DNA of 64,000 nucleotides, from NCBI GenBank assembly GCA_024640945.1, contig JAHEEA010000011.1, positions 10,576 to 74,575 of the forward strand. The letters are read 5' to 3'. Shown here piece after piece: positions 1-64,000 of this stretch (within the stretch, counting starts at the first letter, position 1; each line of letters opens with the position of its first letter). The notes beneath the pieces are model-generated. The model was not told where the DNA came from and did not search any database. It saw only the letters and a program-made list of their open reading frames with translations. The translations under genes and the position numbers were made by a program. This DNA is from Candidatus Methylopumilus sp. Its GTDB lineage: Bacteria > Pseudomonadota > Gammaproteobacteria > Burkholderiales > Methylophilaceae.

Positions 1-29
1 TGGAGAAAACAAAATTTTAGGAGATTTAT

Positions 30-1250
30 ATGAATAAGAAATTAGGTTTAGCAGTTGCTGGTGCTTTAGTAGCATTCTCATCCGCAGCTAACGCTGGTAT
101 CACAGTTCCAGCTGGTGATTGGACATTAGATGTGGGCGGCGTTGTTAATGCTTACTACACAGCGACACGTAACTCAGGTGAAGCAACAACAGGTTATGCT
201 ACATTGTGGGCAGGTAACGGTCAATCAGATGCTCTTGCAGGTGCTGGCGATAACAAAACACAAAACAACATTACAACTGGTTTGTTACCAAACTACTTGT
301 CTGTTTCTGGTAAATCACGTCAAAATGATTTAGATATTGCTTTCACAATCTCTATCAATCCAGGCGCGTCTACAACTGCATCAGGTAAACAATCATCACA
401 ACAAGAAAACCGTCAAGCATTCTTGACTATCGGTGATGCTTCATGGGGTTCAGTTAAATTAGGTAAAGACTTAGGCATTTTTGCTTCTGACGCTATCTTG
501 AACGACATGACATTGTTGGGCGTTGGTTCTGGTGCTGGTGGTTTAGCTGGTAACACAACTACTACTGGTCGTATCGGTACTGGCTTCATGTACGCTGACT
601 GGAAATCTCAAGTTGCTTACACATCACCAAACTGGAATGGTCTTCAATTCACAGCTGGTGTAACACAAGCTTGGAATGCATGGTCTAACATCAATGATTA
701 TGATGCATCTTCAGTTGGCCGTGGCGGCGCAGCTCCTGCATTTGAAGGTAAAGCTTCTTATGCTTGGGCAGGTAACGTACCTGGTAAGGTTTGGGCTTCT
801 GCAATTTCACAAAAAGTTGACCAATTGTCTACTGGCGGTTCAGATCGTGTGTATGCATGGGACTTGGGTGCTAATGCAACTGTAGCTGGCATTAACTTCA
901 CAGCTTACTACTATGAAGGCCAAGGTATTGGTCAAACAGTACAATTGAACGGTGGTTTTGATAACAACGGTAAACGTCGTGATTCAGAAGGCTACTACCT
1001 TCAAGCTAAATATACATTACCAACAGCAACTACACTTGGTATGAGCTATGGTGCAAGTAAGCTTGACAAAAACGGTGCAGCTGATGATATGACTGGTAAC
1101 TTGAAAGACAGTATGTGGACTGTTGGTCTTTACCATCCACTTACTAAGTCAGTTAATTTAGTTGCTGAGTACTCAGATGTTCACTCTGAATACGGTTCAC
1201 TAGATGCACGCGGTAAAACAGTTTCAGCTGGCGCAATCTTATTCTTCTAG
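30..1250 (+). CDS. General diffusion porin (Gram-negative outer-membrane beta-barrel)
   Basis: 406-aa ORF with Sec signal peptide MNKKLGLAVAGALVAFSSAANA. Gly/Asn/Thr/Tyr-rich alternating strands and a C-terminal aromatic end ...AGAILFF typical of OM barrels. AGGAG RBS 6 nt upstream, strongly biased codon usage, strong terminator downstream. Confidence 0.8.
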   Translation: MNKKLGLAVAGALVAFSSAANAGITVPAGDWTLDVGGVVNAYYTATRNSGEATTGYATLWAGNGQSDALAGAGDNKTQNNITTGLLPNYLSVSGKSRQNDLDIAFTISINPGASTTASGKQSSQQENRQAFLTIGDASWGSVKLGKDLGIFASDAILNDMTLLGVGSGAGGLAGNTTTTGRIGTGFMYADWKSQVAYTSPNWNGLQFTAGVTQAWNAWSNINDYDASSVGRGGAAPAFEGKASYAWAGNVPGKVWASAISQKVDQLSTGGSDRVYAWDLGANATVAGINFTAYYYEGQGIGQTVQLNGGFDNNGKRRDSEGYYLQAKYTLPTATTLGMSYGASKLDKNGAADDMTGNLKDSMWTVGLYHPLTKSVNLVAEYSDVHSEYGSLDARGKTVSAGAILFF

Positions 1251-1276
1251 GATTGATTGTTTAGCTTGAAATAGTT

Positions 1277-1306
1277 AAACGGCACCTTCGGGTGCCGTTT
1301 TTTTTT
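1277..1306 (+). terminator. Rho-independent terminator after the porin gene
   Basis: Stem cggcacc / ggtgccg with ttcg loop, flanked by AAA and a 9-T run. Confidence 0.85.
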
Positions 1307-1323
1307 AGAAAGTTGAGTGAAGT

Positions 1324-1575
1324 ATGAAATTGTTAATTATTGGTTTTGTTTTTTTGACTACTGGGTGTGCCCAATTAATGCATGGTCAGCTACAACCAGT
1401 TATTCTAAAAGATGTTAAAAAACAGATTATGTTTACTACCTGTAGCGGTGCCGCAGAAGATTGGTCCAGTTGTAATAGAAAAGCAGGAGAAGTATGTACT
1501 AATGGCTACTATGCTTTAGAGAAGTTTGAGAATGCTAACGGTGGCATCAGGGAATTAACTTTCAAATGTAATTAA
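1324..1575 (+). CDS. Small Cys-rich exported protein, probable lipoprotein, unknown function
   Basis: 83 aa with a hydrophobic N-terminus and lipobox-like LTTGC. Four further Cys could form two disulfides. Only 3 nt before the next ORF. Confidence 0.5.
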   Translation: MKLLIIGFVFLTTGCAQLMHGQLQPVILKDVKKQIMFTTCSGAAEDWSSCNRKAGEVCTNGYYALEKFENANGGIRELTFKCN

Positions 1576-1578
1576 TGA

Positions 1579-2262
1579 TTGAGTATTTATATGAACCTCT
1601 ATCCAGTGACGGTTGTAAATGATTTTTATGAAAATCCTGATGCAATTCGTCAGTTTGCTTTAGCGCAGCAATATACCTATTGCCATAAGATGAAAGATAT
1701 TAGCTATGTCTTTCCTGGCTCTCGTACTAAAGATTTGTTTGAGCTTAATCCTGCACTCTATGAAAGAGTGTGTAAGAAACTGGTTTCTGTATTTCACATT
1801 CCTGAACATGATGTGATGCGCTGGGCAATTTCTACTAGCTTTCAGATCGTAGGTGGTGAATATGGTGCAGGGCTCATCCATCAAGATCAAAATACAATCT
1901 TTGCTGATGTGCTTTATCTAACGCCTGATGCACCATTAGATTCAGGCACTTCATTGTTTAAAAAGAATCAGCACTTTGATGAAGTAGCCTATCAAGCTGG
2001 TATCGCAGATAATGATGAGCGTTTTAGGAATAAACAGCCCATTAACTTTGACTATCACAAGATGTTTGATGAAGTGGTGCGTGTGAATAATGTTTACAAT
2101 ACGCTTATTTTGTTTGAAGGTGATATCCATCATTGCGCTAATCAGTTCTTTGGTACAACGAATGAGAACTCAAGACTTGCTCAGGTGTTCTTTATTAATA
2201 AAATCGATGCGAATAAAGAAAGCTCGTTCCCTATTAGTAGAATTAAAACCCATAAGCTTTAA
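1579..2262 (+). CDS. 2OG-Fe(II) oxygenase-like protein of unknown function
   Basis: 227 aa with no signal peptide. H-x-D (LIHQDQ) plus distal His (GDIHHCAN) and a downstream Arg (NSRLAQ) fit the facial-triad/2OG pattern. The fold assignment is by motif only. Confidence 0.55.
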   Translation: MSIYMNLYPVTVVNDFYENPDAIRQFALAQQYTYCHKMKDISYVFPGSRTKDLFELNPALYERVCKKLVSVFHIPEHDVMRWAISTSFQIVGGEYGAGLIHQDQNTIFADVLYLTPDAPLDSGTSLFKKNQHFDEVAYQAGIADNDERFRNKQPINFDYHKMFDEVVRVNNVYNTLILFEGDIHHCANQFFGTTNENSRLAQVFFINKIDANKESSFPISRIKTHKL

Positions 2263-2290
2263 CTTAATAAGATTCTTGCGATCACAACCA

Positions 2291-2315
2291 AAGCCAAGAT
2301 TAATCTTGGCTTTTT
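2291..2315 (+). terminator. Rho-independent terminator
   Basis: Stem gccaaga / tcttggc, loop ttaa, followed by TTTTT. Confidence 0.65.
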
Positions 2316-2342
2316 GTTGCTTGTAGCCATTAAAATACCCCG

Positions 2343-3206
2343 ATGACAGTCATTAAAACTTTTTTAAACCAAATCACACAGCAATTGGTCAACTCTTTAA
2401 GTACTGAAGAAGCTACTTTAGAGGTTCGGCGATTCATGCAGCATGTGCTTAAGGTTGACCATGCTTGGTTAATTGCCCATGCTAATGATGTCCTCACACT
2501 AGAGCAGATGGCTGCTGTAGAAGCTTTATTGCAGCGTCGGATTAGCGGTGAGCCTATGGCTTATATTTTGGGTCGGCGCGAGTTTTATGGTTTAGATTTA
2601 AAAACGACCAAGGCTACGCTTATTCCTCGGCCTGATACAGAAACCCTAGTTGAAGCAACGCTTGCTAAGATTCCAGCAGATAGAGTCTGTTTGGTCCTGG
2701 ATTTAGGCACGGGCACGGGGGCGATTGCATTAGCAATTGCGAGCCAAAGGCCTCACGCGCAAGTGACGGCTGTTGATTGCAGCGCCGAGGCTTTGCAAGT
2801 CGCTACTGAGAATAGCGAATCTTTAAAGTTAAGCCACGTTAAATTTATTAAAAGTCATTGGTTTTCTGAATTTGCTCAAAGTTCGCATGCAAAGTTTGAT
2901 GTGATTGTTAGTAATCCCCCTTATATTCGAGAAGGTGATATTCATTTAAGCCAAGGCGATTTGCGCTTTGAGCCAATCTCTGCGCTCGCTTCTGGTGTAG
3001 ATGGATTGGATGATATTCGAATCATTATTAACCAAGCCCCTCAACATTTGAATATAAATGCTTGGCTGATGCTTGAGCATGGCTATAATCAAGCAAGTGA
3101 TGTTGCTCAACTTTTAAGAGATGCAGGTTTTATGCAAATTACTCATGCGCTCGATTTAGCAGGGATTCAACGAGTGACTTTGGGCTGTTGGCAGTCAAGC
3201 AGTTAA
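2343..3206 (+). CDS. prmC: Peptide chain release factor N5-glutamine methyltransferase
   Basis: SAM-binding DLGTGTGAIAL and the catalytic NPPY motif (VSNPPYI). The 287-aa length is typical of HemK/PrmC. Confidence 0.9.
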   Translation: MTVIKTFLNQITQQLVNSLSTEEATLEVRRFMQHVLKVDHAWLIAHANDVLTLEQMAAVEALLQRRISGEPMAYILGRREFYGLDLKTTKATLIPRPDTETLVEATLAKIPADRVCLVLDLGTGTGAIALAIASQRPHAQVTAVDCSAEALQVATENSESLKLSHVKFIKSHWFSEFAQSSHAKFDVIVSNPPYIREGDIHLSQGDLRFEPISALASGVDGLDDIRIIINQAPQHLNINAWLMLEHGYNQASDVAQLLRDAGFMQITHALDLAGIQRVTLGCWQSSS

Positions 3207-3236
3207 ATTTATTCCTGCTCATAGTATAATTACGCC

Positions 3237-4364
3237 ATGTCTTTACCATCATCAGTCGGCATTGTTGCCGCGAAAACTGCGCACTTCACGGAACCACTTA
3301 GCTTAAAAAGTGGCGATGTGTTATCACAATATCATCTCGTTTATGAAACTTACGGTAAATTAAATGCCGATAAATCAAACGCAGTAATGATTTGTCACGC
3401 CTTATCTGGCAACCATCATGTGGCTGGAAAATATGATGAGGCTGATAAAAATCCTGGCTGGTGGGATAACCTGATTGGCCCAGGTAAACCTTTAGACACC
3501 AATAAATTCTTTGTGATTGGCTTGAATAATCTTGGCGGCTGTCATGGCAGTAGTGGTCCGCTAAGCACCAATCCGGCAACTGATAAACCTTGGGGCGCGA
3601 GCTTCCCTGTAGTGACTGTAGAAGATTGGGTCAATTCTCAAGCACGATTAGCAGACTCCTTGGGGATTAAGCAGCTTGCTGCGATTGTTGGCGGAAGCCT
3701 AGGTGGTATGCAAGCCTTGCAATGGACCATTGCTTATCCTGAGCGTGTTCGTAATGCCTTGGTGATTGCATCCGCCCCTAATCTTACTGCTCAAAATATC
3801 GCATTCAACGAAGTCGCGCGCCAAGCAATTATTACCGACCCTGAGTTCCATGGAGGTGATTATTACAATCACGGTGTGTTGCCGCGTCGAGGTTTACGTA
3901 TTGCACGTATGCTCGGCCATATTACTTACTTAAGTGATGATGCAATGGGTGCTAAATTTGGCCGTAAATTACGAGATGGTCACGTTAAATATGGTTTCGA
4001 TGTTGATTTCGAAATGGAATCATATTTGCGCTATCAAGGTGATAAATTCGCCGGTGAATTTGATGCAAATACCTATTTACGCATGACACGCGCACTAGAT
4101 TACTTTGATCCAGCTTTTGATTATCAAGGTGATTTGTCTGCCGCATTGGCTAAAGTAAAGTCAGACTTTTTAGTGGTTTCATTTACCAGCGATTGGCGCT
4201 TCTCGCCTGGTCGTTCGCGTGAAATTGTAAAAGCTTTACTCGATAACGAGCTCTCGGTGAGTTACGCAGAAGTGACGGCTGCGCATGGCCATGATGCGTT
4301 CTTAATGCCAGATGAGCATTATCACAACATCATGCGTCAATATTTAGCAAAGATTGAGGTTTAG
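3237..4364 (+). CDS. metX: Homoserine O-acyltransferase, MetX family (acetyl versus succinyl specificity not decidable by eye)
   Basis: Alpha/beta hydrolase with nucleophile elbow [11 protein letters not shown]. Overall MetX-like sequence, followed 2 nt later by metW. Confidence 0.9.
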
Positions 4365-4366
4365 CC

Positions 4367-4990
4367 ATGGGTAACTTAGAAAAAAACATGGCAATGAGTG
4401 CAGATGCCCGCGCTGACTTTGCTTTAATCGCTCAATGGGTAGCACCAAACGCTAAAGTGCTGGATTTGGGTTGCGGCGATGGTTCTTTGTTAAGCCAATT
4501 ACGTAAAACACACAATATTCGTGGTTATGGCGTTGAAAAAGATGATGCTAATTGGCTAAAAGCCATGAATAACGGTGTGGATGTGATTCAGATGGATTTG
4601 GAATCTGGATTGTCAGGTTTTGAAGCGCAATCATTTGATGTGGTGATTTTGTCACAGACCTTGCAGGCCGTTCTAAATACCGAGGCAATCGTACACGAGA
4701 TGTTACGCGTAGGTCGCGAAGTGATAGTCACCTTCCCAAATTTTGGCTATTGGCGTCACCGTATTCAAATTATGACCGGCAATATGCCAGTGTCTGATAA
4801 TTTGCCTTACCAATGGTATGACACGCCTAACGTGCATTTATGTACGATTAATGACTTTGATGATTTTTGCCGTAAGAGCAATATTAAAGTGCAGCAGCGT
4901 TTGGTATTAACTGATAAAAAAGAAGTGCACGTGATGACTAATATTCGAGGCAATTTGGCGATGTATCGCTTAAGGTCTGGGCAGTCTTAA
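4367..4990 (+). CDS. metW: Methionine biosynthesis protein MetW
   Basis: Methyltransferase-like LDLGCGDG motif. Forms the canonical metX-metW pair. Confidence 0.88.
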   Translation: MGNLEKNMAMSADARADFALIAQWVAPNAKVLDLGCGDGSLLSQLRKTHNIRGYGVEKDDANWLKAMNNGVDVIQMDLESGLSGFEAQSFDVVILSQTLQAVLNTEAIVHEMLRVGREVIVTFPNFGYWRHRIQIMTGNMPVSDNLPYQWYDTPNVHLCTINDFDDFCRKSNIKVQQRLVLTDKKEVHVMTNIRGNLAMYRLRSGQS

Positions 4991-4992
4991 AT

Positions 4993-5661
4993 TTATTGGA
5001 ACAGTCTCAAAATCCCAGCCAAACCAAAACTGATCACCAGCAATCCGCTGGCGCGTCTTACCCAAATATTCTGTAAAAAGCTTTTAAGTTTTACTGCTGC
5101 CAATCCCATGGCTAGTAATGTTGGCAGTGTGCCTAAACCAAATGCCAGCATCAGCAAACCTCCATTGACTGCGCTGCCTGTAGCTACTGCTGCAATCAGA
5201 ATGCTATACACCAACCCACACGGCAACCAACCCCAAAGCCCACCTAAAATTAGTGCTTGTTTGAGATTTTTAATGGGGATGAATTTTTTGGAATAAGGTT
5301 GGATATGCTTCCATAAGACGCCGCCAATTTGCTCTAAATAAGTAAGGCCGTGCCAAATGCCTGCCAAATACAAGCCTAATAAAATTAGCATGCCACTACT
5401 GATTAAATATAAAGTTTTTTGAATAGGTAAGATGTGGTTTAAGAAAAAACTCGTCGCACCTAAAAATCCAGCGACCATGCCAGCGATGATATAACTTAAA
5501 ATACGCCCTGTGTTGTAGGCAAGCAGAAAAGGAAGCTTGCTGGATTTGTGTTGGGGTAAATGCACACTTACGGCACCAACAAAGCCACCACACATCCCTA
5601 TGCAATGTCCGCCGCCAAGTAGGCCAACCAAAAACGCACTTAAAAAACTGAGTTCTATCAT
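4993..5661 (-). CDS. Polytopic membrane protein with HCxxMCGG motif (TauE/SafE- or DsbD_2-like family)
   Basis: 222 aa with about 6 hydrophobic helices. N-terminal GGGHCIGMCGGF motif. Confidence 0.6.
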   Translation of the reverse strand: MIELSFLSAFLVGLLGGGHCIGMCGGFVGAVSVHLPQHKSSKLPFLLAYNTGRILSYIIAGMVAGFLGATSFFLNHILPIQKTLYLISSGMLILLGLYLAGIWHGLTYLEQIGGVLWKHIQPYSKKFIPIKNLKQALILGGLWGWLPCGLVYSILIAAVATGSAVNGGLLMLAFGLGTLPTLLAMGLAAVKLKSFLQNIWVRRASGLLVISFGLAGILRLFQ

Positions 5662-5708
5662 TTCAATATTGTGGCATGAAAGCAGGTTTTTCGGTTATCG
5701 TTGAGCCT

Positions 5709-6986
5709 ATGAATATCAATCAAATAAAAACAACACCACATTTCTCAAAATTACACTTCTTAACTCCGCTGATGAATAAGCGCATGCTGATTTGCATTTT
5801 CACTGGGTTTAGCTCGGGCTTGCCGCTTTATATTTTGGTCAGTCTATTGCCAGCATGGTTGAGAAGTGAGGGGGTTGATTTAAAAGCGATTGGTCTGTTT
5901 GCTTTAATCCAATTGCCGTTCACTTGGAAATTTATTTGGGCGCCTTTGTTTGATCGGTATGCTTTGCCGCTTGGCCAAAAATTAGGCGGTCGACGCCGTG
6001 GTTGGTTGTTAGTGATGCAATTAGGACTGATAGTGACTTTACCGCTTCTTGGTATTTTTCATCCGCAATTGGATATTTGGACGATTGCGTATTTCTCAAC
6101 CCTCGTTGCATTTTTTAGTGCCAGCCAAGATGTCGTTTTAGATGCTTATCGTCGTGAAATACTGCCCGATCATGAACTGGGCTTAGGCAATACCATCCAT
6201 GTAAACGCCTACAAAATTGCCGGCTTGGTGCCAGGTTCTTTATCTTTAATTTTGGCCGACCATTTACCTTGGGATAGTGTGTTTTCAATTACGGCGTTGT
6301 TCATGCTGCCAGGCATTGTAATGACCTTGTTAGTGCAAGAGCCTGCATTAATGAACGGCACACCAAAAACGCTAAGAGCAGCGGTTGTCGAGCCTTTTCA
6401 AGAGTTTATTGGGCGTCGCGGAGTGAAAAGTGCACTCACTATTCTCGCATTCATTTTTCTGTACAAATTAGGCGATAGCATGGCGACTGCGCTTGCCACG
6501 CCTTTTTATTTGGATATGGGCTTTAGTAAAACCGAAATCGGCTTGATTGCTAAAAACGCTGGACTTTGGCCTAGTGTGATTGGTGGCATATTAGGCGGTA
6601 TTTGGATGATGAAAATCGGTATTAATCGCGCTTTATGGATATTTGGTGCCATTCAAATGATTGCTATTCTAGGCTTTGCTTGGTTAGCTGGGGCAGGTCA
6701 TAGTTTGTTCTGGTTAGGCGCTGTGATTGGCCTTGAAGCTTTTGGTGTTGGTTTAGGCACAGCTGCTTTTGTCGCCTATATTGCCCACACCACTAATCCA
6801 CTTTATACCGCTACACAGTTTTCCTTGTTTACTAGCTTGGCCGCTGTGCCGCGTACCGTCGCTAATTCAGCAACTGGTTATTTAGTCGAATATTTTGGTT
6901 GGCAACAGTTTTTTATCTTCTGTTTTATCATCGCAATTCCGGGGATGTTATTGCTACTTAAAGTAGCGCCTTGGAGTCAAGACTAA
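5709..6986 (+). CDS. ampG: AmpG-family muropeptide MFS permease
   Basis: GFSSGLPLY and FTWKFIWAPLFDRY match the AmpG N-terminal signatures. The ORF is open from 5676, but that start lies only 14 nt from the divergent gene, so ATG 5709 is preferred; 5772 is also possible. Confidence 0.8.
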   Translation: MNINQIKTTPHFSKLHFLTPLMNKRMLICIFTGFSSGLPLYILVSLLPAWLRSEGVDLKAIGLFALIQLPFTWKFIWAPLFDRYALPLGQKLGGRRRGWLLVMQLGLIVTLPLLGIFHPQLDIWTIAYFSTLVAFFSASQDVVLDAYRREILPDHELGLGNTIHVNAYKIAGLVPGSLSLILADHLPWDSVFSITALFMLPGIVMTLLVQEPALMNGTPKTLRAAVVEPFQEFIGRRGVKSALTILAFIFLYKLGDSMATALATPFYLDMGFSKTEIGLIAKNAGLWPSVIGGILGGIWMMKIGINRALWIFGAIQMIAILGFAWLAGAGHSLFWLGAVIGLEAFGVGLGTAAFVAYIAHTTNPLYTATQFSLFTSLAAVPRTVANSATGYLVEYFGWQQFFIFCFIIAIPGMLLLLKVAPWSQD

Positions 6987-7042
6987 TGCCCATCTATCAG
7001 CACCTTCGGGTATAATTCTTATTTTTCAAGTAGGAGCTTTCT

Positions 7043-7303
7043 ATGCCTATTTATGATTATCAATGTACAAGCTGTGGTTTTAAAAAAGAAGTGATGCGTA
7101 AAGCGAGTGAGCCAAATTTAACGGCTTGCCCTGAATGCAATAAAGAGACGTTTGCAAAACAAGTATCGGCGCCAAGTTTTCAGTTGAATGGCACAGGCTG
7201 GTATGCAACCGATTTTAAAGGCAGCGGCTCTAAACCAGCTAAGCCAGAAAAAAAGACTGAGGCCGCACCTGCAGCATGTGTAACAGGCTGCGCTTGTCAT
7301 TAA
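7043..7303 (+). CDS. FmdB-family zinc-ribbon protein
   Basis: MPIYDYQCTSCG...CPECN double CxxC motif and a Cys-rich C-terminal tail. Confidence 0.8.
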   Translation: MPIYDYQCTSCGFKKEVMRKASEPNLTACPECNKETFAKQVSAPSFQLNGTGWYATDFKGSGSKPAKPEKKTEAAPAACVTGCACH

Positions 7304-7328
7304 AAACTGAACTGAGTAAAACCAGAAT

Positions 7329-7967
7329 ATGAAAAAAAACTTTATTACAGGCTTGCTAGTTTTAGTGCCACTTTTTATCACCGTTTGGGTGTTGAGCACT
7401 TTAATTGGCATGATGGATCAAAGCTTATTGCTGTTGCCGATTGAATGGCGTCCTGAGGCGCAACTTGGCCGCGCAGTTCCTGGCTTGGGTGCAATCTTAA
7501 CCCTGCTGATTATTTTTATTACCGGTGTGATTGCGACTAACTTCTTTGGTAAACGTATCTTGCGTTTATGGGAAGCAATGTTGACCCGTGTGCCTGTAGT
7601 GAAGTCAATTTACTCGAGCGTCAAACAAGTTTCTGATACTTTGTTTTCAGATTCTGGCAATGCTTTCCGTAAAGCTTTGTTGGTGCAATATCCACGTCAA
7701 GGAAGCTGGACGATTGCCTTTATGACTGGCACGCCAGGTGGCGATGTAGCGAACCATCTTAAAGGTGGTTATGTGAGTGTGTATGTACCAACAACGCCTA
7801 ACCCAACATCAGGTTTTTTCTTGATGATGCATCAAAGCGATGTCATTGAATTGCACATGAGCGTGGATGAAGCATTGAAATATATTATTTCGATGGGTGT
7901 CGTTGCACCTTCAACTCCGCATATGGTAGAGCATGATCCTGGTGTTGATGAAACATCAGATGCTTAA
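7329..7967 (+). CDS. DUF502-family membrane protein
   Basis: Two N-terminal TM helices and a conserved-looking soluble domain. Family call is from sequence recollection only. Confidence 0.7.
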   Translation: MKKNFITGLLVLVPLFITVWVLSTLIGMMDQSLLLLPIEWRPEAQLGRAVPGLGAILTLLIIFITGVIATNFFGKRILRLWEAMLTRVPVVKSIYSSVKQVSDTLFSDSGNAFRKALLVQYPRQGSWTIAFMTGTPGGDVANHLKGGYVSVYVPTTPNPTSGFFLMMHQSDVIELHMSVDEALKYIISMGVVAPSTPHMVEHDPGVDETSDA

Positions 7968-8009
7968 TTAATTTTTATAACTTTAATTTTTTCTAAAGAA
8001 CTTTTTAAT

Positions 8010-9800
8010 ATGCGTACTCATTACTGCGGACATGTAAACCGCGACTTAATTGGCCAAACAGTAACTTTATGTGGTTGGGCGCATCGTCGTCGTGACCATG
8101 GCGGCGTTATTTTTATCGACTTGCGCGACCGTGAAGGCATGGCGCAAATCGTGATTGATCCAGATACACCAGAAGCTTTTGCGATTGCGGAATCAGTACG
8201 TAGCGAATACGTATTGAAAGTGACTTGTAAAGTACGCCCAAGACCGGAAGGTACGGTTAATAAAAACATCCCAACCGGTGAAGTGGAAATGTTAGCAAGT
8301 GAGATTGAAATCTTGAATCCATCGCTCACACCACCGTTCATGTTGGATGATGAAAATCTGACCGAAACAGTGCGTCTTGAGCATCGCTATATTGATTTGC
8401 GCCGCCCAGCGATGCAAAAAAATATGATGTTACGTTATCGCGTGGCTAAAACTTTACGTGACCATTTAGATACCAATGGTTTTATTGAAGTTGAAACACC
8501 AATGTTGACACGCAGCACGCCAGAAGGCGCACGTGATTACTTGGTGCCTAGCCGTGTGCATGACGGCATGTTCTTTGCGTTGCCACAATCACCGCAATTA
8601 TTTAAACAGCTGTTGATGGTTTCAGGATTTGATCGTTATTTCCAAATCACTAAATGTTTCCGTGATGAAGATTTACGTGCAGACCGCCAGCCAGAATTTA
8701 CACAAGTCGATATTGAAACTTCATTTTTAGGTGAAGAAGAAATCATGAACATTGTCGAAGATATGATTCGCAAAATGTTCAAGGGTGTTCAAGATATCGA
8801 TTTGCCAGAAAAATTCCCACGTATGCCGTTCTCTGAAGCGATGACACGTTATGGTTCAGACAAACCAGACATGCGCGTGACTTTAGAAATCACAGAGCTT
8901 TCGGATGTCATGAAAGATGTGGACTTCAAAGTATTCTCAGGCGCTGCCAATATGGAAAATGGCCGCGTAGCTGCTTTGCGTGTGCCAAATGGAGCAGCAA
9001 TTAGCCGTTCAGAAATCGATGCATACACTGAGTTCGTGAAGATTTATGGCGCTAAAGGTTTGGCGTACATCAAGATTAACGACATCACACAATTAAACGA
9101 AGAAGGTCTGCAAAGCCCAATCGTGAAAAACATTCACGTAAAAGCATTGCAAGCGATTATTGATCGCACAGGTGCGCAAAATGGCGACATCGTGTTCTTC
9201 GGTGCGGATAAAACAAAAGTAGTGAACGAAGCTTTGGGCGCTTTACGTCTTAAAGTCGGTCACGATAAAGGCCATGTAGATGGCCGTGCTTGGGCGCCAC
9301 TATGGGTGGTCGATTTCCCAATGTTTGAACATGATGAAGAAGCTGATCGTTGGGTGGCATTACATCATCCGTTCACTTCACCAAAAGATGGCCACGAAGA
9401 TTTGTTGGCAACTAATCCAGGCGCATGTTTATCTAAAGCTTATGACATGGTGTTGAATGGTTGGGAAGTGGGCGGCGGTTCAGTGCGTATCCATAAACAA
9501 GAAGTGCAATCAAAAGTATTTGATGCATTGAAGATTAGCAAAGAAGAAGCACAAGAAAAATTTGGCTTCTTGCTTGATGCGCTTCAATACGGCGCACCTC
9601 CACACGGTGGTTTGGCGTTTGGTTTAGATCGTTTAGTAACTTTAATGGCAGGTGCAGAGTCTATTCGTGACGTAATTGCGTTCCCTAAAACACAACGTGC
9701 ACAATGCTTGATGACAAACGCACCAAATGAAGTGGACGAAAAACAATTACGTGAATTGCACATTCGTTTACGTACGCAACAAAAAGTTGCTGAAGCTTAA
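8010..9800 (+). CDS. aspS: Aspartate--tRNA ligase
   Basis: 596 aa class II aaRS. N-terminal OB fold, [13 protein letters not shown], motif 2 [22 protein letters not shown], motif 3 [10 protein letters not shown]. Confidence 0.97.
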
Positions 9801-9869
9801 TTCACTCACAAAAGCGAAGAATTAAATGTCATTAGATATTTGGTTCTTTGCTTTTTTGCATTCAAGTGA

Positions 9870-10340
9870 GTGCTTAAATTGACTGCAGAAACATTTAAAA
9901 CACCGATTTCTGTTTTAGTGTTGATTCATACAGCAGACTTAAAAGTATTGCTTATTGAACGTGCAGATAAAGCCGGATTTTGGCAATCAGTGACTGGCAG
10001 TATTGAAGTTGATGATGCTGATTTAAGGGCAACAGCAATCCGTGAAGTGAAAGAAGAAACAGGTTTAGATGCTGAAAAATACGCACTTAGCGATTGGCAG
10101 TTTTCTCAAACCTATGAAATTTATGAGCACTGGCGCTATCGTTATGCGCCTGGTGTAACGCAAAATGTAGAACATATATTTGGCTTGGAATTACCTAGTA
10201 CTTTAGATGTTGAGTTGGCCCCTAATGAGCATGTGGCTTATGAGTGGGTGGATTGGCGAGAAGCAGAAAAACGGGTATTTTCTTGGACAAATGTAGAAGC
10301 AATCCGCCGCCTTGGCGAACGACATCAACTAACACTTTAA
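9870..10340 (+). CDS. nudB: Nudix hydrolase, dihydroneopterin triphosphate diphosphatase-like
   Basis: Nudix box GSIEVDDADLRATAIREVKEETGL. Sits directly after aspS as in E. coli. GTG start. Confidence 0.75.
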   Translation: MLKLTAETFKTPISVLVLIHTADLKVLLIERADKAGFWQSVTGSIEVDDADLRATAIREVKEETGLDAEKYALSDWQFSQTYEIYEHWRYRYAPGVTQNVEHIFGLELPSTLDVELAPNEHVAYEWVDWREAEKRVFSWTNVEAIRRLGERHQLTL

Positions 10341-10353
10341 AGCAATAAACGGA

Positions 10354-11457
10354 ATGCTTATGCAAACATCCCCAATTAAATTTGAGCGTTTTCAGGCAAC
10401 AGCAGAAGCTGAATTGCAAGAGCGCATTGTTGCTGCCAAAAATAAGCTTGGTAAAAAGTTAGTGATTCTTGGGCATCATTATCAACAAGAAGGCGTTTAT
10501 CGCCATGCTGATTACACCGGTGACTCGCTTAAGCTTTCTCGTTTTGCAGGCGAAACCGATGCCGAATACATTGTATTTTTAGGTGTGCACTTTATGGCCG
10601 AAGTGGCGGATATTTTGTCACGTCCTGAGCAAATTTCAATCTTGCCTGATCTATCTGCGGGTTGTTCAATGGCCGACATGGCCAACCTTGCTAAAGTTGA
10701 GCGTTCACGCCGTGAGCTTTCTAAAGTGCTGGATTTTGATGAAGTCATTACTCCTGTCACTTACATTAACTCAGCGGCCGATTTGAAAGCTTTTTGCGGT
10801 GAGCATGGCGGTATTGTATGTACCTCAACCAATGCCCCTAAGATTTTAGAGTGGGCTTTCAAACAAAAAGAAAAAGTATTGTTCTTTCCTGACCAAAACT
10901 TGGGTCGTTGGAGTGGTTACAAAATGGGTATTCCACTCGATCAAATGCCGGTGTGGGATCCAGATCAGCCGATGGGTGGTTTGACCGAAGAGCAAATTAA
11001 AAATGCCAAGATTTTGTTATGGAAAGGCCATTGCGCTGTCCATCAAATGTTCCGTAAGCAAAACATCACTAAATTCCGTGCTGAACATCCTGACGGCATG
11101 GTCATTTCACATCCAGAATCGCCGTTTGAAGTTTGTTTGAACTCTGACTATGTGGGATCTACGGAATACATCTTAAAGACCGTTTCTGATGCGCCTGCGG
11201 GCACACATTGGTTGGTTGGTACCGAGCTTAACTTGGTTAATCGTTTAGCTGAGCAAATGAAATCGCAAGGAAAAACCGTACAGTTCATGTCGCATGTGAT
11301 TTGTGAATGCTCAACCATGGCACGCATAGACCCACAACACCTTGCTTGGACTTTGGAAAACTTAGTAGACGGCAATGTGGTGAATCAGATTAAAGTGCCA
11401 GCGCATGAGGCGGCACTGGCCAAATTAACACTAGACCGTATGCTCGAGGTTTCCTAA
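10354..11457 (+). CDS. nadA: Quinolinate synthase
   Basis: 367 aa; VILGHHYQ and GCSMADMA regions characteristic of NadA. Confidence 0.9.
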   Translation: MLMQTSPIKFERFQATAEAELQERIVAAKNKLGKKLVILGHHYQQEGVYRHADYTGDSLKLSRFAGETDAEYIVFLGVHFMAEVADILSRPEQISILPDLSAGCSMADMANLAKVERSRRELSKVLDFDEVITPVTYINSAADLKAFCGEHGGIVCTSTNAPKILEWAFKQKEKVLFFPDQNLGRWSGYKMGIPLDQMPVWDPDQPMGGLTEEQIKNAKILLWKGHCAVHQMFRKQNITKFRAEHPDGMVISHPESPFEVCLNSDYVGSTEYILKTVSDAPAGTHWLVGTELNLVNRLAEQMKSQGKTVQFMSHVICECSTMARIDPQHLAWTLENLVDGNVVNQIKVPAHEAALAKLTLDRMLEVS

Positions 11458-11474
11458 ATTTGATGGCGGATTAA

Positions 11475-12227
11475 GTGAATAAAACACTACACATCGCCAC
11501 CTTCAACATACACAAGGGCGTCACTCATTTTAGCGCCCGATTTTCTTTGCACCACCAACGCGAAATCCTTCGCAAAACCACTGCTGATATTGTTTTTTTA
11601 CAAGAAGTGCGCGATGTTCATGCTATGCATAGCAAGCGCTTTGAAGCTTGGCCAGAACAAGGGCAAGCTTCGTTTTTAGCGGAGGCGATTTGGCCAGATT
11701 ATGCTTACGGTAAAAATGCCGTTTATCCAGCGGGTCATCACGGTAATGCACTGCTTTCTAAGTTCCCAATTATCAACAGCCATAACGCTGACATTTCAGC
11801 GCACGCAACAGAAGAGCGCGGCATGTTGCATTGCGAAATTCAGGTGCCTGGTTGGGATGAGCCGCTTCATGCTATTTGTGTGCATTTAGGCTTATTTGCT
11901 AAATGGCGCCGAGCCCAGTTACATGCCATTGCTGAATACATTGATACACATGTGCCAAGCCATGCGCCTTTGATGATTGCTGGCGATTTCAATGATTGGA
12001 GCACCCGTGCAGGCGGTGGTTTTGCATCGCGATTAGATTTGCATGAAGTATTTGAACAGCATACAGGCAACCATGCGCGTAGCTTTCCTTCATGGATGCC
12101 ATTGTTGAAACTAGACCGTATTTATGTACGTGGATTTCACATTCGCCATGCTGAAATTCACTCAGGCGCTAGTTTCTTAAAAGTGTCTGACCACGTCATG
12201 CTCACTGCGACTTTGTATAAAAAATGA
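11475..12227 (+). CDS. Endonuclease/exonuclease/phosphatase family protein (YbhP-like)
   Basis: FNIHKG...VFLQEV...GDFND...SDH motifs of the EEP fold. Overlaps clsB by ATGA, mirroring the E. coli ybhP-clsB pair. Confidence 0.8.
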   Translation: MNKTLHIATFNIHKGVTHFSARFSLHHQREILRKTTADIVFLQEVRDVHAMHSKRFEAWPEQGQASFLAEAIWPDYAYGKNAVYPAGHHGNALLSKFPIINSHNADISAHATEERGMLHCEIQVPGWDEPLHAICVHLGLFAKWRRAQLHAIAEYIDTHVPSHAPLMIAGDFNDWSTRAGGGFASRLDLHEVFEQHTGNHARSFPSWMPLLKLDRIYVRGFHIRHAEIHSGASFLKVSDHVMLTATLYKK

Positions 12228-13387
12228 CCAACTTTATTGGTGGTAATCATCTTAAATTATTGCGTAACGGTGCAGAATATTTTCCTGCGCTAGAAGCAGC
12301 TATTCAGCATGCCCGCCATGAGATTTATTTAGAGACTTACATTTACCAAGAAGATGTGATTGGTCGTCGTATTGGTAATGCCTTAAAAAAAGCCGCGCAT
12401 CGTGGAGTAAAAGTTTATTTATTGCTCGATGGTTTTGGCAGTCAAGATTTCAGCATCACCTTTTTACAAGGCTTTCAATTGGCAGGCGTGAATGTCATGT
12501 TCTACCGCCAAAAAATCTCACCTTGGACCTTCAAAAAAAATCGCTTGCGGCGCTTGCACCGCAAAGTCGTCGTCATCGATGGAAAAGTTGGATTTGTCGG
12601 TGGCATTAATATTATTGATGACAATAACGTGCCTGAAGAAGCCTCTCCAAGAGTCGATTATGCCGTGGAGATTCGAGGTGCATTATTAGCGCCACTTTTG
12701 GATAGTGTTCAAAAACTTTGGAAGCATTTAGCATGGCTGCAATTAAGAAAAGTTTCTCAACAATATGCCAGTGCAAAAACTAAATTGGATTCGAAATATA
12801 AAGAAGTTAAAGCCGCTTTGGTGTTGCGTGACAATGTGTTGCATAGGCGTGATATTGAAGAAGCTTATCTTGAAGCCATCGCCAATGCGAAAGAAGAAAT
12901 TATTATCGCTAATTCTTACTTCGTGCCGGGTTGGCGTTTCCGCAAAGCTTTAATCGATGCAGCTGACCGTGGTGTGTCTGTTAAGCTGTTATTGCAAGGA
13001 CGTATAGAGTACTTGGTGATGTTAGCCACGCATGCTTTTTATAGCACTTTTTTAGCGCATGGCATCGAGATTTACGAATACCGTAAAAGCTTTATGCACA
13101 GCAAGGTTGCCGTGATCGATCAAGAGTGGGCAACAGTAGGCTCATCTAACATTGATCCGTTTAGTTTGTTGTTAGCACGTGAGGCTAATGTGATGGTGCG
13201 CGATCATTTCTTTGCAGAAGAATTACGAGCCAGTGTTTTGCAATCCATACAGGATGGAGCAATAGAAATTAGCCCACAAGCATGGGTACGTGGCAATCTA
13301 AAGCACCGCATATTTTCATGGATAGTTTATGGCGTATTGCGAATCGTGCTCGGTGTGATTGGACGTGCTGAGGATTGGCGAAAATAA
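12224..13387 (+). CDS. clsB: Cardiolipin synthase ClsB (phospholipase D family)
   Basis: Two HKD motifs, HRKVVVIDG..GGINI and HSKVAVIDQ..GSSNI. No N-terminal TM helices, as in ClsB. Confidence 0.85.
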   Translation: MTNFIGGNHLKLLRNGAEYFPALEAAIQHARHEIYLETYIYQEDVIGRRIGNALKKAAHRGVKVYLLLDGFGSQDFSITFLQGFQLAGVNVMFYRQKISPWTFKKNRLRRLHRKVVVIDGKVGFVGGINIIDDNNVPEEASPRVDYAVEIRGALLAPLLDSVQKLWKHLAWLQLRKVSQQYASAKTKLDSKYKEVKAALVLRDNVLHRRDIEEAYLEAIANAKEEIIIANSYFVPGWRFRKALIDAADRGVSVKLLLQGRIEYLVMLATHAFYSTFLAHGIEIYEYRKSFMHSKVAVIDQEWATVGSSNIDPFSLLLAREANVMVRDHFFAEELRASVLQSIQDGAIEISPQAWVRGNLKHRIFSWIVYGVLRIVLGVIGRAEDWRK

Positions 13388-13410
13388 AAAAGCGCATTAA
13401 GCGCTTTTTT
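13386..13410. terminator. Bidirectional terminator between convergent genes
   Basis: A6-gcgc-attaa-gcgc-T6 symmetric hairpin. Confidence 0.65.
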
Positions 13411-13422
13411 ATTTGTTTGAGA

Positions 13423-13842
13423 CTATTTCTTTTTAGCTGGTGTAGGGTTGGTGTTAAGTGGTGAAACAGTAATCGTAATCTTTGATGCCATGCTCAGCGC
13501 AGAGCCTTCAGCTACTTCAACAGTTACAGATTTTTTAGCATTCGTAAAAACAATGATGCTGTTTTTTGACTTGGTTGATGACAGCAAAGTCCATCCAGCT
13601 TGCGGATAACGCTCTACAAAAAAGGCAACCGTATCGCTAGCTGATAAAGGTGAATAAAGCTCTAAACGACCAACCCACGCCTCACCTTCACCTAAAATTA
13701 GTGAGTTTTCATTTAATACACGTGCATCTTTTGGTAGTGGAAATTCAGCCATCATGGCTGGATTTAATTTGCTAGCACTCTCAGTATTATGGGTGATGAC
13801 CCCGCCGCCGCCAGCACACGCTGCAAGAATGGCTGTAATCAT
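13423..13842 (-). CDS. Hypothetical lipoprotein
   Basis: Lipobox ILAAC close to the N-terminus. The ATG-defined signal peptide is too short, so the true start is uncertain (see findings). Confidence 0.55.
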   Translation of the reverse strand: MITAILAACAGGGGVITHNTESASKLNPAMMAEFPLPKDARVLNENSLILGEGEAWVGRLELYSPLSASDTVAFFVERYPQAGWTLLSSTKSKNSIIVFTNAKKSVTVEVAEGSALSMASKITITVSPLNTNPTPAKKK

Positions 13843-14013
13843 TGAGATGAAAAGGATGCGATAGAAATTAATTTTAGTACTCCAAAAGCTATTAAGTTAA
13901 TCTGATTCTAATCGCAATCAAAAAGTCTATCTAGTTTTTTGTCTCTTGTAGTTCATATCTGTCATTTCAAATCACGATATAATCGTGATAATTAAAAGTA
14001 AAAGGCTAGTGCG

Positions 14014-14391
14014 ATGAATAAATTATGTATGAAATTAAGTTTACTCTTTTTGGCATTCTCATTCGTTTCAGCTTGCAGTTCATTGGATAAAGTTAAAGAT
14101 GTGAACTTGTGGCCATTTGGTAACGGTGGCGATGCACCCCGTGCTTATAAGCCTGCTAACTCAACTGAGTATGCATGTGAAAAAGGTAAGAAATTTTATG
14201 TGCGTACTTTAGATAACGGTGCGAATGTTTGGTTGATGCTTTCAGATCGGGAAGTGCTGTTGCCTAGAGTTGGAACTGAAAAAGTTTATAGCAACGGTAT
14301 TAGTCGTTTAGATATGACAGGCGCTGATGTGAGCTTGGAAGCGAATGCAGACAATCGTTATATCGGCTGTAAAGTAGTTCCAATTAAATAA
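14014..14391 (+). CDS. Lipoprotein, MliC-like (lysozyme-inhibitor fold suspected)
   Basis: Signal peptide with lipobox VSAC. The Y-x-C...C spacing and 125-aa size resemble MliC-family proteins. Weak assignment. Confidence 0.45.
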   Translation: MNKLCMKLSLLFLAFSFVSACSSLDKVKDVNLWPFGNGGDAPRAYKPANSTEYACEKGKKFYVRTLDNGANVWLMLSDREVLLPRVGTEKVYSNGISRLDMTGADVSLEANADNRYIGCKVVPIK

Positions 14392-14407
14392 GCTTAAAGA
14401 AGGTTAG

Positions 14408-14830
14408 ATGATGAAAAGTTATCGTAAAGAACTTTGGTTTAATCCACCGACCCGCGTTGCTCTGATTAATATTACTCAGCAGGTGAATGAGTGCTTGCGT
14501 GAGAGTGGTGTGCGTGAGGGTTTGGTCTTGGTGAATGCGATGCATATTACAGCCAGTGTCTTTATTAATGATGATGAGTCTGGCTTGCATCACGATTATA
14601 AAGAATGGTTAGAGCGCCTTGCGCCACATGAGCCTATTCGCAATTACCGCCATAACGATACTGGTGAAGACAATGCGGATGCGCATATGAAACGTCAAAT
14701 TATGGGGCGTGAAGTAGTAGTGGCCATTACTGAAGGTCGTTTAGATTTCGGCCCGTGGGAACAGATTTTTTACGGTGAGTTTGATGGCCGTCGTAAAAAG
14801 CGTGTCTTAGTAAAAATTATTGGTGAATAA
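14408..14830 (+). CDS. yjbQ: YjbQ/UPF0047 family protein (secondary thiamine-phosphate synthase-like)
   Basis: Characteristic ...[16 protein letters not shown]... and DNADAHMK motifs; 140 aa. Confidence 0.85.
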
Positions 14831-14857
14831 GCAGTTTTAGTTAAAGGTTTTGAAATA

Positions 14858-16204
14858 ATGAAAGTTCCAGAGTTACTCGCGCCAGCTGGCGATTTGGATA
14901 GGATGCGTACCGCATTCGATTTTGGTGCAGATGCGGTTTATGCGGGTCAGCCACGCTACAGTCTTCGTGCTAGAAATAATGATTTTTCAATGGCGAATAT
15001 TGAGCTTGGTATCAATGAGGCGCATGCGCGAGGTAAAAAGTTTTTTGTGGCGAGTAATATTCTTCCGCATAACGCCAAAATTAAAACGTATATGGCTGAT
15101 ATGGAGCCAGTGGTAGCGATGAAACCCGATGCTTTGATTATGGCTGACCCTGGTTTGATTATGATGGTGCGTGAGAAGTGGCCTGAGATTGATGTGCATC
15201 TTTCAGTGCAAGCGAATACTGTTAATTATGCCGCGGTTAAATTTTGGAAAGCTTTGGGACTAACGCGTGTAATTTTATCGCGTGAATTATCGATTGATGA
15301 GATTGAAGAAGTTCGTCAGCTTTGCCCAGATATGGAATTGGAAGTATTTGTACACGGCGCTTTGTGTATTGCGTATTCAGGTCGTTGTTTGTTGTCTGGT
15401 TACTTTAATCATCGCGATCCTAATCAAGGTACATGTACCAATAGTTGCCGTTGGGATTACAAAGTACATGACGCCAATGAAGATGCTGCGGGTGTTATTC
15501 GTTTGCAAGATTTCGATTTTAAAGCTGAGATGGAAAAGTCTAGTTTATCGAGTTGCGGCAGTATGCAGCGTCACCCTGAAGCGGATAAAGTTTATTTGAT
15601 CGAAGAAAAAGATCGTCCAGGTGATTTGTTGCCGATTATGGAAGATGAGCACGGCACTTATATTATGAATAGTAAAGATTTGCGTGCGATTGAGCATGTG
15701 GAACGCTTGACTAAGATTGGTGTAGATTCGCTGAAAATTGAAGGCCGTACTAAATCTCGTTATTACGTGGCACGTACAGCGCAAGCTTATCGTAGAGCGA
15801 TTGATGATGCAGTGGCTGACCGACCGTTTGATATGAATTTACTTGGTGAATTGGAAAGCTTAGCGAATCGTGGGTATACCGATGGTTTCTTGGAACGTCA
15901 CCATACGGAAGACCATCAAAATTATATGCAAGGCTATTCAAAATCTAATCGCAGTTTGTATGTAGGCGATATCGTGGCCTACGACGAGACCAAAGGCTTG
16001 GCTGATATTTCAGTGAAAAATCGTTTTGCTGTAGGTGACCGTTTGGAGATTGTGCATCCGAGTGGTAATCGTGAAATTATTGTGGAAAGCATGCTAAATA
16101 AAAAAGGTGAGCCTGTCACTGAAGCTGCGGGTAGCGGCATTTTCGTGAAGCTGCCTTTGCCAGCCGCCGATTTACAAAACGCCATGTTGGCGCGATATTT
16201 ATAA
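14858..16204 (+). CDS. yegQ: U32-family peptidase-like protein (YegQ/TrhP type)
   Basis: U32 signature EVFVHGALCIAYSGRC. The 448-aa length is like YegQ. Confidence 0.8.
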   Translation: MKVPELLAPAGDLDRMRTAFDFGADAVYAGQPRYSLRARNNDFSMANIELGINEAHARGKKFFVASNILPHNAKIKTYMADMEPVVAMKPDALIMADPGLIMMVREKWPEIDVHLSVQANTVNYAAVKFWKALGLTRVILSRELSIDEIEEVRQLCPDMELEVFVHGALCIAYSGRCLLSGYFNHRDPNQGTCTNSCRWDYKVHDANEDAAGVIRLQDFDFKAEMEKSSLSSCGSMQRHPEADKVYLIEEKDRPGDLLPIMEDEHGTYIMNSKDLRAIEHVERLTKIGVDSLKIEGRTKSRYYVARTAQAYRRAIDDAVADRPFDMNLLGELESLANRGYTDGFLERHHTEDHQNYMQGYSKSNRSLYVGDIVAYDETKGLADISVKNRFAVGDRLEIVHPSGNREIIVESMLNKKGEPVTEAAGSGIFVKLPLPAADLQNAMLARYL

Positions 16205-16216
16205 AAAATATCATGT

Positions 16217-16245
16217 AAAAAGGCGCTTCATTAAGCGCCTTTTTT
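16217..16245 (+). terminator. Rho-independent terminator
   Basis: Stem aggcgctt / aagcgcct, 4-nt loop, A-run and T-run flanks. Confidence 0.85.
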
Positions 16246-16282
16246 ATTGGTTCGGATAGTTGGAAATATTAGGAAGAAATAA

Positions 16283-17200
16283 ATGAGTGCTTCAAAATCA
16301 ACAACACTTAAAGCCTTTGCGGCTTTGCTATTACTCTCTATTTTTTGGGGTTATAACTGGGTCGTGATGAAATATGCTCTGCTCGATGCAGGCCCTTTTC
16401 AGTTTGGCGCAATGCGTACTCTTTTGGGGGCGTTGTGTTTAATGGCGGTGATGCTGGTCTTGAAAAGACCTATGCGACCAAGGGAATTTCCGACGCTCGT
16501 TTTGTTAGGTATCTTACAAACCTGTGGATTTACCGGCCTACTCATTTGGGCTCTGGTTTATGGAGGTGCAGGTAAAACTGCTGTGTTGACTTACACCATG
16601 CCTTTTTGGGTGATGGTGTTGGCTTGGCCTTTGCTCGGTGAAAAAATACGCGGCATACAATGGATTGCTGTTCTGGCATCTGTGATTGGATTGTTACTGA
16701 TATTTGATCCATTACATTTAGGAAGTGATGTTTTTAGTATGTATTTGGCGATTTTGTCGGGGATATTTTGGGCGCTGGCAGTAATCATCGCTAAGAAATT
16801 GCATCGTAAAGTGCCAGATATTGATCTCTTGTCACTTACGGCATGGCAAATGTTAATGGGTTCTTTGCCCTTAGTTGCTTTAGCTTTTATTGTAGAGGCG
16901 CCACCGATTGATTGGACGCATCGTTTATTTGCTGCCATTACTTTTAATGCTGTTTTCTGTAATGCATTGGCTTGGTTGCTTTGGTTGTATGCTTTGCAAA
17001 GACTTGCGGCAGGTGTGGCAAGTATGACCTCAATGCTAGCCCCTTTAATTGGGGTGATTGCGGCATGGATGCAGCTGGGTGAAAAGCCTACATTCATTGA
17101 GTTATGGGGCATGGCTTTTATTGCAATGGCGTTGCTAATCATCTCAGTTCAAACTATTCGAACGCATAACCAAATAGAGCCTGCGATGGGGCAGGATTAA
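16283..17200 (+). CDS. EamA/DMT-family transporter
   Basis: 305 aa with about ten TM helices in two EamA-like halves. Confidence 0.8.
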   Translation: MSASKSTTLKAFAALLLLSIFWGYNWVVMKYALLDAGPFQFGAMRTLLGALCLMAVMLVLKRPMRPREFPTLVLLGILQTCGFTGLLIWALVYGGAGKTAVLTYTMPFWVMVLAWPLLGEKIRGIQWIAVLASVIGLLLIFDPLHLGSDVFSMYLAILSGIFWALAVIIAKKLHRKVPDIDLLSLTAWQMLMGSLPLVALAFIVEAPPIDWTHRLFAAITFNAVFCNALAWLLWLYALQRLAAGVASMTSMLAPLIGVIAAWMQLGEKPTFIELWGMAFIAMALLIISVQTIRTHNQIEPAMGQD

Positions 17201-17282
17201 AATCACTCCCTATTTACCACAGCTAATTTGATAGGCTCTTATGGTAAAATCCTTTTATTTATTAGCTATTAAGGGTTAGGTC

Positions 17283-18008
17283 ATGGCAGGGCATTCCAAG
17301 TGGGCCAATATTCAGCATCGCAAAGGCCGTCAAGATGCTAAACGCGGCAAAATTTTCACACGTTTAATTAAAGAAATTACAGTAGCTGCTCGTATGGGCG
17401 GTGCCGATGTGGGAACTAACCCACGTTTGCGTATGGCAGTGGATAAAGCTAAAGGCGAATCCATGCCTAAAGATAATATTGAAAATGCGATTAAGCGCGG
17501 TGCGGGCACACTTGAAGGTGTGAATTACGAAGAAATTCGTTATGAAGGTTATGGTATTAGTGGCGCAGCCGTTATTGTGGATTGTTTAACTGATAATCGT
17601 AATCGAGCCGTTGCTGATGTGCGTCATGCGTTCACTAAATTTGGCGGCAATTTAGGTACTGATGGTTCAGTGGCATTTATGTTTAAACATTGCGGCAGTT
17701 TGTTATTTGCACCAGGCACGAATGAAGATCAGGTGATGGAAGCCGCATTGGAAGCAGGCGCTGAAGATATTATCAATAACGATGATGGCAGTATTGAAGT
17801 GATTACAACGCCAGCAGATTTCTCTGCGGTAAAAGATGCGTTGGAAGCGGCTGGTTTAAATGCGGTGCTCGCTGAAGTGACAATGAAGGCGGATAACGAA
17901 ACCGTATTTACCGGTGATGATGCAGTGAAAATGCAGAAATTGCTTGATGCCTTAGATGACTTGGATGATGTGCAAGAGATTTACACCTCAGCGGTCATCG
18001 AAGAATAG
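17283..18008 (+). CDS. yebC: YebC/PmpR-family DNA-binding regulator
   Basis: Canonical N-terminus [26 protein letters not shown]. Precedes ruvC as in E. coli. Confidence 0.92.
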
Positions 18009-18574
18009 TGAGTTTGAGTAGCGCACCAGCGAATGTCGTGAGAATTTTGGGAATAGACCCAGGCTTACGACTCACTGGTTTTGGCGTAATTGAGAAGCTC
18101 AGCGAGAAAATTACCTATATCGCGAGCGGTACGATTAAAACAGCCAGCGCAAAAACCGAAGATAGGGAAGAATTGCCCGCCCGTTTAAAAATTATTTTAG
18201 ATGGTTTGTTTGAAGTCATTGATACTTATCAGCCCGATGAAGTGGCGATTGAAAAAGTGTTCGTGAACGTGAATCCACAATCGACTTTGTTATTGGGTCA
18301 GGCTCGCGGTGCTGCCATTAGTGCGGCAGTGATTAGAAATTTAAGCGTTGCAGAATATACTGCCTTGCAAGTCAAACAATCGGTTGTTGGTAACGGGCAT
18401 GCTGCTAAGGAGCAAGTGCAAGAGATGGTGAAACGTTTACTTAAATTACCGATGACGCCAAAACCTGATTCTGCTGATGCTTTAGCTTGTGCGATTTGTC
18501 ATGCACATGGTGGTCAAGGGATGGGTAAGTTGGCGACAGCAGGCTTCCGCGTGAAAGGTGGACGATTAGTATGA
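18008..18574 (+). CDS. ruvC: Holliday junction resolvase RuvC
   Basis: [16 protein letters not shown] catalytic N-terminus. GTG start shares 1 nt with the yebC stop; an alternative GTG at 18038 would give an E. coli-like N-terminus. Confidence 0.9.
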
Positions 18575-19149
18575 TTGCACGATTAAAAGGGGTTTTGATC
18601 GAGAAAACACCACCGTTTGTTGTGCTCGATTGCAATGGAGTTGGTTATGAATGTGAAGTGCCTATGGGTACTTTTTATAACTTGCCTGCCATTGATGATG
18701 TGGTCACTTTATTGACACATTTTGTGGTGCGTGAAGATGCACAATTACTTTATGGTTTTGGTACTGAGCGTGAGCGCGCAACATTCCGACAATTGCTGAA
18801 AGTGAATGGCATTGGTGCTAAATCTGCCTTATCTATTTTAAGTGGTTTGTCTGTTGAAGATTTGATTCAGGCCGTTGCATTACAAGATACTGCAATGCTC
18901 ACGCGCATACCGGGCGTTGGTAAAAAAACAGCAGAACGTTTGCTGCTTGAGCTGAAAGATAAATTCTCGATTGAAGGGATCGCTGCAACCCCAGGCGCTC
19001 CAAAATCAGCAGCCAGTGATGTCTTGAATGCTTTGGTTTCTTTAGGTTATAACGAAAAAGAAGCCTTGCTCGCTGTCAAACAACTCGCCCCTGATGTTGG
19101 GGTGTCTGAAGGCATTAAACTCGCATTGAAGGCCTTGTCTAAATCATGA
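18571..19149 (+). CDS. ruvA: Holliday junction branch migration complex subunit RuvA
   Basis: MIARLKG...GVGY N-terminus and HhH motifs ([12 protein letters not shown]). ATGA overlap with ruvC. Confidence 0.93.
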
Positions 19150-20195
19150 TTGAAGCCGATCGCCTCATTGCTACTGAGCCGTTAAGTCAGCAAGAAGAAA
19201 CGCTGGAGCGAGCTTTACGTCCTAAGGTATTAGATGAGTATGTTGGACAAGAAAAAGCGCGTGGGCAGCTTGAAATTTTTATTAATGCAGCACGTGGGCG
19301 TAGCGAGCCGTTAGATCACGTTTTATTATTTGGGCCGCCTGGCTTAGGTAAGACGACATTAGCGCATATTATTGCCAAAGAGATGGGCGTGAATATGCGC
19401 CAAACCTCTGGTCCTGTGCTTGAGCGGGCGGGGGATTTGGCTGCCTTACTAACCAATCTTGAACCTAATGACGTACTTTTTATTGATGAAATCCATCGCT
19501 TATCCCCAGTAGTTGAAGAGATTTTGTATCCAGCCATGGAAGACTATCGTCTGGATATTATGATTGGTGAAGGTCCAGCAGCGCGTTCTGTTCGATTGGA
19601 CTTGCCTCCATTTACGCTGGTGGGTGCGACCACAAGAGCTGGCATGTTAACGAATCCTTTGCGTGATCGTTTTGGTATTGTGTCTCGACTTGAATTTTAT
19701 ACTTCTGATGAATTGGCCCGGATTGTTTCGCGTTCAGCTGGTTTGTTAGAAGTGGATATGCAAGGTGATGGAGCTTTAGAAATTGCTAAACGTTCGCGTG
19801 GCACCCCTCGAATAGCCAACCGTTTATTACGTCGTGTGCGTGATTACGCGCAAGTAAAATCAGATGGTGTCGTGACTTCTGCAATTGCAGATGCCGCACT
19901 CAAAATGCTGGATGTTGATCAGCTGGGTTTTGATGTGATGGACAGAAAATTATTGCTGGCTGTGCTTGAGAAGTTTAATGGCGGTCCAGTAGGTTTGGAT
20001 AATCTGGCTGCAGCCATTGGTGAAGAGCGAGATACTATTGAAGATGTATTAGAACCCTATTTAATCCAACAAGGTTATTTAATGCGCACGCCACGTGGAC
20101 GTGTGGCTACTCAGCAAGCTTATCAACATTTTGGTTTGCCTGTCCCTAAGGCGCTTGCTTCAGGAGATGTGTGGGCAACAGAGGGCGGAAATTGA
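19146..20195 (+). CDS. ruvB: Holliday junction branch migration ATPase RuvB
   Basis: Walker [10 protein letters not shown], Walker [10 protein letters not shown], winged-helix C-terminus. Confidence 0.97.
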
Positions 20196-20197
20196 GT

Positions 20198-20593
20198 ATG
20201 CAATTTGAATGGCCTGTGCAGGTTTACTGGGAAGATACAGATGCAGGCGGGGTGGTTTATCACAGCCAATATTTGAATTTTATGGAACGTGCACGTACTG
20301 AATGGTTAAGACATTTGGGCTTTATTCAGACTGAAATGCGAGAGACGCTTGGTGTTTTATTTGTGGTGCGTCATATTGATATGCATTATAAAAAACCAGC
20401 AAAATTCGATGACGCGTTGATAGTGCGTACTTGCTTAATTAATCAAGGACGTAGTTTTATTACTTTTGAGCAGTCTATTCTACGTGGTGAAGAAATGTTA
20501 ACTTCGGCCATGATTAAAGTGGTGTGTATTGATGCAGAAAAATTTAAGCCAGTGAGTATTCCAAAGTTAATGTTACAACGTTTTGAGTGTTAA
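20198..20593 (+). CDS. ybgC: Tol-Pal-associated acyl-CoA thioesterase YbgC
   Basis: 4HBT hot-dog motif VYWEDTDAGGVVYH. Sits directly before tolQ. ATG 20198 is preferred over GTG 20171, which overlaps ruvB. Confidence 0.85.
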   Translation: MQFEWPVQVYWEDTDAGGVVYHSQYLNFMERARTEWLRHLGFIQTEMRETLGVLFVVRHIDMHYKKPAKFDDALIVRTCLINQGRSFITFEQSILRGEEMLTSAMIKVVCIDAEKFKPVSIPKLMLQRFEC

Positions 20594-20629
20594 TTAAGCG
20601 ATTCGCTAGAACTAAAAAATAACGGAGAA

Positions 20630-21322
20630 ATGATGACGGATTTACCAGTAAATGCAGCAGCAGATATGTCTTTAATGACTTTGCTTACAGGGGCAAGTTT
20701 ACCTGTGCAATTAGTGATGGCGATTTTGTTGTTGGTCTCTTTGGTTTCATGGTGGTACATATTCATTAAAGTCATGACGATTAGTCGTGCAGAGAAAGAA
20801 GCTGAAGATTTTGAAAATACTTTTTGGATGGGCGGTGATTTAAATAAGCTCTACGAAGGCATTACTTCTGGGCGAAATAAGCCACATGGTATGTCGAGTA
20901 TTTTTGAAGCTGGATTCAAAGAATTTGCGCGTTTGAAACGTCAACAAGGTTTAGAAGTGAGCGATGTGATGGAAGGTTCCCGTCGTGCTATGCGAGCTAC
21001 ATTCAACCGAGAAATGGATGATCTTGATTCACACTTGCCTTATTTAGCGTCAGTCGGTTCTGTGAGTCCTTATATCGGTTTATTTGGCACAGTGTGGGGC
21101 ATTATGAATGCCTTCCGTGGCTTGGCGAATATGGCGCAAGCAACATTGGCCCACGTGGCTCCGGGGATTGCCGAAGCCTTGATTGCGACGGCGATTGGTT
21201 TGTTTGCTGCCATTCCTGCCGTGATTGCTTATAACCGTTTTTCATCTTCAGTAGATCGTTTGGCTGTTCGTTACGAAAGCTTTATTGAAGAATTTACTAA
21301 TATTCTGCAACGTAAGAGTTAA
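20630..21322 (+). CDS. tolQ: Tol-Pal system protein TolQ
   Basis: MotA/TolQ/ExbB family with three TM helices and a conserved GLFGTVWGI...ALIATAIGL region. Confidence 0.93.
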   Translation: MMTDLPVNAAADMSLMTLLTGASLPVQLVMAILLLVSLVSWWYIFIKVMTISRAEKEAEDFENTFWMGGDLNKLYEGITSGRNKPHGMSSIFEAGFKEFARLKRQQGLEVSDVMEGSRRAMRATFNREMDDLDSHLPYLASVGSVSPYIGLFGTVWGIMNAFRGLANMAQATLAHVAPGIAEALIATAIGLFAAIPAVIAYNRFSSSVDRLAVRYESFIEEFTNILQRKS

Positions 21323-21324
21323 GC

Positions 21325-21720
21325 ATGGCGAGACTTCGTAAACGTCGTGTGATGAACCAAATTAACGTCGTGCCTTATATCGACGTGACCTTGGTGTTGC
21401 TTGTTATTTTTATGGTCACAGCTCCGATGACAAATCCGGGTGTGGTTGAATTGCCTAAGGTCGGTGGTGAGATTCTTAAGCAACAAACTACACCTATCGT
21501 CATTACTGTGGTGGCCAATGGGAAAATTGAATTTCAAGAAAAGCAGTTATCAAGTGACCAATTGCTTTTTGAAATTAAAAAACAGGTTGAAAAAGAACCC
21601 GAGCGTGCCTTTGTGATTAGTGCGGATAAAAAAGTGAATTATGAAAAAGTAATTCAAGTGCTTGAACTCTTGAAGAAGTCAGGAGCCAAAGCAGGGCTTT
21701 TATTAAACCCTGTGAGTTAA
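21325..21720 (+). CDS. tolR: Tol-Pal system protein TolR
   Basis: ExbD/TolR family; INVVPYIDVTLVLLVIFMVTAP with the conserved Asp in the TM helix. Confidence 0.9.
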   Translation: MARLRKRRVMNQINVVPYIDVTLVLLVIFMVTAPMTNPGVVELPKVGGEILKQQTTPIVITVVANGKIEFQEKQLSSDQLLFEIKKQVEKEPERAFVISADKKVNYEKVIQVLELLKKSGAKAGLLLNPVS

Positions 21721-21733
21721 CGGGCGATTTTGC

Positions 21734-22567
21734 ATGATTAGGCAGCATGAAAAAACAATGGCATGGCAAGCAGGTGCTTTTACCTTCTTGGTGCATGGTG
21801 TTTTGCTCGCTTTGCTTTTATTTTCTGTTCATTGGAAATCGGTGCAGCCTATGAATATTGCTGAAGTTGAGCTTTGGGATACATTGCCTACCCCTAAAGT
21901 TTCAGTCCAGCCTCCGCCGCCAGTCATTGAACCTGAGCCGGTTAAGCCTGTGGAAGCGGTTAAGCCAGAACCGAAACCTGCGCCCCCGCCAACGCCTGAA
22001 CCTAAGGCTGAGATTCAAATTAAAAAAGAGGCTGTTAAACCACCGCCAAAAGTTGAAAAGCCTAAAGAGCCAGCAAAGCCTGAAAAGGTGAAAGAAGAAG
22101 TCAAGCCTAAGGAGGTTCCTAAAAAAGAAACCAAGGTTGATCTGGATACACTTAAGAAACTTCAGCAAGAAATGTTGGCTGAAGACGCGAAAATGGATAA
22201 GCAGGAGCCAAGTAAGTCAGCAGGACCTGCACAAGTTAAGCCAGCTGCGGTGGCGCAAGTCGGCGGGGCTAACCAAAATGAAGTTTCAAAATATGTGGGT
22301 TTAATCACGAATAAGATTAAGCAACATGTGAATAAGCAAGTTTGCGGGTCTGGCAAGCCAGAGTTGATTTTTAATATTTCATTGATGCCGACAGGCGAGG
22401 TGATTGGTCATCCTAAACTGCTAAAAAGTAGCGGTATGATGGCTTGTGATGATGCGGTTGAGCGGGCTATTTTGGAATCTCAGCCGCTACCTGTTCCTAC
22501 GCAAGCAGACGTGTTTAGTCAGTTTCGTGAGCTAAAACTTAAATTCCGTCCTAATGAAGATGGATAA
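21734..22567 (+). CDS. tolA: Tol-Pal system protein TolA
   Basis: N-terminal TM anchor, long Pro/Lys/Glu-rich spacer, globular C-terminal domain. Lies between tolR and tolB. Confidence 0.85.
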   Translation: MIRQHEKTMAWQAGAFTFLVHGVLLALLLFSVHWKSVQPMNIAEVELWDTLPTPKVSVQPPPPVIEPEPVKPVEAVKPEPKPAPPPTPEPKAEIQIKKEAVKPPPKVEKPKEPAKPEKVKEEVKPKEVPKKETKVDLDTLKKLQQEMLAEDAKMDKQEPSKSAGPAQVKPAAVAQVGGANQNEVSKYVGLITNKIKQHVNKQVCGSGKPELIFNISLMPTGEVIGHPKLLKSSGMMACDDAVERAILESQPLPVPTQADVFSQFRELKLKFRPNEDG

Positions 22568-22625
22568 TTTTGTTAAAATTAAAACTAATGACATTAATCA
22601 TTCTGATAAAGGTTAATCAATAGAG

Positions 22626-23906
22626 ATGATGAAACACCGTTTTTTTATATTGCTATTGATCGCGCTATTTTCTTTAAGCGCCCGAGCTGAGCTTACCATT
22701 GAGATTATGGGCGGGGCGGCCAATCAAATCCCAATTGCAGTAGTGCCGTTTGACGCATCACCTGCTGCAGCTGCGCAACAAAGCAGTATCTCCAATATTA
22801 TTAATGCCGATTTAAAACGTAGTGGTTTGTTTAGAACATTGGAAACTCGCGGTGTTGCAAATCAGCCACATCAAGTTGCCGATGTTAAATATTCTGATTG
22901 GCTAGGAATTCAAGCGCAGGCTTTAACGATAGGTACAGTTGAGCCGCTTCCTGGAAATCGGATGAAAGTGGCATTTCGTTTGCTGGATGTGCTTAAGCAG
23001 AACCAGTTATTAGCGATGGAATTTACCATCACACAATCTCAACAGCGTATGACTGCGCATAAAATTGCAGACATGATTTATGAAAAGCTGACGGGCGAGA
23101 AAGGGGTGTTTGCTACACGTATTTCTTACGTTAATAAGGCAAATGGGCGTTATTCATTAGAGGTCGCCGACGCTGATGGATTTAATCCCCAAACAGTTGT
23201 TTCATCAAAAGAGCCTTTAATTTCTCCATCTTGGTCGCCAGACGGGACAAAGATTGCTTATGTTTCTTTTGAAAAGAAAAAGCCAGTGATTTATGTGCAG
23301 TCACTTGTTTCTGGTCAGCGATATGTATTAGCAAATTTTAAAGGTAATAATAGTGCGCCGGCTTGGTCCCCCGATGGTAGCAAGTTAGCTATTGTCCTTA
23401 CTTACAGCGCTAACTCGCAGGTATATATTATTAATGCTGATGGTTCTGGTCTGAAGCAGCTTACTTATAGTAGCGGTATTGATACTGAGCCTGATTGGTC
23501 GCCAGACGGTGCATTTGTTTATTTCACTTCTAACCGAGGCGGTGGCCCGCAAATTTATCGTATTCCATCAAGTGGGGGTGATGCTAAACGTGTCACCTTT
23601 GAAGGAGCGTATAATGTGAGCCCACATGTTTCGCCTGATGGCAAATTGCTTACTTATATTAAGCAAGACTCATCAGGATTTAGAGTGGCAATTCAAGATA
23701 TTGAGACTGGTCAAGTGCAAACGCGTAGTGAAACGACGCAAGACGAGTCTCCTAGTTTTGCACCCAATGGTCGCATGATTTTGTATGCGACGAATGTAGG
23801 TGGAAAAGGGACGTTGGCGGCTGTTTCTAGCGATGGTCGTGTCAAGCAGCGTTTAACTGATGCTGGTGGTGACGTCAGAGAGCCTTCTTGGGGCCCTGCT
23901 AACTAA
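22626..23906 (+). CDS. tolB: Tol-Pal system beta-propeller protein TolB
   Basis: Signal peptide followed by repeated WSPDG propeller blades. Confidence 0.95.
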   Translation: MMKHRFFILLLIALFSLSARAELTIEIMGGAANQIPIAVVPFDASPAAAAQQSSISNIINADLKRSGLFRTLETRGVANQPHQVADVKYSDWLGIQAQALTIGTVEPLPGNRMKVAFRLLDVLKQNQLLAMEFTITQSQQRMTAHKIADMIYEKLTGEKGVFATRISYVNKANGRYSLEVADADGFNPQTVVSSKEPLISPSWSPDGTKIAYVSFEKKKPVIYVQSLVSGQRYVLANFKGNNSAPAWSPDGSKLAIVLTYSANSQVYIINADGSGLKQLTYSSGIDTEPDWSPDGAFVYFTSNRGGGPQIYRIPSSGGDAKRVTFEGAYNVSPHVSPDGKLLTYIKQDSSGFRVAIQDIETGQVQTRSETTQDESPSFAPNGRMILYATNVGGKGTLAAVSSDGRVKQRLTDAGGDVREPSWGPAN

Positions 23907-23952
23907 GAGTTGTGTAAGTTTTTGTATGTTGTTTTTTTAAGGAGAGCGAAAG

Positions 23953-24474
23953 ATGAATAAAAGTTTATTAATGAGTGTGTTACTTGCTGGTGTGTTAGCA
24001 GCATGTTCAAACAATGCAGTAAAAAACAAACCTGCTGCACCAGTAGCACAAACTGCAGCTGAAGCTGAAGCGGCTCGATTGGCTGCAGAAAAAGCTGCTG
24101 CTGAGGCTGATTTGGCATCATTGAAAGATCCAAGCAATATCTTGTCAAAACGTAGTGTTTACTTTGATTTTGATAAAGATGAAGTCAAACCTGAATACCG
24201 TGCTTTAGTTGATGCGCATGCTAAGTTCTTATTGGCACACCCAAAATCTAAAGTTGCTGTTCAAGGCAACGCAGATAATCGTGGTTCACGTGAATACAAC
24301 CTTTCATTGGGTCAACGTCGTTCAGTGGCTGTGAAAAAAGTGATGAATTTGGCTGGTGTACAAGAAGCTCAAATTGAAACAGTAAGCTACGGCGAAGAAA
24401 AAGCGAATGCTTGTAAAGATGAAGCTTGTTTCCAACAAGATCGTCGTGCTGATATCGTTTACGATCACGAGTAA
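23953..24474 (+). CDS. pal: Peptidoglycan-associated lipoprotein Pal
   Basis: Lipobox LAAC and an OmpA-like domain (NADNRGSREYNLSLGQRRS). Confidence 0.93.
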   Translation: MNKSLLMSVLLAGVLAACSNNAVKNKPAAPVAQTAAEAEAARLAAEKAAAEADLASLKDPSNILSKRSVYFDFDKDEVKPEYRALVDAHAKFLLAHPKSKVAVQGNADNRGSREYNLSLGQRRSVAVKKVMNLAGVQEAQIETVSYGEEKANACKDEACFQQDRRADIVYDHE

Positions 24475-24479
24475 TCAAT

Positions 24480-25304
24480 ATGCGCAAACTGATTCTTTTG
24501 GGTGTTTGTTTTTTAGGCTTCTCGCAATTTGCTCAAGCAGCACTGTTTGACGATAAAGAGGCGCGTCAGCAAATTATCGATTTGCAACAAAAAACAGACG
24601 CTCAGAATCAGTCTGCGTTATCAGCAATTTCCGCATTAGAGAAACGCATTTCTGCACTAGAGAATACGATTAAAAGCCAAGGTTTAATGGATTTATTAAG
24701 CCAGGTGGAGTTATTAAATAAAGAATTACGGAATCTCAAAGGTGATTTAGAAGTTGCGCAACATCAGATTGATGTGACGCAGCAGCGTCAAAAAGATTTA
24801 TATAAAGATACCGACGGACGTTTACACAAATTAGAAATGGCTCCGCCACCAGTTGCACAACCTGTCGCAGCCACTGAAGCTGCAGCGCCAGTTGCAAGTG
24901 CTGCTCCAGTAGAGGACTCTGCTGAAAATAAGGCGCTTGAAGCAGCCCAGCTTTTATTGAAAGAATCTAAGTTCAAGCCAGCATTTGAGGCATTTGAGAA
25001 ATTTCTACAAACTTATCCTAATAGCAAACAAGCGTCTGATGCTTTTTATGGGCTCGGTTCGGCGCAGTTTTCACTTAAATATTACAAAGCTGCTTTAGCA
25101 ACACAACAAAAGTTGGTGATGCAATTCCCCGAAAGTCCTAAGTTAGCGGATGCTAAATTTAGTATCGCAAACTGCCAAATTCAATTGGCTGATATTGATA
25201 GTGCGAAAAAAACCTTACGTGATTTGATTGCGCAATATCCTGACCATGCTTTAATTCCTAATGCTAAGCGCCGTTTGGCTGTGCTTGATAGCATTAAGAA
25301 GTAG
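24480..25304 (+). CDS. cpoB: Cell division coordinator CpoB (YbgF)
   Basis: Signal peptide, coiled-coil N-domain, C-terminal TPR-like domain. Follows pal. Confidence 0.88.
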   Translation: MRKLILLGVCFLGFSQFAQAALFDDKEARQQIIDLQQKTDAQNQSALSAISALEKRISALENTIKSQGLMDLLSQVELLNKELRNLKGDLEVAQHQIDVTQQRQKDLYKDTDGRLHKLEMAPPPVAQPVAATEAAAPVASAAPVEDSAENKALEAAQLLLKESKFKPAFEAFEKFLQTYPNSKQASDAFYGLGSAQFSLKYYKAALATQQKLVMQFPESPKLADAKFSIANCQIQLADIDSAKKTLRDLIAQYPDHALIPNAKRRLAVLDSIKK

Positions 25305-25322
25305 CAGTCTGCAGTAAAAATA

Positions 25323-25961
25323 ATGTCTTTACGTATTCACGAAATATTTTATTCATTGCAAGGCGAATCATCGCGTGTTGGCTTGCCGACGGTATTTGTT
25401 CGTTTGACTGGCTGCCCTTTACGTTGTGGTTATTGCGATACTGAATACGCGTTTCATGGTGGCAGTACCCAAAGTTTTCAAGATATTTTGTCGCAAGTAG
25501 ACGCTTATCAAGCTAAGTTTGTTTGTGTTACGGGTGGTGAGCCCCTTGCGCAAAAAGGTTGTTTGCAGTTGCTTACGATGTTATGTGATGCGGGCTACGG
25601 TGTTTCTATTGAAACGAGTGGCGCAATGGATATTAGCCCAGTTGATACTCGTGTATCAGTGATTATGGATATTAAGACTCCAGGCTCAGGTGAAGTGACT
25701 AAAAATCTTTGGTCAAATATTGGGCATTTAAAAGCGCAAGATGAGGTTAAATTTGTATTGGTAGATCAAGCGGATTATGTCTGGTCTAAACAAATTCTGA
25801 GTGAATATAAAATTTCAGAAAAATGTCCTGTTTTATTCTCACCTGGCTATCACACATTAAAAGCAGATGATTTGGCGGCTTTGATATTGGGCGATCATTT
25901 ACATGTGCGTATGCAGGTTCAGTTACATAAAATTCTTTGGGGCGAAAAGGCTGGGGTTTAA
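25323..25961 (+). CDS. queE: 7-carboxy-7-deazaguanine synthase (radical SAM)
   Basis: GCPLRCGYCDT cluster motif; 212 aa; followed by queC. Confidence 0.9.
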   Translation: MSLRIHEIFYSLQGESSRVGLPTVFVRLTGCPLRCGYCDTEYAFHGGSTQSFQDILSQVDAYQAKFVCVTGGEPLAQKGCLQLLTMLCDAGYGVSIETSGAMDISPVDTRVSVIMDIKTPGSGEVTKNLWSNIGHLKAQDEVKFVLVDQADYVWSKQILSEYKISEKCPVLFSPGYHTLKADDLAALILGDHLHVRMQVQLHKILWGEKAGV

Positions 25962-25964
25962 GGC

Positions 25965-26642
25965 ATGAAGAAAGCCGTTGTTTTACTTTCTGGAGGGTTG
26001 GACTCTGCAACCGTGTTGGCAATCGCTAAAAGCCAAGGGTATGAATGTTATTGTTTGAGTCTTGATTATCATCAGCGACACGTTGCTGAATTAAAAGCGG
26101 CTGAACGGGTTGCTAGCTCACTTGGAGCGGCGGCACATCGTACTGCGCAATTAGATTTATCTATGTTTGGTGGATCGGCACTTACCGACAATAATATTGA
26201 TGTGCCAGAAGCGCCTACAGACGGCATCCCCGTTACCTATGTCCCTGCACGTAATACGATTATGTTGTCATTGGCTTTGGCTTGGGCAGAAACCTTGGGG
26301 GCACAGGATATTTTTATTGGCGTGAATGCATTGGATTATTCAGGCTATCCTGATTGTCGTCAGGAATATGTGTCTGCCTTTCAGCGTATGGCGAATTTAG
26401 CCACCAAAAGTGCGGTTGAAGGTAAAACGATTACTGTGCATGCGCCACTGATCGATATGACGAAGGCTGAAATTATTAAGTGCGGGCATGCTTTGAATTT
26501 TGACTATGGGATGACAGTTTCTTGTTATCAGGCTGACAGTGAGGGTCGCGCTTGTGGCTTATGTGATTCTTGTCGGTTCCGTAAAGAAGGCTTTGTTAAT
26601 GCTGGTTTGCAAGATCCAACGCACTATCAATCTGGAGTATGA
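25965..26642 (+). CDS. queC: 7-cyano-7-deazaguanine synthase
   Basis: PP-loop LLSGGLDS and a C-terminal zinc Cys cluster [10 protein letters not shown]. Confidence 0.93.
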
Positions 26643-26685
26643 AAGCGCTTATTGATAGCATTTTTTTTGAATGCGCAGATTTACC

Positions 26686-26715
26686 TTGCCAAACTATTCG
26701 AAAATAACGTAAAAT
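26686..26715 (+). promoter_or_regulatory. Candidate sigma-70 promoter of the rpsP operon
   Basis: TTGCCA (26686-26691), 18-nt spacer, TAAAAT (26710-26715), about 40 nt upstream of rpsP. Confidence 0.4.
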
Positions 26716-26754
26716 CCGCCCCTTTCTGTAAAAACGATTAGAGAACAAAATATT

Positions 26755-27240
26755 ATGGTAATCATTCGACTAGCCCGCGGTGGCGCGAAGAAGACCCCTT
26801 TCTACAGCGTAGTAGTTGCAGATTCACGTAATCGTCGCGACGGCCGCTTTATTGAGCGTGTTGGCTTCTACAACCCTTTAGCTAAAGAAGGTCAAGAAGG
26901 TCTTCGCTTAGATACAGCACGTATCAGTCATTGGCAAAGCAATGGCGCGCAATTATCTGATTGCGTAGCTCGCTTGGTTAAAGACAATGCTAAAGGCCCA
27001 GAATTCATGGCTGCTAAGAAAGCGAAAGACGCTGCTAAAGTTGCAAATGCTAAAGCTGCTGCTGAAGCAAAACTTGCAGCTGCTGCTAAAGAAGCTGCTG
27101 CCGCTAAACAAGCTGAAGAAGCTGCTGCTGCAAAAGAGGCTGCTGAAGCCGCTGCAGCTGCGCCAGCTGAAGAAGAAGCTGCACCAGTTGAAGAAGTTGC
27201 TGCTGAAGAAGCGGCTCCTGAGGCAACTGACGCTGAGTAA
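26755..27240 (+). CDS. rpsP: 30S ribosomal protein S16 with a long Ala/Lys/Glu-rich C-terminal extension
   Basis: Canonical S16 core [41 protein letters not shown]. At 161 aa it is about twice the usual S16 length. Confidence 0.9.
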
Positions 27241-27291
27241 TGCTTTGTGCTGGCACGGCCAGCACTTAGTTAACTTGTCGTAAGCTGATCT

Positions 27292-27834
27292 GTGAGCAAT
27301 ATGGTAGTCATGGGGCGCATAGTCGCCCCTTATGGCATTTTTGGATGGCTAAAAGTGCAAACGAGCACCGAGTCTATCGATAGCCTTTTTGACTACCCGG
27401 ATTGGTGGTTGGGACGTGAAGATAATTCAACCCAGCCTGGCATAAAAAACTCGCCTTGGCAGAAATACACCGTTGAAACAGCTAAAGTACATAACGATAC
27501 TTTGCTGGTGAAGTTAAAAGGTGTGAATGATAGGGATGCTGCGTTAGCTTTGAAGAGTAAGCATGTGGCTGTGCCGCGTGAAGAATTTCCAGAAGCGGAT
27601 GAAGGTGAGTACTACTGGTCGGATTTAATTGGATTAAATGTGACTAACCAACAAGGCGTTATTCTTGGACTGGTGAGTGATGTTTTTGAAACGGGTGCCA
27701 ATGACGTGATTGTCATTAAAGACCCGAAAGATAGTAAAGAGCGTTTACTTCCTTTTGTGGATCAAACGATTCTAGATGTAAACATTGCAGATAAAACAAT
27801 GTTGGTAGATTGGCCAATCGAGTGGGATGAGTAA
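27292..27834 (+). CDS. rimM: 16S rRNA processing protein RimM
   Basis: GRIVAPYGIFGWLKV motif and PRC barrel C-terminus. GTG 27292 or ATG 27301 as start. Confidence 0.9.
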   Translation: MSNMVVMGRIVAPYGIFGWLKVQTSTESIDSLFDYPDWWLGREDNSTQPGIKNSPWQKYTVETAKVHNDTLLVKLKGVNDRDAALALKSKHVAVPREEFPEADEGEYYWSDLIGLNVTNQQGVILGLVSDVFETGANDVIVIKDPKDSKERLLPFVDQTILDVNIADKTMLVDWPIEWDE

Positions 27835-28623
27835 GTGGCGCAGGCGATTCAGTTTGATGTAGTCACTTTGTTTCCACCGATGTTTGATGCGATTAGCCAA
27901 CATGGGATTACCGCGAGAGCGTTACAAAATAAGCTTTATGATTTGTCTTTATGGAATCCTCGAGATTACACCACAGACAATCACCGTACGGTAGACGATA
28001 GACCTTACGGCGGCGGCCCTGGCATGGTAATGCTGGCGGAGCCACTAGAGCAAGCAATACAAGCCGCTAAAGCAAGACAGGTGGCAACAGGCGTGATAAA
28101 GCCTAAGGTGATTCATATGTCGCCAAGTGGCAAGCCGCTGACACATGAAATTGTCATGGGTTTAATGGCTGAGCAAGGCTTAGTGATATTAGCAAGTCGA
28201 TATGAAGGTGTAGATCAGCGATTGTTAGATCGTATGGTCGATGCAGAATACTCGATAGGTGATTATGTGTTGTCTGGGGGTGAGTTGCCCGCCATGGTGT
28301 TGATGGATGCAATTGTAAGGCAATTGCCAGGCGCATTAGGTGATGCGGATTCTGCGATAGAAGATTCATTCGTAGATGGCTTGCTAGATTGTCCGCATTA
28401 CACGCGGCCAGAAGAATATTTAGGTGTGAAGGTGCCGGAAGTCTTGAGTTCTGGCAATCACGCGAAGATTAAGCAGTGGCGTTTAAAAATGTCATTGAAA
28501 AGAACTCGGGATCAACGTCCCGATTTATTGGCCGTAAGGTCGTTGTCAAAAGAGGAATCTCGGCTGCTAGAAGAGCTTGATTTTGAGCTTAAAAACAAGC
28601 AGGAACAAGATTCGCATAACTAG
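27835..28623 (+). CDS. trmD: tRNA (guanine37-N1)-methyltransferase
   Basis: [11 protein letters not shown] and RYEGVDQR...[13 protein letters not shown] trefoil-knot motifs. Confidence 0.95.
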
Positions 28624-28636
28624 AAGGAGCACGAAA

Positions 28637-29029
28637 GTGGCAAATATTATTGAAATGTTAGAGAAGGAAGAGATTGCGCGTTTAGGCAAAACAATTCCTA
28701 GCTTTGCACCAGGCGACACAGTAGTTGTTGGTGTTAACGTTGTTGAAGGTACACGTAAACGTGTGCAGGCTTACGAAGGTGTTGTGATTGCAATTCGCAA
28801 CCGTGGCCTAAATTCTTCATTCATCGTACGTAAAATTTCATCAGGTGAAGGTGTGGAACGTACATTCCAAACTTACTCACCATTGATTGCAAGCATTGAA
28901 GTTAAACGCCGTGGTGATGTTCGCCGTAGCAAACTTTACTACTTGCGTGAGCGTTCAGGTAAATCTGCACGTATTAAAGAGAAATTACAAGCACGTGACC
29001 GTGAGGTTATGGCACCAGCAGCAGAGTAA
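28637..29029 (+). CDS. rplS: 50S ribosomal protein L19
   Basis: GTG start with AAGGAG RBS (28624-28629). (M)[11 protein letters not shown]...FAPGDTV...[13 protein letters not shown] matches L19. The longer ORF from 28577 overlaps trmD and was rejected. Confidence 0.95.
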
Positions 29030-29047
29030 AAATTGCTGTGAAATATT

Positions 29048-29079
29048 AAAAGCCCTAGATTTCGGTCTAGGGCTTTTTT
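29048..29079 (+). terminator. Rho-independent terminator of the rpsP operon
   Basis: Stem agccctaga / tctagggct, 6-nt loop, T5 tail. Confidence 0.85.
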
Positions 29080-29118
29080 ATTGTCTGCTGTATATAAAAT
29101 TAGGCTAATATAAAACAC

Positions 29119-29595
29119 ATGGTTAAGCCAAGTTCTCAGCACGATAATGTCGTGATCAATGTCCCATTTGGTGCAGTTGGTATTCATGTTAAAACTAACT
29201 ATGTTGTTGGTATCGAGTTGTTTCCAAGTCAACAAGAGGCACGTGAAGCGACTAGCCAATTTGGACAATACCTAGCGCATCAGATGCATCAGTATTTTCA
29301 GCAAGCGAATTCAAAGTTGGATATTCCTCATGCGTTAGCAGGAACGCCATTCCAGAAGCGTGTTTGGAGTGCCATATCAGATATTCCCGCGGGAAAAGTG
29401 CTGACTTATTCTGAGTTGGCTCAGCGAATTGGCTCTGGGCCTCGAGCCGTAGCGAATGCTTGCGGTGCAAATAAAATTCCTTTGTTAATCCCTTGTCATC
29501 GTGTTGTTGCTAAAAATGGCTTGGGTGGATTCATGCAGGGTGTTGAGGGTGGTCTAAAAATTAAAGAATGGCTGTTGGCACATGAATCAAAATAA
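29119..29595 (+). CDS. ogt: Methylated-DNA--protein-cysteine methyltransferase
   Basis: Active site LIPCHRVV, DNA-binding helix region TYSELAQRIG. Confidence 0.8.
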   Translation: MVKPSSQHDNVVINVPFGAVGIHVKTNYVVGIELFPSQQEAREATSQFGQYLAHQMHQYFQQANSKLDIPHALAGTPFQKRVWSAISDIPAGKVLTYSELAQRIGSGPRAVANACGANKIPLLIPCHRVVAKNGLGGFMQGVEGGLKIKEWLLAHESK

Positions 29596-30496
29596 CCATG
29601 GCACCCAAAAAAATCAGGCCATCTTAGATGAGTTTATTGATCGGATTTGGCTTGAAGAAGGTCTTGCCCGCAACACCCTAGATAGTTATCGCCAAGATCT
29701 GAGTCAATTCGCCATATGGCTAGAAAAAGATGCCAGTAAAGATTTATTGCAAGCTGAACAGTTCGATATTCAGCGATACCTGGCATTTAAATTTCCTATT
29801 AGCAAACCAAGAAGCGTGAGCCGCTTAATTGCAAGTCTTAGAAGGCTTTATCGATTTTCTTTGCGCGAAAATAGAATTGCAATCGATCCTACATTGCAGA
29901 TTGAGTCGCCTAAATTGCCACGATCATTACCTAAAAGTTTAAGTGAAGATGATGTCGTTGCGCTATTGAACGCCCCAAATTTAAATGACCCTATTGGTCT
30001 GCGTGATCGAGCGATGCTAGAAATTCTGTATGCGAGCGGTTTACGTGTTTCTGAGTTGGTTGAGCTTAAAGTGACTGAAGTCAGTTTGAGTGAAGGCGTA
30101 GTTCGCGTGACTGGTAAAGGCAGTAAGACGCGGTTGGTGCCCATGGGTGAGGTGGCGGTAGACTGGATATCGCGTTATCTGAATGAGGCGCGGCTATCGA
30201 TTTTAGAGAAAAGATTAAGTGATAGTTTGTTTGTCACACAGCGCGGCGGCAGTATGACGCGTCAGGCTTTTTGGTATTTGATTAAACGTTACGCTTTGTT
30301 AGCGGGCATCCATAAACCAATGTCACCGCATGTATTGCGCCATGCATTTGCGACACATTTGTTAAATCATGGGGCAGATTTGCGCGTGGTACAGATGCTA
30401 TTAGGACATTCTGATATTTCAACCACTCAAATTTATACCCATGTTGCCCGTGAGCGTTTAAAACAGCTCCATACGGCACATCATCCAAGGGGTTAA
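29582..30496 (+). CDS. xerD: Site-specific tyrosine recombinase XerD
   Basis: Near-colinear with E. coli XerD: LDEFIDRIWLEEGLARNTL..., LRDRAMLEILYASGLRVSEL, HVLRHAFATHLLNHGADLRVVQMLLGHSDISTTQIYTHV. Confidence 0.92.
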   Translation: MNQNNHGTQKNQAILDEFIDRIWLEEGLARNTLDSYRQDLSQFAIWLEKDASKDLLQAEQFDIQRYLAFKFPISKPRSVSRLIASLRRLYRFSLRENRIAIDPTLQIESPKLPRSLPKSLSEDDVVALLNAPNLNDPIGLRDRAMLEILYASGLRVSELVELKVTEVSLSEGVVRVTGKGSKTRLVPMGEVAVDWISRYLNEARLSILEKRLSDSLFVTQRGGSMTRQAFWYLIKRYALLAGIHKPMSPHVLRHAFATHLLNHGADLRVVQMLLGHSDISTTQIYTHVARERLKQLHTAHHPRG

Positions 30497-30855
30497 TCTC
30501 GGCTCTTTGCACCACGTTCGATAATGACACCAAGTGCTTTTACGCCTGGCAAAATTCCAGGTTTTGCGACTTTTATTTTGATCCACGGGGTGCCAAAATC
30601 AGACATAACCATTTGGCATAAATCTTCTGCTAGCGCTTCCACTAATTGAAATGATTTTGTTGTGAGACGTTCGCGAATTTTGGCGACGACTGTACCGTAA
30701 TCGATGGTGTCATCAATTTGGTCTGTTTTACAGCTATTACTGTTTGGCATGGCGATTTCGATATCGAGCAAAATCGTTTGCGCAACCATACGCTCCCAAG
30801 CTGGGACGCCTAGTTTAGTTTGCACTTTAACTTCGTTTAAAAAAATAATGTCCAT
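30493..30855 (-). CDS. folB: Dihydroneopterin aldolase
   Basis: 120 aa with MDIIFL...GV..WER...Q....D tunnelling-fold motifs. Divergent from plsY as in E. coli. Confidence 0.85.
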   Translation of the reverse strand: MDIIFLNEVKVQTKLGVPAWERMVAQTILLDIEIAMPNSNSCKTDQIDDTIDYGTVVAKIRERLTTKSFQLVEALAEDLCQMVMSDFGTPWIKIKVAKPGILPGVKALGVIIERGAKSRD

Positions 30856-30913
30856 GCGACGACTTGGCCTATATGGTTTAGAATTGAACTTTTAGATTTT
30901 AGAGCATCTCGTC

Positions 30914-31546
30914 ATGAATGAGTTAGGATTTATTCCAGTCAGTCCAGTCGCAATCATTCAAATTGTTGCCGCATATTTATTGGGCTCAATTGCCTTTGGG
31001 ATTGTGGTCAGTAAGTTATTCAAATTACCAGATCCAAGAACTGTAGGCTCCGGTAATCCTGGCGCTACCAACGTGCTGCGAAGTGGCAAAAAATCAGCTG
31101 CAGCGTTGACGCTCCTCGGTGATGCATTTAAAGGATGGTTTCCGGTTTGGTTAGTGATGCAACCCGATGGCGGTGTAATGTGGATTACCAGTGCGGTTGC
31201 GATTGCTGTATTTTTAGGACACTTATACCCGGTGTTTCACAAGTTCAAAGGTGGTAAAGGGGTTGCGACAGCCTTGGGCGTGATGTTGGCCATTTCGCCT
31301 AGCCTGGCTTTGGCGGCAGTGCTAACTTGGGTGATGATATTTGTGGTAACTAAATTCTCTTCATTGTCCGCCATCATGGCTGCCATGATGGCACCTGTTT
31401 ATGCGTGGTATCTTTTAGATGATGCCTACCATGATTTTGAAATGGTGGTGGCTTTTGTGAGCATTATGTTGGTGTGGCGTCATCGCACGAACATTCAGAA
31501 ATTGCTCAATGGCACTGAGGCTGGTTTCGGCAAGAAAAAGCACTAA
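30914..31546 (+). CDS. plsY: Glycerol-3-phosphate acyltransferase PlsY
   Basis: GSGNPGATNVLR and HLYPVFHKFKGGKGVAT motifs. Confidence 0.92.
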   Translation: MNELGFIPVSPVAIIQIVAAYLLGSIAFGIVVSKLFKLPDPRTVGSGNPGATNVLRSGKKSAAALTLLGDAFKGWFPVWLVMQPDGGVMWITSAVAIAVFLGHLYPVFHKFKGGKGVATALGVMLAISPSLALAAVLTWVMIFVVTKFSSLSAIMAAMMAPVYAWYLLDDAYHDFEMVVAFVSIMLVWRHRTNIQKLLNGTEAGFGKKKH

Positions 31547-31547
31547 T

Positions 31548-32579
31548 TTAGTTTGCAGATGGCGTTTGTAGTTCAGCTAAATCCCAGCGCGGTCTCACGG
31601 TAAAGCTGTGGTTATTATTCATGTTTTGAGTCATGGCTTCTAACCTTAATGCGCCTGCGAATCCAATCATTGCGCCATTGTCAGTGCAAAACTCTAGTCT
31701 TGGATAATGCACATGGCATAGCTTACGTTTTGTGGCGAAATTAAGTTGTTCTCTTAGGCGCTTATTAGCGCCAACGCCGCCAGAAACGATCAATTGATCG
31801 AGTCCTGTTTCGCGTAATGCACTCATACATTTAACCGTTAGAATTTCAGTCACGGCCTCTTGGAATTCATAAGCAATATCTGCTTTAGTCTGCAAATCAC
31901 TATCGTTATTATTTGCTAAGGTAAGTACGGCTGTTTTTAAGCCGCTAAAGCTAAAGTTTAAATCGCCGCTGTTTAGCATGGGGCGAGGTAGCTTGAACCG
32001 ACCTTTCTCGCCTTGCGCGGCCAATTTTGCAACAGCAGGGCCGCCTGGGTAATCCAAACCTAATAACTTTGCTGTTTTATCAAAAGCCTCGCCTGCGGCA
32101 TCATCAAGCGTGTCGCCAAGTAATTTGTACTCGCCTATGCCAGTGACCTTCATGAGTTGGGTATGTCCACCGGAAACTAATAAGGCTACAAATGGAAAAG
32201 CTGGTGGATTTTCTTCTAGCAACGGAGCTAGTAAATGACCTTCTAGGTGATGTACGCCGATTGTTGGAATATTTAAGGTGAATGCTAAGGCTTCAGCAAT
32301 GCTGGTTCCAACAAGAAGTGCGCCAGATAACCCCGGGCCTTGTGTGTAAGCAATGCCATCGATGTCTTTTAAGCTTAAGTTGGCTTGGTCTAGTACTTTT
32401 TGCGTGAGAGGTAGTGCGCGACGAATATGGTCACGGGAAGCGAGTTCAGGCACGACACCGCCATATTCTGAATGCATTTCAATTTGAGAATGCAGCGCGT
32501 GTGCAAGTAAGCCTTTTTCAGTGTCGTAGAGTGCGATACCGGTCTCGTCGCAAGAAGATTCAAAGCCTAAAACAATCAT
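31548..32579 (-). CDS. tsaD: tRNA N6-adenosine threonylcarbamoyltransferase
   Basis: [12 protein letters not shown]..., HHLEGHLL metal site, Kae1/TsaD family. Divergent from rpsU as in E. coli. Confidence 0.95.
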
Positions 32580-32660
32580 GTATGGTTCTTGAAATTTTAA
32601 AAATACTGTTATTGAAGTAATGAATGCTACATTAGAACAATATGTTTCATCACATAATCA

Positions 32661-32689
32661 TTGATAATTTGTAGCTGACCCGATAGAAT
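32661..32689 (+). promoter_or_regulatory. Candidate sigma-70 promoter of rpsU-yqeY-dnaG-rpoD
   Basis: TTGATA (32661-32666), 17-nt spacer, TAGAAT (32684-32689). Confidence 0.45.
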
Positions 32690-32741
32690 AGCAAACTTTT
32701 CCGCAATTTCTACCGAAAAATTTAATTGTAAAGAGAGATTT

Positions 32742-32954
32742 ATGTCTAGTGTACGTGTTAAAGAAAATGAGCCGTTTGACGTAGCGCTTCGTCGCTTCAA
32801 ACGCATGATTGAAAAAACTGGTTTGTTGACAGACTTGCGCGCTCGCGAGTTTTACGAGAAGCCAACATGGGAACGTAAACGTAAAGCTGCTGCAGCTGTT
32901 AAACGTCACTATCGTCGTATTCGTAACCAAACTTTAGCTCCCAAACTTTACTAG
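32742..32954 (+). CDS. rpsU: 30S ribosomal protein S21
   Basis: 70 aa, basic; [16 protein letters not shown]... matches canonical S21. Confidence 0.95.
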
Positions 32955-32985
32955 TTTCTAGTAAAAAGAATTTCGAGGTTTTGCA

Positions 32986-33432
32986 GTGTCATTAAAAGCG
33001 CGTATTTCTGAAGATATGAAAAACGCAATGCGTGCTAAAGATAGCGCGCGTTTAGGCGCAATTCGTTTGTTACAGTCCGCAATTAAGCAACGTGAAGTGG
33101 ATGAACGTATCGAATTGGATGACATGCAAGTGGTTGAGGCAATCGAAAAGATGCTGAAACAACGTCGTGATTCTATTTCTCAATATGAAGCGGCTAACCG
33201 TCATGATTTAGCAGATGTTGAGAAGTTTGAAGTTGGTGTGTTACAAGAGTATTTGCCTCAGGCGCTGACTGATGAAGAAGTGGACGTAATTTTGACGCAA
33301 GTCATTACGGAAACTGGCGCAGTGGGGATTAAAGATATGAGTAAGGTCATGGCAGGCATTAAGCCTCTGGTAGTGGGTCGCGCTGACATGGCTAAAATCT
33401 CAGGCCTTATTAAATCAAGGCTCGGCAGTTAA
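32986..33432 (+). CDS. yqeY: GatB/YqeY domain protein
   Basis: 148 aa with the typical MSLKARI.EDMK.AMRAKD N-terminus. GTG start. Confidence 0.85.
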   Translation: MSLKARISEDMKNAMRAKDSARLGAIRLLQSAIKQREVDERIELDDMQVVEAIEKMLKQRRDSISQYEAANRHDLADVEKFEVGVLQEYLPQALTDEEVDVILTQVITETGAVGIKDMSKVMAGIKPLVVGRADMAKISGLIKSRLGS

Positions 33433-33464
33433 ATTTTTGCAAAGTAGTGATCACTAGAAACGAT

Positions 33465-33488
33465 AAAGGAGCTCGCGGCTCCTTTTTT
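33465..33488 (+). terminator. Internal terminator/attenuator before dnaG
   Basis: Stem aggagc / gctcct, loop tcgcg, then a T6 run. Its position is analogous to the attenuator before dnaG in the E. coli macromolecular synthesis operon. Confidence 0.6.
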
Positions 33489-33546
33489 GTTTTAATTGAC
33501 CAAGCGATGATGCTGGTCAAGACCTTTAGGGCATAGGTTGCAGAAT

Positions 33547-35292
33547 ATGATTCCAGAAAGTTTTATTCAGGAACTCATTAATCGCGTTGATATTATTGAT
33601 GTGATTGATAAAAGCGTGCCACTTAAAAAAGCTGGTGCGAATTATTCTGCGTGCTGCCCATTCCATAACGAAAAGTCTCCATCATTTACTGTCAGTCCAA
33701 GTAAGCAGTTTTATCATTGCTTTGGTTGCGGTGCGCATGGCACGGCAATTGGTTTCTTGATGGAATATCAAGGTTTAAGTTTTGTTGAGGCGGTGCAAGA
33801 GTTAGCGAAAATGGTTGGGATGATAGTCCCACAAGAAACGCGTGATCCAGAAAAGCCTCAGCAAAAAGCTATTCCAGGTATGCAAGAAGCTTTGCAGGCA
33901 GCGTTGAATTATTATCGCGCTGAACTTAAGAAGTCTCAGCGTGCAATCGATTATTTAAAAGGTCGTGGCTTAAGCGGTAAAGTTGCTGGGCAATTTCAAA
34001 TGGGCTATGCCCCAGCTGGCTGGCAAAATTTGCAGTCTGTCTTTTCGCAATATGACAGTGAGATTCTGGCTACCATCGGCTTGGTGGTTGAAAATGAGCA
34101 GGGTAAGCGTTATGACCGCTTCCGTGATCGCATTATGTTTCCAATTCACGATCAAAAGGGACAAGTCATTGGCTTTGGCGGCCGTGTGATTAATCCTGAA
34201 GACACGCCTAAATATTACAACTCTCCTGAAACTCCTTTGTTTCAAAAAGGTCATGAACTCTATGGCCTATTTATGGCGCGACGTGCGATGCGAGATGCGG
34301 GGCGTGCGCTGGTGGTCGAGGGTTATATGGATGTGGTTGCGCTTGCGCAATACGGTATTGAGTACGCCGTTGCTGCTCTAGGGACAGCGACTACGCCATT
34401 TCACATTACTAAGTTAATGCGCCAGACGGATGAGATAGTCTTCTGTTTTGACGGCGACAATGCGGGTAAAAAAGCGGCATGGCGTGCAGCCATGAATGCT
34501 TTACCTGCGCTTAATGATGGCTTGAAATTGAGCTTCTTATTCTTACCTGAAGAGCATGACCCTGATAGTTATGTGCGCGAATTTGGTAAAGAGGCGTTTG
34601 AAGCCAAAATGCAAGTGGCGTTGCCTTTATCGCAATACATCATTCAGCATTTAAGTGAAGAAAACAGCCTGCAATCGCAAGAAGATAAGGTTCAGTTTTT
34701 GAATGAAGTCGAGCCCATTTTGCAGCAAATTCAAGCGCCTAGATTGCGCTTGTTATTGAGTAAGCGAGTTGCTGAGCTGACCGGTATTTCGCTGGGTGAA
34801 ATGAAGAGCATGATTAAAATGCCGACGATACAGCGCACCAAGACTGCTGCTCCTAGACAGGTTCGAACAACGGTTTCATTGCATCGCCGTTTTTTATTAA
34901 TGTTGTTGATGCGTCCAGATTTAGTTGTGCAGCAAGATTTAGAGTGGGTGCAAAGTAATACTGAGGAAGAGCGCTTGCTAAGCGCTGGCATTCAAGTTGC
35001 TTTAACTTACCCAAGCTCTAAGCCAGCTGCCATCTTGCATCAACTGCAAGATAAGGCTGATGCGAGATTAGTTAGGGAAGTTGAAAGAGAATTGCATTTG
35101 TTGGATGAAAGTTTGGATATTGAGCTTGAATTTAATGGTGCACGCCACCAATTAATGGAGATGTATCAGCAACAATCGCACACCTCATTGCTCGATAGAC
35201 TGAAAGAAAAAAGTTTGAGTGAATTAACTGAGCAAGATCGAGCTTTGCTCAAAACTCTTGGAAATAGTGCTAAAAATAAGCAGCAATTTTGA
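33547..35292 (+). CDS. dnaG: DNA primase
   Basis: Zinc ribbon CCPFHNEKSPSF...YHCFGCGAHG, TOPRIM VVEGYMDV...DGDNAG. An alternative TTG start lies at 33538. Confidence 0.95.
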   Translation: MIPESFIQELINRVDIIDVIDKSVPLKKAGANYSACCPFHNEKSPSFTVSPSKQFYHCFGCGAHGTAIGFLMEYQGLSFVEAVQELAKMVGMIVPQETRDPEKPQQKAIPGMQEALQAALNYYRAELKKSQRAIDYLKGRGLSGKVAGQFQMGYAPAGWQNLQSVFSQYDSEILATIGLVVENEQGKRYDRFRDRIMFPIHDQKGQVIGFGGRVINPEDTPKYYNSPETPLFQKGHELYGLFMARRAMRDAGRALVVEGYMDVVALAQYGIEYAVAALGTATTPFHITKLMRQTDEIVFCFDGDNAGKKAAWRAAMNALPALNDGLKLSFLFLPEEHDPDSYVREFGKEAFEAKMQVALPLSQYIIQHLSEENSLQSQEDKVQFLNEVEPILQQIQAPRLRLLLSKRVAELTGISLGEMKSMIKMPTIQRTKTAAPRQVRTTVSLHRRFLLMLLMRPDLVVQQDLEWVQSNTEEERLLSAGIQVALTYPSSKPAAILHQLQDKADARLVREVERELHLLDESLDIELEFNGARHQLMEMYQQQSHTSLLDRLKEKSLSELTEQDRALLKTLGNSAKNKQQF

Positions 35293-35348
35293 GGTATAAT
35301 ATCGGGTTTTCCGTAAACCATTCTCGGTTCAGGGGATAGAGGTTAAGC

Positions 35349-37259
35349 ATGGCAAAAGATAAAGATCTAAAAAACGAGCAAGATATTGATAAGGCAGACG
35401 ATCAGGCTGTTGATAGCCGTACGCGTTTGAAATTATTGATTGTTCTTGGTAAAGAGCGTGGCTACTTAACTTACGCTGAAATTAACGATCACTTGCCAGA
35501 TGATGTTCAGGATTCTGAACAGATCGATGGCATTATCGGCATGATTAACGATATGGGTATTCAGGTGTACGAAGAAGCGCCTGATGCTGAAGTATTGTTG
35601 ATGTCTGATGCGCCTCCAGCGGTTACCGATGAAGATGCGGTAGAAGAAGCGGAGCAAGCGCTAGCTACAGTTGATTCTGAATTCGGCCGAACCACAGACC
35701 CAGTGCGTATGTACATGCGTGAAATGGGTACGGTTGATCTATTAACACGTGAAGGCGAGATTGAAATTGCTAAGCGTATTGAGGATGGCCTAAAACACAT
35801 GGTGCAAGCGATTGCGGCTTGCCCAACAACGATTACCGAATTGCTCGAAATGGTTGCTAAAGTCGAGCAAGATGAATTAAGTGTTGATGATTTGGTTGAT
35901 GGTTTGATTGACTCTGATGTCGGTATGGACTCAGTCATGGCAAGCGAAACCGAAGACGAAGATGCTGAGCTTGAAGATGAGGAAGACGAAGAAGATGATG
36001 ACGGCGCAAAAGCCGCAGCGATCTCTGCAGAAGCTCTTGCTAAGCTAAAAGAAGAAGTGTTAACACGTTTTGCTGTGATTCGTGAATCACATCAGAAAAT
36101 GACTAAGATTTTAGAAACAAAAGGCTCGCAAGATAAAGAGTATCAAGAGCTGCAAGCGATTGTGCTTGAAGCGCTAACGGTATTCCGTTTTTCTGCTAAG
36201 CAAGTTGAAGCTTTATGTAGCCGTGTGCGTGATATGGTTGAAGAAGTGCGCGGCCATGAACGTAAGATTATGGAGTTCTCAGTTGATAAATCTGGGATGC
36301 CGCGTACTCACTTTATTAAATCGTTCCCAGGTAACGAATGTGACCTTGAATGGTTGGGTAAAGAATTAGCGGTTGATAAGCCTTATGTTGAAAAATTAGA
36401 GCGTTTTAAACACTCTATCGTTGATCAACAACAACGCTTACTTGATATTCAAGCACGTGTTGGTTTGCCAATCAAAGAGCTAAAAGATATTAACAAGCAA
36501 ATGACGACAGGCGAAGCGCGTGCTCGTCGTGCTAAACGTGAAATGATTGAAGCTAACTTACGTTTGGTGATTTCGATTGCTAAAAAATACACCAATCGTG
36601 GTTTGCAGTTCCTTGACTTGATTCAAGAGGGCAATATCGGTTTGATGAAAGCGGTAGATAAATTCGAATATCGCCGTGGTTATAAATTCTCAACTTATGC
36701 TACATGGTGGATTCGTCAGGCGATTACACGTTCTATTGCAGATCAGGCACGCACAATTCGTATCCCTGTGCATATGATTGAAACCATCAATAAGATGAAT
36801 CGTATCAGTCGCCAAATCTTGCAAGAAACTGGTTTAGAGCCAGATCCAGCGACGCTTGCTGAAAAAATGGAAATGCCGGAAGACAAAATCCGCAAGATTC
36901 TAAAAATCAGTAAAGAGCCGATTTCAATGGAAACACCAATTGGTGATGATGATGATTCGCACTTGGGTGATTTTATTGAAGATAACACCACGCTTGCACC
37001 AGTTGATGCGGCTGTATATGCAAGCTTGCGTGACGCAACCAGTGAAGTATTAGAGTCACTAACACCGCGTGAAGCAAAAGTTTTACGTATGCGTTTTGGT
37101 ATTGAAATGAATACTGACCATACGTTGGAAGAAGTAGGTAAGCAGTTTGATGTAACGCGTGAGCGTATTCGCCAAATCGAAGCGAAAGCCTTACGTAAGT
37201 TACGTCATCCAACTCGTTCTGAGCGTTTGCGTAGCTTCCTAGAAACAGGGCAAGACTAA
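35349..37259 (+). CDS. rpoD: RNA polymerase sigma factor RpoD (sigma-70)
   Basis: 636 aa with an acidic region 1, the rpoD box [27 protein letters not shown], and region 4.2 [28 protein letters not shown]. Confidence 0.97.
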
Positions 37260-37275
37260 TAAGTAATCGTTTTAA

Positions 37276-37354
<79 letters not shown>

Positions 37355-37361
37355 AATAGAA

Positions 37362-37389
37362 GCCTTGTAATTCGCAAGGTAGTTTTTTT
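37362..37389 (+). terminator. Rho-independent terminator after the tRNA
   Basis: Stem gccttg / caaggt (one G-U pair), 7-nt loop, followed by A-G-T7. Confidence 0.6.
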
Positions 37390-37406
37390 GATCATTAGGG
37401 TTAAAA

Positions 37407-37652
37407 ATGTATACTAAATTGATATTAGATAATTTAAAAAAACACGGCCAAAGACTTGATAGGGAAATTGCTAAAGATACTGGCATTTCACTATTACAAG
37501 TTCGTACTTCTATTTCAGAATTAGAAGGTAATAAAGCGGTTTCAAGTTGCAGTGTGATTAATTATGAAGATGGCGTTGCTATTGAAGGTTTACTATGCCG
37601 CGTATCTGGATATATTCCACCTGCTGCACCAGGCAGAAAGCCAACGCACTAA
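37407..37652 (+). CDS. Small stand-alone winged-helix (AsnC/Lrp-type HTH-like) protein
   Basis: 81 aa. ILDNLKKHGQRLDREIAKDTGISLLQVRTSISELEGNKAV resembles the N-terminal HTH of Lrp/AsnC regulators, but there is no ligand-binding domain. Confidence 0.5.
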   Translation: MYTKLILDNLKKHGQRLDREIAKDTGISLLQVRTSISELEGNKAVSSCSVINYEDGVAIEGLLCRVSGYIPPAAPGRKPTH

Positions 37653-37671
37653 ATTGATTGTAGACAAAAAT

Positions 37672-37699
37672 AAAAAAGCCCACGGATGTGGGCTTTTTT
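37672..37699. terminator. Bidirectional terminator between convergent genes
   Basis: A6-gcccac-ggat-gtgggc-T6. Confidence 0.85.
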
Positions 37700-37718
37700 A
37701 TTGATTTCGATAAGTAGA

Positions 37719-39203
37719 CTAAGTCCCGCAGAATGTTTTGTATGGCTCACTTGAGGCAGGTGGTGCAGCTTGGTATGGCTTATTTTTGGGGTTTTCATCA
37801 TAAGGTTGAGATAGCACTTCAATTAGCTCAGCTGTCAGCGATAAATCACCTTGTTCTGCCGCGGCTAGCGCGCTTTCAACTTGATGATTCCGGGCAATGA
37901 CACTGGGGTTGTTAGATTGCATTAACTCAATAGCACTTTCAATGGATTCTGCTTGTGATTGAAGACGTTGGTGCCAGCGCTGGTGCCATTGTATGAAGTC
38001 TGTTTGATTGGATATAGATTCAGGATTCTCTACTATGTTGGCGAGCTTACGAAGCGTATTGGTGTAATCCATTTGATAGTTCTGCATGACTGATAATAAA
38101 TCCTCAACCAAAGATAAGTCCCCAGATTGCTCATTGAATAAGCCTAGTTTGCGCCCCATGATGCTTAGCCAATGTCGCTTAAGCTTAATAGAAAAACCAT
38201 GTAAGGCATCTTCTGCAATTTGAATGGATAGATTGCTGTGTTGGCTGAGTAAAGGCAGTAAGGTCTCGGCAAAACGTGCCAAATTCCATTGACCCATATG
38301 AGGTTGATTTCCAAAAGCATATCGCCCTAATTGGTCAATGGAGCTAAATACAGTTGCTTGATCATAGTTATCCATAAATGCGCAGGGGCCATAATCAATC
38401 GTCTCACCACAAATTGACATGTTGTCCGTATTCATCACACCGTGAATAAAACCGACCGACATCCACTGGGCAATTAATTTTGATTGTCTATCAATGACTG
38501 CATCCAAGAATGCACTGTATTTATTTTCTGTGCCTTCAAGGTCTGCGAAGTGCCTATTAATGGTGTAGTCTGCTAGAGATCGAACGCCTTCAACACCTAA
38601 GCTGGATGAAGCGTATTGAAAAGTCCCCACGCGAATATGGCTGGCTGCAACTCTTGTTAAAATTGCGCCAGGCAGTGTTCGTTCTCGGTAGACTGGCTCA
38701 CCTGTTGTGACAACTGCTAAACTGCGGGTGCTGGGGATATTAAGCGCATGCATCGCTTCGCTAATAATGTATTCACGTAGCATCGGTCCCAAAGCGGCTC
38801 GTCCATCACCGCGGCGAGAATATGCAGTTGCTCCTGCGCCTTTTAATTGAATATCAACCCTCATCTTATCTGGGGTGATATGCTCTCCGAGTAATATTGC
38901 TCGACCATCGCCCAGTATATTGAAATGCCCGAATTGATGACCTGCATAAGCTTGTGCAATAGGATCAGTGCCTTCAGGAATTTTATTGCCGCTGAAAACT
39001 TCCTCCCCTTGAGTGCTCATTAAGGCATTACTATCTAAACCTAATGAGCTGGCGAGTGGCTGATTAAATAAAACAATATGTGGATCACGAACTTTACTTG
39101 GAGATTGCCTTGAGAAAAATGCCGATGGTAATTGCACGTAGCTGTTATTAAAATTCAAGCCAGCCCAGTTTTTTTGTTTGCTACGATCAGTCAATTTCGT
39201 CAA
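37719..39203 (-). CDS. selO: Protein adenylyltransferase SelO (YdiU/UPF0061)
   Basis: 494 aa pseudokinase-fold family. YAGHQFG, GDGRA, HGVMNTDNMS and IDYGP motifs. TTG start. Confidence 0.9.
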   Translation of the reverse strand: MTKLTDRSKQKNWAGLNFNNSYVQLPSAFFSRQSPSKVRDPHIVLFNQPLASSLGLDSNALMSTQGEEVFSGNKIPEGTDPIAQAYAGHQFGHFNILGDGRAILLGEHITPDKMRVDIQLKGAGATAYSRRGDGRAALGPMLREYIISEAMHALNIPSTRSLAVVTTGEPVYRERTLPGAILTRVAASHIRVGTFQYASSSLGVEGVRSLADYTINRHFADLEGTENKYSAFLDAVIDRQSKLIAQWMSVGFIHGVMNTDNMSICGETIDYGPCAFMDNYDQATVFSSIDQLGRYAFGNQPHMGQWNLARFAETLLPLLSQHSNLSIQIAEDALHGFSIKLKRHWLSIMGRKLGLFNEQSGDLSLVEDLLSVMQNYQMDYTNTLRKLANIVENPESISNQTDFIQWHQRWHQRLQSQAESIESAIELMQSNNPSVIARNHQVESALAAAEQGDLSLTAELIEVLSQPYDENPKNKPYQAAPPASSEPYKTFCGT

Positions 39204-39344
39204 TCTCTAGTAAATTACTAGGATATTAACGTCTGGTGTAATAAAAGAGAAGTCTTGAATGTAGGATGAACTAATTGTTAATGCTGACTACTAACTAAAG
39301 CGAAATATTTTAAAGTGCTGTTGTAATTAAAACTAAGGAATGCC

Positions 39345-40727
39345 ATGTTGTTTAACCATCATAAAACCATTATTAATTTTGCGTTGATTGCTTTCACTAG
39401 CTTTCTTGCGAGCACTTCTTTTGCGGAGTCTCGTGCAGAATTTCCCATTGAGCAATTTAAAAAGTTTAGTGAAGTTTACGCAAAAATTAAAAGTGAATAT
39501 GTCGATGAGGTCGATGATAACAAGTTGTTCATGGATGCAATCAACGGCGCTTTGGCTGGTTTAGACCCACATTCTAGTTATTTAGATTATGAAGGTATGA
39601 AGGATTTTGGGATTGCCACTAAAGGTGAATTTGGCGGCTTGGGTTTAGAGGTTGGGATGGAAGATGGGTTAGTAAAGGTCGTCTCACCTATTGAGGATAC
39701 GCCTGCATATCGTGCAGGGATTAAGTCTGGCGACTTAATTGTGCAATTAGATGGTAATCCGGTAAAAGGTTTGTCATTGGGTGATGCAATTAAGCGTATG
39801 CGTGGTAAGCCAAATACTCAAATTAAATTAGGGATTTCAAGAAAAGGTGAAGCGGCAATTGTTGAGATTACATTGACGCGCGCCGTCATTAAGAATCCAA
39901 GTGTTAAATATAAGCTTTCTGATGCAGGATATCCTTATCTTAGAATTACCCAATTTCAAGAACGTACAGGTGAAGACCTTGCTAAAGCATTGCTGACAAT
40001 ACACGAACAATCACAAGTGCCGCTTAAAGGCTTGGTGCTGGATTTAAGAAACAACCCTGGGGGTTTAGTGACTTCGGCCGTTTCTGTGAGTGCAGCATTT
40101 CTAAAAAAAGACGCATTGATTGTTTATTCTGAAGGCCGTGCGCCCGATGCAAAAATGCGATTATTTGCGAACCCAAGAAATTATGTTGGCGATAGACTCG
40201 AGGATGATTATCTGAAAGATCTGCCGGCTGAAATCAAGACATTGCCTATGGTAGTCTTGGTCAACGCAGGCTCTGCATCTGCTTCAGAAATTGTCGCTGG
40301 TGCTTTGCAAGATCATCAGCGCGCTAAAGTATTAGGTACTCAGAGTTTCGGTAAAGGTACTATTCAGACCTTATTGCCACTTAGTAGTGGCTCCGCTGTT
40401 AAATTAACAGTCGCTAAATATTTCACCCCAAGCGGCCGTTCTATTCAAGCGAAAGGAATTACGCCGGATGTGATTGTTGAGGATCCAACAATTTCAGTTG
40501 CTGATGCTGCGAATGTTAGGCGAGAGTCTAGTCTGAGCAATCATATTGCTAATCCAAATGAATCAAAGAAGTCTGCTCAAACAAATACAGCAGTCGTAAA
40601 AGACACTCCTAAAACACAATTCTCAGATCAAACTTTGGTGGAGGCTGGAACAGCAAGTGACTATCAATATACTCAAGCGATTAATTTACTTAAAGGGCAG
40701 GAAGTGGTTTCGGTCAAAAAGCAATAA
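39345..40727 (+). CDS. ctpA: Carboxy-terminal processing peptidase (S41 family)
   Basis: Signal peptide, PDZ domain (GLGLEV...AGIKSGDLI), catalytic Ser region NAGSASASEIVAGAL. Confidence 0.88.
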   Translation: MLFNHHKTIINFALIAFTSFLASTSFAESRAEFPIEQFKKFSEVYAKIKSEYVDEVDDNKLFMDAINGALAGLDPHSSYLDYEGMKDFGIATKGEFGGLGLEVGMEDGLVKVVSPIEDTPAYRAGIKSGDLIVQLDGNPVKGLSLGDAIKRMRGKPNTQIKLGISRKGEAAIVEITLTRAVIKNPSVKYKLSDAGYPYLRITQFQERTGEDLAKALLTIHEQSQVPLKGLVLDLRNNPGGLVTSAVSVSAAFLKKDALIVYSEGRAPDAKMRLFANPRNYVGDRLEDDYLKDLPAEIKTLPMVVLVNAGSASASEIVAGALQDHQRAKVLGTQSFGKGTIQTLLPLSSGSAVKLTVAKYFTPSGRSIQAKGITPDVIVEDPTISVADAANVRRESSLSNHIANPNESKKSAQTNTAVVKDTPKTQFSDQTLVEAGTASDYQYTQAINLLKGQEVVSVKKQ

Positions 40728-40731
40728 CGCC

Positions 40732-41364
40732 TTAGCCTTCAATTTTCCAGCTTGGTAACCGCCATTTGAAGTAGATCGTCATGATTCGCAAGGCTGAAAC
40801 CAAGGCGGCAGCAATTGAGAGTGTTAGCCATTCAGGTGTGTGGAATTGCGTCAATGTCACTACCGTTAAGCTACCGATGAAAGCGAGTACCGCATAAGGC
40901 TGATGATCGTTAAATGCCTTGGGGATTTCGTTACAAAAAATATCACGTAATACACCACCAAAAACTGCGGTGGTGACGCCCATTAATGCACAAACAATCA
41001 ATGGCATCTGATGTTCAATGGCAATTTGTGTGCCGAGTGCCGTAAATAAGCCTAATCCCAAAGCATCTGGAATTTGGATGGCTCGCTCGGTTAATGGAAT
41101 GTGCCGATTGCGCATAAAAAGAATCGCAAGCAAGCTGAGTAATAAAATCACCCATAACCAATAAGCATGCTCTACCCAAAAGAATGGGCGTCTATCTAAC
41201 AAGATGTCGCGCAATGTTCCGCCACCAAATGAAGATGCGCCAGTCACCACAAAAACACCGAATGCATCAAGATTCTTGCGTGCAGATGCAATTAAACCTG
41301 ATGCTGCAAAGGCAATTGTTGCAGTAATCTCGATGGCTTCTTGAAGAGGTAAATTAAGCGCCAT
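40732..41364 (-). CDS. UPF0126/TRIC-like cation channel family membrane protein
   Basis: Two internal repeats each ending in a GGGTLRD-type motif (FGGGTLRDILL, FGGVLRDIF); about 7 TM helices. Confidence 0.8.
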   Translation of the reverse strand: MALNLPLQEAIEITATIAFAASGLIASARKNLDAFGVFVVTGASSFGGGTLRDILLDRRPFFWVEHAYWLWVILLLSLLAILFMRNRHIPLTERAIQIPDALGLGLFTALGTQIAIEHQMPLIVCALMGVTTAVFGGVLRDIFCNEIPKAFNDHQPYAVLAFIGSLTVVTLTQFHTPEWLTLSIAAALVSALRIMTIYFKWRLPSWKIEG

Positions 41365-41387
41365 GATGGTTGATTGGGCGCTGCAGA

Positions 41388-42917
41388 TTAGTAATTGCTT
41401 CGCGCATTAGATGGCGTAGATGGCTTTAAATCAAATGCAATGCAAATACGCTCTTCGTTAGATGTGAATGGAATCGTTCTGTGAAAGAGTGACGAAGGAA
41501 ACAGTACGATTTCCCCTACATTAGGAATAACCCAACCAACTGGGAAGTTGCTATGTTTTTGTGGGTAGCTGTCGCCATGGGTGCCATATTCAAAAGCGCC
41601 TTCTTCAGGACTTTTTTTATCACTAGGCATCGCTAAATAAACCGCACCACTAATCCAGCCAATTTCATGGATATGAGAATCTAAATGCCCGCCCTGACGC
41701 ATTTTAACGAACCATGAGCTGGTGAATTCAAGCTCTTCTGGGAATGACTTAATGAGTTCACAATCGGCGCCTGCAAATTTATTTTTATAATTAATAAATT
41801 CTTTTTTAACAAGTTCACCAAGTGTTCTGAATGAGTCTTCAGGACGCTTAAATAAATTGCCGGCGGATTGCTTTCCGTTGTGCAACATCCCTTGTACGCG
41901 CTCAGCAATCTCGGCGTTATTGATGTCATTGAGAAGCGCGTTTAATAGTGGGCTGTTGGGTTCTGATAGCTCCGGAATCGCTGCGTTATATACAAAATCC
42001 AAACCGTTTTTACAAAAATTGTATGGGTCATCTACACCAAAGTTAATGGAATAATGCGTGGAAAGTGTTGCTAAGAATGGGGCTGTGTGGCTGCCAGACT
42101 TAACAATTACATCAAGTTTATTTTTGAATTTGTCAAAGCGTTCTGCTTTATATAAGCAATACATGCTGCGTTCTTGCCAGTCATCTAATTGACTAACTTC
42201 GAAATGCGGAATGGCTTCATCGTAACGTTTTGCTAAATATAAAAATTCAGCCATATTGTAGTTTGCGCTTGGATGATTAGGGTTAAGCGCTAAAGCATTT
42301 TGATAGCTTTTAATTGCTTCTTGCATATTGCCTTGGTCACGCAATGTTTCTCCCAAGTTGCTATGGGCATCCGCGTAATTTGGGAATAGTTGTATGGCTT
42401 GTTGATAGCTCTTAATCGCCTCATCAAGCTTTCCTTGATCTCTGAGAGCGGTGCCGAGATTAAAATAACCACGAGCGTCTGCGTTGATTGAAATCGCTTT
42501 GCGATAGCTAGCAACAGCTTCTTCCAATTTCCCTTGTTTTTGCATCAGTGTGCCAAGGTTGCCATAAGCTTCAAAGAATTTAGGATTGAGTGCAATAGCC
42601 TTACGGTAGCTATTTGCTGCTTCTTCAAATCGATTAAGGTTGCCGAATACAATGCCTAAATTGAAATGTAAATCTGGCATGTTTGGCTGTAGTTTGAGTG
42701 CGTTACGATAACTATTGATCGCGCCATCGTATTCACCTAAACCATCTAAAGCGATGCCGAGTACATTGTGTAGTAAAAATGTATTTGGATATTGAGCTAT
42801 TAGCGTTTGCGCCATATTTGCAGTGGCTGCTAGCTGGCCCGCATTAAGTAAATTCAATAGAGGTTGAATTTCCTGTTGGCTGGGTTGTTTGTTTGATGCT
42901 GAAAATGGAGTTGCCAT
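41388..42917 (-). CDS. TPR-repeat protein with C-terminal 2OG-Fe(II) oxygenase-like domain
   Basis: N-terminal half is about 6-7 TPR units (repeating A..Y..AL.L.P....A..NLG). C-terminal part (WFVKMRQGGHLDSHIH...GAVYL...LFPSSLFHRT...RICIAFD) fits the putative 2OG-FeII_Oxy_5-type fold. Confidence 0.7.
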   Translation of the reverse strand: MATPFSASNKQPSQQEIQPLLNLLNAGQLAATANMAQTLIAQYPNTFLLHNVLGIALDGLGEYDGAINSYRNALKLQPNMPDLHFNLGIVFGNLNRFEEAANSYRKAIALNPKFFEAYGNLGTLMQKQGKLEEAVASYRKAISINADARGYFNLGTALRDQGKLDEAIKSYQQAIQLFPNYADAHSNLGETLRDQGNMQEAIKSYQNALALNPNHPSANYNMAEFLYLAKRYDEAIPHFEVSQLDDWQERSMYCLYKAERFDKFKNKLDVIVKSGSHTAPFLATLSTHYSINFGVDDPYNFCKNGLDFVYNAAIPELSEPNSPLLNALLNDINNAEIAERVQGMLHNGKQSAGNLFKRPEDSFRTLGELVKKEFINYKNKFAGADCELIKSFPEELEFTSSWFVKMRQGGHLDSHIHEIGWISGAVYLAMPSDKKSPEEGAFEYGTHGDSYPQKHSNFPVGWVIPNVGEIVLFPSSLFHRTIPFTSNEERICIAFDLKPSTPSNARSNY

Positions 42918-42993
42918 AATCTTTTAAATTCTTTGTATAAGCGCTGAGGATAATACTGTCATCTTAAGAAAGATTCGCATAAATGAATAGTAC

Positions 42994-44226
42994 TTATGCT
43001 GGATTATTACCAGTACGGCTATTTTTAAGTTGTAAGGCCATATGACCTAAAAATCGCATTGCGATTTTTGGTTCGCTTAATACAAGCGCTTGAATGTGAT
43101 CGGAGCTAATCGCGATTACCTCAGCTACCGGTGAATCTACAATTGCATCTGCAATTCGGATTGGATCTGAGAGCATCGCCATTTCGCCGAAATAATCAGC
43201 TTCTTTCAGGCGGCGCATCAGCTTGCCGTCGCGAACCAAGGATATTTTCCCTGAAACGACATAATATAGATCATCCCCTTCTTCACCATCTTTAAAAACA
43301 GTATCTCCCTGTTTAAAGCTAATACCGTAGAGCCCAATTAATTTATTCATGAAGGCTTGGTTGCCTTTTTCTGTTTCATTAAATAAGCCGCGTAACAATA
43401 AAATATCTCGTTTGTGTAGTGTTGCGATTAACTCTGTACCTAAAAGGAAGATAGCAAAAGTGTAGTAAAGCCAAGCAAGTGAAACAAACACATTCTTCAT
43501 CCCTCCAAAAATGGCGCCGTAGGAGTGATTGGCTGAAAACACTTCAGTAAATAGTGGGCGCATACCCATCCATAAAATGGCGGTGACTAGAGAGCCAATC
43601 AAAATGTAATTAAGAGAAATTTTAATTGGGAAAAATAAACGATAAAAAATGGCAAGCAGAAGCGTAATGATGATGAGCGTACTTGCGGCCTCAAATATCA
43701 CTGAGTGTGCGAAAGCAAGATGAAAGAAATGTAAAAATTTCCCCAACATCAAATCTGCGAAAGTAAACATAAAAAATACAAATAGAATGCCGATGACAGC
43801 CAAAATATCCTGAATAGATTTTTTTAGGAATGATGGCGGTTCTGCAATGGCGAATATGTTGTAAAAAGCAGTTCTTAGTCCGCTCGCTAGTGGAATCGTA
43901 AACCAAAGCAGTGCAAAGGAACCTACAGCGCTCCAGGCGGTTTTATGTTGAGCGACCTTGTAAACTTCGGTCATGATGCGTCGACTCAGCTTGGGCTCAA
44001 AGTTGCTGGTAATAATTGCTAGGTTGATGACTGCGTGATTAGATGAAACGACTAGATAGCTCAATACGAAAAATAGAATGAGCGCCATCGGGATCATGGC
44101 AAACATCGCATAAAAAGACAGTGATGCGGATAAGTTAAGCCCACCATGTAGCTTATATGCGCTAAAAGTTTCACGTGTAATGAAAAAGGGCGTGCTGAAT
44201 CTTTGCTTATTGAAGAAATTACTCAA
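42994..44226 (-). CDS. YihY/BrkB-family membrane protein fused to a C-terminal cyclic-nucleotide-binding-like domain
   Basis: About 280 aa with 6 TM helices of YihY type. The remaining ~120 aa form a CAP-effector-like beta-roll (FKDGEEGDDLYYVVSGKISL...DYFGEMAML). Confidence 0.7.
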   Translation of the reverse strand: MSNFFNKQRFSTPFFITRETFSAYKLHGGLNLSASLSFYAMFAMIPMALILFFVLSYLVVSSNHAVINLAIITSNFEPKLSRRIMTEVYKVAQHKTAWSAVGSFALLWFTIPLASGLRTAFYNIFAIAEPPSFLKKSIQDILAVIGILFVFFMFTFADLMLGKFLHFFHLAFAHSVIFEAASTLIIITLLLAIFYRLFFPIKISLNYILIGSLVTAILWMGMRPLFTEVFSANHSYGAIFGGMKNVFVSLAWLYYTFAIFLLGTELIATLHKRDILLLRGLFNETEKGNQAFMNKLIGLYGISFKQGDTVFKDGEEGDDLYYVVSGKISLVRDGKLMRRLKEADYFGEMAMLSDPIRIADAIVDSPVAEVIAISSDHIQALVLSEPKIAMRFLGHMALQLKNSRTGNNPA

Positions 44227-44253
44227 ACCGATACCTTATATATGTAATGTTTT

Positions 44254-45222
44254 TTATTTTTCTTTTAATGCCATTTTAAAGCATTCGGTCGCTTCCACTA
44301 AGGCTGATGTAATCCCTATTTCCATAGCTGAGTGCCCAGCATCTGGAATCATATGAAAGCTGGCGTGTGGCATTGCTGATTTTAGGTCCCAGGCGCTTAC
44401 AGGTGGGCATACCATGTCATAGCGGCCTTGAATGATTGTCGTCGGTATTGATTGTAGCGTTTCTGCTTCTTTAATTAGGTCGCGCTGCCCTACAAAACAT
44501 TGATTGAGAATGTAATGAATTTGGACTCGTGCTCTTGCCACTTCAATTTCTGCAGGAGTTATATTAGTGTTCATTTGCTGTGCTCTTGGCAGCAGCGTCA
44601 TGATGCTGTTTTCAAAAGCGTTCCAATGCCGAGCCGCTTCGCTTGCTAGCTGAGAGTCATTTGAAAATACACGGCTAGCGTAAGCTTTTAAAACGTCATC
44701 TCGTTCAGAGTTGGGTAGGTAAGCTCTCAGTGCTTCATAAGCTTCAGGGTAAAAATAATTAATATCGCGTAAAAACCAATCAAGTTCATGAGATCGACTT
44801 AAAAAGATGCCGCGTAAAATAAGCCCTGTTACTGATGTTGGGTGGGCGATTGCATAGGTTAGGGCAAGTGTGCTGCCCCATGAGCCACCAAATACTAGCC
44901 ATTTTTCAATGTTTAAATGATTCTTAAGTACTTCAATGTCGCTAATCAGTGCGTCGGTATCGTTATCTTTGGTTTCGCCTGCAGGTTTGCTTCGGCCGCA
45001 ACCGCGTTGATCTAATAATATGATTCGATAAAAGCTAGGATCGAAAAATCTACGTTGGGTCGGGTTGCAACCGCTACCAGGGCCGCCATGTAAGAAAATG
45101 ATTGGATATCCATCCGGATTACCACATTCCTCATAGTAGATTTCATGAGTTTTTCCTACTTTTAACCAATTTGTCGCATAAGGGGTAATTTCTGGAAACA
45201 ACTTGTAGCTTTGTGAAAACAT
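44254..45222 (-). CDS. pip: Prolyl aminopeptidase (proline iminopeptidase)
   Basis: FLHGGPGSG, DQRGCGRS and the nucleophile elbow GGSWGSTLAL are characteristic of Pip. Confidence 0.88.
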   Translation of the reverse strand: MFSQSYKLFPEITPYATNWLKVGKTHEIYYEECGNPDGYPIIFLHGGPGSGCNPTQRRFFDPSFYRIILLDQRGCGRSKPAGETKDNDTDALISDIEVLKNHLNIEKWLVFGGSWGSTLALTYAIAHPTSVTGLILRGIFLSRSHELDWFLRDINYFYPEAYEALRAYLPNSERDDVLKAYASRVFSNDSQLASEAARHWNAFENSIMTLLPRAQQMNTNITPAEIEVARARVQIHYILNQCFVGQRDLIKEAETLQSIPTTIIQGRYDMVCPPVSAWDLKSAMPHASFHMIPDAGHSAMEIGITSALVEATECFKMALKEK

Positions 45223-45310
45223 TCTGAGTCGAGGCTTTCGTATTGATTATGTTGATGAATTGTAAATATGATAACACTCGAAAACTAGCGCTAATAAAAA
45301 GATTCGGATT

Positions 45311-45332
45311 ATTTGTAAATAAATTGTAAATA
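45311..45332 (+). repeat. Tandem direct repeat ATTTGTAAATA / AATTGTAAATA (11-bp phase) abutting the xoxF -35 box
   Basis: Copies at 45311-45321 and 45322-45332. Further copies at 45258-45268 (identical to the second) and 45431-45441 (AAATGTAAACA). Confidence 0.6.
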
Positions 45333-45337
45333 GACTA

Positions 45338-45366
45338 TTGCAAATCATTTTTGACTACTCTATTAT
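45338..45366 (+). promoter_or_regulatory. Candidate sigma-70 promoter of xoxF
   Basis: TTGCAA (45338-45343), 17-nt spacer, TATTAT (45361-45366). Implies a leader of roughly 130 nt. Confidence 0.45.
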
Positions 45367-45506
45367 CTCAAAACGCCCACAAATGTGAGGCGAAGGTAGT
45401 GAACGGAAAAGTCGCTTAATTACATCGAATAAATGTAAACAGTTTCGGATCTTAGTAATTGCTTTGTAGTTAAACCCTAGTAGTAACAACTATGGAGATT
45501 TAAAAA

Positions 45507-47384
45507 ATGGAGATGAGCAAAATCAAACTAGCTCTAGGTTTAGTGGTTGGTGCATCATTGGCTATGCCAATGGTAGCTTCTGCTGCTGCTGATCAAGAAG
45601 CTGCATTGAAAGACGCTAACAACTGGGCACATCCACGTGGCCAACACAATAACCAAGGTTATTCAGCATTAGCACAAATCAACAAAGGTAACGTTAAAAA
45701 CGTTAAAGCTGCATGGACATTCGCTACTGGTGTAAACCGTGGCCACGAAGGTTCACCAGTTGTTGTTGGTAACATGATGTATGTACATACAGCATTCCCA
45801 AACAACGTTTACGCTCTTGATTTGAACGACAATCAAAAAATCGTTTGGTCATACTTCCCTAAACAAGACCCATCAGTTCAAGCAGTTCTTTGCTGCGACA
45901 ACGTTTCACGTGGTCTAGGTTATGGCGATGGCAAAATCTTCTTGCAACAAAACGACGGTAACTTAGTTGCTCTTGATGCTAAGACAGGTAAAAAAGTATG
46001 GTCTGTATTGAATACAGATCCAAAAGTTGGTGCTACAAACACTAACGCTGCACACGTGATCAAAGACAAAGTGTTAACAGGTTGTTCTGGTGCTGAATTT
46101 GGTGTTCGTTGCTTTATCGCAGCTTACAACATCAAAGACGGTTCATTAGCTTGGAAAGCATACTCAACAGGTCCAGATTCAGAAATGTTGATCGGTGCTG
46201 ACTTCAATAAAGCTAACCCACAATACTCAGCATTGTCTGTTTATGAAGATGTTAACGGTGGTAACAAACAAGGTGGTTCATTCAAGAAAATCGCTAACGA
46301 CAAATTAAAAGTTGGTGAAAAAGATCTTGGTACACGTACATGGTTGAAACCACAAGCAGTTAAAGATGGTTGGCAACATGGTGGTGGCTCTGTATGGGGC
46401 TGGTGGCCATATGATTCAAAAACTAACCTAGTTTACTACGGTACAGGTAACCCATCAGTTTGGAACCCAGACGTACGTCCAGGCGACAACAAATGGTCAA
46501 TGACTGTATTCGCACGTGACTTAGACACTGGCGTTGCAAAATGGGGCATGCAAATGACTCCACATGACGAGTGGGATTACGACGGTATTAACGAAGTTAT
46601 CTTGTTCGACAAAGGTGGCAAAACATATGCTAACCATATGGACCGTAACGGTTTCGTGTACACATGGCAAGCTGACAACGGTACTTTAGTTGTTGCTAAC
46701 AAAGTACACCCATTCGTTAACTGGGCTACTGATGTTGATTTGAAAACTGGTGTGCCAAACAAATTGGCTACAGCTTCAACTCACCAAGATTACAATGCTA
46801 AGGGCGTATGTCCAGCTGCTTTAGGTACAAAAGACCAACAACCAGCTGCTTACTCACCAAAAACTGGCTTAATGTACATCCCATTGAACCACGTATGTAT
46901 GACTTACGAACCAGTTGAGTCTAAATACGTTGCTGGTCAACCATGGGTTGGTGCTACATTAACTATGTTTGCTGGTCCTGATGGCGTAATGGGCGGTTTC
47001 ACTGCTTGGGATCCTATCAAAGGCAAATCAGTTTGGTACAACAAAGAGAAATTCTCAGCATGGGGTGGTGTATTAACAACTGCTTCAGACTTAGTTTTCT
47101 ACGGTACTCTTGACCGTTGGTTCAAAGCTGTTGATGCACAATCAGGTAAAGAACTTTGGAAATTCCAAGTTGGTTCTGGCGTGATTGGTAATGCATTCAC
47201 ATACGGTAACAAAGGTAAACAATACGTTGGCGTGCTATCAGGTATCGGTGGCTGGGCTGGTGTTGCGATGAACCTTGGTATGACTAACCCAACAGACGCT
47301 CTTGGCGCTGCTGGTGGTTATGCTGAATTGACAAAATACAACGCTGCTCCTGGCGGCGGTGCATTGAACGTGTTCAGCCTATAA
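45507..47384 (+). CDS. xoxF: Lanthanide-dependent PQQ methanol/ethanol dehydrogenase, XoxF type
   Basis: Signal peptide. Vicinal Cys-Cys (VLCCDN, TGC TGC at 45891-45896). Eight-bladed propeller W-motifs. WDYDG with the additional Asp (GAC 46581-46583) that distinguishes XoxF from Ca-dependent MxaF (WDYAG). No mxaI small-subunit gene follows. Confidence 0.9.
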   Translation: MEMSKIKLALGLVVGASLAMPMVASAAADQEAALKDANNWAHPRGQHNNQGYSALAQINKGNVKNVKAAWTFATGVNRGHEGSPVVVGNMMYVHTAFPNNVYALDLNDNQKIVWSYFPKQDPSVQAVLCCDNVSRGLGYGDGKIFLQQNDGNLVALDAKTGKKVWSVLNTDPKVGATNTNAAHVIKDKVLTGCSGAEFGVRCFIAAYNIKDGSLAWKAYSTGPDSEMLIGADFNKANPQYSALSVYEDVNGGNKQGGSFKKIANDKLKVGEKDLGTRTWLKPQAVKDGWQHGGGSVWGWWPYDSKTNLVYYGTGNPSVWNPDVRPGDNKWSMTVFARDLDTGVAKWGMQMTPHDEWDYDGINEVILFDKGGKTYANHMDRNGFVYTWQADNGTLVVANKVHPFVNWATDVDLKTGVPNKLATASTHQDYNAKGVCPAALGTKDQQPAAYSPKTGLMYIPLNHVCMTYEPVESKYVAGQPWVGATLTMFAGPDGVMGGFTAWDPIKGKSVWYNKEKFSAWGGVLTTASDLVFYGTLDRWFKAVDAQSGKELWKFQVGSGVIGNAFTYGNKGKQYVGVLSGIGGWAGVAMNLGMTNPTDALGAAGGYAELTKYNAAPGGGALNVFSL

Positions 47385-47438
47385 TTAATTGTTGAAAAAC
47401 AATTGTTATAGAACTAACCGTTAGTTAGTTTGTCATAT

Positions 47439-47468
47439 AAACACCCCGCTTCGGCGGGGTGTTTTTTT
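47439..47468 (+). terminator. Strong terminator/attenuator between xoxF and xoxJ
   Basis: Stem acaccccgc / gcggggtgt, ttcg loop, T7 run. Confidence 0.85.
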
Positions 47469-47510
47469 ATACCTAGATTTAATCATCTAACGGAAAAAAG
47501 GAATGATGAA

Positions 47511-48428
47511 ATGATGAACAAGCTTTTAGTATCGCTATTTATTGGCAGCGTAATGATAGGAACAGCGATTGCTGACGATACTATCGACGTGCCAGTCATT
47601 AACCCTGATGAAGGTCGTATCGGCGAAGTGCGCCGTGTTGAAGACCCTACCGAATTTAAAGTCTGTGCTGATCCAGATAACATGCCTTACTCAAATGCAA
47701 GACAAGAAGGCTTTGAAGATAAGATCGCAGCATTGATTGCTCAAGATTTAGGCAAAAAATTAAGCTTCCAATATGCTTATTACAGACAAGGTTTCTTAAG
47801 AAATACCTTGAACGCAAACCGTTGTGATGTTGTGATGAGTACAACTTCAGATAACGACACGATGTTGACGTCAACACCTTATTACAGATCAACTCACGTA
47901 TGGGTGTATCGTAAAGATAAGGGTTATAACATTACGAATTGGGATTCGCCTGATTTAAGAAAAGGCATCATTGGTATCGTGGGTCAAAGTCCTGCATCAC
48001 GTCCTTTGGCAGACCATGATTTAATGGGTAATGCTCGTCCATACCGTTTACAACGTGACTTACATTTACCACCAAGTTTCTTAGTGGATGATGTCGTCAA
48101 AGGTGATATTGATGTTGCTGTTGTTTGGGGTCCAATCGGTGGCTACTTTGCAAAACAATCTAAAACACCGCTTTCAGTGGTTCAAATTCCTGAATACGAA
48201 AATATCAACGTAAAAGGTAAAGAAAACTGGAATATCTCTATTGGTGTTCGTAGAAAAGACAAAGAACGCATGGCTATGATTAATGATGTGATTAAACGTC
48301 GTCAAGCAGATATCGATAAGATTTTAGATGAGTATGCAATACCACACATCCCTGTAGTACTTGGCGACAGTATTGAGAAAAAAGCGCGCGAAAAAGTACA
48401 GGGTGAAAAAGTAGATAAGCCTATGTAA
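47511..48428 (+). CDS. xoxJ: MxaJ/XoxJ-like periplasmic solute-binding-fold protein associated with quinoprotein dehydrogenases
   Basis: Signal peptide MMNKLLVSLFIGSVMIGTAIA and the FKVCADPDNMPYSN motif typical of the MxaJ family. The ORF-track start at 47430 would span the terminator hairpin and was rejected. Confidence 0.8.
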   Translation: MMNKLLVSLFIGSVMIGTAIADDTIDVPVINPDEGRIGEVRRVEDPTEFKVCADPDNMPYSNARQEGFEDKIAALIAQDLGKKLSFQYAYYRQGFLRNTLNANRCDVVMSTTSDNDTMLTSTPYYRSTHVWVYRKDKGYNITNWDSPDLRKGIIGIVGQSPASRPLADHDLMGNARPYRLQRDLHLPPSFLVDDVVKGDIDVAVVWGPIGGYFAKQSKTPLSVVQIPEYENINVKGKENWNISIGVRRKDKERMAMINDVIKRRQADIDKILDEYAIPHIPVVLGDSIEKKAREKVQGEKVDKPM

Positions 48429-48433
48429 TGCAC

Positions 48434-48470
48434 TATGGTTGACTAAAAATGCATTAATTAGTCAACCATA
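48434..48470 (+). terminator. Long hairpin between xoxJ and the first cytochrome c (attenuator or RNA-processing/stability element)
   Basis: 13-bp perfect arms tatggttgactaa / ttagtcaaccata around an 11-nt loop, followed by a T-rich tttagtttgttt. Confidence 0.45.
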
Positions 48471-48559
48471 TTTAGTTTGTTTCGTTATAGAATACGTGTT
48501 CTAGATTAATCTGATAGAAGCAATCTAAAGTAGTACTAATTTAATACTTAGGAGATAAC

Positions 48560-49081
48560 ATGTTAGGCAACAAAGCAATTAAAGCAGCATTGATGGTTAC
48601 GCTTGTAACTTTGTCTGGTTTGCTACCTTTGCAAGCAAGTGCAGATTGTAAGTTTGTATCGACAAAAGATGGCAGTCCATTAGCTATTAAAGCAGTTGAT
48701 TCAGATACACCTGAAGCTAAACAATTTATAGCAACTTGTATCAATCCATACACTAAGAAGTTTGCTGAAAATAAAGAATTAGCAAATGCTGGTAAGAAAA
48801 AATTCGGTTACTGGTCATGTACCCAATGTCACGGCGGTAACGCTGGTGGTCAAACAGGCCCAAGTATTACTGATGCAACATGGCAATATTCTAAGCACGT
48901 GACAGACAAAGGTATGTTTGAAACGATTGCAGGTGGTTCTAACGGTGGTATGCCAACATGGCACAATCAACCAGCAGGCAATCCTGAATTGCTAAGCACT
49001 GATGAAATTTTAAAAATCATTGGTTGGTTACGTGTTGAATACAAAGGTGGTGGTGACACTCCTTGGTTAAATGACAAGTAA
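48560..49081 (+). CDS. xoxG: Periplasmic mono-haem c-type cytochrome, XoxG/cytochrome cL-like
   Basis: Sec signal peptide (..LQASA/DC). Single CTQCH haem site (48818-48832). Position in the xoxF-xoxJ cluster. Confidence 0.75.
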   Translation: MLGNKAIKAALMVTLVTLSGLLPLQASADCKFVSTKDGSPLAIKAVDSDTPEAKQFIATCINPYTKKFAENKELANAGKKKFGYWSCTQCHGGNAGGQTGPSITDATWQYSKHVTDKGMFETIAGGSNGGMPTWHNQPAGNPELLSTDEILKIIGWLRVEYKGGGDTPWLNDK

Positions 49082-49094
49082 TATTTGTTAGTTT

Positions 49095-49125
49095 AAAAAA
49101 GGGCTGCCAACTGGCAGCCCTTTTT
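49095..49125 (+). terminator. Rho-independent terminator
   Basis: A6-gggctgcc-aact-ggcagccc-T5. Confidence 0.85.
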
Positions 49126-49210
49126 GTTTGTAGGGTTTTAATCTTGAGTTAAAATAAATGCATAGTAGTCATCGTTATAACAATTAAAGTAAAAATACGA
49201 GGAGATTAAT

Positions 49211-49726
49211 ATGCAAAGACAATTAATTTTAGTATCGGCTTTGACGCTGGCCTTGCTTGCTAGCTGCTCTGGAAAGACTTCCGGCGATAGCTCTGCTAGC
49301 GGTGATTCAGTCAAATTTGTAACAACTCAAGATGGCTCAGCGATGGAAATTAAATCTGAGTTATTTGATACGCCAGCCGCTAAGGAATTTTTGGCGACAG
49401 GTAAGAATAGTTATGTTGGTAATGCCGATGCGGTTACCGCGGGTAAAAAGCTGTTTCAAATGTATTCATGCACACAATGTCACGGTGGTGATGCTGGTGG
49501 TCAAACTGGTCCAAGTTTGCATGGTCCAGACTTCAAGTATGCTAAAGATGCTACAAACAAAGGAATGTTTGAGACGATTTGGCACGGAACAAATGGTGGT
49601 ATGGGGGCAAAAGGTAAAGGTTTGATGGATCCGTCAGATCCATCAAATGGTTTAATGCCTGATGACGTATTAAAAATTCAGGCGTGGGTGCGTAGTCATA
49701 ACGAAAAACTCACAGGTAACGAATAA
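49211..49726 (+). CDS. Lipid-anchored paralogue of the XoxG-like c-type cytochrome
   Basis: Lipobox LLASC, CTQCH (49469-49483), and extended similarity to the preceding cytochrome (SCTQCHGG.AGGQTGPS...KGMFETI..G.NGGM). Confidence 0.75.
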   Translation: MQRQLILVSALTLALLASCSGKTSGDSSASGDSVKFVTTQDGSAMEIKSELFDTPAAKEFLATGKNSYVGNADAVTAGKKLFQMYSCTQCHGGDAGGQTGPSLHGPDFKYAKDATNKGMFETIWHGTNGGMGAKGKGLMDPSDPSNGLMPDDVLKIQAWVRSHNEKLTGNE

Positions 49727-49753
49727 ACGTATTAATTTAATTAAGGTAATTTC

Positions 49754-51097
49754 ATGAAATTTAAGAAAAGCTCAATCAATAAACCAAAGCTTCACCAAGT
49801 AGTCATTGTTGGCGGTGGTGCTGGTGGACTTGAACTTGCGACTCGCTTAGGGGATAAGCTAGGACGTAAATGTAAGGCTGAGATTACCTTGATTGATCGT
49901 ACTAGAACGCATGTTTGGAAGCCTTTGTTGCATGAAATTGCAGCAGGTAGTATGAATCCGGATAAGCATGAGCTGGAATATCTAGCCCAAGCACATTGGC
50001 ATCATTTCAATTTCCGCTTGGGTGAAATGGATGGCTTGGATAGAACTAAAAAAGAAGTTTATATCAGTGCCAATTACGATGAGGATGGTGAAGAGATTAT
50101 TCCGCGTCGCACTATTCCCTACGATACGCTTATCATCGCAGTAGGAAGCACTACTAATGATTTTGGTGTTAAAGGCGCACGTGAAAACTCAATTGCTTTG
50201 GATACACAAGACCAAGCCGAGCGTTTTCATCGTAGACTTCATAACGCACTAGTAAGAGCACAAACGCAAGTTGGCCCTGTTAATGCCGGTCAATTAGAAG
50301 TAGTTATTGTGGGCGCTGGTGCGACGGGTGTTGAGTTATCAGCTGAATTGCATAATACAACACGGGAATTGGCTGCTTATGGCTTAGATAAAATTGATCC
50401 TGATAAAGATGTTCGGATTTCATTAATTGAGGCGTCAGATCGTGTATTGCCAGCGTTACCACCCAATTTGTCTAAGGCGGTCGATCTGGAATTGCGTAAG
50501 CTACGCGTACACGTCTATGCAGGCGAGCGCGTAACTGAGGTAAGTGATAAAGGTATTCATACGCATACAGGACGGTTTATTCCATCAGAGTTGGTAGTTT
50601 GGGCTGCTGGGATTAAAGCGCCTGATTTCTTGAATGGTTTAGATGGGTTGGAAAGTAACCGTATCAATCAGCTAGTTGTACATCGTACTTTACAGACAAC
50701 GATGGACACGGATGTATTTGCGTTTGGTGATTGTGCTGCATGCCCGATGGAGGGTACTGATCAGAACGTACCGCCACGTGCACAATCAGCGCATCAGCAA
50801 GCCTCGATGTTGGTTAAAACAATTAAATTGCGCGTACAAGGTAAAACAAACTTACCTAAATATACTTATCGAGACTATGGCTCATTAGTGAATTTAGGTC
50901 GTTACTCTACCGTTGGTAGTTTGATGGGTTCGGTTTCTGGCGGCACAATGTTTGTAGAGGGTATGTTTGCAAGGCTTATGTATCAATCTCTTTATCAAAT
51001 GCATTTGATGGCGCTACATGGCTTCTTTAGTGTGTTCTTGCAGATGTTGGCACGTTTGATTACACGTAGAACAGAACCCCACGTTAAATTGCATTAA
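49754..51097 (+). CDS. ndh: Type II NADH:quinone oxidoreductase (NDH-2)
   Basis: Two Rossmann motifs VIVGGGAGG and VIVGAGATG; 447 aa with a C-terminal amphipathic membrane-association region. Confidence 0.88.
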   Translation: MKFKKSSINKPKLHQVVIVGGGAGGLELATRLGDKLGRKCKAEITLIDRTRTHVWKPLLHEIAAGSMNPDKHELEYLAQAHWHHFNFRLGEMDGLDRTKKEVYISANYDEDGEEIIPRRTIPYDTLIIAVGSTTNDFGVKGARENSIALDTQDQAERFHRRLHNALVRAQTQVGPVNAGQLEVVIVGAGATGVELSAELHNTTRELAAYGLDKIDPDKDVRISLIEASDRVLPALPPNLSKAVDLELRKLRVHVYAGERVTEVSDKGIHTHTGRFIPSELVVWAAGIKAPDFLNGLDGLESNRINQLVVHRTLQTTMDTDVFAFGDCAACPMEGTDQNVPPRAQSAHQQASMLVKTIKLRVQGKTNLPKYTYRDYGSLVNLGRYSTVGSLMGSVSGGTMFVEGMFARLMYQSLYQMHLMALHGFFSVFLQMLARLITRRTEPHVKLH

Positions 51098-51114
51098 GCG
51101 ATATTTTGAACAAT

Positions 51115-51143
51115 AAAAAAGCCTAGCGATGCTAGGCTTTTTT
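51115..51143. terminator. Bidirectional terminator between convergent ndh and lplT
   Basis: A6-gcctagc-gat-gctaggc-T6. Confidence 0.85.
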
Positions 51144-51155
51144 ATTGTTCATTAT

Positions 51156-52325
51156 TTATTTTGCTTGTAAATGGTGTCTGTAGAGTTGGTTAATTGCCGT
51201 CATGCTAAGTATGACAAATAGACCGAAGATAACCACGATATGATTGATATGAATGTTCGCTTTTACCATTAGAGTATAAGCACCGCTCACCAATAAAATA
51301 CCTAAGTTTTCGTTGAAGTTTTGAACGGCAATCGAATGCCCAGCACCAATTAGTAAATGTCCGCGATGTTGTAGAAGTGCATTGAGTGGTACGACAAAGA
51401 ATCCGCTCAATACGCCAATCCCGAATAGCAATCCAGCAGCAAGATGCCATTCTTTAATGAAGACCATAATAATGACAACAAAGCCCATTAGGATGCCTGC
51501 TGGCATGACTTTAATAGAGTTTTCTAAGCTGATGTAACGTGCGGCAATGACTGAGCCTAGCGCAATGCCTAAAGCGACCCATGCAGTGAGCTGAGTTGCA
51601 AGGTCAAGGCCAAAGCCTAATGCAATGCCTGCCCAAGCAATGACTACTAATCTAAGTGTGGCGCCTGCACCCCAAAATAATGTGGTGACTGCTAATGAAA
51701 CTTGACCCTGAGGATCGCGCCATAAAGTGAAGAACGATTTATAGAAATCAATCATCATACAGATTGGATTTTTATTCTTAATTTCATGCTCAATAGGCAT
51801 TCTAGGAATAAAAGTATTGAAGGCTGCAGCGACAAGATATAAAGAAGTAATAACAATCATCGCCATTTGCGTATTGATGCTCGCAAGATGGCCGCCAAAG
51901 ATTGCACCAAGAATAATAGCAATCACGGTTGAGCCTTCCATCCAGCCATTCGCACTCACTAATTTACTCGGAGGTAAAAGCTCTGTAAGAATGCCGTATT
52001 TTGCAGGTGAGTAAGCGGCAGCACCTATCCCAACAATTCCATAAGCATAAAGTGGAGGCATACCAAAAAGCATGGCCAGGCTGCCAAAGAACTTAATGCC
52101 ATTAGAAATGAACATCACACGACCCTTTGGAAGGGCGTCAGCGAACGATCCTACAAACGGTGCTAGTACGATGTATGAAATGACAAAAAACTGCAGCAAT
52201 AGCGGTTTATGCCAGTTTGGCGATTGCATCTCTTGCAGTAAGGCAATCGCCGCGAAGAGCAAAGCATTATCTGCAAGCGCTGATAAAAACTGAGCAGCCA
52301 GTAAAACGTAAAAGCCTTTGGTCAT
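51156..52325 (-). CDS. lplT: Lysophospholipid transporter LplT (MFS)
   Basis: N-terminus FYVLLAAQFLSALADNALLFAAIALL typical of LplT; 12 TM helices. Confidence 0.78.
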   Translation of the reverse strand: MTKGFYVLLAAQFLSALADNALLFAAIALLQEMQSPNWHKPLLLQFFVISYIVLAPFVGSFADALPKGRVMFISNGIKFFGSLAMLFGMPPLYAYGIVGIGAAAYSPAKYGILTELLPPSKLVSANGWMEGSTVIAIILGAIFGGHLASINTQMAMIVITSLYLVAAAFNTFIPRMPIEHEIKNKNPICMMIDFYKSFFTLWRDPQGQVSLAVTTLFWGAGATLRLVVIAWAGIALGFGLDLATQLTAWVALGIALGSVIAARYISLENSIKVMPAGILMGFVVIIMVFIKEWHLAAGLLFGIGVLSGFFVVPLNALLQHRGHLLIGAGHSIAVQNFNENLGILLVSGAYTLMVKANIHINHIVVIFGLFVILSMTAINQLYRHHLQAK

Positions 52326-52329
52326 CTAG

Positions 52330-53727
52330 TTATAAAATTTCTGCAGCAAAGTCTGCTAATCGTGAACGCTCACCGCGCATAAGTGTAACGTGACCATTAT
52401 GGCCCCAACCCTTAAATCTATCCACTACATAAGTTAACCCTGAACTGCCTTCAGTCAGATAAGGAGTATCAATTTGTGCAATATTACCTAGACAAACAAC
52501 TTTTGTCCCAGGGCCTGCGCGGGTGATAAGCGTTTTCATTTGTTTAGGTGTTAGGTTTTGAGCTTCATCAATAATTAGAAACTTGTTTAAAAACGTACGA
52601 CCACGCATAAAGTTAAGTGATTTGATTTTGAGACGGCTACGAACCAAATCTTGGGTGACGGCACGACCCCATTCCCCAACATTTTCATCTGATTGATTTA
52701 AGACATCCAAATTATCTTCTAATGCACCCATCCACGGCGCCATTTTCTCTTCCTCAGTACCTGGTAAGAATCCAATATCTTCACCAACTGAAATAGTGAC
52801 GCGGGTCATAATGATTTCACTGTAGATTTTTTTATCTAATGTTTGGGTAAGCGCGGCTGCAAGGGTTAATAATGTCTTACCACTACCCGCCTGGCCAAGT
52901 AATGAAACAAAATCTATATCAGGATCCATCAGCAGGTTAAATGCGAAATTTTGTTCTCGATTGCGTGCTGCAATACCCCAAACATTATGTTTAACTTGTG
53001 TGTAGTCTTTAATAATTTCGAGAATAGCAGTCTTGCCTTCGACGTTTCTTACAATCGCTTCAAATGGTTTTTCGTAAGCATAAAAAACAAATTCATTGAT
53101 AAGAAACGATTGGCAAAGCGGGCCTGTAATTCTATAAAACATGCGTCCTGCATCTTGCCAAGACTCCATCGCTTTACTGTGCTGATCCCAGAAGTTTTCT
53201 GGTAGTTCTTTAATACCGCTATATAGAAGCTCGCTGTCTTCCAATACTTTATCATTGAAATAATCTTCAGCAGGAACACTTAAAGCACGTGCTTTAATTC
53301 GAATGTTGATGTCTTTGCTGACGAGAATGACTTGGCGGTCAGGATGTTTTTTTTGTAGGGATAGTACGACACCTAGAATCTGATTATCGGCCTTGCTACC
53401 CGCTAACATCGGGAGGTTAAAATCAACTGCATCCGTTTGTAAGAATAGACGGCCGCTGACATGTTTATTGCCTTTAATGGAAAGCGGGCAGCCTTCATCG
53501 AGATTCGTTAAGTTAGCACCCACTATCTCTTCTAGATTTCTACTAGCTTGACGAGCGTTGCGGGCAACTTCGGTAATGCCTTTTTTATTGTTATCAAGTT
53601 CCTCGAGCGTGACCATCGGTAGATAGATGTCGTGCTCTTCAAAACGAAACAAACTAGAGGGGTCATGCATCAGAACATTGGTATCAAGCACAAACAATTT
53701 TTTATCATTCGCTTGTTTCTTTGCCAT
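52330..53727 (-). CDS. PIN-domain/PhoH-like ATPase fusion (PhoH2/YlaK type)
   Basis: N-terminal PIN (FVLDTNVLMHD), Walker A GQAGSGKT, Walker B LIIDEAQN, PhoH C-terminal region. Confidence 0.85.
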   Translation of the reverse strand: MAKKQANDKKLFVLDTNVLMHDPSSLFRFEEHDIYLPMVTLEELDNNKKGITEVARNARQASRNLEEIVGANLTNLDEGCPLSIKGNKHVSGRLFLQTDAVDFNLPMLAGSKADNQILGVVLSLQKKHPDRQVILVSKDINIRIKARALSVPAEDYFNDKVLEDSELLYSGIKELPENFWDQHSKAMESWQDAGRMFYRITGPLCQSFLINEFVFYAYEKPFEAIVRNVEGKTAILEIIKDYTQVKHNVWGIAARNREQNFAFNLLMDPDIDFVSLLGQAGSGKTLLTLAAALTQTLDKKIYSEIIMTRVTISVGEDIGFLPGTEEEKMAPWMGALEDNLDVLNQSDENVGEWGRAVTQDLVRSRLKIKSLNFMRGRTFLNKFLIIDEAQNLTPKQMKTLITRAGPGTKVVCLGNIAQIDTPYLTEGSSGLTYVVDRFKGWGHNGHVTLMRGERSRLADFAAEIL

Positions 53728-53751
53728 TACATGAACTCCCTTTAAGGTTAA

Positions 53752-54207
53752 TTAAAGTGTGCGTACAAAATCTAAAACTTCAGGAATGTGGCCATCAACT
53801 TTTACGCCTCGCCATTCGCGAACAAGCTCACCTTTTGTATTAATAACAAAGGTACTGCGTTCAATGCCGCGGACTTCTTTGCCGTACATCTTTTTCATTT
53901 TGATGACATTGAATAGATGGCAGGCAAGCTCTTCGCTGTCTGACAAAAGCTCAAATGGGAATTCAAATTTAGCTTTGAAATTTTCATGTGATTTGAGACT
54001 GTCGCGAGAAATGCCAACAACTTCAACATTCGCTTTTTGAAATTCAGGGTAAAAATCTCGGAATTGTTGACCTTGAGTGGTGCAGCCAGGGGTCGAGTCT
54101 TTAGGATAAAAATAAATCACTAAATTCTTACCACGTTGTTCGGAAAGTATAAAAGTTTTACCACTAGTAGAGGGGAGGGTGAAGTCTTGGATTGTTTGAT
54201 TAGTCAT
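53752..54207 (-). CDS. bcp: Thiol peroxidase Bcp (peroxiredoxin)
   Basis: FYPKDSTPGCTTQ peroxidatic Cys motif. ATG 54207 is preferred over the GTG at 54222. Confidence 0.9.
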   Translation of the reverse strand: MTNQTIQDFTLPSTSGKTFILSEQRGKNLVIYFYPKDSTPGCTTQGQQFRDFYPEFQKANVEVVGISRDSLKSHENFKAKFEFPFELLSDSEELACHLFNVIKMKKMYGKEVRGIERSTFVINTKGELVREWRGVKVDGHIPEVLDFVRTL

Positions 54208-54355
54208 GATGTTTAAAAGCACTCTATTGTAGTCATTGTTGTAAAAAATAAAGAGAAACGCAAGTAGCTTTTATGAAGATTATATTAAGTTTACATAAGT
54301 TCACTTTTTAATTTAAATGTATGCGTTTAATAGCATCCACTCGAAAAACTCTAAC

Positions 54356-55057
54356 CTATTCGAGTCTAAATGAAACAGGCACTAAAACATTAAATGGTTT
54401 TGATCTTAAAGCGGCAGGTGGCATTGGAAATGGCGATGCTTTTTTCACCATTTCTAAAGCTTGTTTGTCTAATGACTCAAAACCACTAGAAGTGTGAATC
54501 TTGGTAGATAGCACATTACCGCTGCCATCAATTTGAATGTCTACTGCAACATCACCTTGCCAGCCTCGCATTTGTGCGATTTTTGGATATTGCTTGTGCT
54601 TAGCAATTTCACGACTGAGCAAACTTCCGTATTGGTTACGAGAAGTGTCAATTTCTTCTTGATTAACGGTTACCGGTTTTGGTGGTTCAGGCGGTGGTGG
54701 TGGCGCTGTAACCGTTGGTTTTACTTCTGCTTTTGGTGCCGCAGCCATTACCGGTGGTGGAGGCTCCGCAACAGTCTCAGGACTCACTTTTTTCTCAACC
54801 ACTGGTTGAGGTTTCGGTATGACTTTAGGAATTGGTTTAGGCTCAACTTTAGGTTTAACGGGTTCTTGTTTTGGTTGAGGTTCTTGTACTGGCGTTGGTT
54901 GAGAAATCTCTACAGTCAGCACTTTTGGCGGTTCAAGCGGATCTTGATTAAATCTTGGCAGGTTAATCAGCGCGGCCAAATGCATAGCAATTGATAAGCA
55001 TAAAGCCCATGTGAATGCATGTTCGCGGTTGAATAAGCGTGAAGAGTAAGCGGCCAA
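54356..55057 (-). CDS. tonB: TonB-family energy transducer
   Basis: N-terminal TM anchor, Pro/Lys/Glu-rich rigid spacer, C-terminal TonB domain (YP..A...G.EG.V.V...I...G.V). TTG start. Confidence 0.8.
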   Translation of the reverse strand: MAAYSSRLFNREHAFTWALCLSIAMHLAALINLPRFNQDPLEPPKVLTVEISQPTPVQEPQPKQEPVKPKVEPKPIPKVIPKPQPVVEKKVSPETVAEPPPPVMAAAPKAEVKPTVTAPPPPPEPPKPVTVNQEEIDTSRNQYGSLLSREIAKHKQYPKIAQMRGWQGDVAVDIQIDGSGNVLSTKIHTSSGFESLDKQALEMVKKASPFPMPPAALRSKPFNVLVPVSFRLE

Positions 55058-55156
55058 AATTAAAAATGAAGCTAGATTAGTTGTTTGTTAATTGAATTAA
55101 ATTTGACGGTAATTATACATGATGCTTAATGCTTGCTATCGTTTTGTAAAGCTTGG

Positions 55157-56077
55157 CTACTCCCATTCGAGGCTGGGATAAATGTTATTCACATTGCGAC
55201 GATTTACAATATCAAAAAGTTGCCAATAGCTACGTTCTGAAGCTGCTGCGGTCGACATCGCTTTTTCCATCACTTCGCCTTTTTTAATACTGGCGCGAAT
55301 ATCATTGAGCAGCGTCCATAAATAGCGTTCTTCATTATTGAGTTGCTGTTTCCAGTTGCTATCTTTAAGTATGCTGCTATGCCCTGGAATTGCATTCTCT
55401 GCTTCATGGACTTTGAGTTCATTAATGACAGATAACCATCCTTTAATGTCACCATCAATTGATGGTGTGCGTTCAACAAATAGCAAATCTCCTGTCCATA
55501 GCGTTGAGCTTTTATTATCAAACACGGTTAAGTCTGTATTGGTATGGGCTGTCGGATATGAGGTAAGTAATAGCGTTCTATCACCCAGTTCCAATTTAAG
55601 CGTGCCTTTTACTAAAGCACTAGGCTTGACGATTTCGCTCCCTGCAAATGCATCTCCAAGCCACTGTTGATTAATGCGAAGATAGTTCTCGCGGCGGCGC
55701 TCCATGGCGTCAGGAAGCTTCTCGTGGCCAACAAAAATTGGTTTGTCTTGAAGGAATGCCGCATTCCCAAAAATATGGTCAGGATGCACATGCGTATTAA
55801 TGACATAAAGAATAGGTAGGGATGATACTTTTCGAATCGCTTCATGAAGTTGCTGACCAACTTTCAAACTGCCACCGGTATCAATGACGGCAATACCTTT
55901 GCTGCCAACAATGAAGCTTATATTGCAAATATCACCATGGTAATTTTCAGATAAGTCTTCATGCACTCCGTGGTGAACGTAAATGTCATGGTCTAGCGCT
56001 TCCATTTGTAATGGTGCAGCTTTAACTAAGCAACAAGTGAGTGTAAAAACAAAACCCAATAAGATACGTAGTGACAT
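55157..56077 (-). CDS. Exported metallo-beta-lactamase-fold zinc hydrolase (SoxH-like; quinoprotein-relay-type suspected)
   Basis: Signal peptide. THVHPDH (HxHxDH), later His (PTAHT), Asp (TGDLLF) and His (IPGHSS) ligands. Subfamily assignment is from memory of family descriptions only. Confidence 0.7.
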   Translation of the reverse strand: MSLRILLGFVFTLTCCLVKAAPLQMEALDHDIYVHHGVHEDLSENYHGDICNISFIVGSKGIAVIDTGGSLKVGQQLHEAIRKVSSLPILYVINTHVHPDHIFGNAAFLQDKPIFVGHEKLPDAMERRRENYLRINQQWLGDAFAGSEIVKPSALVKGTLKLELGDRTLLLTSYPTAHTNTDLTVFDNKSSTLWTGDLLFVERTPSIDGDIKGWLSVINELKVHEAENAIPGHSSILKDSNWKQQLNNEERYLWTLLNDIRASIKKGEVMEKAMSTAAASERSYWQLFDIVNRRNVNNIYPSLEWE

Positions 56078-56106
56078 GAGGAATTCCTAAATTTGAGCGG
56101 TATTTA

Positions 56107-56122
56107 TAAAATCATGATTTTA
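56107..56122. promoter_or_regulatory. 16-bp perfect palindrome TAAAATCATGATTTTA, candidate operator (Fur-family-like)
   Basis: Lies in the divergent MBL/cytochrome b561 promoter region. Shares the 13-mer AAATCATGATTTT with the site at 57795-57807. Confidence 0.45.
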
Positions 56123-56202
56123 ATGATGCGAGATTAATAGCCTAGCGCTATATAATAGCCCTGAGTGATTAGCTTAATCATACATGAGAACTAGGAGATA
56201 AG

Positions 56203-56826
56203 ATGAATAACAATCAGTACACCAAAACCGCCATTTTTTTACATTGGTTCATTGGTTTGGCAATTTTTGCGATGTTTGCGCTAGGTTGGTATATGGCAGA
56301 GTTGCCTAAAGATGCTCCTAAAGCCTTATCTTTTGATTTGTTTGATTTGGGCCTTTTTAATTGGCAAATGGCTGAAGAAGTTTCACCAAGAACATTTTAT
56401 TTTAATCTGCATAAATCAATCGGTATCACCTTATTGGCGTTGATTGTATTCCGTTTGGTTTGGCGCATCATGCATCGCCCACCTGCTTTACTCGAAAGTA
56501 TGTCAGCGGTCGAAAAGAAAATTTCAACAGCAGTTCATCATTTCTTGTATTTATTGATGTTTGCTTTGCCTATCAGTGGTGTGGCAATGGCGATTTGCAG
56601 TAAATATGGTTTGAAATGGTTTGGTGTTGCCTTAGTTGCAGGCTTAGATAGTGCTGCTTGCCGTGACTTTTATAAAGAAACCCATGAGGTTCTCGGTGTA
56701 GTGTTGTTGGTGTTGATTGCAGTTCACGTATTAGGTGCTCTAAAACATCAATTCATTCTTAAAGATGAAACAATGAGCCGTATGTCACCTTGTAAACTTT
56801 GGAATAATTGTTGCAAAAAGAAGTAA
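56203..56826 (+). CDS. Cytochrome b561-family di-haem membrane protein
   Basis: TAIFLHWFIGLAIFAMF with a conserved His in each of four TM helices. AGGAG RBS. Unusual Cys-rich tail SPCKLWNNCCKKK. Confidence 0.82.
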   Translation: MNNNQYTKTAIFLHWFIGLAIFAMFALGWYMAELPKDAPKALSFDLFDLGLFNWQMAEEVSPRTFYFNLHKSIGITLLALIVFRLVWRIMHRPPALLESMSAVEKKISTAVHHFLYLLMFALPISGVAMAICSKYGLKWFGVALVAGLDSAACRDFYKETHEVLGVVLLVLIAVHVLGALKHQFILKDETMSRMSPCKLWNNCCKKK

Positions 56827-56838
56827 CGAGATCTGAAT

Positions 56839-56868
56839 AAAAAAGGGCGCTTAATGCGCCCTTTTTTT
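56839..56868. terminator. Bidirectional terminator between convergent genes
   Basis: A6-gggcgc-ttaat-gcgccc-T7. Confidence 0.85.
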
Positions 56869-56884
56869 ATTGATTAAGAGGTGC

Positions 56885-57673
56885 TTAACGCACTTCTGTT
56901 TGTTGGCTAAACTCTTTACCTTCGTTGTCTGTTGCCTTTACTGCCAAGACACCTGGAGCTTTTGGAGTAAAGTTGAAGCGGAAGTAAGGATCTTCACTGG
57001 TGCCTACACCTATATCCACATCCATCACTTTTTCATTGTTATAAGTAAAAGCCGCTTTTTGAATGTAAAAAGCTGGTACAAAGCCTTGAGAAACCAAGTC
57101 GCGTTGTAAGCCGGTACGCATTGGGTGCTTAATCATAAAAGTGGTTTGCGTTGCCTCACCCAATTTCACTGGGCTTTCGACATTCAATTTGATTTTCCCA
57201 GCTGCAGCGCGAATCTCTTTTTCATCGCCATCTACAGTGCCGCCACATCCGCCAGCAGCGCGGATTTCAACTGAAGCTAAATACAATTTGCCATCAGCAG
57301 TTTCACCGACAGCACGAATGTATGAATCCATTTCCATGCGGATACGTGTTGATAACTTAAATTTACCAAGTTTGTCAGTGAGATGGTAAGTCGCTGTCAG
57401 TGGAATAGGGTTTGAATCCACTAATAGATAAATGGTTTTGATCGCATTAGCATCAGCTTGCGTTTGGTCTACCATCATTTCTAGAGGTACTTGCGCGCCA
57501 CTTTCTGCTCTGCGCGGTGCGGTAAAGCTAATGAAAGGCGCCTCTGCCATAGGGCGATCACCAAAGAAGCTTTCCCTCACTACTGGCCATTTCTTAGGAT
57601 CTGATTCAGCTGATGCTAGATTGCTGAACGCCATGAAGCTTAAACAGCCAATCAATAAGGTACGTTTAAACAT
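56885..57673 (-). CDS. Periplasmic SoxY-SoxZ fusion protein (SoxYZ-like sulfur/substrate carrier)
   Basis: Signal peptide. SoxY-like N-domain ending in AAGGCGG (Cys codon at 57245-57247). SoxZ-like C-domain with IKHPMRTGLQRD. AGGAG RBS. Confidence 0.75.
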   Translation of the reverse strand: MFKRTLLIGCLSFMAFSNLASAESDPKKWPVVRESFFGDRPMAEAPFISFTAPRRAESGAQVPLEMMVDQTQADANAIKTIYLLVDSNPIPLTATYHLTDKLGKFKLSTRIRMEMDSYIRAVGETADGKLYLASVEIRAAGGCGGTVDGDEKEIRAAAGKIKLNVESPVKLGEATQTTFMIKHPMRTGLQRDLVSQGFVPAFYIQKAAFTYNNEKVMDVDIGVGTSEDPYFRFNFTPKAPGVLAVKATDNEGKEFSQQTEVR

Positions 57674-57794
57674 GATTTCTCCTTGAATACTTTTTATTTT
57701 ACTTATCAGATAAGAATACTTGATTTGTGCATTAGTTCAAGGCTGATTAAAAGTTAATTACTGTTTTTCTGAAGATATTGTCATATTTTGTTAC

Positions 57795-57814
57795 AAATCA
57801 TGATTTTCATTATG
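57795..57814. promoter_or_regulatory. Palindrome AAATCATGATTT plus flank, candidate Fur-like operator upstream of the TonB-dependent receptor
   Basis: 12-bp perfect palindrome at 57795-57806. AATCATGATTTTCATTATG (57796-57814) matches GATAATGATAATCATTATC at 14 of 19 positions by hand alignment. Confidence 0.4.
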
Positions 57815-57856
57815 GCTTACTGATGCCTAAGTCATTAGTATTCACGCTTCTAAAAA

Positions 57857-60037
57857 ATGAAAATTTTAATAAAAATGAATAAAAAACTAATTTTTACCTT
57901 GATTTCAGGCTTGGCTTCAGCGCAGGCGTTCGCTGAAGCAAAAATTCAATTGTCACCAGTTGTCGTTACGGCAACTAAATCAGCTGTGAATAGTTTCGAT
58001 TTGCCAGTTTCTATTGATGTGGTGAATCAGAGTGATATTCAAGACGCTCAATTGAAAATGACTTTGTCTGAGAGTTTAATTCGTGTTCCAGGGATTACCG
58101 CACAGAACCGCTCTCAGTTTTCACAAGATCCTCAAATCTCAACTCGTGGATTTGGATCACGTTCAAGCTTCGGTGTTCGTGGATTGCGAATTTATGTAGA
58201 TGGCATTCCGTTTAGCATGCCCGATGGTATTGGTCAGCCAGGGAATATTGATTTAGGCACAGTTAAAACTATTGAAGTAATGCGCGGCCCGTTTTCAAGT
58301 TTGTATGGTAACTCTTCGGGCGGAGTTATTCAGTTATTAACTGAAGATGCACCCAAAACACCTGAAGTTAGTACAGAGCTACTCACTGGTAGCTATGGTA
58401 CTAACCGTCAAAATATTCGTGTTGGTGGAACAGAAGGTAATGTTGAATATTTGGTTAACTACTCAAACTTTGAAACTGATGGCTATCGTAAAAATAGTGA
58501 TGCAAAAAAAGAGCAGTTCACAGCGAAGTTGAAATTCAACTTCACAGATTCTACTAAGCTGACGATGTTAGCTAATTGGATGGATATGAGTGCTCAAGAT
58601 CCTCTAGGTTTGCCAAGATCTGATACAACTTCAGGCGATATGTTCCAACCATCAGCATTTTCTTCACCTAAGGGTGTTCCGAATGTTGCTCTTTTAGCTA
58701 ATACAAGAGTTAGCCGTAAAAATGAGCAGGTTGGCTTTAATTTGGAACATGCTTTTGATGAATCAAATTCTGTTAATTTGATTACAAGCATAGGCAAAAG
58801 AGAAAACACACAATTTCTATCTGTATATTCCTCTACAGGCACTTCAGCCCCAACGAACAGAATCGATGGAGGCCGGGCTAGTATTATTGATAGGGACTTT
58901 TGGAGTGGTGAGCTTAGATACAACCACAAGGGCTTAATTTTAAGCAGACCATATAGTGTTACTGCAGGATATAGTTACGGTGAAATGAAGGATGCGAGAA
59001 GCGATGTAACAGCATATGGTGGGGTTGTTCAAGATTCATCTAATTTAACTAATGTTAATCGAGATGAGAAAGATACTGCAAAGAACAATGATAAGTACGT
59101 ACAGGGTCAATTGTCTGTCTCGGAAACTTTTGATCTTCATGCTGGTGTTAGAAACACTAAAGTGAATATAAAAGTTGAAGATGGCTTGGTAAATTTAACT
59201 AAGGACTTTACTCAAGCATTTAATGCTAAATATCGTGATTCAAGTGGTAATTTAAGTTACGAAAAAACCACTCCTGTAGTTGGTGCAGTATGGAAAGTTA
59301 ATCCTGCTTTAAATTTGTATGCTAACTATGGTAAAGGTTTTGAGACGCCTAATCTAATTGAAATAGCGTATGACAATACAACTGGGACAGGTCCTAATTT
59401 AGGATTAAAACCAAGCGAAAGTGATAATTATGAACTTGGTTTTAAAGCATTTCCAAATGACACGACGAAGTTGAACGTAGCAGCGTTTAGAACAAACACA
59501 GATAAAGAGATTGTTGTTTCCCAATCAGGTGCCTATGCCGTATATAACAATGCTGGTAAGACTAAACGTCAAGGTTTAGAAGTTTCTGTTGATTCTCAAC
59601 TGCCGAATAATTTTGGTTTATATGGCGCCTATACATACCTAGATGCTAAGTTTGATTCAAGTTTTACATCTGCAGGAAATATTGTGAATTCCGGAAATTA
59701 CATTCCGGGAACATATCGTAATCAATTGTATGCTGAAGTTTCATGGAGAGCGCCTTCAGTTGGGTTCTATACTGCCTTAGAGGGTCGCTATAACAGCAAA
59801 GTGTATGTCGATGATAGAAATACCGAGAGTGCTGATTCATACGCAATTTTCAATTTAAGGACAGGCTTCCAACAAAATGTAAGTAATTGGCGTTTTAGCG
59901 AATTCCTTCGTTTGGAAAATATTACCGATAAAGAATATATTGGTTCAGTTCGTGTAAACGATGGCAATAGTCGTTTTTATGAACCTGCAATGGGTCGTGC
60001 ATGGATGCTAGGTGTTAATGCTAACTACCGTTTCTAA
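57857..60037 (+). CDS. TonB-dependent outer-membrane receptor
   Basis: Signal peptide, TonB-box-like PVVVTATK, plug domain (RVPG...RGFG...IYVDGIP), long beta-barrel, terminal aromatic NANYRF. An alternative start lies at 57875. Confidence 0.9.
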   Translation: MKILIKMNKKLIFTLISGLASAQAFAEAKIQLSPVVVTATKSAVNSFDLPVSIDVVNQSDIQDAQLKMTLSESLIRVPGITAQNRSQFSQDPQISTRGFGSRSSFGVRGLRIYVDGIPFSMPDGIGQPGNIDLGTVKTIEVMRGPFSSLYGNSSGGVIQLLTEDAPKTPEVSTELLTGSYGTNRQNIRVGGTEGNVEYLVNYSNFETDGYRKNSDAKKEQFTAKLKFNFTDSTKLTMLANWMDMSAQDPLGLPRSDTTSGDMFQPSAFSSPKGVPNVALLANTRVSRKNEQVGFNLEHAFDESNSVNLITSIGKRENTQFLSVYSSTGTSAPTNRIDGGRASIIDRDFWSGELRYNHKGLILSRPYSVTAGYSYGEMKDARSDVTAYGGVVQDSSNLTNVNRDEKDTAKNNDKYVQGQLSVSETFDLHAGVRNTKVNIKVEDGLVNLTKDFTQAFNAKYRDSSGNLSYEKTTPVVGAVWKVNPALNLYANYGKGFETPNLIEIAYDNTTGTGPNLGLKPSESDNYELGFKAFPNDTTKLNVAAFRTNTDKEIVVSQSGAYAVYNNAGKTKRQGLEVSVDSQLPNNFGLYGAYTYLDAKFDSSFTSAGNIVNSGNYIPGTYRNQLYAEVSWRAPSVGFYTALEGRYNSKVYVDDRNTESADSYAIFNLRTGFQQNVSNWRFSEFLRLENITDKEYIGSVRVNDGNSRFYEPAMGRAWMLGVNANYRF

Positions 60038-60055
60038 TAGTTAGTATTGATTGAT

Positions 60056-60085
60056 AAAAAAGCCGTCACATGTGACGGCTTTTTT
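60056..60085 (+). terminator. Rho-independent terminator
   Basis: A6-gccgtcaca/tgtgacggc-T6 perfect inverted repeat. Confidence 0.85.
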
Positions 60086-60120
60086 GTATCATCAACTTAA
60101 GAAATATTTGGAGTTTAATT

Positions 60121-60498
60121 TTGGCTATTCTCGGTTTTAATCATTACAACTTACGTGCTGAGCGTTCCATGATGGAATTGCTGAAGGTGTTTTATCGTGA
60201 TGTAGTCGGGCTGAGCTTGGGCGAGCGCCCTAAACTTAGCAGCTTTGGATATTGGTTATATATCGGCAATAAGGATGTGTTGCATTTATCTGAAGCAAAG
60301 CCAGAAGAAGGGCGCCAGGAAAACGTGGCTACGACCTTTGATCATGTGGCATTTACGGCAACTGATTACGCGGGAACGCTTGCGCGCTTGGAACAACTTG
60401 GTATTGAGTTCAGAACCCGTAAAATTGAATCTGCAGGTCAGAAGCAAATATTTTTTACTGACCCTGCAGGTAATGGGATTGAATTGAATTTTCGCTAA
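60121..60498 (+). CDS. VOC-family (glyoxalase/bleomycin-resistance/dioxygenase fold) protein
   Basis: 125 aa with FNHYNL...HLS...FDHVAF...GNGIEL beta-alpha-beta-beta-beta module motifs. TTG start with a GGAG RBS 7 nt upstream. Confidence 0.78.
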   Translation: MAILGFNHYNLRAERSMMELLKVFYRDVVGLSLGERPKLSSFGYWLYIGNKDVLHLSEAKPEEGRQENVATTFDHVAFTATDYAGTLARLEQLGIEFRTRKIESAGQKQIFFTDPAGNGIELNFR

Positions 60499-60514
60499 GA
60501 TTTAGTCTTGGCTA

Positions 60515-61795
60515 TTAAATTACGCCATCAAGCAGTTGTACTTTAACCGTTGCGCCAGCTTCAATATTGCCTGTCTCTTCATCTAAAACAATAAAGCAAT
60601 TCGCTGCTGACATGGAGCTAAGAACACCTGAGCTTTGATTACCTGTTGTTTTTACCTGCCAGTGACCACTTTCGGCTAAGAATAAAATACCTCGTTGAAA
60701 TTCCGTGCGGCCTTTAGCTTTTTTAATGGGCGAGACGCATACTGCATTCATTAATGGTTGCATAGCAGGGGCATCTTGTCCCATCAATATGAGTAACGCT
60801 TCACGCACGAATTGGTAAAAAGTCACCATCACCGCGACTGGATTGCCGGGTAAGCCAAAGTAATGCGCATCACCAATTTTGCCAAAAGCGAGTGGACGTC
60901 CAGGTTTCATGGCAATTTTCCAGAAAAGCACTTGCCCTAGTTTTTGGAGTAGCTGTTTCATGTAATCCGCTTCGCCTACTGAGACACCGCCGCTTGTAAG
61001 AATCACGTCTGAATGTTGTGCTGCTGTTGCTAATGTTTTTTCCAATAACTCAGGATTGTCAGGAATCGCACCTAAGTCTTGAGCCTCGACGCCTAAGCGA
61101 GTGAGCATGCCAAATAAAGTATAGCGATTGCTGTCGTAAATTTGTCCGTCTTCTAAAGTTTGCCCTAGGCTGGTGAGTTCATCGCCCGTGGAGAAAAAGC
61201 TGACGCGTAGTTTTCTGTAAACCTTAACATCAGGAATGCCTAGTGAGGCGATTAGGCCTAAATCCGCTGCATGCATTAAATGCCCTTGCTTTAAAACAAC
61301 TTGGCCTGTGCTTAAGTCTTCGCCAGCAAGACGCACGTTCATGCCAGGTTTGATGCTGTCTGTAAATGTTATGCTGTCTGCATCAGCGCTTACGCGTTCT
61401 TGAGCAATGACGGTATCAACGCCAGCAGGGACTGCTGCCCCCGTCATAATCCGAATGCAAGCTCCTTTTTGAACGCTTCCTGTGAGTGGATTACCTGCGA
61501 ATGCACTCCCTGTGATTTTTAAGGTTGTGCTGCCTGATTGTTCGACATCTGCCGAATTAAAAGCGTAGCCATCCATGGCTGAGTTGTTGTGACCTGGCAC
61601 ATTGAAAGGCGAAATAATGTCTTCTGCCAAAATGCGGCCAAGTGATGATCTTATCTCTAAAGATTCGGTTTCTTTAACAGGATTTAAGTAGGCTTTAATC
61701 GTAGCGCGAGCTTGATTTACCGCCATTGAATTTGGGTCGTAATCATCACAAGGGCTCGGGGTGTTGGCAAGTTCGGCTAAGGTTTTTTTACTCAT
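60515..61795 (-). CDS. moeA: Molybdopterin molybdenumtransferase
   Basis: 426 aa with SAMDGYA, TGGVSVGEADY and PGNPVA motifs. Confidence 0.92.
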   Translation of the reverse strand: MSKKTLAELANTPSPCDDYDPNSMAVNQARATIKAYLNPVKETESLEIRSSLGRILAEDIISPFNVPGHNNSAMDGYAFNSADVEQSGSTTLKITGSAFAGNPLTGSVQKGACIRIMTGAAVPAGVDTVIAQERVSADADSITFTDSIKPGMNVRLAGEDLSTGQVVLKQGHLMHAADLGLIASLGIPDVKVYRKLRVSFFSTGDELTSLGQTLEDGQIYDSNRYTLFGMLTRLGVEAQDLGAIPDNPELLEKTLATAAQHSDVILTSGGVSVGEADYMKQLLQKLGQVLFWKIAMKPGRPLAFGKIGDAHYFGLPGNPVAVMVTFYQFVREALLILMGQDAPAMQPLMNAVCVSPIKKAKGRTEFQRGILFLAESGHWQVKTTGNQSSGVLSSMSAANCFIVLDEETGNIEAGATVKVQLLDGVI

Positions 61796-61824
61796 GGTTG
61801 GCGTCTGTTTTTCTAAATCTGTTT

Positions 61825-62355
61825 TTATAGTTTAAGCCATTGTCGAATAAAGGTAGCAACGGCAGAAATATCGTTTAAATCAATTTGTGGTTTTGATGTG
61901 TTCACTGTTTCATCTGTAGCGATAGCAATAATATTCTCATCTTCATTTGCTAATAAAGGCGTGCCCATTTCTGCTCTATGCACTTCAATTTTTGGAATGG
62001 CTTCGTGTTTGAAGCCTTCAACTAATACTAAATCGCTCAGTGAAGTGTCCATTTGAGAAAGTAGCAAAGCCAAAATTGGCTCATCTTCGGCATGGGGTGT
62101 CCGTGATAGCTCTGTCATCAGTGCCCAGCGCTCTTTTGAGCCTATCATCATTTGCACAGCACCTGCTTCTCGTAAGCGATAGCTATCCTTGCCTGCTTGG
62201 TCGATATCGAAGCTGTGATGCGCATGTTTGATCACAGAGATTCTTAAGCCTTGCGAGATTAAAGCAGGAATAAGCTGGGTCAGTAGGGTGGTTTTTCCGA
62301 TGCCACTGCTATGTGCGCAAAAGCCGAGTACTGGAATCATTTTTTTGGTATTCAC
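61825..62355 (-). CDS. mobB: Molybdopterin-guanine dinucleotide biosynthesis adaptor MobB
   Basis: P-loop SSGIGKTTL and the VIKHAHH motif. Confidence 0.88.
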   Translation of the reverse strand: MNTKKMIPVLGFCAHSSGIGKTTLLTQLIPALISQGLRISVIKHAHHSFDIDQAGKDSYRLREAGAVQMMIGSKERWALMTELSRTPHAEDEPILALLLSQMDTSLSDLVLVEGFKHEAIPKIEVHRAEMGTPLLANEDENIIAIATDETVNTSKPQIDLNDISAVATFIRQWLKL

Positions 62356-62359
62356 AATA

Positions 62360-62950
62360 TTAGTTTTTATTGAGGACTAAACGCTCAAGTTCGGCAAGAT
62401 CGTCCATGGTATTAATGTTACTGAAAGCAGTGGACTGATCGTCAAAGCTGACGATGGTTAAGTGATGTTTCTTTTGCCAGTCTTCAACTTTACGTCCGCC
62501 AGAAGTGAGAAATTCTTCTAAGTCTGAAGCTAAGTTGGTGCGACATAAACAAAATACAGGATGTGTTTGCTGTCCTGTTTTTACGATCGCAATATCCGCA
62601 TTGTTTGTTTGAAGCGCATGCATTAAATCAATCGCTAGATTATTTGGTAGCAAAGGTGAGTCGCAGGGAACACTTAAAACAAACTCAGTTTTCGCATGTT
62701 TCATGCCAGTATGTAAGCCAGCTAAAGGTCCCGCAAAGTCTGCTATTTGGTCTTGGATAACGGATAAGCCCAAAGCTTCATAACGTTCAATTTCGCGATT
62801 AGCATTAATCAACATATCCTCAACTTGAGGTTTTAATTGATCAATAACATGTGAGATCATGGGCTTGCCAAAAAATGGGATCAGGCCTTTATCAATACCA
62901 CCCATACGTCTCGCTAAGCCGCCTGCTAGGATGGTTCCAGTTATATGCAT
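62360..62950 (-). CDS. mobA: Molybdenum cofactor guanylyltransferase
   Basis: ILAGGLARRMGG..DKGL N-terminal motif and the PCDSP motif. Confidence 0.9.
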   Translation of the reverse strand: MHITGTILAGGLARRMGGIDKGLIPFFGKPMISHVIDQLKPQVEDMLINANREIERYEALGLSVIQDQIADFAGPLAGLHTGMKHAKTEFVLSVPCDSPLLPNNLAIDLMHALQTNNADIAIVKTGQQTHPVFCLCRTNLASDLEEFLTSGGRKVEDWQKKHHLTIVSFDDQSTAFSNINTMDDLAELERLVLNKN

Positions 62951-62953
62951 GCC

Positions 62954-63964
62954 CTATCCGCCTGTGTGTGACATAAATCGCACCACAGCAGGTGCCGCAC
63001 GTTTTAGGTCGAAATCGTGACCTTTTGGTTTGATTTGCATGCTGGACAAGATGGCGGTGATGAGTGCTGAATCATCATCAGGGTGAGCTCTTAACAAAGG
63101 CATTAAATCAATCTTATCTTCTTGGCCCAAGCATAAATACAGCTCACCTTTGCAACTGATACGCACTCGATTGCAAGCCTCGCAGAAATTGTGGCTATGC
63201 GGTGAAATAAAACCGATTTTGGTGTTGGTGTTTTTTACTTGCCAATAGCGTGCTGGACCACCTGTATTGATTTCGCTGCTGATTAATTCAAACTTTGTTT
63301 GGATCTTAGCTAGGGTCTCTATATTGCTTACAAAGCTTGATTCGCGATGATGGTCAACTTCTCCCAGTGGCATTTCTTCAATAAATGAAATATCAATGTT
63401 CTGAGCAATCGCAAATTCCACTAAGGATAATGTTTCATCATCGTTGATGCCGCGCATTAAGACAGTATTGAGTTTGATATTATCAAACTTAGCTTTTTGC
63501 GCTGCGCTGATGCCGCGAAGTACTTTGTCTAAATCACCTACGCGGGTGATTTCCTTAAATTTTGTGGGATTTAAACTATCGAGGCTGATGTTGATTCGTT
63601 TAACTCCTGCTGCCTTGAGAGTTTGGGCTTGTTGCACAAGTTGTGAGCCATTAGTGGTAGTGACGAGTTCTTTTAAGCCTGACAATTTGCCGATTTCTTC
63701 AAATAACCAAAGTGCATTTTTACGGACTAATGGTTCGCCACCGGTGATGCGTACTTTAGAAACACCAAGCTTAACAAAAGCCTTGACGATGCGCAGGCAT
63801 TCTTCAAGTGAAAGCACTTTGTCACGAGGAAGAAACTCCATATTTTCACTCATACAATACGTGCAGCGGAAATCGCAACGATCAGTAATCGATAGGCGAA
63901 TGTAATCTACCTGGCGTCCGAATTGATCAGTTAAAGTGTGTGGAAATGGAGTGCCTGATTGCAT
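62954..63964 (-). CDS. moaA: GTP 3',8-cyclase (radical SAM)
   Basis: CDFRCTYC cluster, C-terminal second-cluster cysteines CEACNRVRISCKGELYLC, terminal GG. Confidence 0.95.
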   Translation of the reverse strand: MQSGTPFPHTLTDQFGRQVDYIRLSITDRCDFRCTYCMSENMEFLPRDKVLSLEECLRIVKAFVKLGVSKVRITGGEPLVRKNALWLFEEIGKLSGLKELVTTTNGSQLVQQAQTLKAAGVKRINISLDSLNPTKFKEITRVGDLDKVLRGISAAQKAKFDNIKLNTVLMRGINDDETLSLVEFAIAQNIDISFIEEMPLGEVDHHRESSFVSNIETLAKIQTKFELISSEINTGGPARYWQVKNTNTKIGFISPHSHNFCEACNRVRISCKGELYLCLGQEDKIDLMPLLRAHPDDDSALITAILSSMQIKPKGHDFDLKRAAPAVVRFMSHTGG

Positions 63965-64000
63965 TGACGGGATGGCTTATTAATTTTTTTGATAGAGTCT

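Follow-up and report, generated by a model that had tools for sequence, protein, structure and literature searches.

The window (the whole 64-kb stretch of DNA analysed) comes from a freshwater methylotroph of the family Methylophilaceae and was compared with ~160 related loci. Five adjacent genes encode a TonB-family energy transducer, a zinc hydrolase (MBL2), a cytochrome b561, a SoxY-SoxZ fusion carrier and a TonB-dependent receptor (TBDR), with a VOC gene beyond the receptor (Table 1). An earlier note had described the five as one envelope cluster. All five open reading frames, and the VOC gene, lie where the note placed them, and profile searches bear out the domain identities of all five products far beyond chance, but neighbourhoods outside and inside Methylophilaceae do not support a single cluster. 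A single operon was also rejected, as the five genes fall into four transcription units. The tonB gene lies on the same strand as the MBL2 gene, 99 bp downstream, and the two are probably an operon.

Table 1. Genes and sequence features of the locus and the neighbouring methanol dehydrogenase island, with positions in the window
Feature	Position	Strand	Details
XoxF-type lanthanide/PQQ methanol dehydrogenase	45507..47384	+	TIGR03075, 619 bits (cutoff 480)
XoxJ-like periplasmic binding protein	47430..48428	+	TIGR03871, 277 bits (cutoff 212)
Two tandem XoxG/cytochrome cL-like c-type cytochromes	48560..49726 (48560-49081, 49211-49726)	+	
TonB-family energy transducer	54356..55057	-	233 aa; TIGR01352, 72.5 bits (cutoff 27)
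Periplasmic SoxH-like "quinoprotein relay system zinc metallohydrolase 2" (MBL2)	55157..56077	-	306 aa; TIGR04559
19-bp element, copy 1: AAATCATGATTTTAATGAT	56109..56127		Palindromic core; MBL2-b561 divergent promoter region; candidate operator
CybB-type di-haem membrane cytochrome b561	56203..56826	+	207 aa; PF01292, 110 bits
Terminator-like hairpin	56839..56867	+	Between convergent b561 and SoxYZ genes; 12-bp stem with T-run
SoxY-SoxZ fusion carrier	56885..57673	-	262 aa; TIGR04557
19-bp element, copy 2: AAATCATGATTTTCATTAT	57795..57813		SoxYZ-TBDR divergent promoter region
PqqU-family TonB-dependent receptor	57857..60037	+	726 aa; predicted PQQ importer
VOC (glyoxalase-I-fold) protein	60121..60498	+	125 aa; PF00903, 34.8 bits

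The carrier has a hydrophobic N-terminal leader followed by SoxY (E = 3e-32) and SoxZ (E = 6e-29) Pfam domains. Its match to the NCBIfam model TIGR04557 (244 bits, cutoff 140, E = 9e-73) places it in the quinoprotein dehydrogenase-associated SoxYZ-like family that the earlier note had named. The profile search puts it outside canonical Sox: it scores 79.6 bits against SoxY_true (cutoff 125) and 77.4 bits against SoxZ_true, just over the cutoff of 76. The GGCGG motif had been read as a swinging arm. Its cysteine is indeed at residue 143, but the motif forms an internal loop between the SoxY and SoxZ domains, whereas true SoxY has a free C-terminal arm. Within the family only GGC is invariant (its cysteine in ~125 diverse representatives); most members have GGCSAP, and the exact GGCGG is not a family motif. 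In an AlphaFold model (pTM 0.81), pLDDT falls below 50 at residues 143-147, and Cys143 is predicted to sit in a flexible loop. Foldseek matches the model to SoxY at TM 0.82 and to SoxZ at TM 0.81.

MBL2 likewise belongs to the quinoprotein relay zinc metallohydrolases, with 389 bits against TIGR04559 (cutoff 280, E = 1e-116) and a Lactamase_B domain (E = 3e-23). It has a hydrophobic N-terminal leader and a full HxHxDH/H/D/H metal site, including the previously reported THVHPDH motif, which lies at residues 95-101. The site motifs (H96xH98xD100H101, H178, D197 and H233) are kept in type-2 members from Thauera, a Geminicoccaceae metagenome-assembled genome (MAG) and others. The statement that these families have no assigned biochemical function agrees with reviews (PMC12997753; PMC11237559). 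TonB combines a hydrophobic N-terminal anchor, a Pro/Lys-rich spacer and a TonB_C domain (Pfam, E = 5e-19); no exbBD genes were found among the annotated open reading frames of the window. Cytochrome b561 has a Ni_hydr_CYTB domain (E = 1e-31), a conserved insertion of ~27 residues in the first loop, and haem-ligand histidines that are kept in orthologues. Its sole PDB homologue is E. coli CybB (5OC0).

The receptor, for which the second ATG (57875) is the probable start by comparison with its orthologues, has Plug (E = 5e-19) and TonB_dep_Rec (E = 7e-49) domains. Its best PDB matches are structures of E. coli PqqU (6V81 and 9C4O, E = 1e-125; next family 4e-21). The best NCBIfam match is also PqqU (NF041535), at 536 bits; this is below the equivalog cutoff of 1200 and counts against the assignment. 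We scored the PQQ-binding signature published by Munder et al. and found Q84, F99, R304, Q308 and R365 present. Two replacements, K274 by V and R536 by Y, count against a role with PQQ. Related receptors fill a variable slot at the MoeA-SoxYZ junction, which may hold VOC, PqqU, both, neither, or flhBA; a receptor occupies it in 32 of the 40 informative Methylophilaceae loci. Across 43 slot receptors (41-88% identical to that of the window) the five signature positions are kept with one substitution, Q308E in a truncated copy (L143); four truncated copies cover fewer than all five, and only aligned positions were scored. Family and signature together make PQQ the likely ligand, rather than iron or free lanthanide. 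The earlier proposal that TonB and the receptor import a ligand or metal can thus be narrowed to a predicted uptake of PQQ. In Methylobacillus flagellatus the lanthanum receptor is Mfla_1253, which is followed by a sigma-54 regulator; the slot receptor is a distinct gene, with SoxYZ next after it.

The methanol dehydrogenase island had been placed about 4.6 kb from the five genes, and this distance checks out against the end of the second cytochrome gene. XoxF contains the lanthanide-type motif D357-Y-D359 and the vicinal pair Cys129-Cys130. The XoxJ-like gene probably starts downstream of the listed TTG. Both c-type cytochromes match TIGR03872 best (87 and 89 bits), under its equivalog cutoff of 147.8.

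Only the MBL2 and SoxYZ-like pair is conserved outside Methylophilaceae, where it occurs beside PQQ alcohol dehydrogenases; TonB, b561 and TBDR genes were never found near the carrier there. MBL2 is the gene immediately upstream of the carrier in Thauera and in a 3.26-Mb genome, with a PQQ alcohol dehydrogenase and cytochrome c close by in both. In the Geminicoccaceae MAG it lies ~4 kb upstream, and pqqD adjoins the carrier. Carriers of the g3 clade and Methylotenera paralogues adjoin PQQ alcohol dehydrogenase and XoxJ. Within Methylophilaceae, loci of Ca. Methylopumilus universalis and OM43 (LSUCC0135), whose lineages have been described as having streamlined genomes (PMC10872708), keep SoxYZ-b561-MBL2-TonB even if they have lost the receptor. 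The whole stretch running from moaA to xoxF, with bcp, phoH2, lplT and ndh among its genes, is syntenic in the family, so gene adjacency may be merely inherited order. VOC neighbours this carrier clade more persistently than any other gene. It adjoins SoxYZ at gaps of 115-416 bp in all 44 Methylotenera-type loci and in 5 of 8 receptor-less loci, and 22 of 40 window-type loci lack it. Forty-four loci have the carrier, accompanied by VOC alone, between aspS and yjbQ, with MBL2, b561 and TonB genes all >10 kb away.

A common 19-bp element lies in both divergent promoter regions, with only two exact sites in 64 kb against 0.3 expected by chance. Its core occurs at the same MBL2-b561 position in eight related loci; upstream of slot receptors the 10-bp core is exact in two loci (L052 and L065) and has one mismatch in a third (L005). 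There are 18 exact core matches in 1.89 Mb, and these two settings account for 10. The element was not found in M. turicensis. An operator-like palindrome common to these transcription units hints that they are co-regulated in this lineage.

We propose that the SoxYZ-like carrier and the type-2 SoxH-like hydrolase are a conserved companion pair of PQQ-dependent alcohol dehydrogenases across Proteobacteria. Here the pair would serve XoxF, its presumed client, encoded 7-10 kb upstream. The exposed loop cysteine, Cys143, may capture periplasmic reactive species, most plausibly sulfite, thiosulfate or another sulfur nucleophile or sulfane sulfur, and so keep them from inactivating PQQ or the Cys-Cys disulfide of the enzyme. 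In Hyphomicrobium, thiosulfate inhibits growth on methanol and not on formate, and SoxYZ fusions have been suggested to be protective (PMC11237559; PMC12997753). By analogy with SoxB or SoxH acting on SoxY, the binuclear-metal hydrolase would cleave the adduct and regenerate the carrier; SoxH is reported to replace SoxB in Sulfurimonas CVO, freeing sulfate from SoxY (PMC11237559; PMC12997753). The PqqU-type receptor, powered by TonB, would scavenge or recapture PQQ across the outer membrane, and the CybB-like, quinone-linked b561 may give or take electrons for periplasmic thiol chemistry. The palindromic element would probably co-regulate the transcription units.

Much of the arrangement could instead reflect synteny, with only carrier and MBL2 as partners and the receptor, TonB and b561 as independent housekeeping envelope genes in a conserved Methylophilaceae block with a recombination-prone receptor slot. 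The region is collinear throughout, slot contents vary, TonB stays where the receptor is missing, and distant taxa have the pair without the other three genes adjoining; receptor alleles are 46-88% identical versus 87-100% for neighbouring genes, which fits allelic replacement via conserved flanks. Counting against synteny alone are an element confined within the 64 kb to both divergent promoter regions, the share of core matches found there and before slot receptors, and a slot in which every receptor found is PqqU-type with no other TBDR class. We regard this explanation as unlikely, if still a serious one. The possibility that the receptor takes up a lanthanide (LutH/LanA-like) or iron chelate, making the cluster a metal-acquisition unit for XoxF, appears improbable. 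Known lanthanide TBDTs are also annotated YncD/PqqU with 6V81 as best PDB match, xoxF is nearby, the JGI annotation of one cluster member reads "iron complex outermembrane recepter protein", and K274, the amine of which takes the place that a metal on PQQ would have, is Val here. However, the PQQ-binding residues that nearly all 43 slot receptors keep are reportedly missing from lanthanide TBDTs, and the lanthanum-responsive receptor of M. flagellatus is another gene. The two element copies resemble a Fur box at 15/19 and 13/19 positions, but a search at ≤3 mismatches did not match them, and the E. coli PqqU protein is not an iron transporter and is not under Fur control.

The chemistry suggested in the earlier note, in which Cys143 holds an aldehyde as hemithioacetal or thioester, the PQQ enzyme oxidises it and a glyoxalase-II-like MBL releases it, with VOC as a glyoxalase-I-like step, seems to us quite improbable. 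Glyoxalase II uses the same metal-site motifs, MBL2 has a weak GloB match (26 bits), and VOC-SoxYZ adjacency outlasts relocation. Yet the closest relatives of MBL2 are class B lactamases and chlorothalonil dehalogenase, not GloB; VOC was not found at Thauera, Geminicoccaceae or g3 carrier loci and is missing from over half of window-type loci; by reading of its sequence it has no recognisable N-terminal signal peptide, whereas carrier and MBL2 have leaders; and a literature search gave no precedent for SoxY carbon adducts. Nor is it at all likely that the pair belongs to a canonical Sox thiosulfate-oxidation system or is what remains of one. The Pfam domains, the GGCGG motif and the marginal SoxZ_true score point that way, against the low SoxY_true score beside that of the fusion family, the internal position of the cysteine motif and, as the earlier note had stated, the absence of soxAX, soxB and soxCD from the window; fusions also occur in bacteria unable to oxidise thiosulfate (PMC11237559).

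Overall, we tentatively favour, at somewhat less than an even chance for the mechanism in full, a PQQ-enzyme support neighbourhood of composite nature rather than one pathway. Two published data sets count against it: orthologues of the block are not among the induced proteins of the main text in lanthanum proteomics of M. flagellatus, and P. putida homologues have minimal phenotypes by RB-TnSeq (PMC12997753). The carrier and hydrolase families were already defined, and the PqqU-family identity of the receptor is new in this analysis. The whole grouping is restricted to Methylophilaceae and its cohesion is loose; the locus is an already known accessory system in a variant arrangement specific to this lineage.

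The carrier and the hydrolase of this locus belong to the quinoprotein-associated families that the earlier note had named. The carrier, a SoxY-SoxZ fusion, matches the quinoprotein dehydrogenase-associated SoxYZ-like family (TIGR04557) with 244.3 bits (cutoff 140). The SoxH-like hydrolase, MBL2, matches "quinoprotein relay system zinc metallohydrolase 2" (TIGR04559) with 389.1 bits (cutoff 280), and the type-1 model of the same relay with 194.1 bits (cutoff 300). All six ORFs named in that note were recovered with exactly the boundaries tabulated here, and their domain content is unambiguous. They form four transcription units (MBL2-tonB, b561, soxYZ, and the TonB-dependent receptor gene, the last possibly with the VOC gene); the cluster has two divergent promoter regions and, between convergent genes, one terminator-like hairpin. 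TonB has the C-terminal domain of TIGR01352 (72.5 bits, cutoff 27.1), a Pro-rich spacer, and an N-terminal membrane anchor; the VOC protein is small and without a recognizable signal peptide. An island encoding XoxF, XoxJ, and two cytochromes c ends 4.6 kb upstream of the cluster, and its XoxF has the lanthanide-type D-Y-D motif and vicinal Cys129-Cys130. The remaining annotated genes of the window are housekeeping genes (aspS, tol-pal, rpoD, dnaG, and moa/mob/moe), and no pqq, exbBD, or sox genes were identified among its annotated ORFs. An Rfam scan of 44-64 kb gave no match in the cluster and no riboswitch 5' of the receptor gene.

Positions of the features discussed, in the window and in related loci (L numbers are our handles for the loci compared with the window)
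Feature	Sequence	Position	Strand
rsmX-like match	window	47351-47464	+
Tandem XoxG-like cytochrome c genes	window	48560-49726	
tonB	window	54356-55057	-
MBL2	window	55157-56077	-
Shared element, b561/MBL2 promoter region	window	56109-56127	
b561	window	56203-56826	+
b561 first-loop insertion (residues ~35-70)	window	56305-56410	
soxYZ (carrier)	window	56885-57673	-
Shared element, receptor/soxYZ promoter region	window	57795-57813	
TonB-dependent receptor	window	57857-60037	+
VOC	window	60121-60498	+
aspS...trhP-like region	window	~8-16 kb	
Orphan sensor kinase	L005	13463-14923	
pqqU and yncE	L006, E. coli K-12	8964-12369	
Three small unannotated ORFs	L013, Methylotenera mobilis 13	8222-9893	
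flhB and flhA in the moeA|soxYZ slot	L054 and L056, two MAGs	~6.5-9.9 kb	
VOC-soxYZ module	L078, Methylotenera-type locus	9475-10777	
DUF3280 gene	L167, 3.26-Mb genome	11228-11764	
DUF3280 gene	L168, Thauera sp. WH-1	10874-11413	
Second SoxH-like MBL	L168, Thauera sp. WH-1	11515-12423	

Two further features of the XoxF island were recorded. In the Rfam comparison, rsmX matches below threshold (34.7 bits against a gathering score of 56) from the end of xoxF across the short gap to xoxJ and into the 5' end of the xoxJ ORF as listed. The matched sequence is probably not an Rsm sRNA but a structured terminator or attenuator. Downstream of xoxJ, the XoxG-like cytochrome c gene is present in tandem (173 and 171 aa), directly followed by a gene for an NDH-2-type flavoprotein, and both cytochrome copies are kept in several relatives.

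The carrier is a single polypeptide with an N-terminal Pfam SoxY domain (residues 34-143) and a C-terminal SoxZ domain (169-259). Its AlphaFold model (pTM 0.81) aligns in Foldseek with both Paracoccus subunits, 2ox5_Y (TM 0.82) and 2ox5_C (TM 0.81), and the only flexible internal segments are the Cys loop (143-147) and a loop (187-192) by the conserved KHPM motif. The sole mature cysteine, Cys143, lies within AAGGCGGT. G141-G142-C143, at the domain junction, is invariant in all five carrier alignments (A1-A5), and GGC alone is invariant over ~125 diverse representatives, the majority of which have GGCSAP with an 'HPN' motif; the window carrier falls in a small GGCGG/'KHPM' ('HPM') subclade. 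XoxF ends 9.5 kb upstream of the carrier gene, with four unrelated housekeeping genes between. In 44 related loci a PQQ-dependent alcohol dehydrogenase (PQQ-ADH) is absent within 10 kb of the carrier, and PQQ-ADH adjacency is clear in other carrier clades.

We rejected a canonical Sox reading of the carrier, which scores below the true-SoxY cutoff of TIGR04488 (79.6 bits, cutoff 125) and whose Cys motif is internal, followed by a linker and the SoxZ domain. The true-SoxZ model gives 77.4 bits (cutoff 76), and both scores are below that for its own family. No soxAX, soxB, or soxCD neighbours are present among the annotated ORFs of the window. Canonical SoxYZ and SoxB (SoxH) (PDB 2OX5, 4UWQ) share with the window pair both domain folds, a glycine-flanked carrier cysteine, and a periplasmic metallohydrolase partner. 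However, the window carrier is fused, its Cys loop is tethered at both ends whereas the GGCGG of true SoxY is a free C-terminus, its leader reads KR rather than RR, and its genomic partner is a PQQ enzyme.

MBL2 is a putative zinc-dependent hydrolase with intact metal-binding motifs. Its THVHPDH motif occupies residues 95-101, and the metal ligands H96xH98xD100H101, H178, D197, and H233 are kept in the type-2 proteins of Thauera, a Geminicoccaceae MAG, and L167. No solved structure was found for this family (best PDB match, 48 bits), the AlphaFold model, built on a shallow alignment, is unusable (pLDDT 46.6), and the best 120 matches of the homology search were all 78-100% identical. The cytochrome b561 belongs to PF01292 (110.3 bits, gathering score 30.1) and does not reach the equivalog PRK11513 (63 vs 170). 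It shares with E. coli CybB (5OC0) the PF01292 fold, a similar size, and the four haem-ligand histidines, which align with those of CybB and are kept in orthologues. It differs in scoring only 57 bits against CybB, in its fixed gene position between the carrier and hydrolase genes in this lineage, and in an insertion of ~27 residues in the first loop. Across three genera the membrane segments on either side are less conserved than this insertion (consensus ELPKDxPKAxxFDLFDLGLxxWxxAEExSPRTFYF), and the loop could serve as a surface for docking. The C-terminal tail of the cytochrome is Cys-rich (CKLWNNCCKKK); it is also present in M. turicensis and is absent in M. flagellatus.

To place the locus among its relatives, we used tblastn with 18 window proteins to classify ~160 loci drawn from one genome and one metagenome scan; nearly all hits of the genome scan, for which an eight-sequence carrier alignment (A2) was used, were Methylophilaceae. 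Among named relatives, Candidatus Methylopumilus turicensis is the closest, with a carrier identity of 83%. Three arrangements occur within the window's carrier clade. Arrangement A (41 loci), which is that of the window, reads moaA-mobA-mobB-moeA-(VOC)-(TBDR)-soxYZ-b561-MBL2-tonB-(sensor kinase)-bcp-phoH2-lplT-ndh-cytochrome c x2-xoxJ-xoxF. Arrangement A' (8 loci, with Ca. Methylopumilus universalis) has the same order without the receptor, and the VOC gene, where present, lies 116-272 bp from soxYZ. In arrangement B (44 loci, mostly Methylotenera), VOC-soxYZ lies between aspS and yjbQ/trhP, and MBL2, b561, TonB, and receptor are all absent within 10 kb of the carrier. The pair, b561, and TonB are kept in Ca. 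Methylopumilus universalis and OM43 loci even where the receptor has been lost. These lineages have been described as genome-streamlined (PMC10872708), which argues that the retained genes matter.

The junction between moeA and soxYZ is a slot of variable content. Among 40 A-type loci with moeA visible, it holds the receptor alone in 19, VOC plus receptor (in either orientation) in 13, VOC alone in five, and neither in three. Two of these last three, both in MAGs, contain the flagellar export genes flhB and flhA instead, which identifies the junction as a hot spot for insertion or recombination in general. The VOC and SoxYZ-like genes travel as a two-gene module, co-directional in 44 Methylotenera-type loci; the aspS...trhP-like region of the window is without this pair. 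Directly downstream of tonB, most Methylophilaceae encode an orphan HAMP-HisKA sensor kinase that matches generic kinase families only. The tonB-bcp gap is ~1550 bp in 27 of 41 loci and the kinase is 12 bp from tonB in M. flagellatus; in the window's lineage the kinase has been lost and the gap is 133 bp.

Loci outside this clade show which parts of the arrangement are general. In the nearest distinct lineage (carrier 36% identical) and in Methylotenera paralogues, the carrier gene lies downstream of a different PQQ-ADH and a XoxJ-like gene, with beta-propeller and small unknown genes nearby; MBL2, b561, TonB, and receptor are not nearby. In Thauera sp. WH-1 and in L167, a type-2 MBL (359 and 403 bits) is directly upstream of a GGCSAP-type carrier, and a PQQ-ADH, a cytochrome c, and a DUF3280 protein are encoded close by, in Thauera also a XoxJ-like protein. 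In the Geminicoccaceae MAG a type-2 MBL (378 bits) is ~4 kb upstream of the carrier, which is adjoined by pqqD. None of these three distant loci has TonB, b561, or receptor nearby. Because they keep MBL2, the carrier, and a PQQ enzyme without those genes, the conserved functional core is these three components. The juxtaposition of five genes, which the earlier note had treated as one envelope cluster, is confined to Methylophilaceae and is a peculiarity of that family, and the housekeeping flanks of the block are equally conserved.

Other genes also accompany the carrier in distant loci. The DUF3280 gene adjoins it in two of the three, and three small unannotated ORFs 5' of a Methylotenera paralogue may be related to DUF3280; the window's cluster has none of these genes. 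In Thauera sp. WH-1 the carrier is adjoined by a second SoxH-like MBL, which may be a pseudo-enzyme partner: it reaches neither the type-1 nor the type-2 cutoff, and its HxHxDH motif has been lost (TQPLQEFV).

The receptor is the component for which a ligand can be proposed. Its best NCBIfam family is PqqU (NF041535), with 535.6 bits over profile positions 2-675 of 676, a score below the strict PqqU equivalog cutoff of 1200. The best solved structures are those of E. coli PqqU (YncD; 6V81, 9C4O; E = 1e-125), a match a hundred orders of magnitude better than that to any siderophore receptor; homology is full-length at 38-39% identity, and the plug has, by eye, a candidate TonB-box-like stretch, PVVVTAT. 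PqqU receptors are characterized by an aromatic residue at position 99 together with R304 and R365 (Munder et al. 2025, PMC12124388). A scripted alignment gave F99, R304, and R365 in the window receptor, with Q84, Q308, and Y481 likewise conserved. The semi-conserved K274 and R536, which Munder et al. did not use for classification (PMC12124388), are replaced by Val and Tyr, and N477 by Ile. Unlike E. coli pqqU, the gene lies by PQQ-enzyme accessory genes rather than yncE.

Lanthanide receptors of the LutH/LanA type (e.g., Mfla_1253) are in the same broad clade, have PqqU as best PDB match, and occur in methylotrophs. They too are mis-annotated as YncD but are reported to lack the PQQ-binding residues (2026 preprint), so that by the residue criterion, and by comparison with the published descriptions of LutH/LanA, the window receptor is predicted not to be of the lanthanide type. 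In M. flagellatus the La-induced receptor needed for the La response is Mfla_1253, at a different locus and followed by a sigma-54 regulator; the orthologue of the window receptor is directly followed by the SoxYZ-like gene, in a block that by gene order corresponds approximately to Mfla_2301-2306. Given the retained PqqU signature, the reported absence of these residues from LutH/LanA, and the separate La receptor gene of M. flagellatus, PQQ is the best-supported ligand and the protein a predicted PQQ importer. The earlier suggestion that TonB and the receptor import a ligand or metal is thereby narrowed to PQQ. The host family has been described as carrying a PQQ-biosynthesis module.

The receptor is hypervariable among close relatives. 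SoxYZ, b561, and MBL2 are 87-100% identical while the receptor alleles beside them are only 46%, 60%, or 88% identical to that of the window, and divergent alleles occur in either orientation (L143, L148, L151, L152, L155, and L159). Across 43 slot receptors (41-88% identical to the window receptor), the signature is present at every aligned position with one exception, a Q308E substitution in L143, whose receptor copy is truncated; in four truncated copies fewer than the five signature positions are covered. The pattern looks like allelic replacement of a surface protein whose ligand pocket is under purifying selection. Since E. coli PqqU is a phage receptor, the replacement could, by analogy, be phage-driven. 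In E. coli K-12, pqqU is divergently paired with yncE, which encodes a 7-bladed beta-propeller. The propellers of the PQQ-ADH-associated carrier locus in Methylotenera mobilis 13 reach 95-109 bits on the YncE family model (cutoff 400), and the Thauera locus encodes a PF21783 YNCE-domain protein. These YncE-like propellers are a second, independent hint that PqqU is linked to PQQ-enzyme accessory proteins.

Both divergent promoter regions contain the element AAATCATGATTTT(A/C)AT(G/T)AT, the palindrome of which is AAATCATGATTT. The 64-kb window has no other exact site, and 0.3 sites would be expected even with 3 mismatches allowed. Related loci totalling 1.89 Mb contain the 10-bp palindromic core 18 times: eight of these hits are in the b561|MBL2 intergenic region of relatives, and two, in more distant lineages, immediately precede slot receptors. 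In M. flagellatus a copy of the element with one mismatch lies upstream of the receptor gene; M. turicensis does not have the element. We consider it a candidate shared operator. The Fur box GATAATGATAATCATTATC matches the two copies at 15/19 and 13/19 positions, and a strict Fur-box search found no site with <=3 mismatches. According to the literature, E. coli PqqU (YncD) is not Fur-regulated.

The pair itself has counterparts in PP_2677/PP_2678 of the Pseudomonas putida KT2440 ped cluster, META1p1703-1705 of Methylorubrum extorquens AM1, and the SoxYZ-S2/S4 and soxH genes of lucinid symbionts. As in the window, these members of the same two families are associated with lanthanide/PQQ alcohol dehydrogenases, XoxJ-like proteins, and c-type cytochromes. 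The window differs from them in that an oppositely oriented b561 splits the pair, four housekeeping genes lie between the pair and xoxF, the flanks of the pair hold TonB, a PqqU-type receptor, and a VOC gene, and no rhodanese match was seen in the flanking genes scanned; its carrier is also outside the GGCSAP/'HPN' majority. A 2026 review of Pseudomonas ped assigned PP_2677 and PP_2678 to these families, noted M. extorquens homologues near xoxFGJ, reported minimal RB-TnSeq phenotypes without lanthanides, and raised two possible roles, one in the maturation of a disulfide or of the cofactor and the other in protecting PQQ against sulfur nucleophiles (PMC12997753). A 2024 study of SoxY diversification placed SoxYZ fusions beside PQQ-ADH and soxH, or beside xoxF, proposed that they protect methanol dehydrogenase from thiosulfate, and cited the substitution of SoxH for SoxB in Sulfurimonas CVO (PMC11237559). 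A PqqU-type receptor, TonB, or b561 beside the pair is not mentioned in PMC12997753, PMC11237559, or the PqqU papers.

Overall, the best-supported reading is that the locus is a composite of a XoxF accessory carrier/hydrolase pair, a predicted PQQ importer of the PqqU type with a TonB, and a CybB-like cytochrome. Its parts are probably co-regulated in this lineage and do not form one obligate pathway. For the pair we infer a protect-and-reset mechanism: Cys143 would trap a reactive species in the periplasm, for which a sulfur nucleophile or sulfane sulfur is the most plausible candidate, and MBL2 would hydrolyze the adduct. The chief rival to the composite reading is that the extra genes are neighbours only through inherited synteny and slot recombination. 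The equally conserved housekeeping flanks and the changing content of the slot are consistent with this; the candidate operator in both promoter regions speaks against it. The gene arrangement described in the earlier note stands, and its interpretation holds in part and in sharper form: a known accessory system occurs here in a lineage-specific variant, and the case for all five genes working together is weak.

The aldehyde/thioester model of the earlier note gains a little from the persistent adjacency of VOC and carrier genes, but is weakened overall, given a VOC protein with no apparent export signal and a VOC gene absent from 22 of the 40 window-type loci and from all distant loci. More speculatively, the "quinoprotein relay" could serve to pass on the cofactor and not to handle sulfur, with PQQ held on the carrier until delivery to apo-XoxF. 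PQQ, imported by the PqqU-type receptor or exported from the cytoplasm, would be bound transiently and covalently to the loop cysteine through its reactive C5 carbonyl and be shielded there from periplasmic nucleophiles; resetting the carrier or the redox state of the cofactor would fall to the zinc hydrolase and cytochrome b561. We regard this as very improbable; were it true, its genomic trace would be the operator-like element common to the promoter regions and the consistent position of a PQQ-signature receptor next to the carrier.

Among methanol-oxidation transcripts in lakes and in the ocean, those for the PQQ/lanthanide methanol dehydrogenases of Methylophilaceae are dominant, and the core pair is already known in genetically tractable organisms. 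To these the locus adds new handles: a PQQ-signature receptor repeatedly beside the pair, a candidate operator linking transcription units, and retention in streamlined lineages. If the genes are joined by synteny only, what remains is a correctly annotated gene pair. Should a link to the handling of PQQ be real, the search for the function of the pair would turn from sulfur metabolism to cofactor supply or protection.
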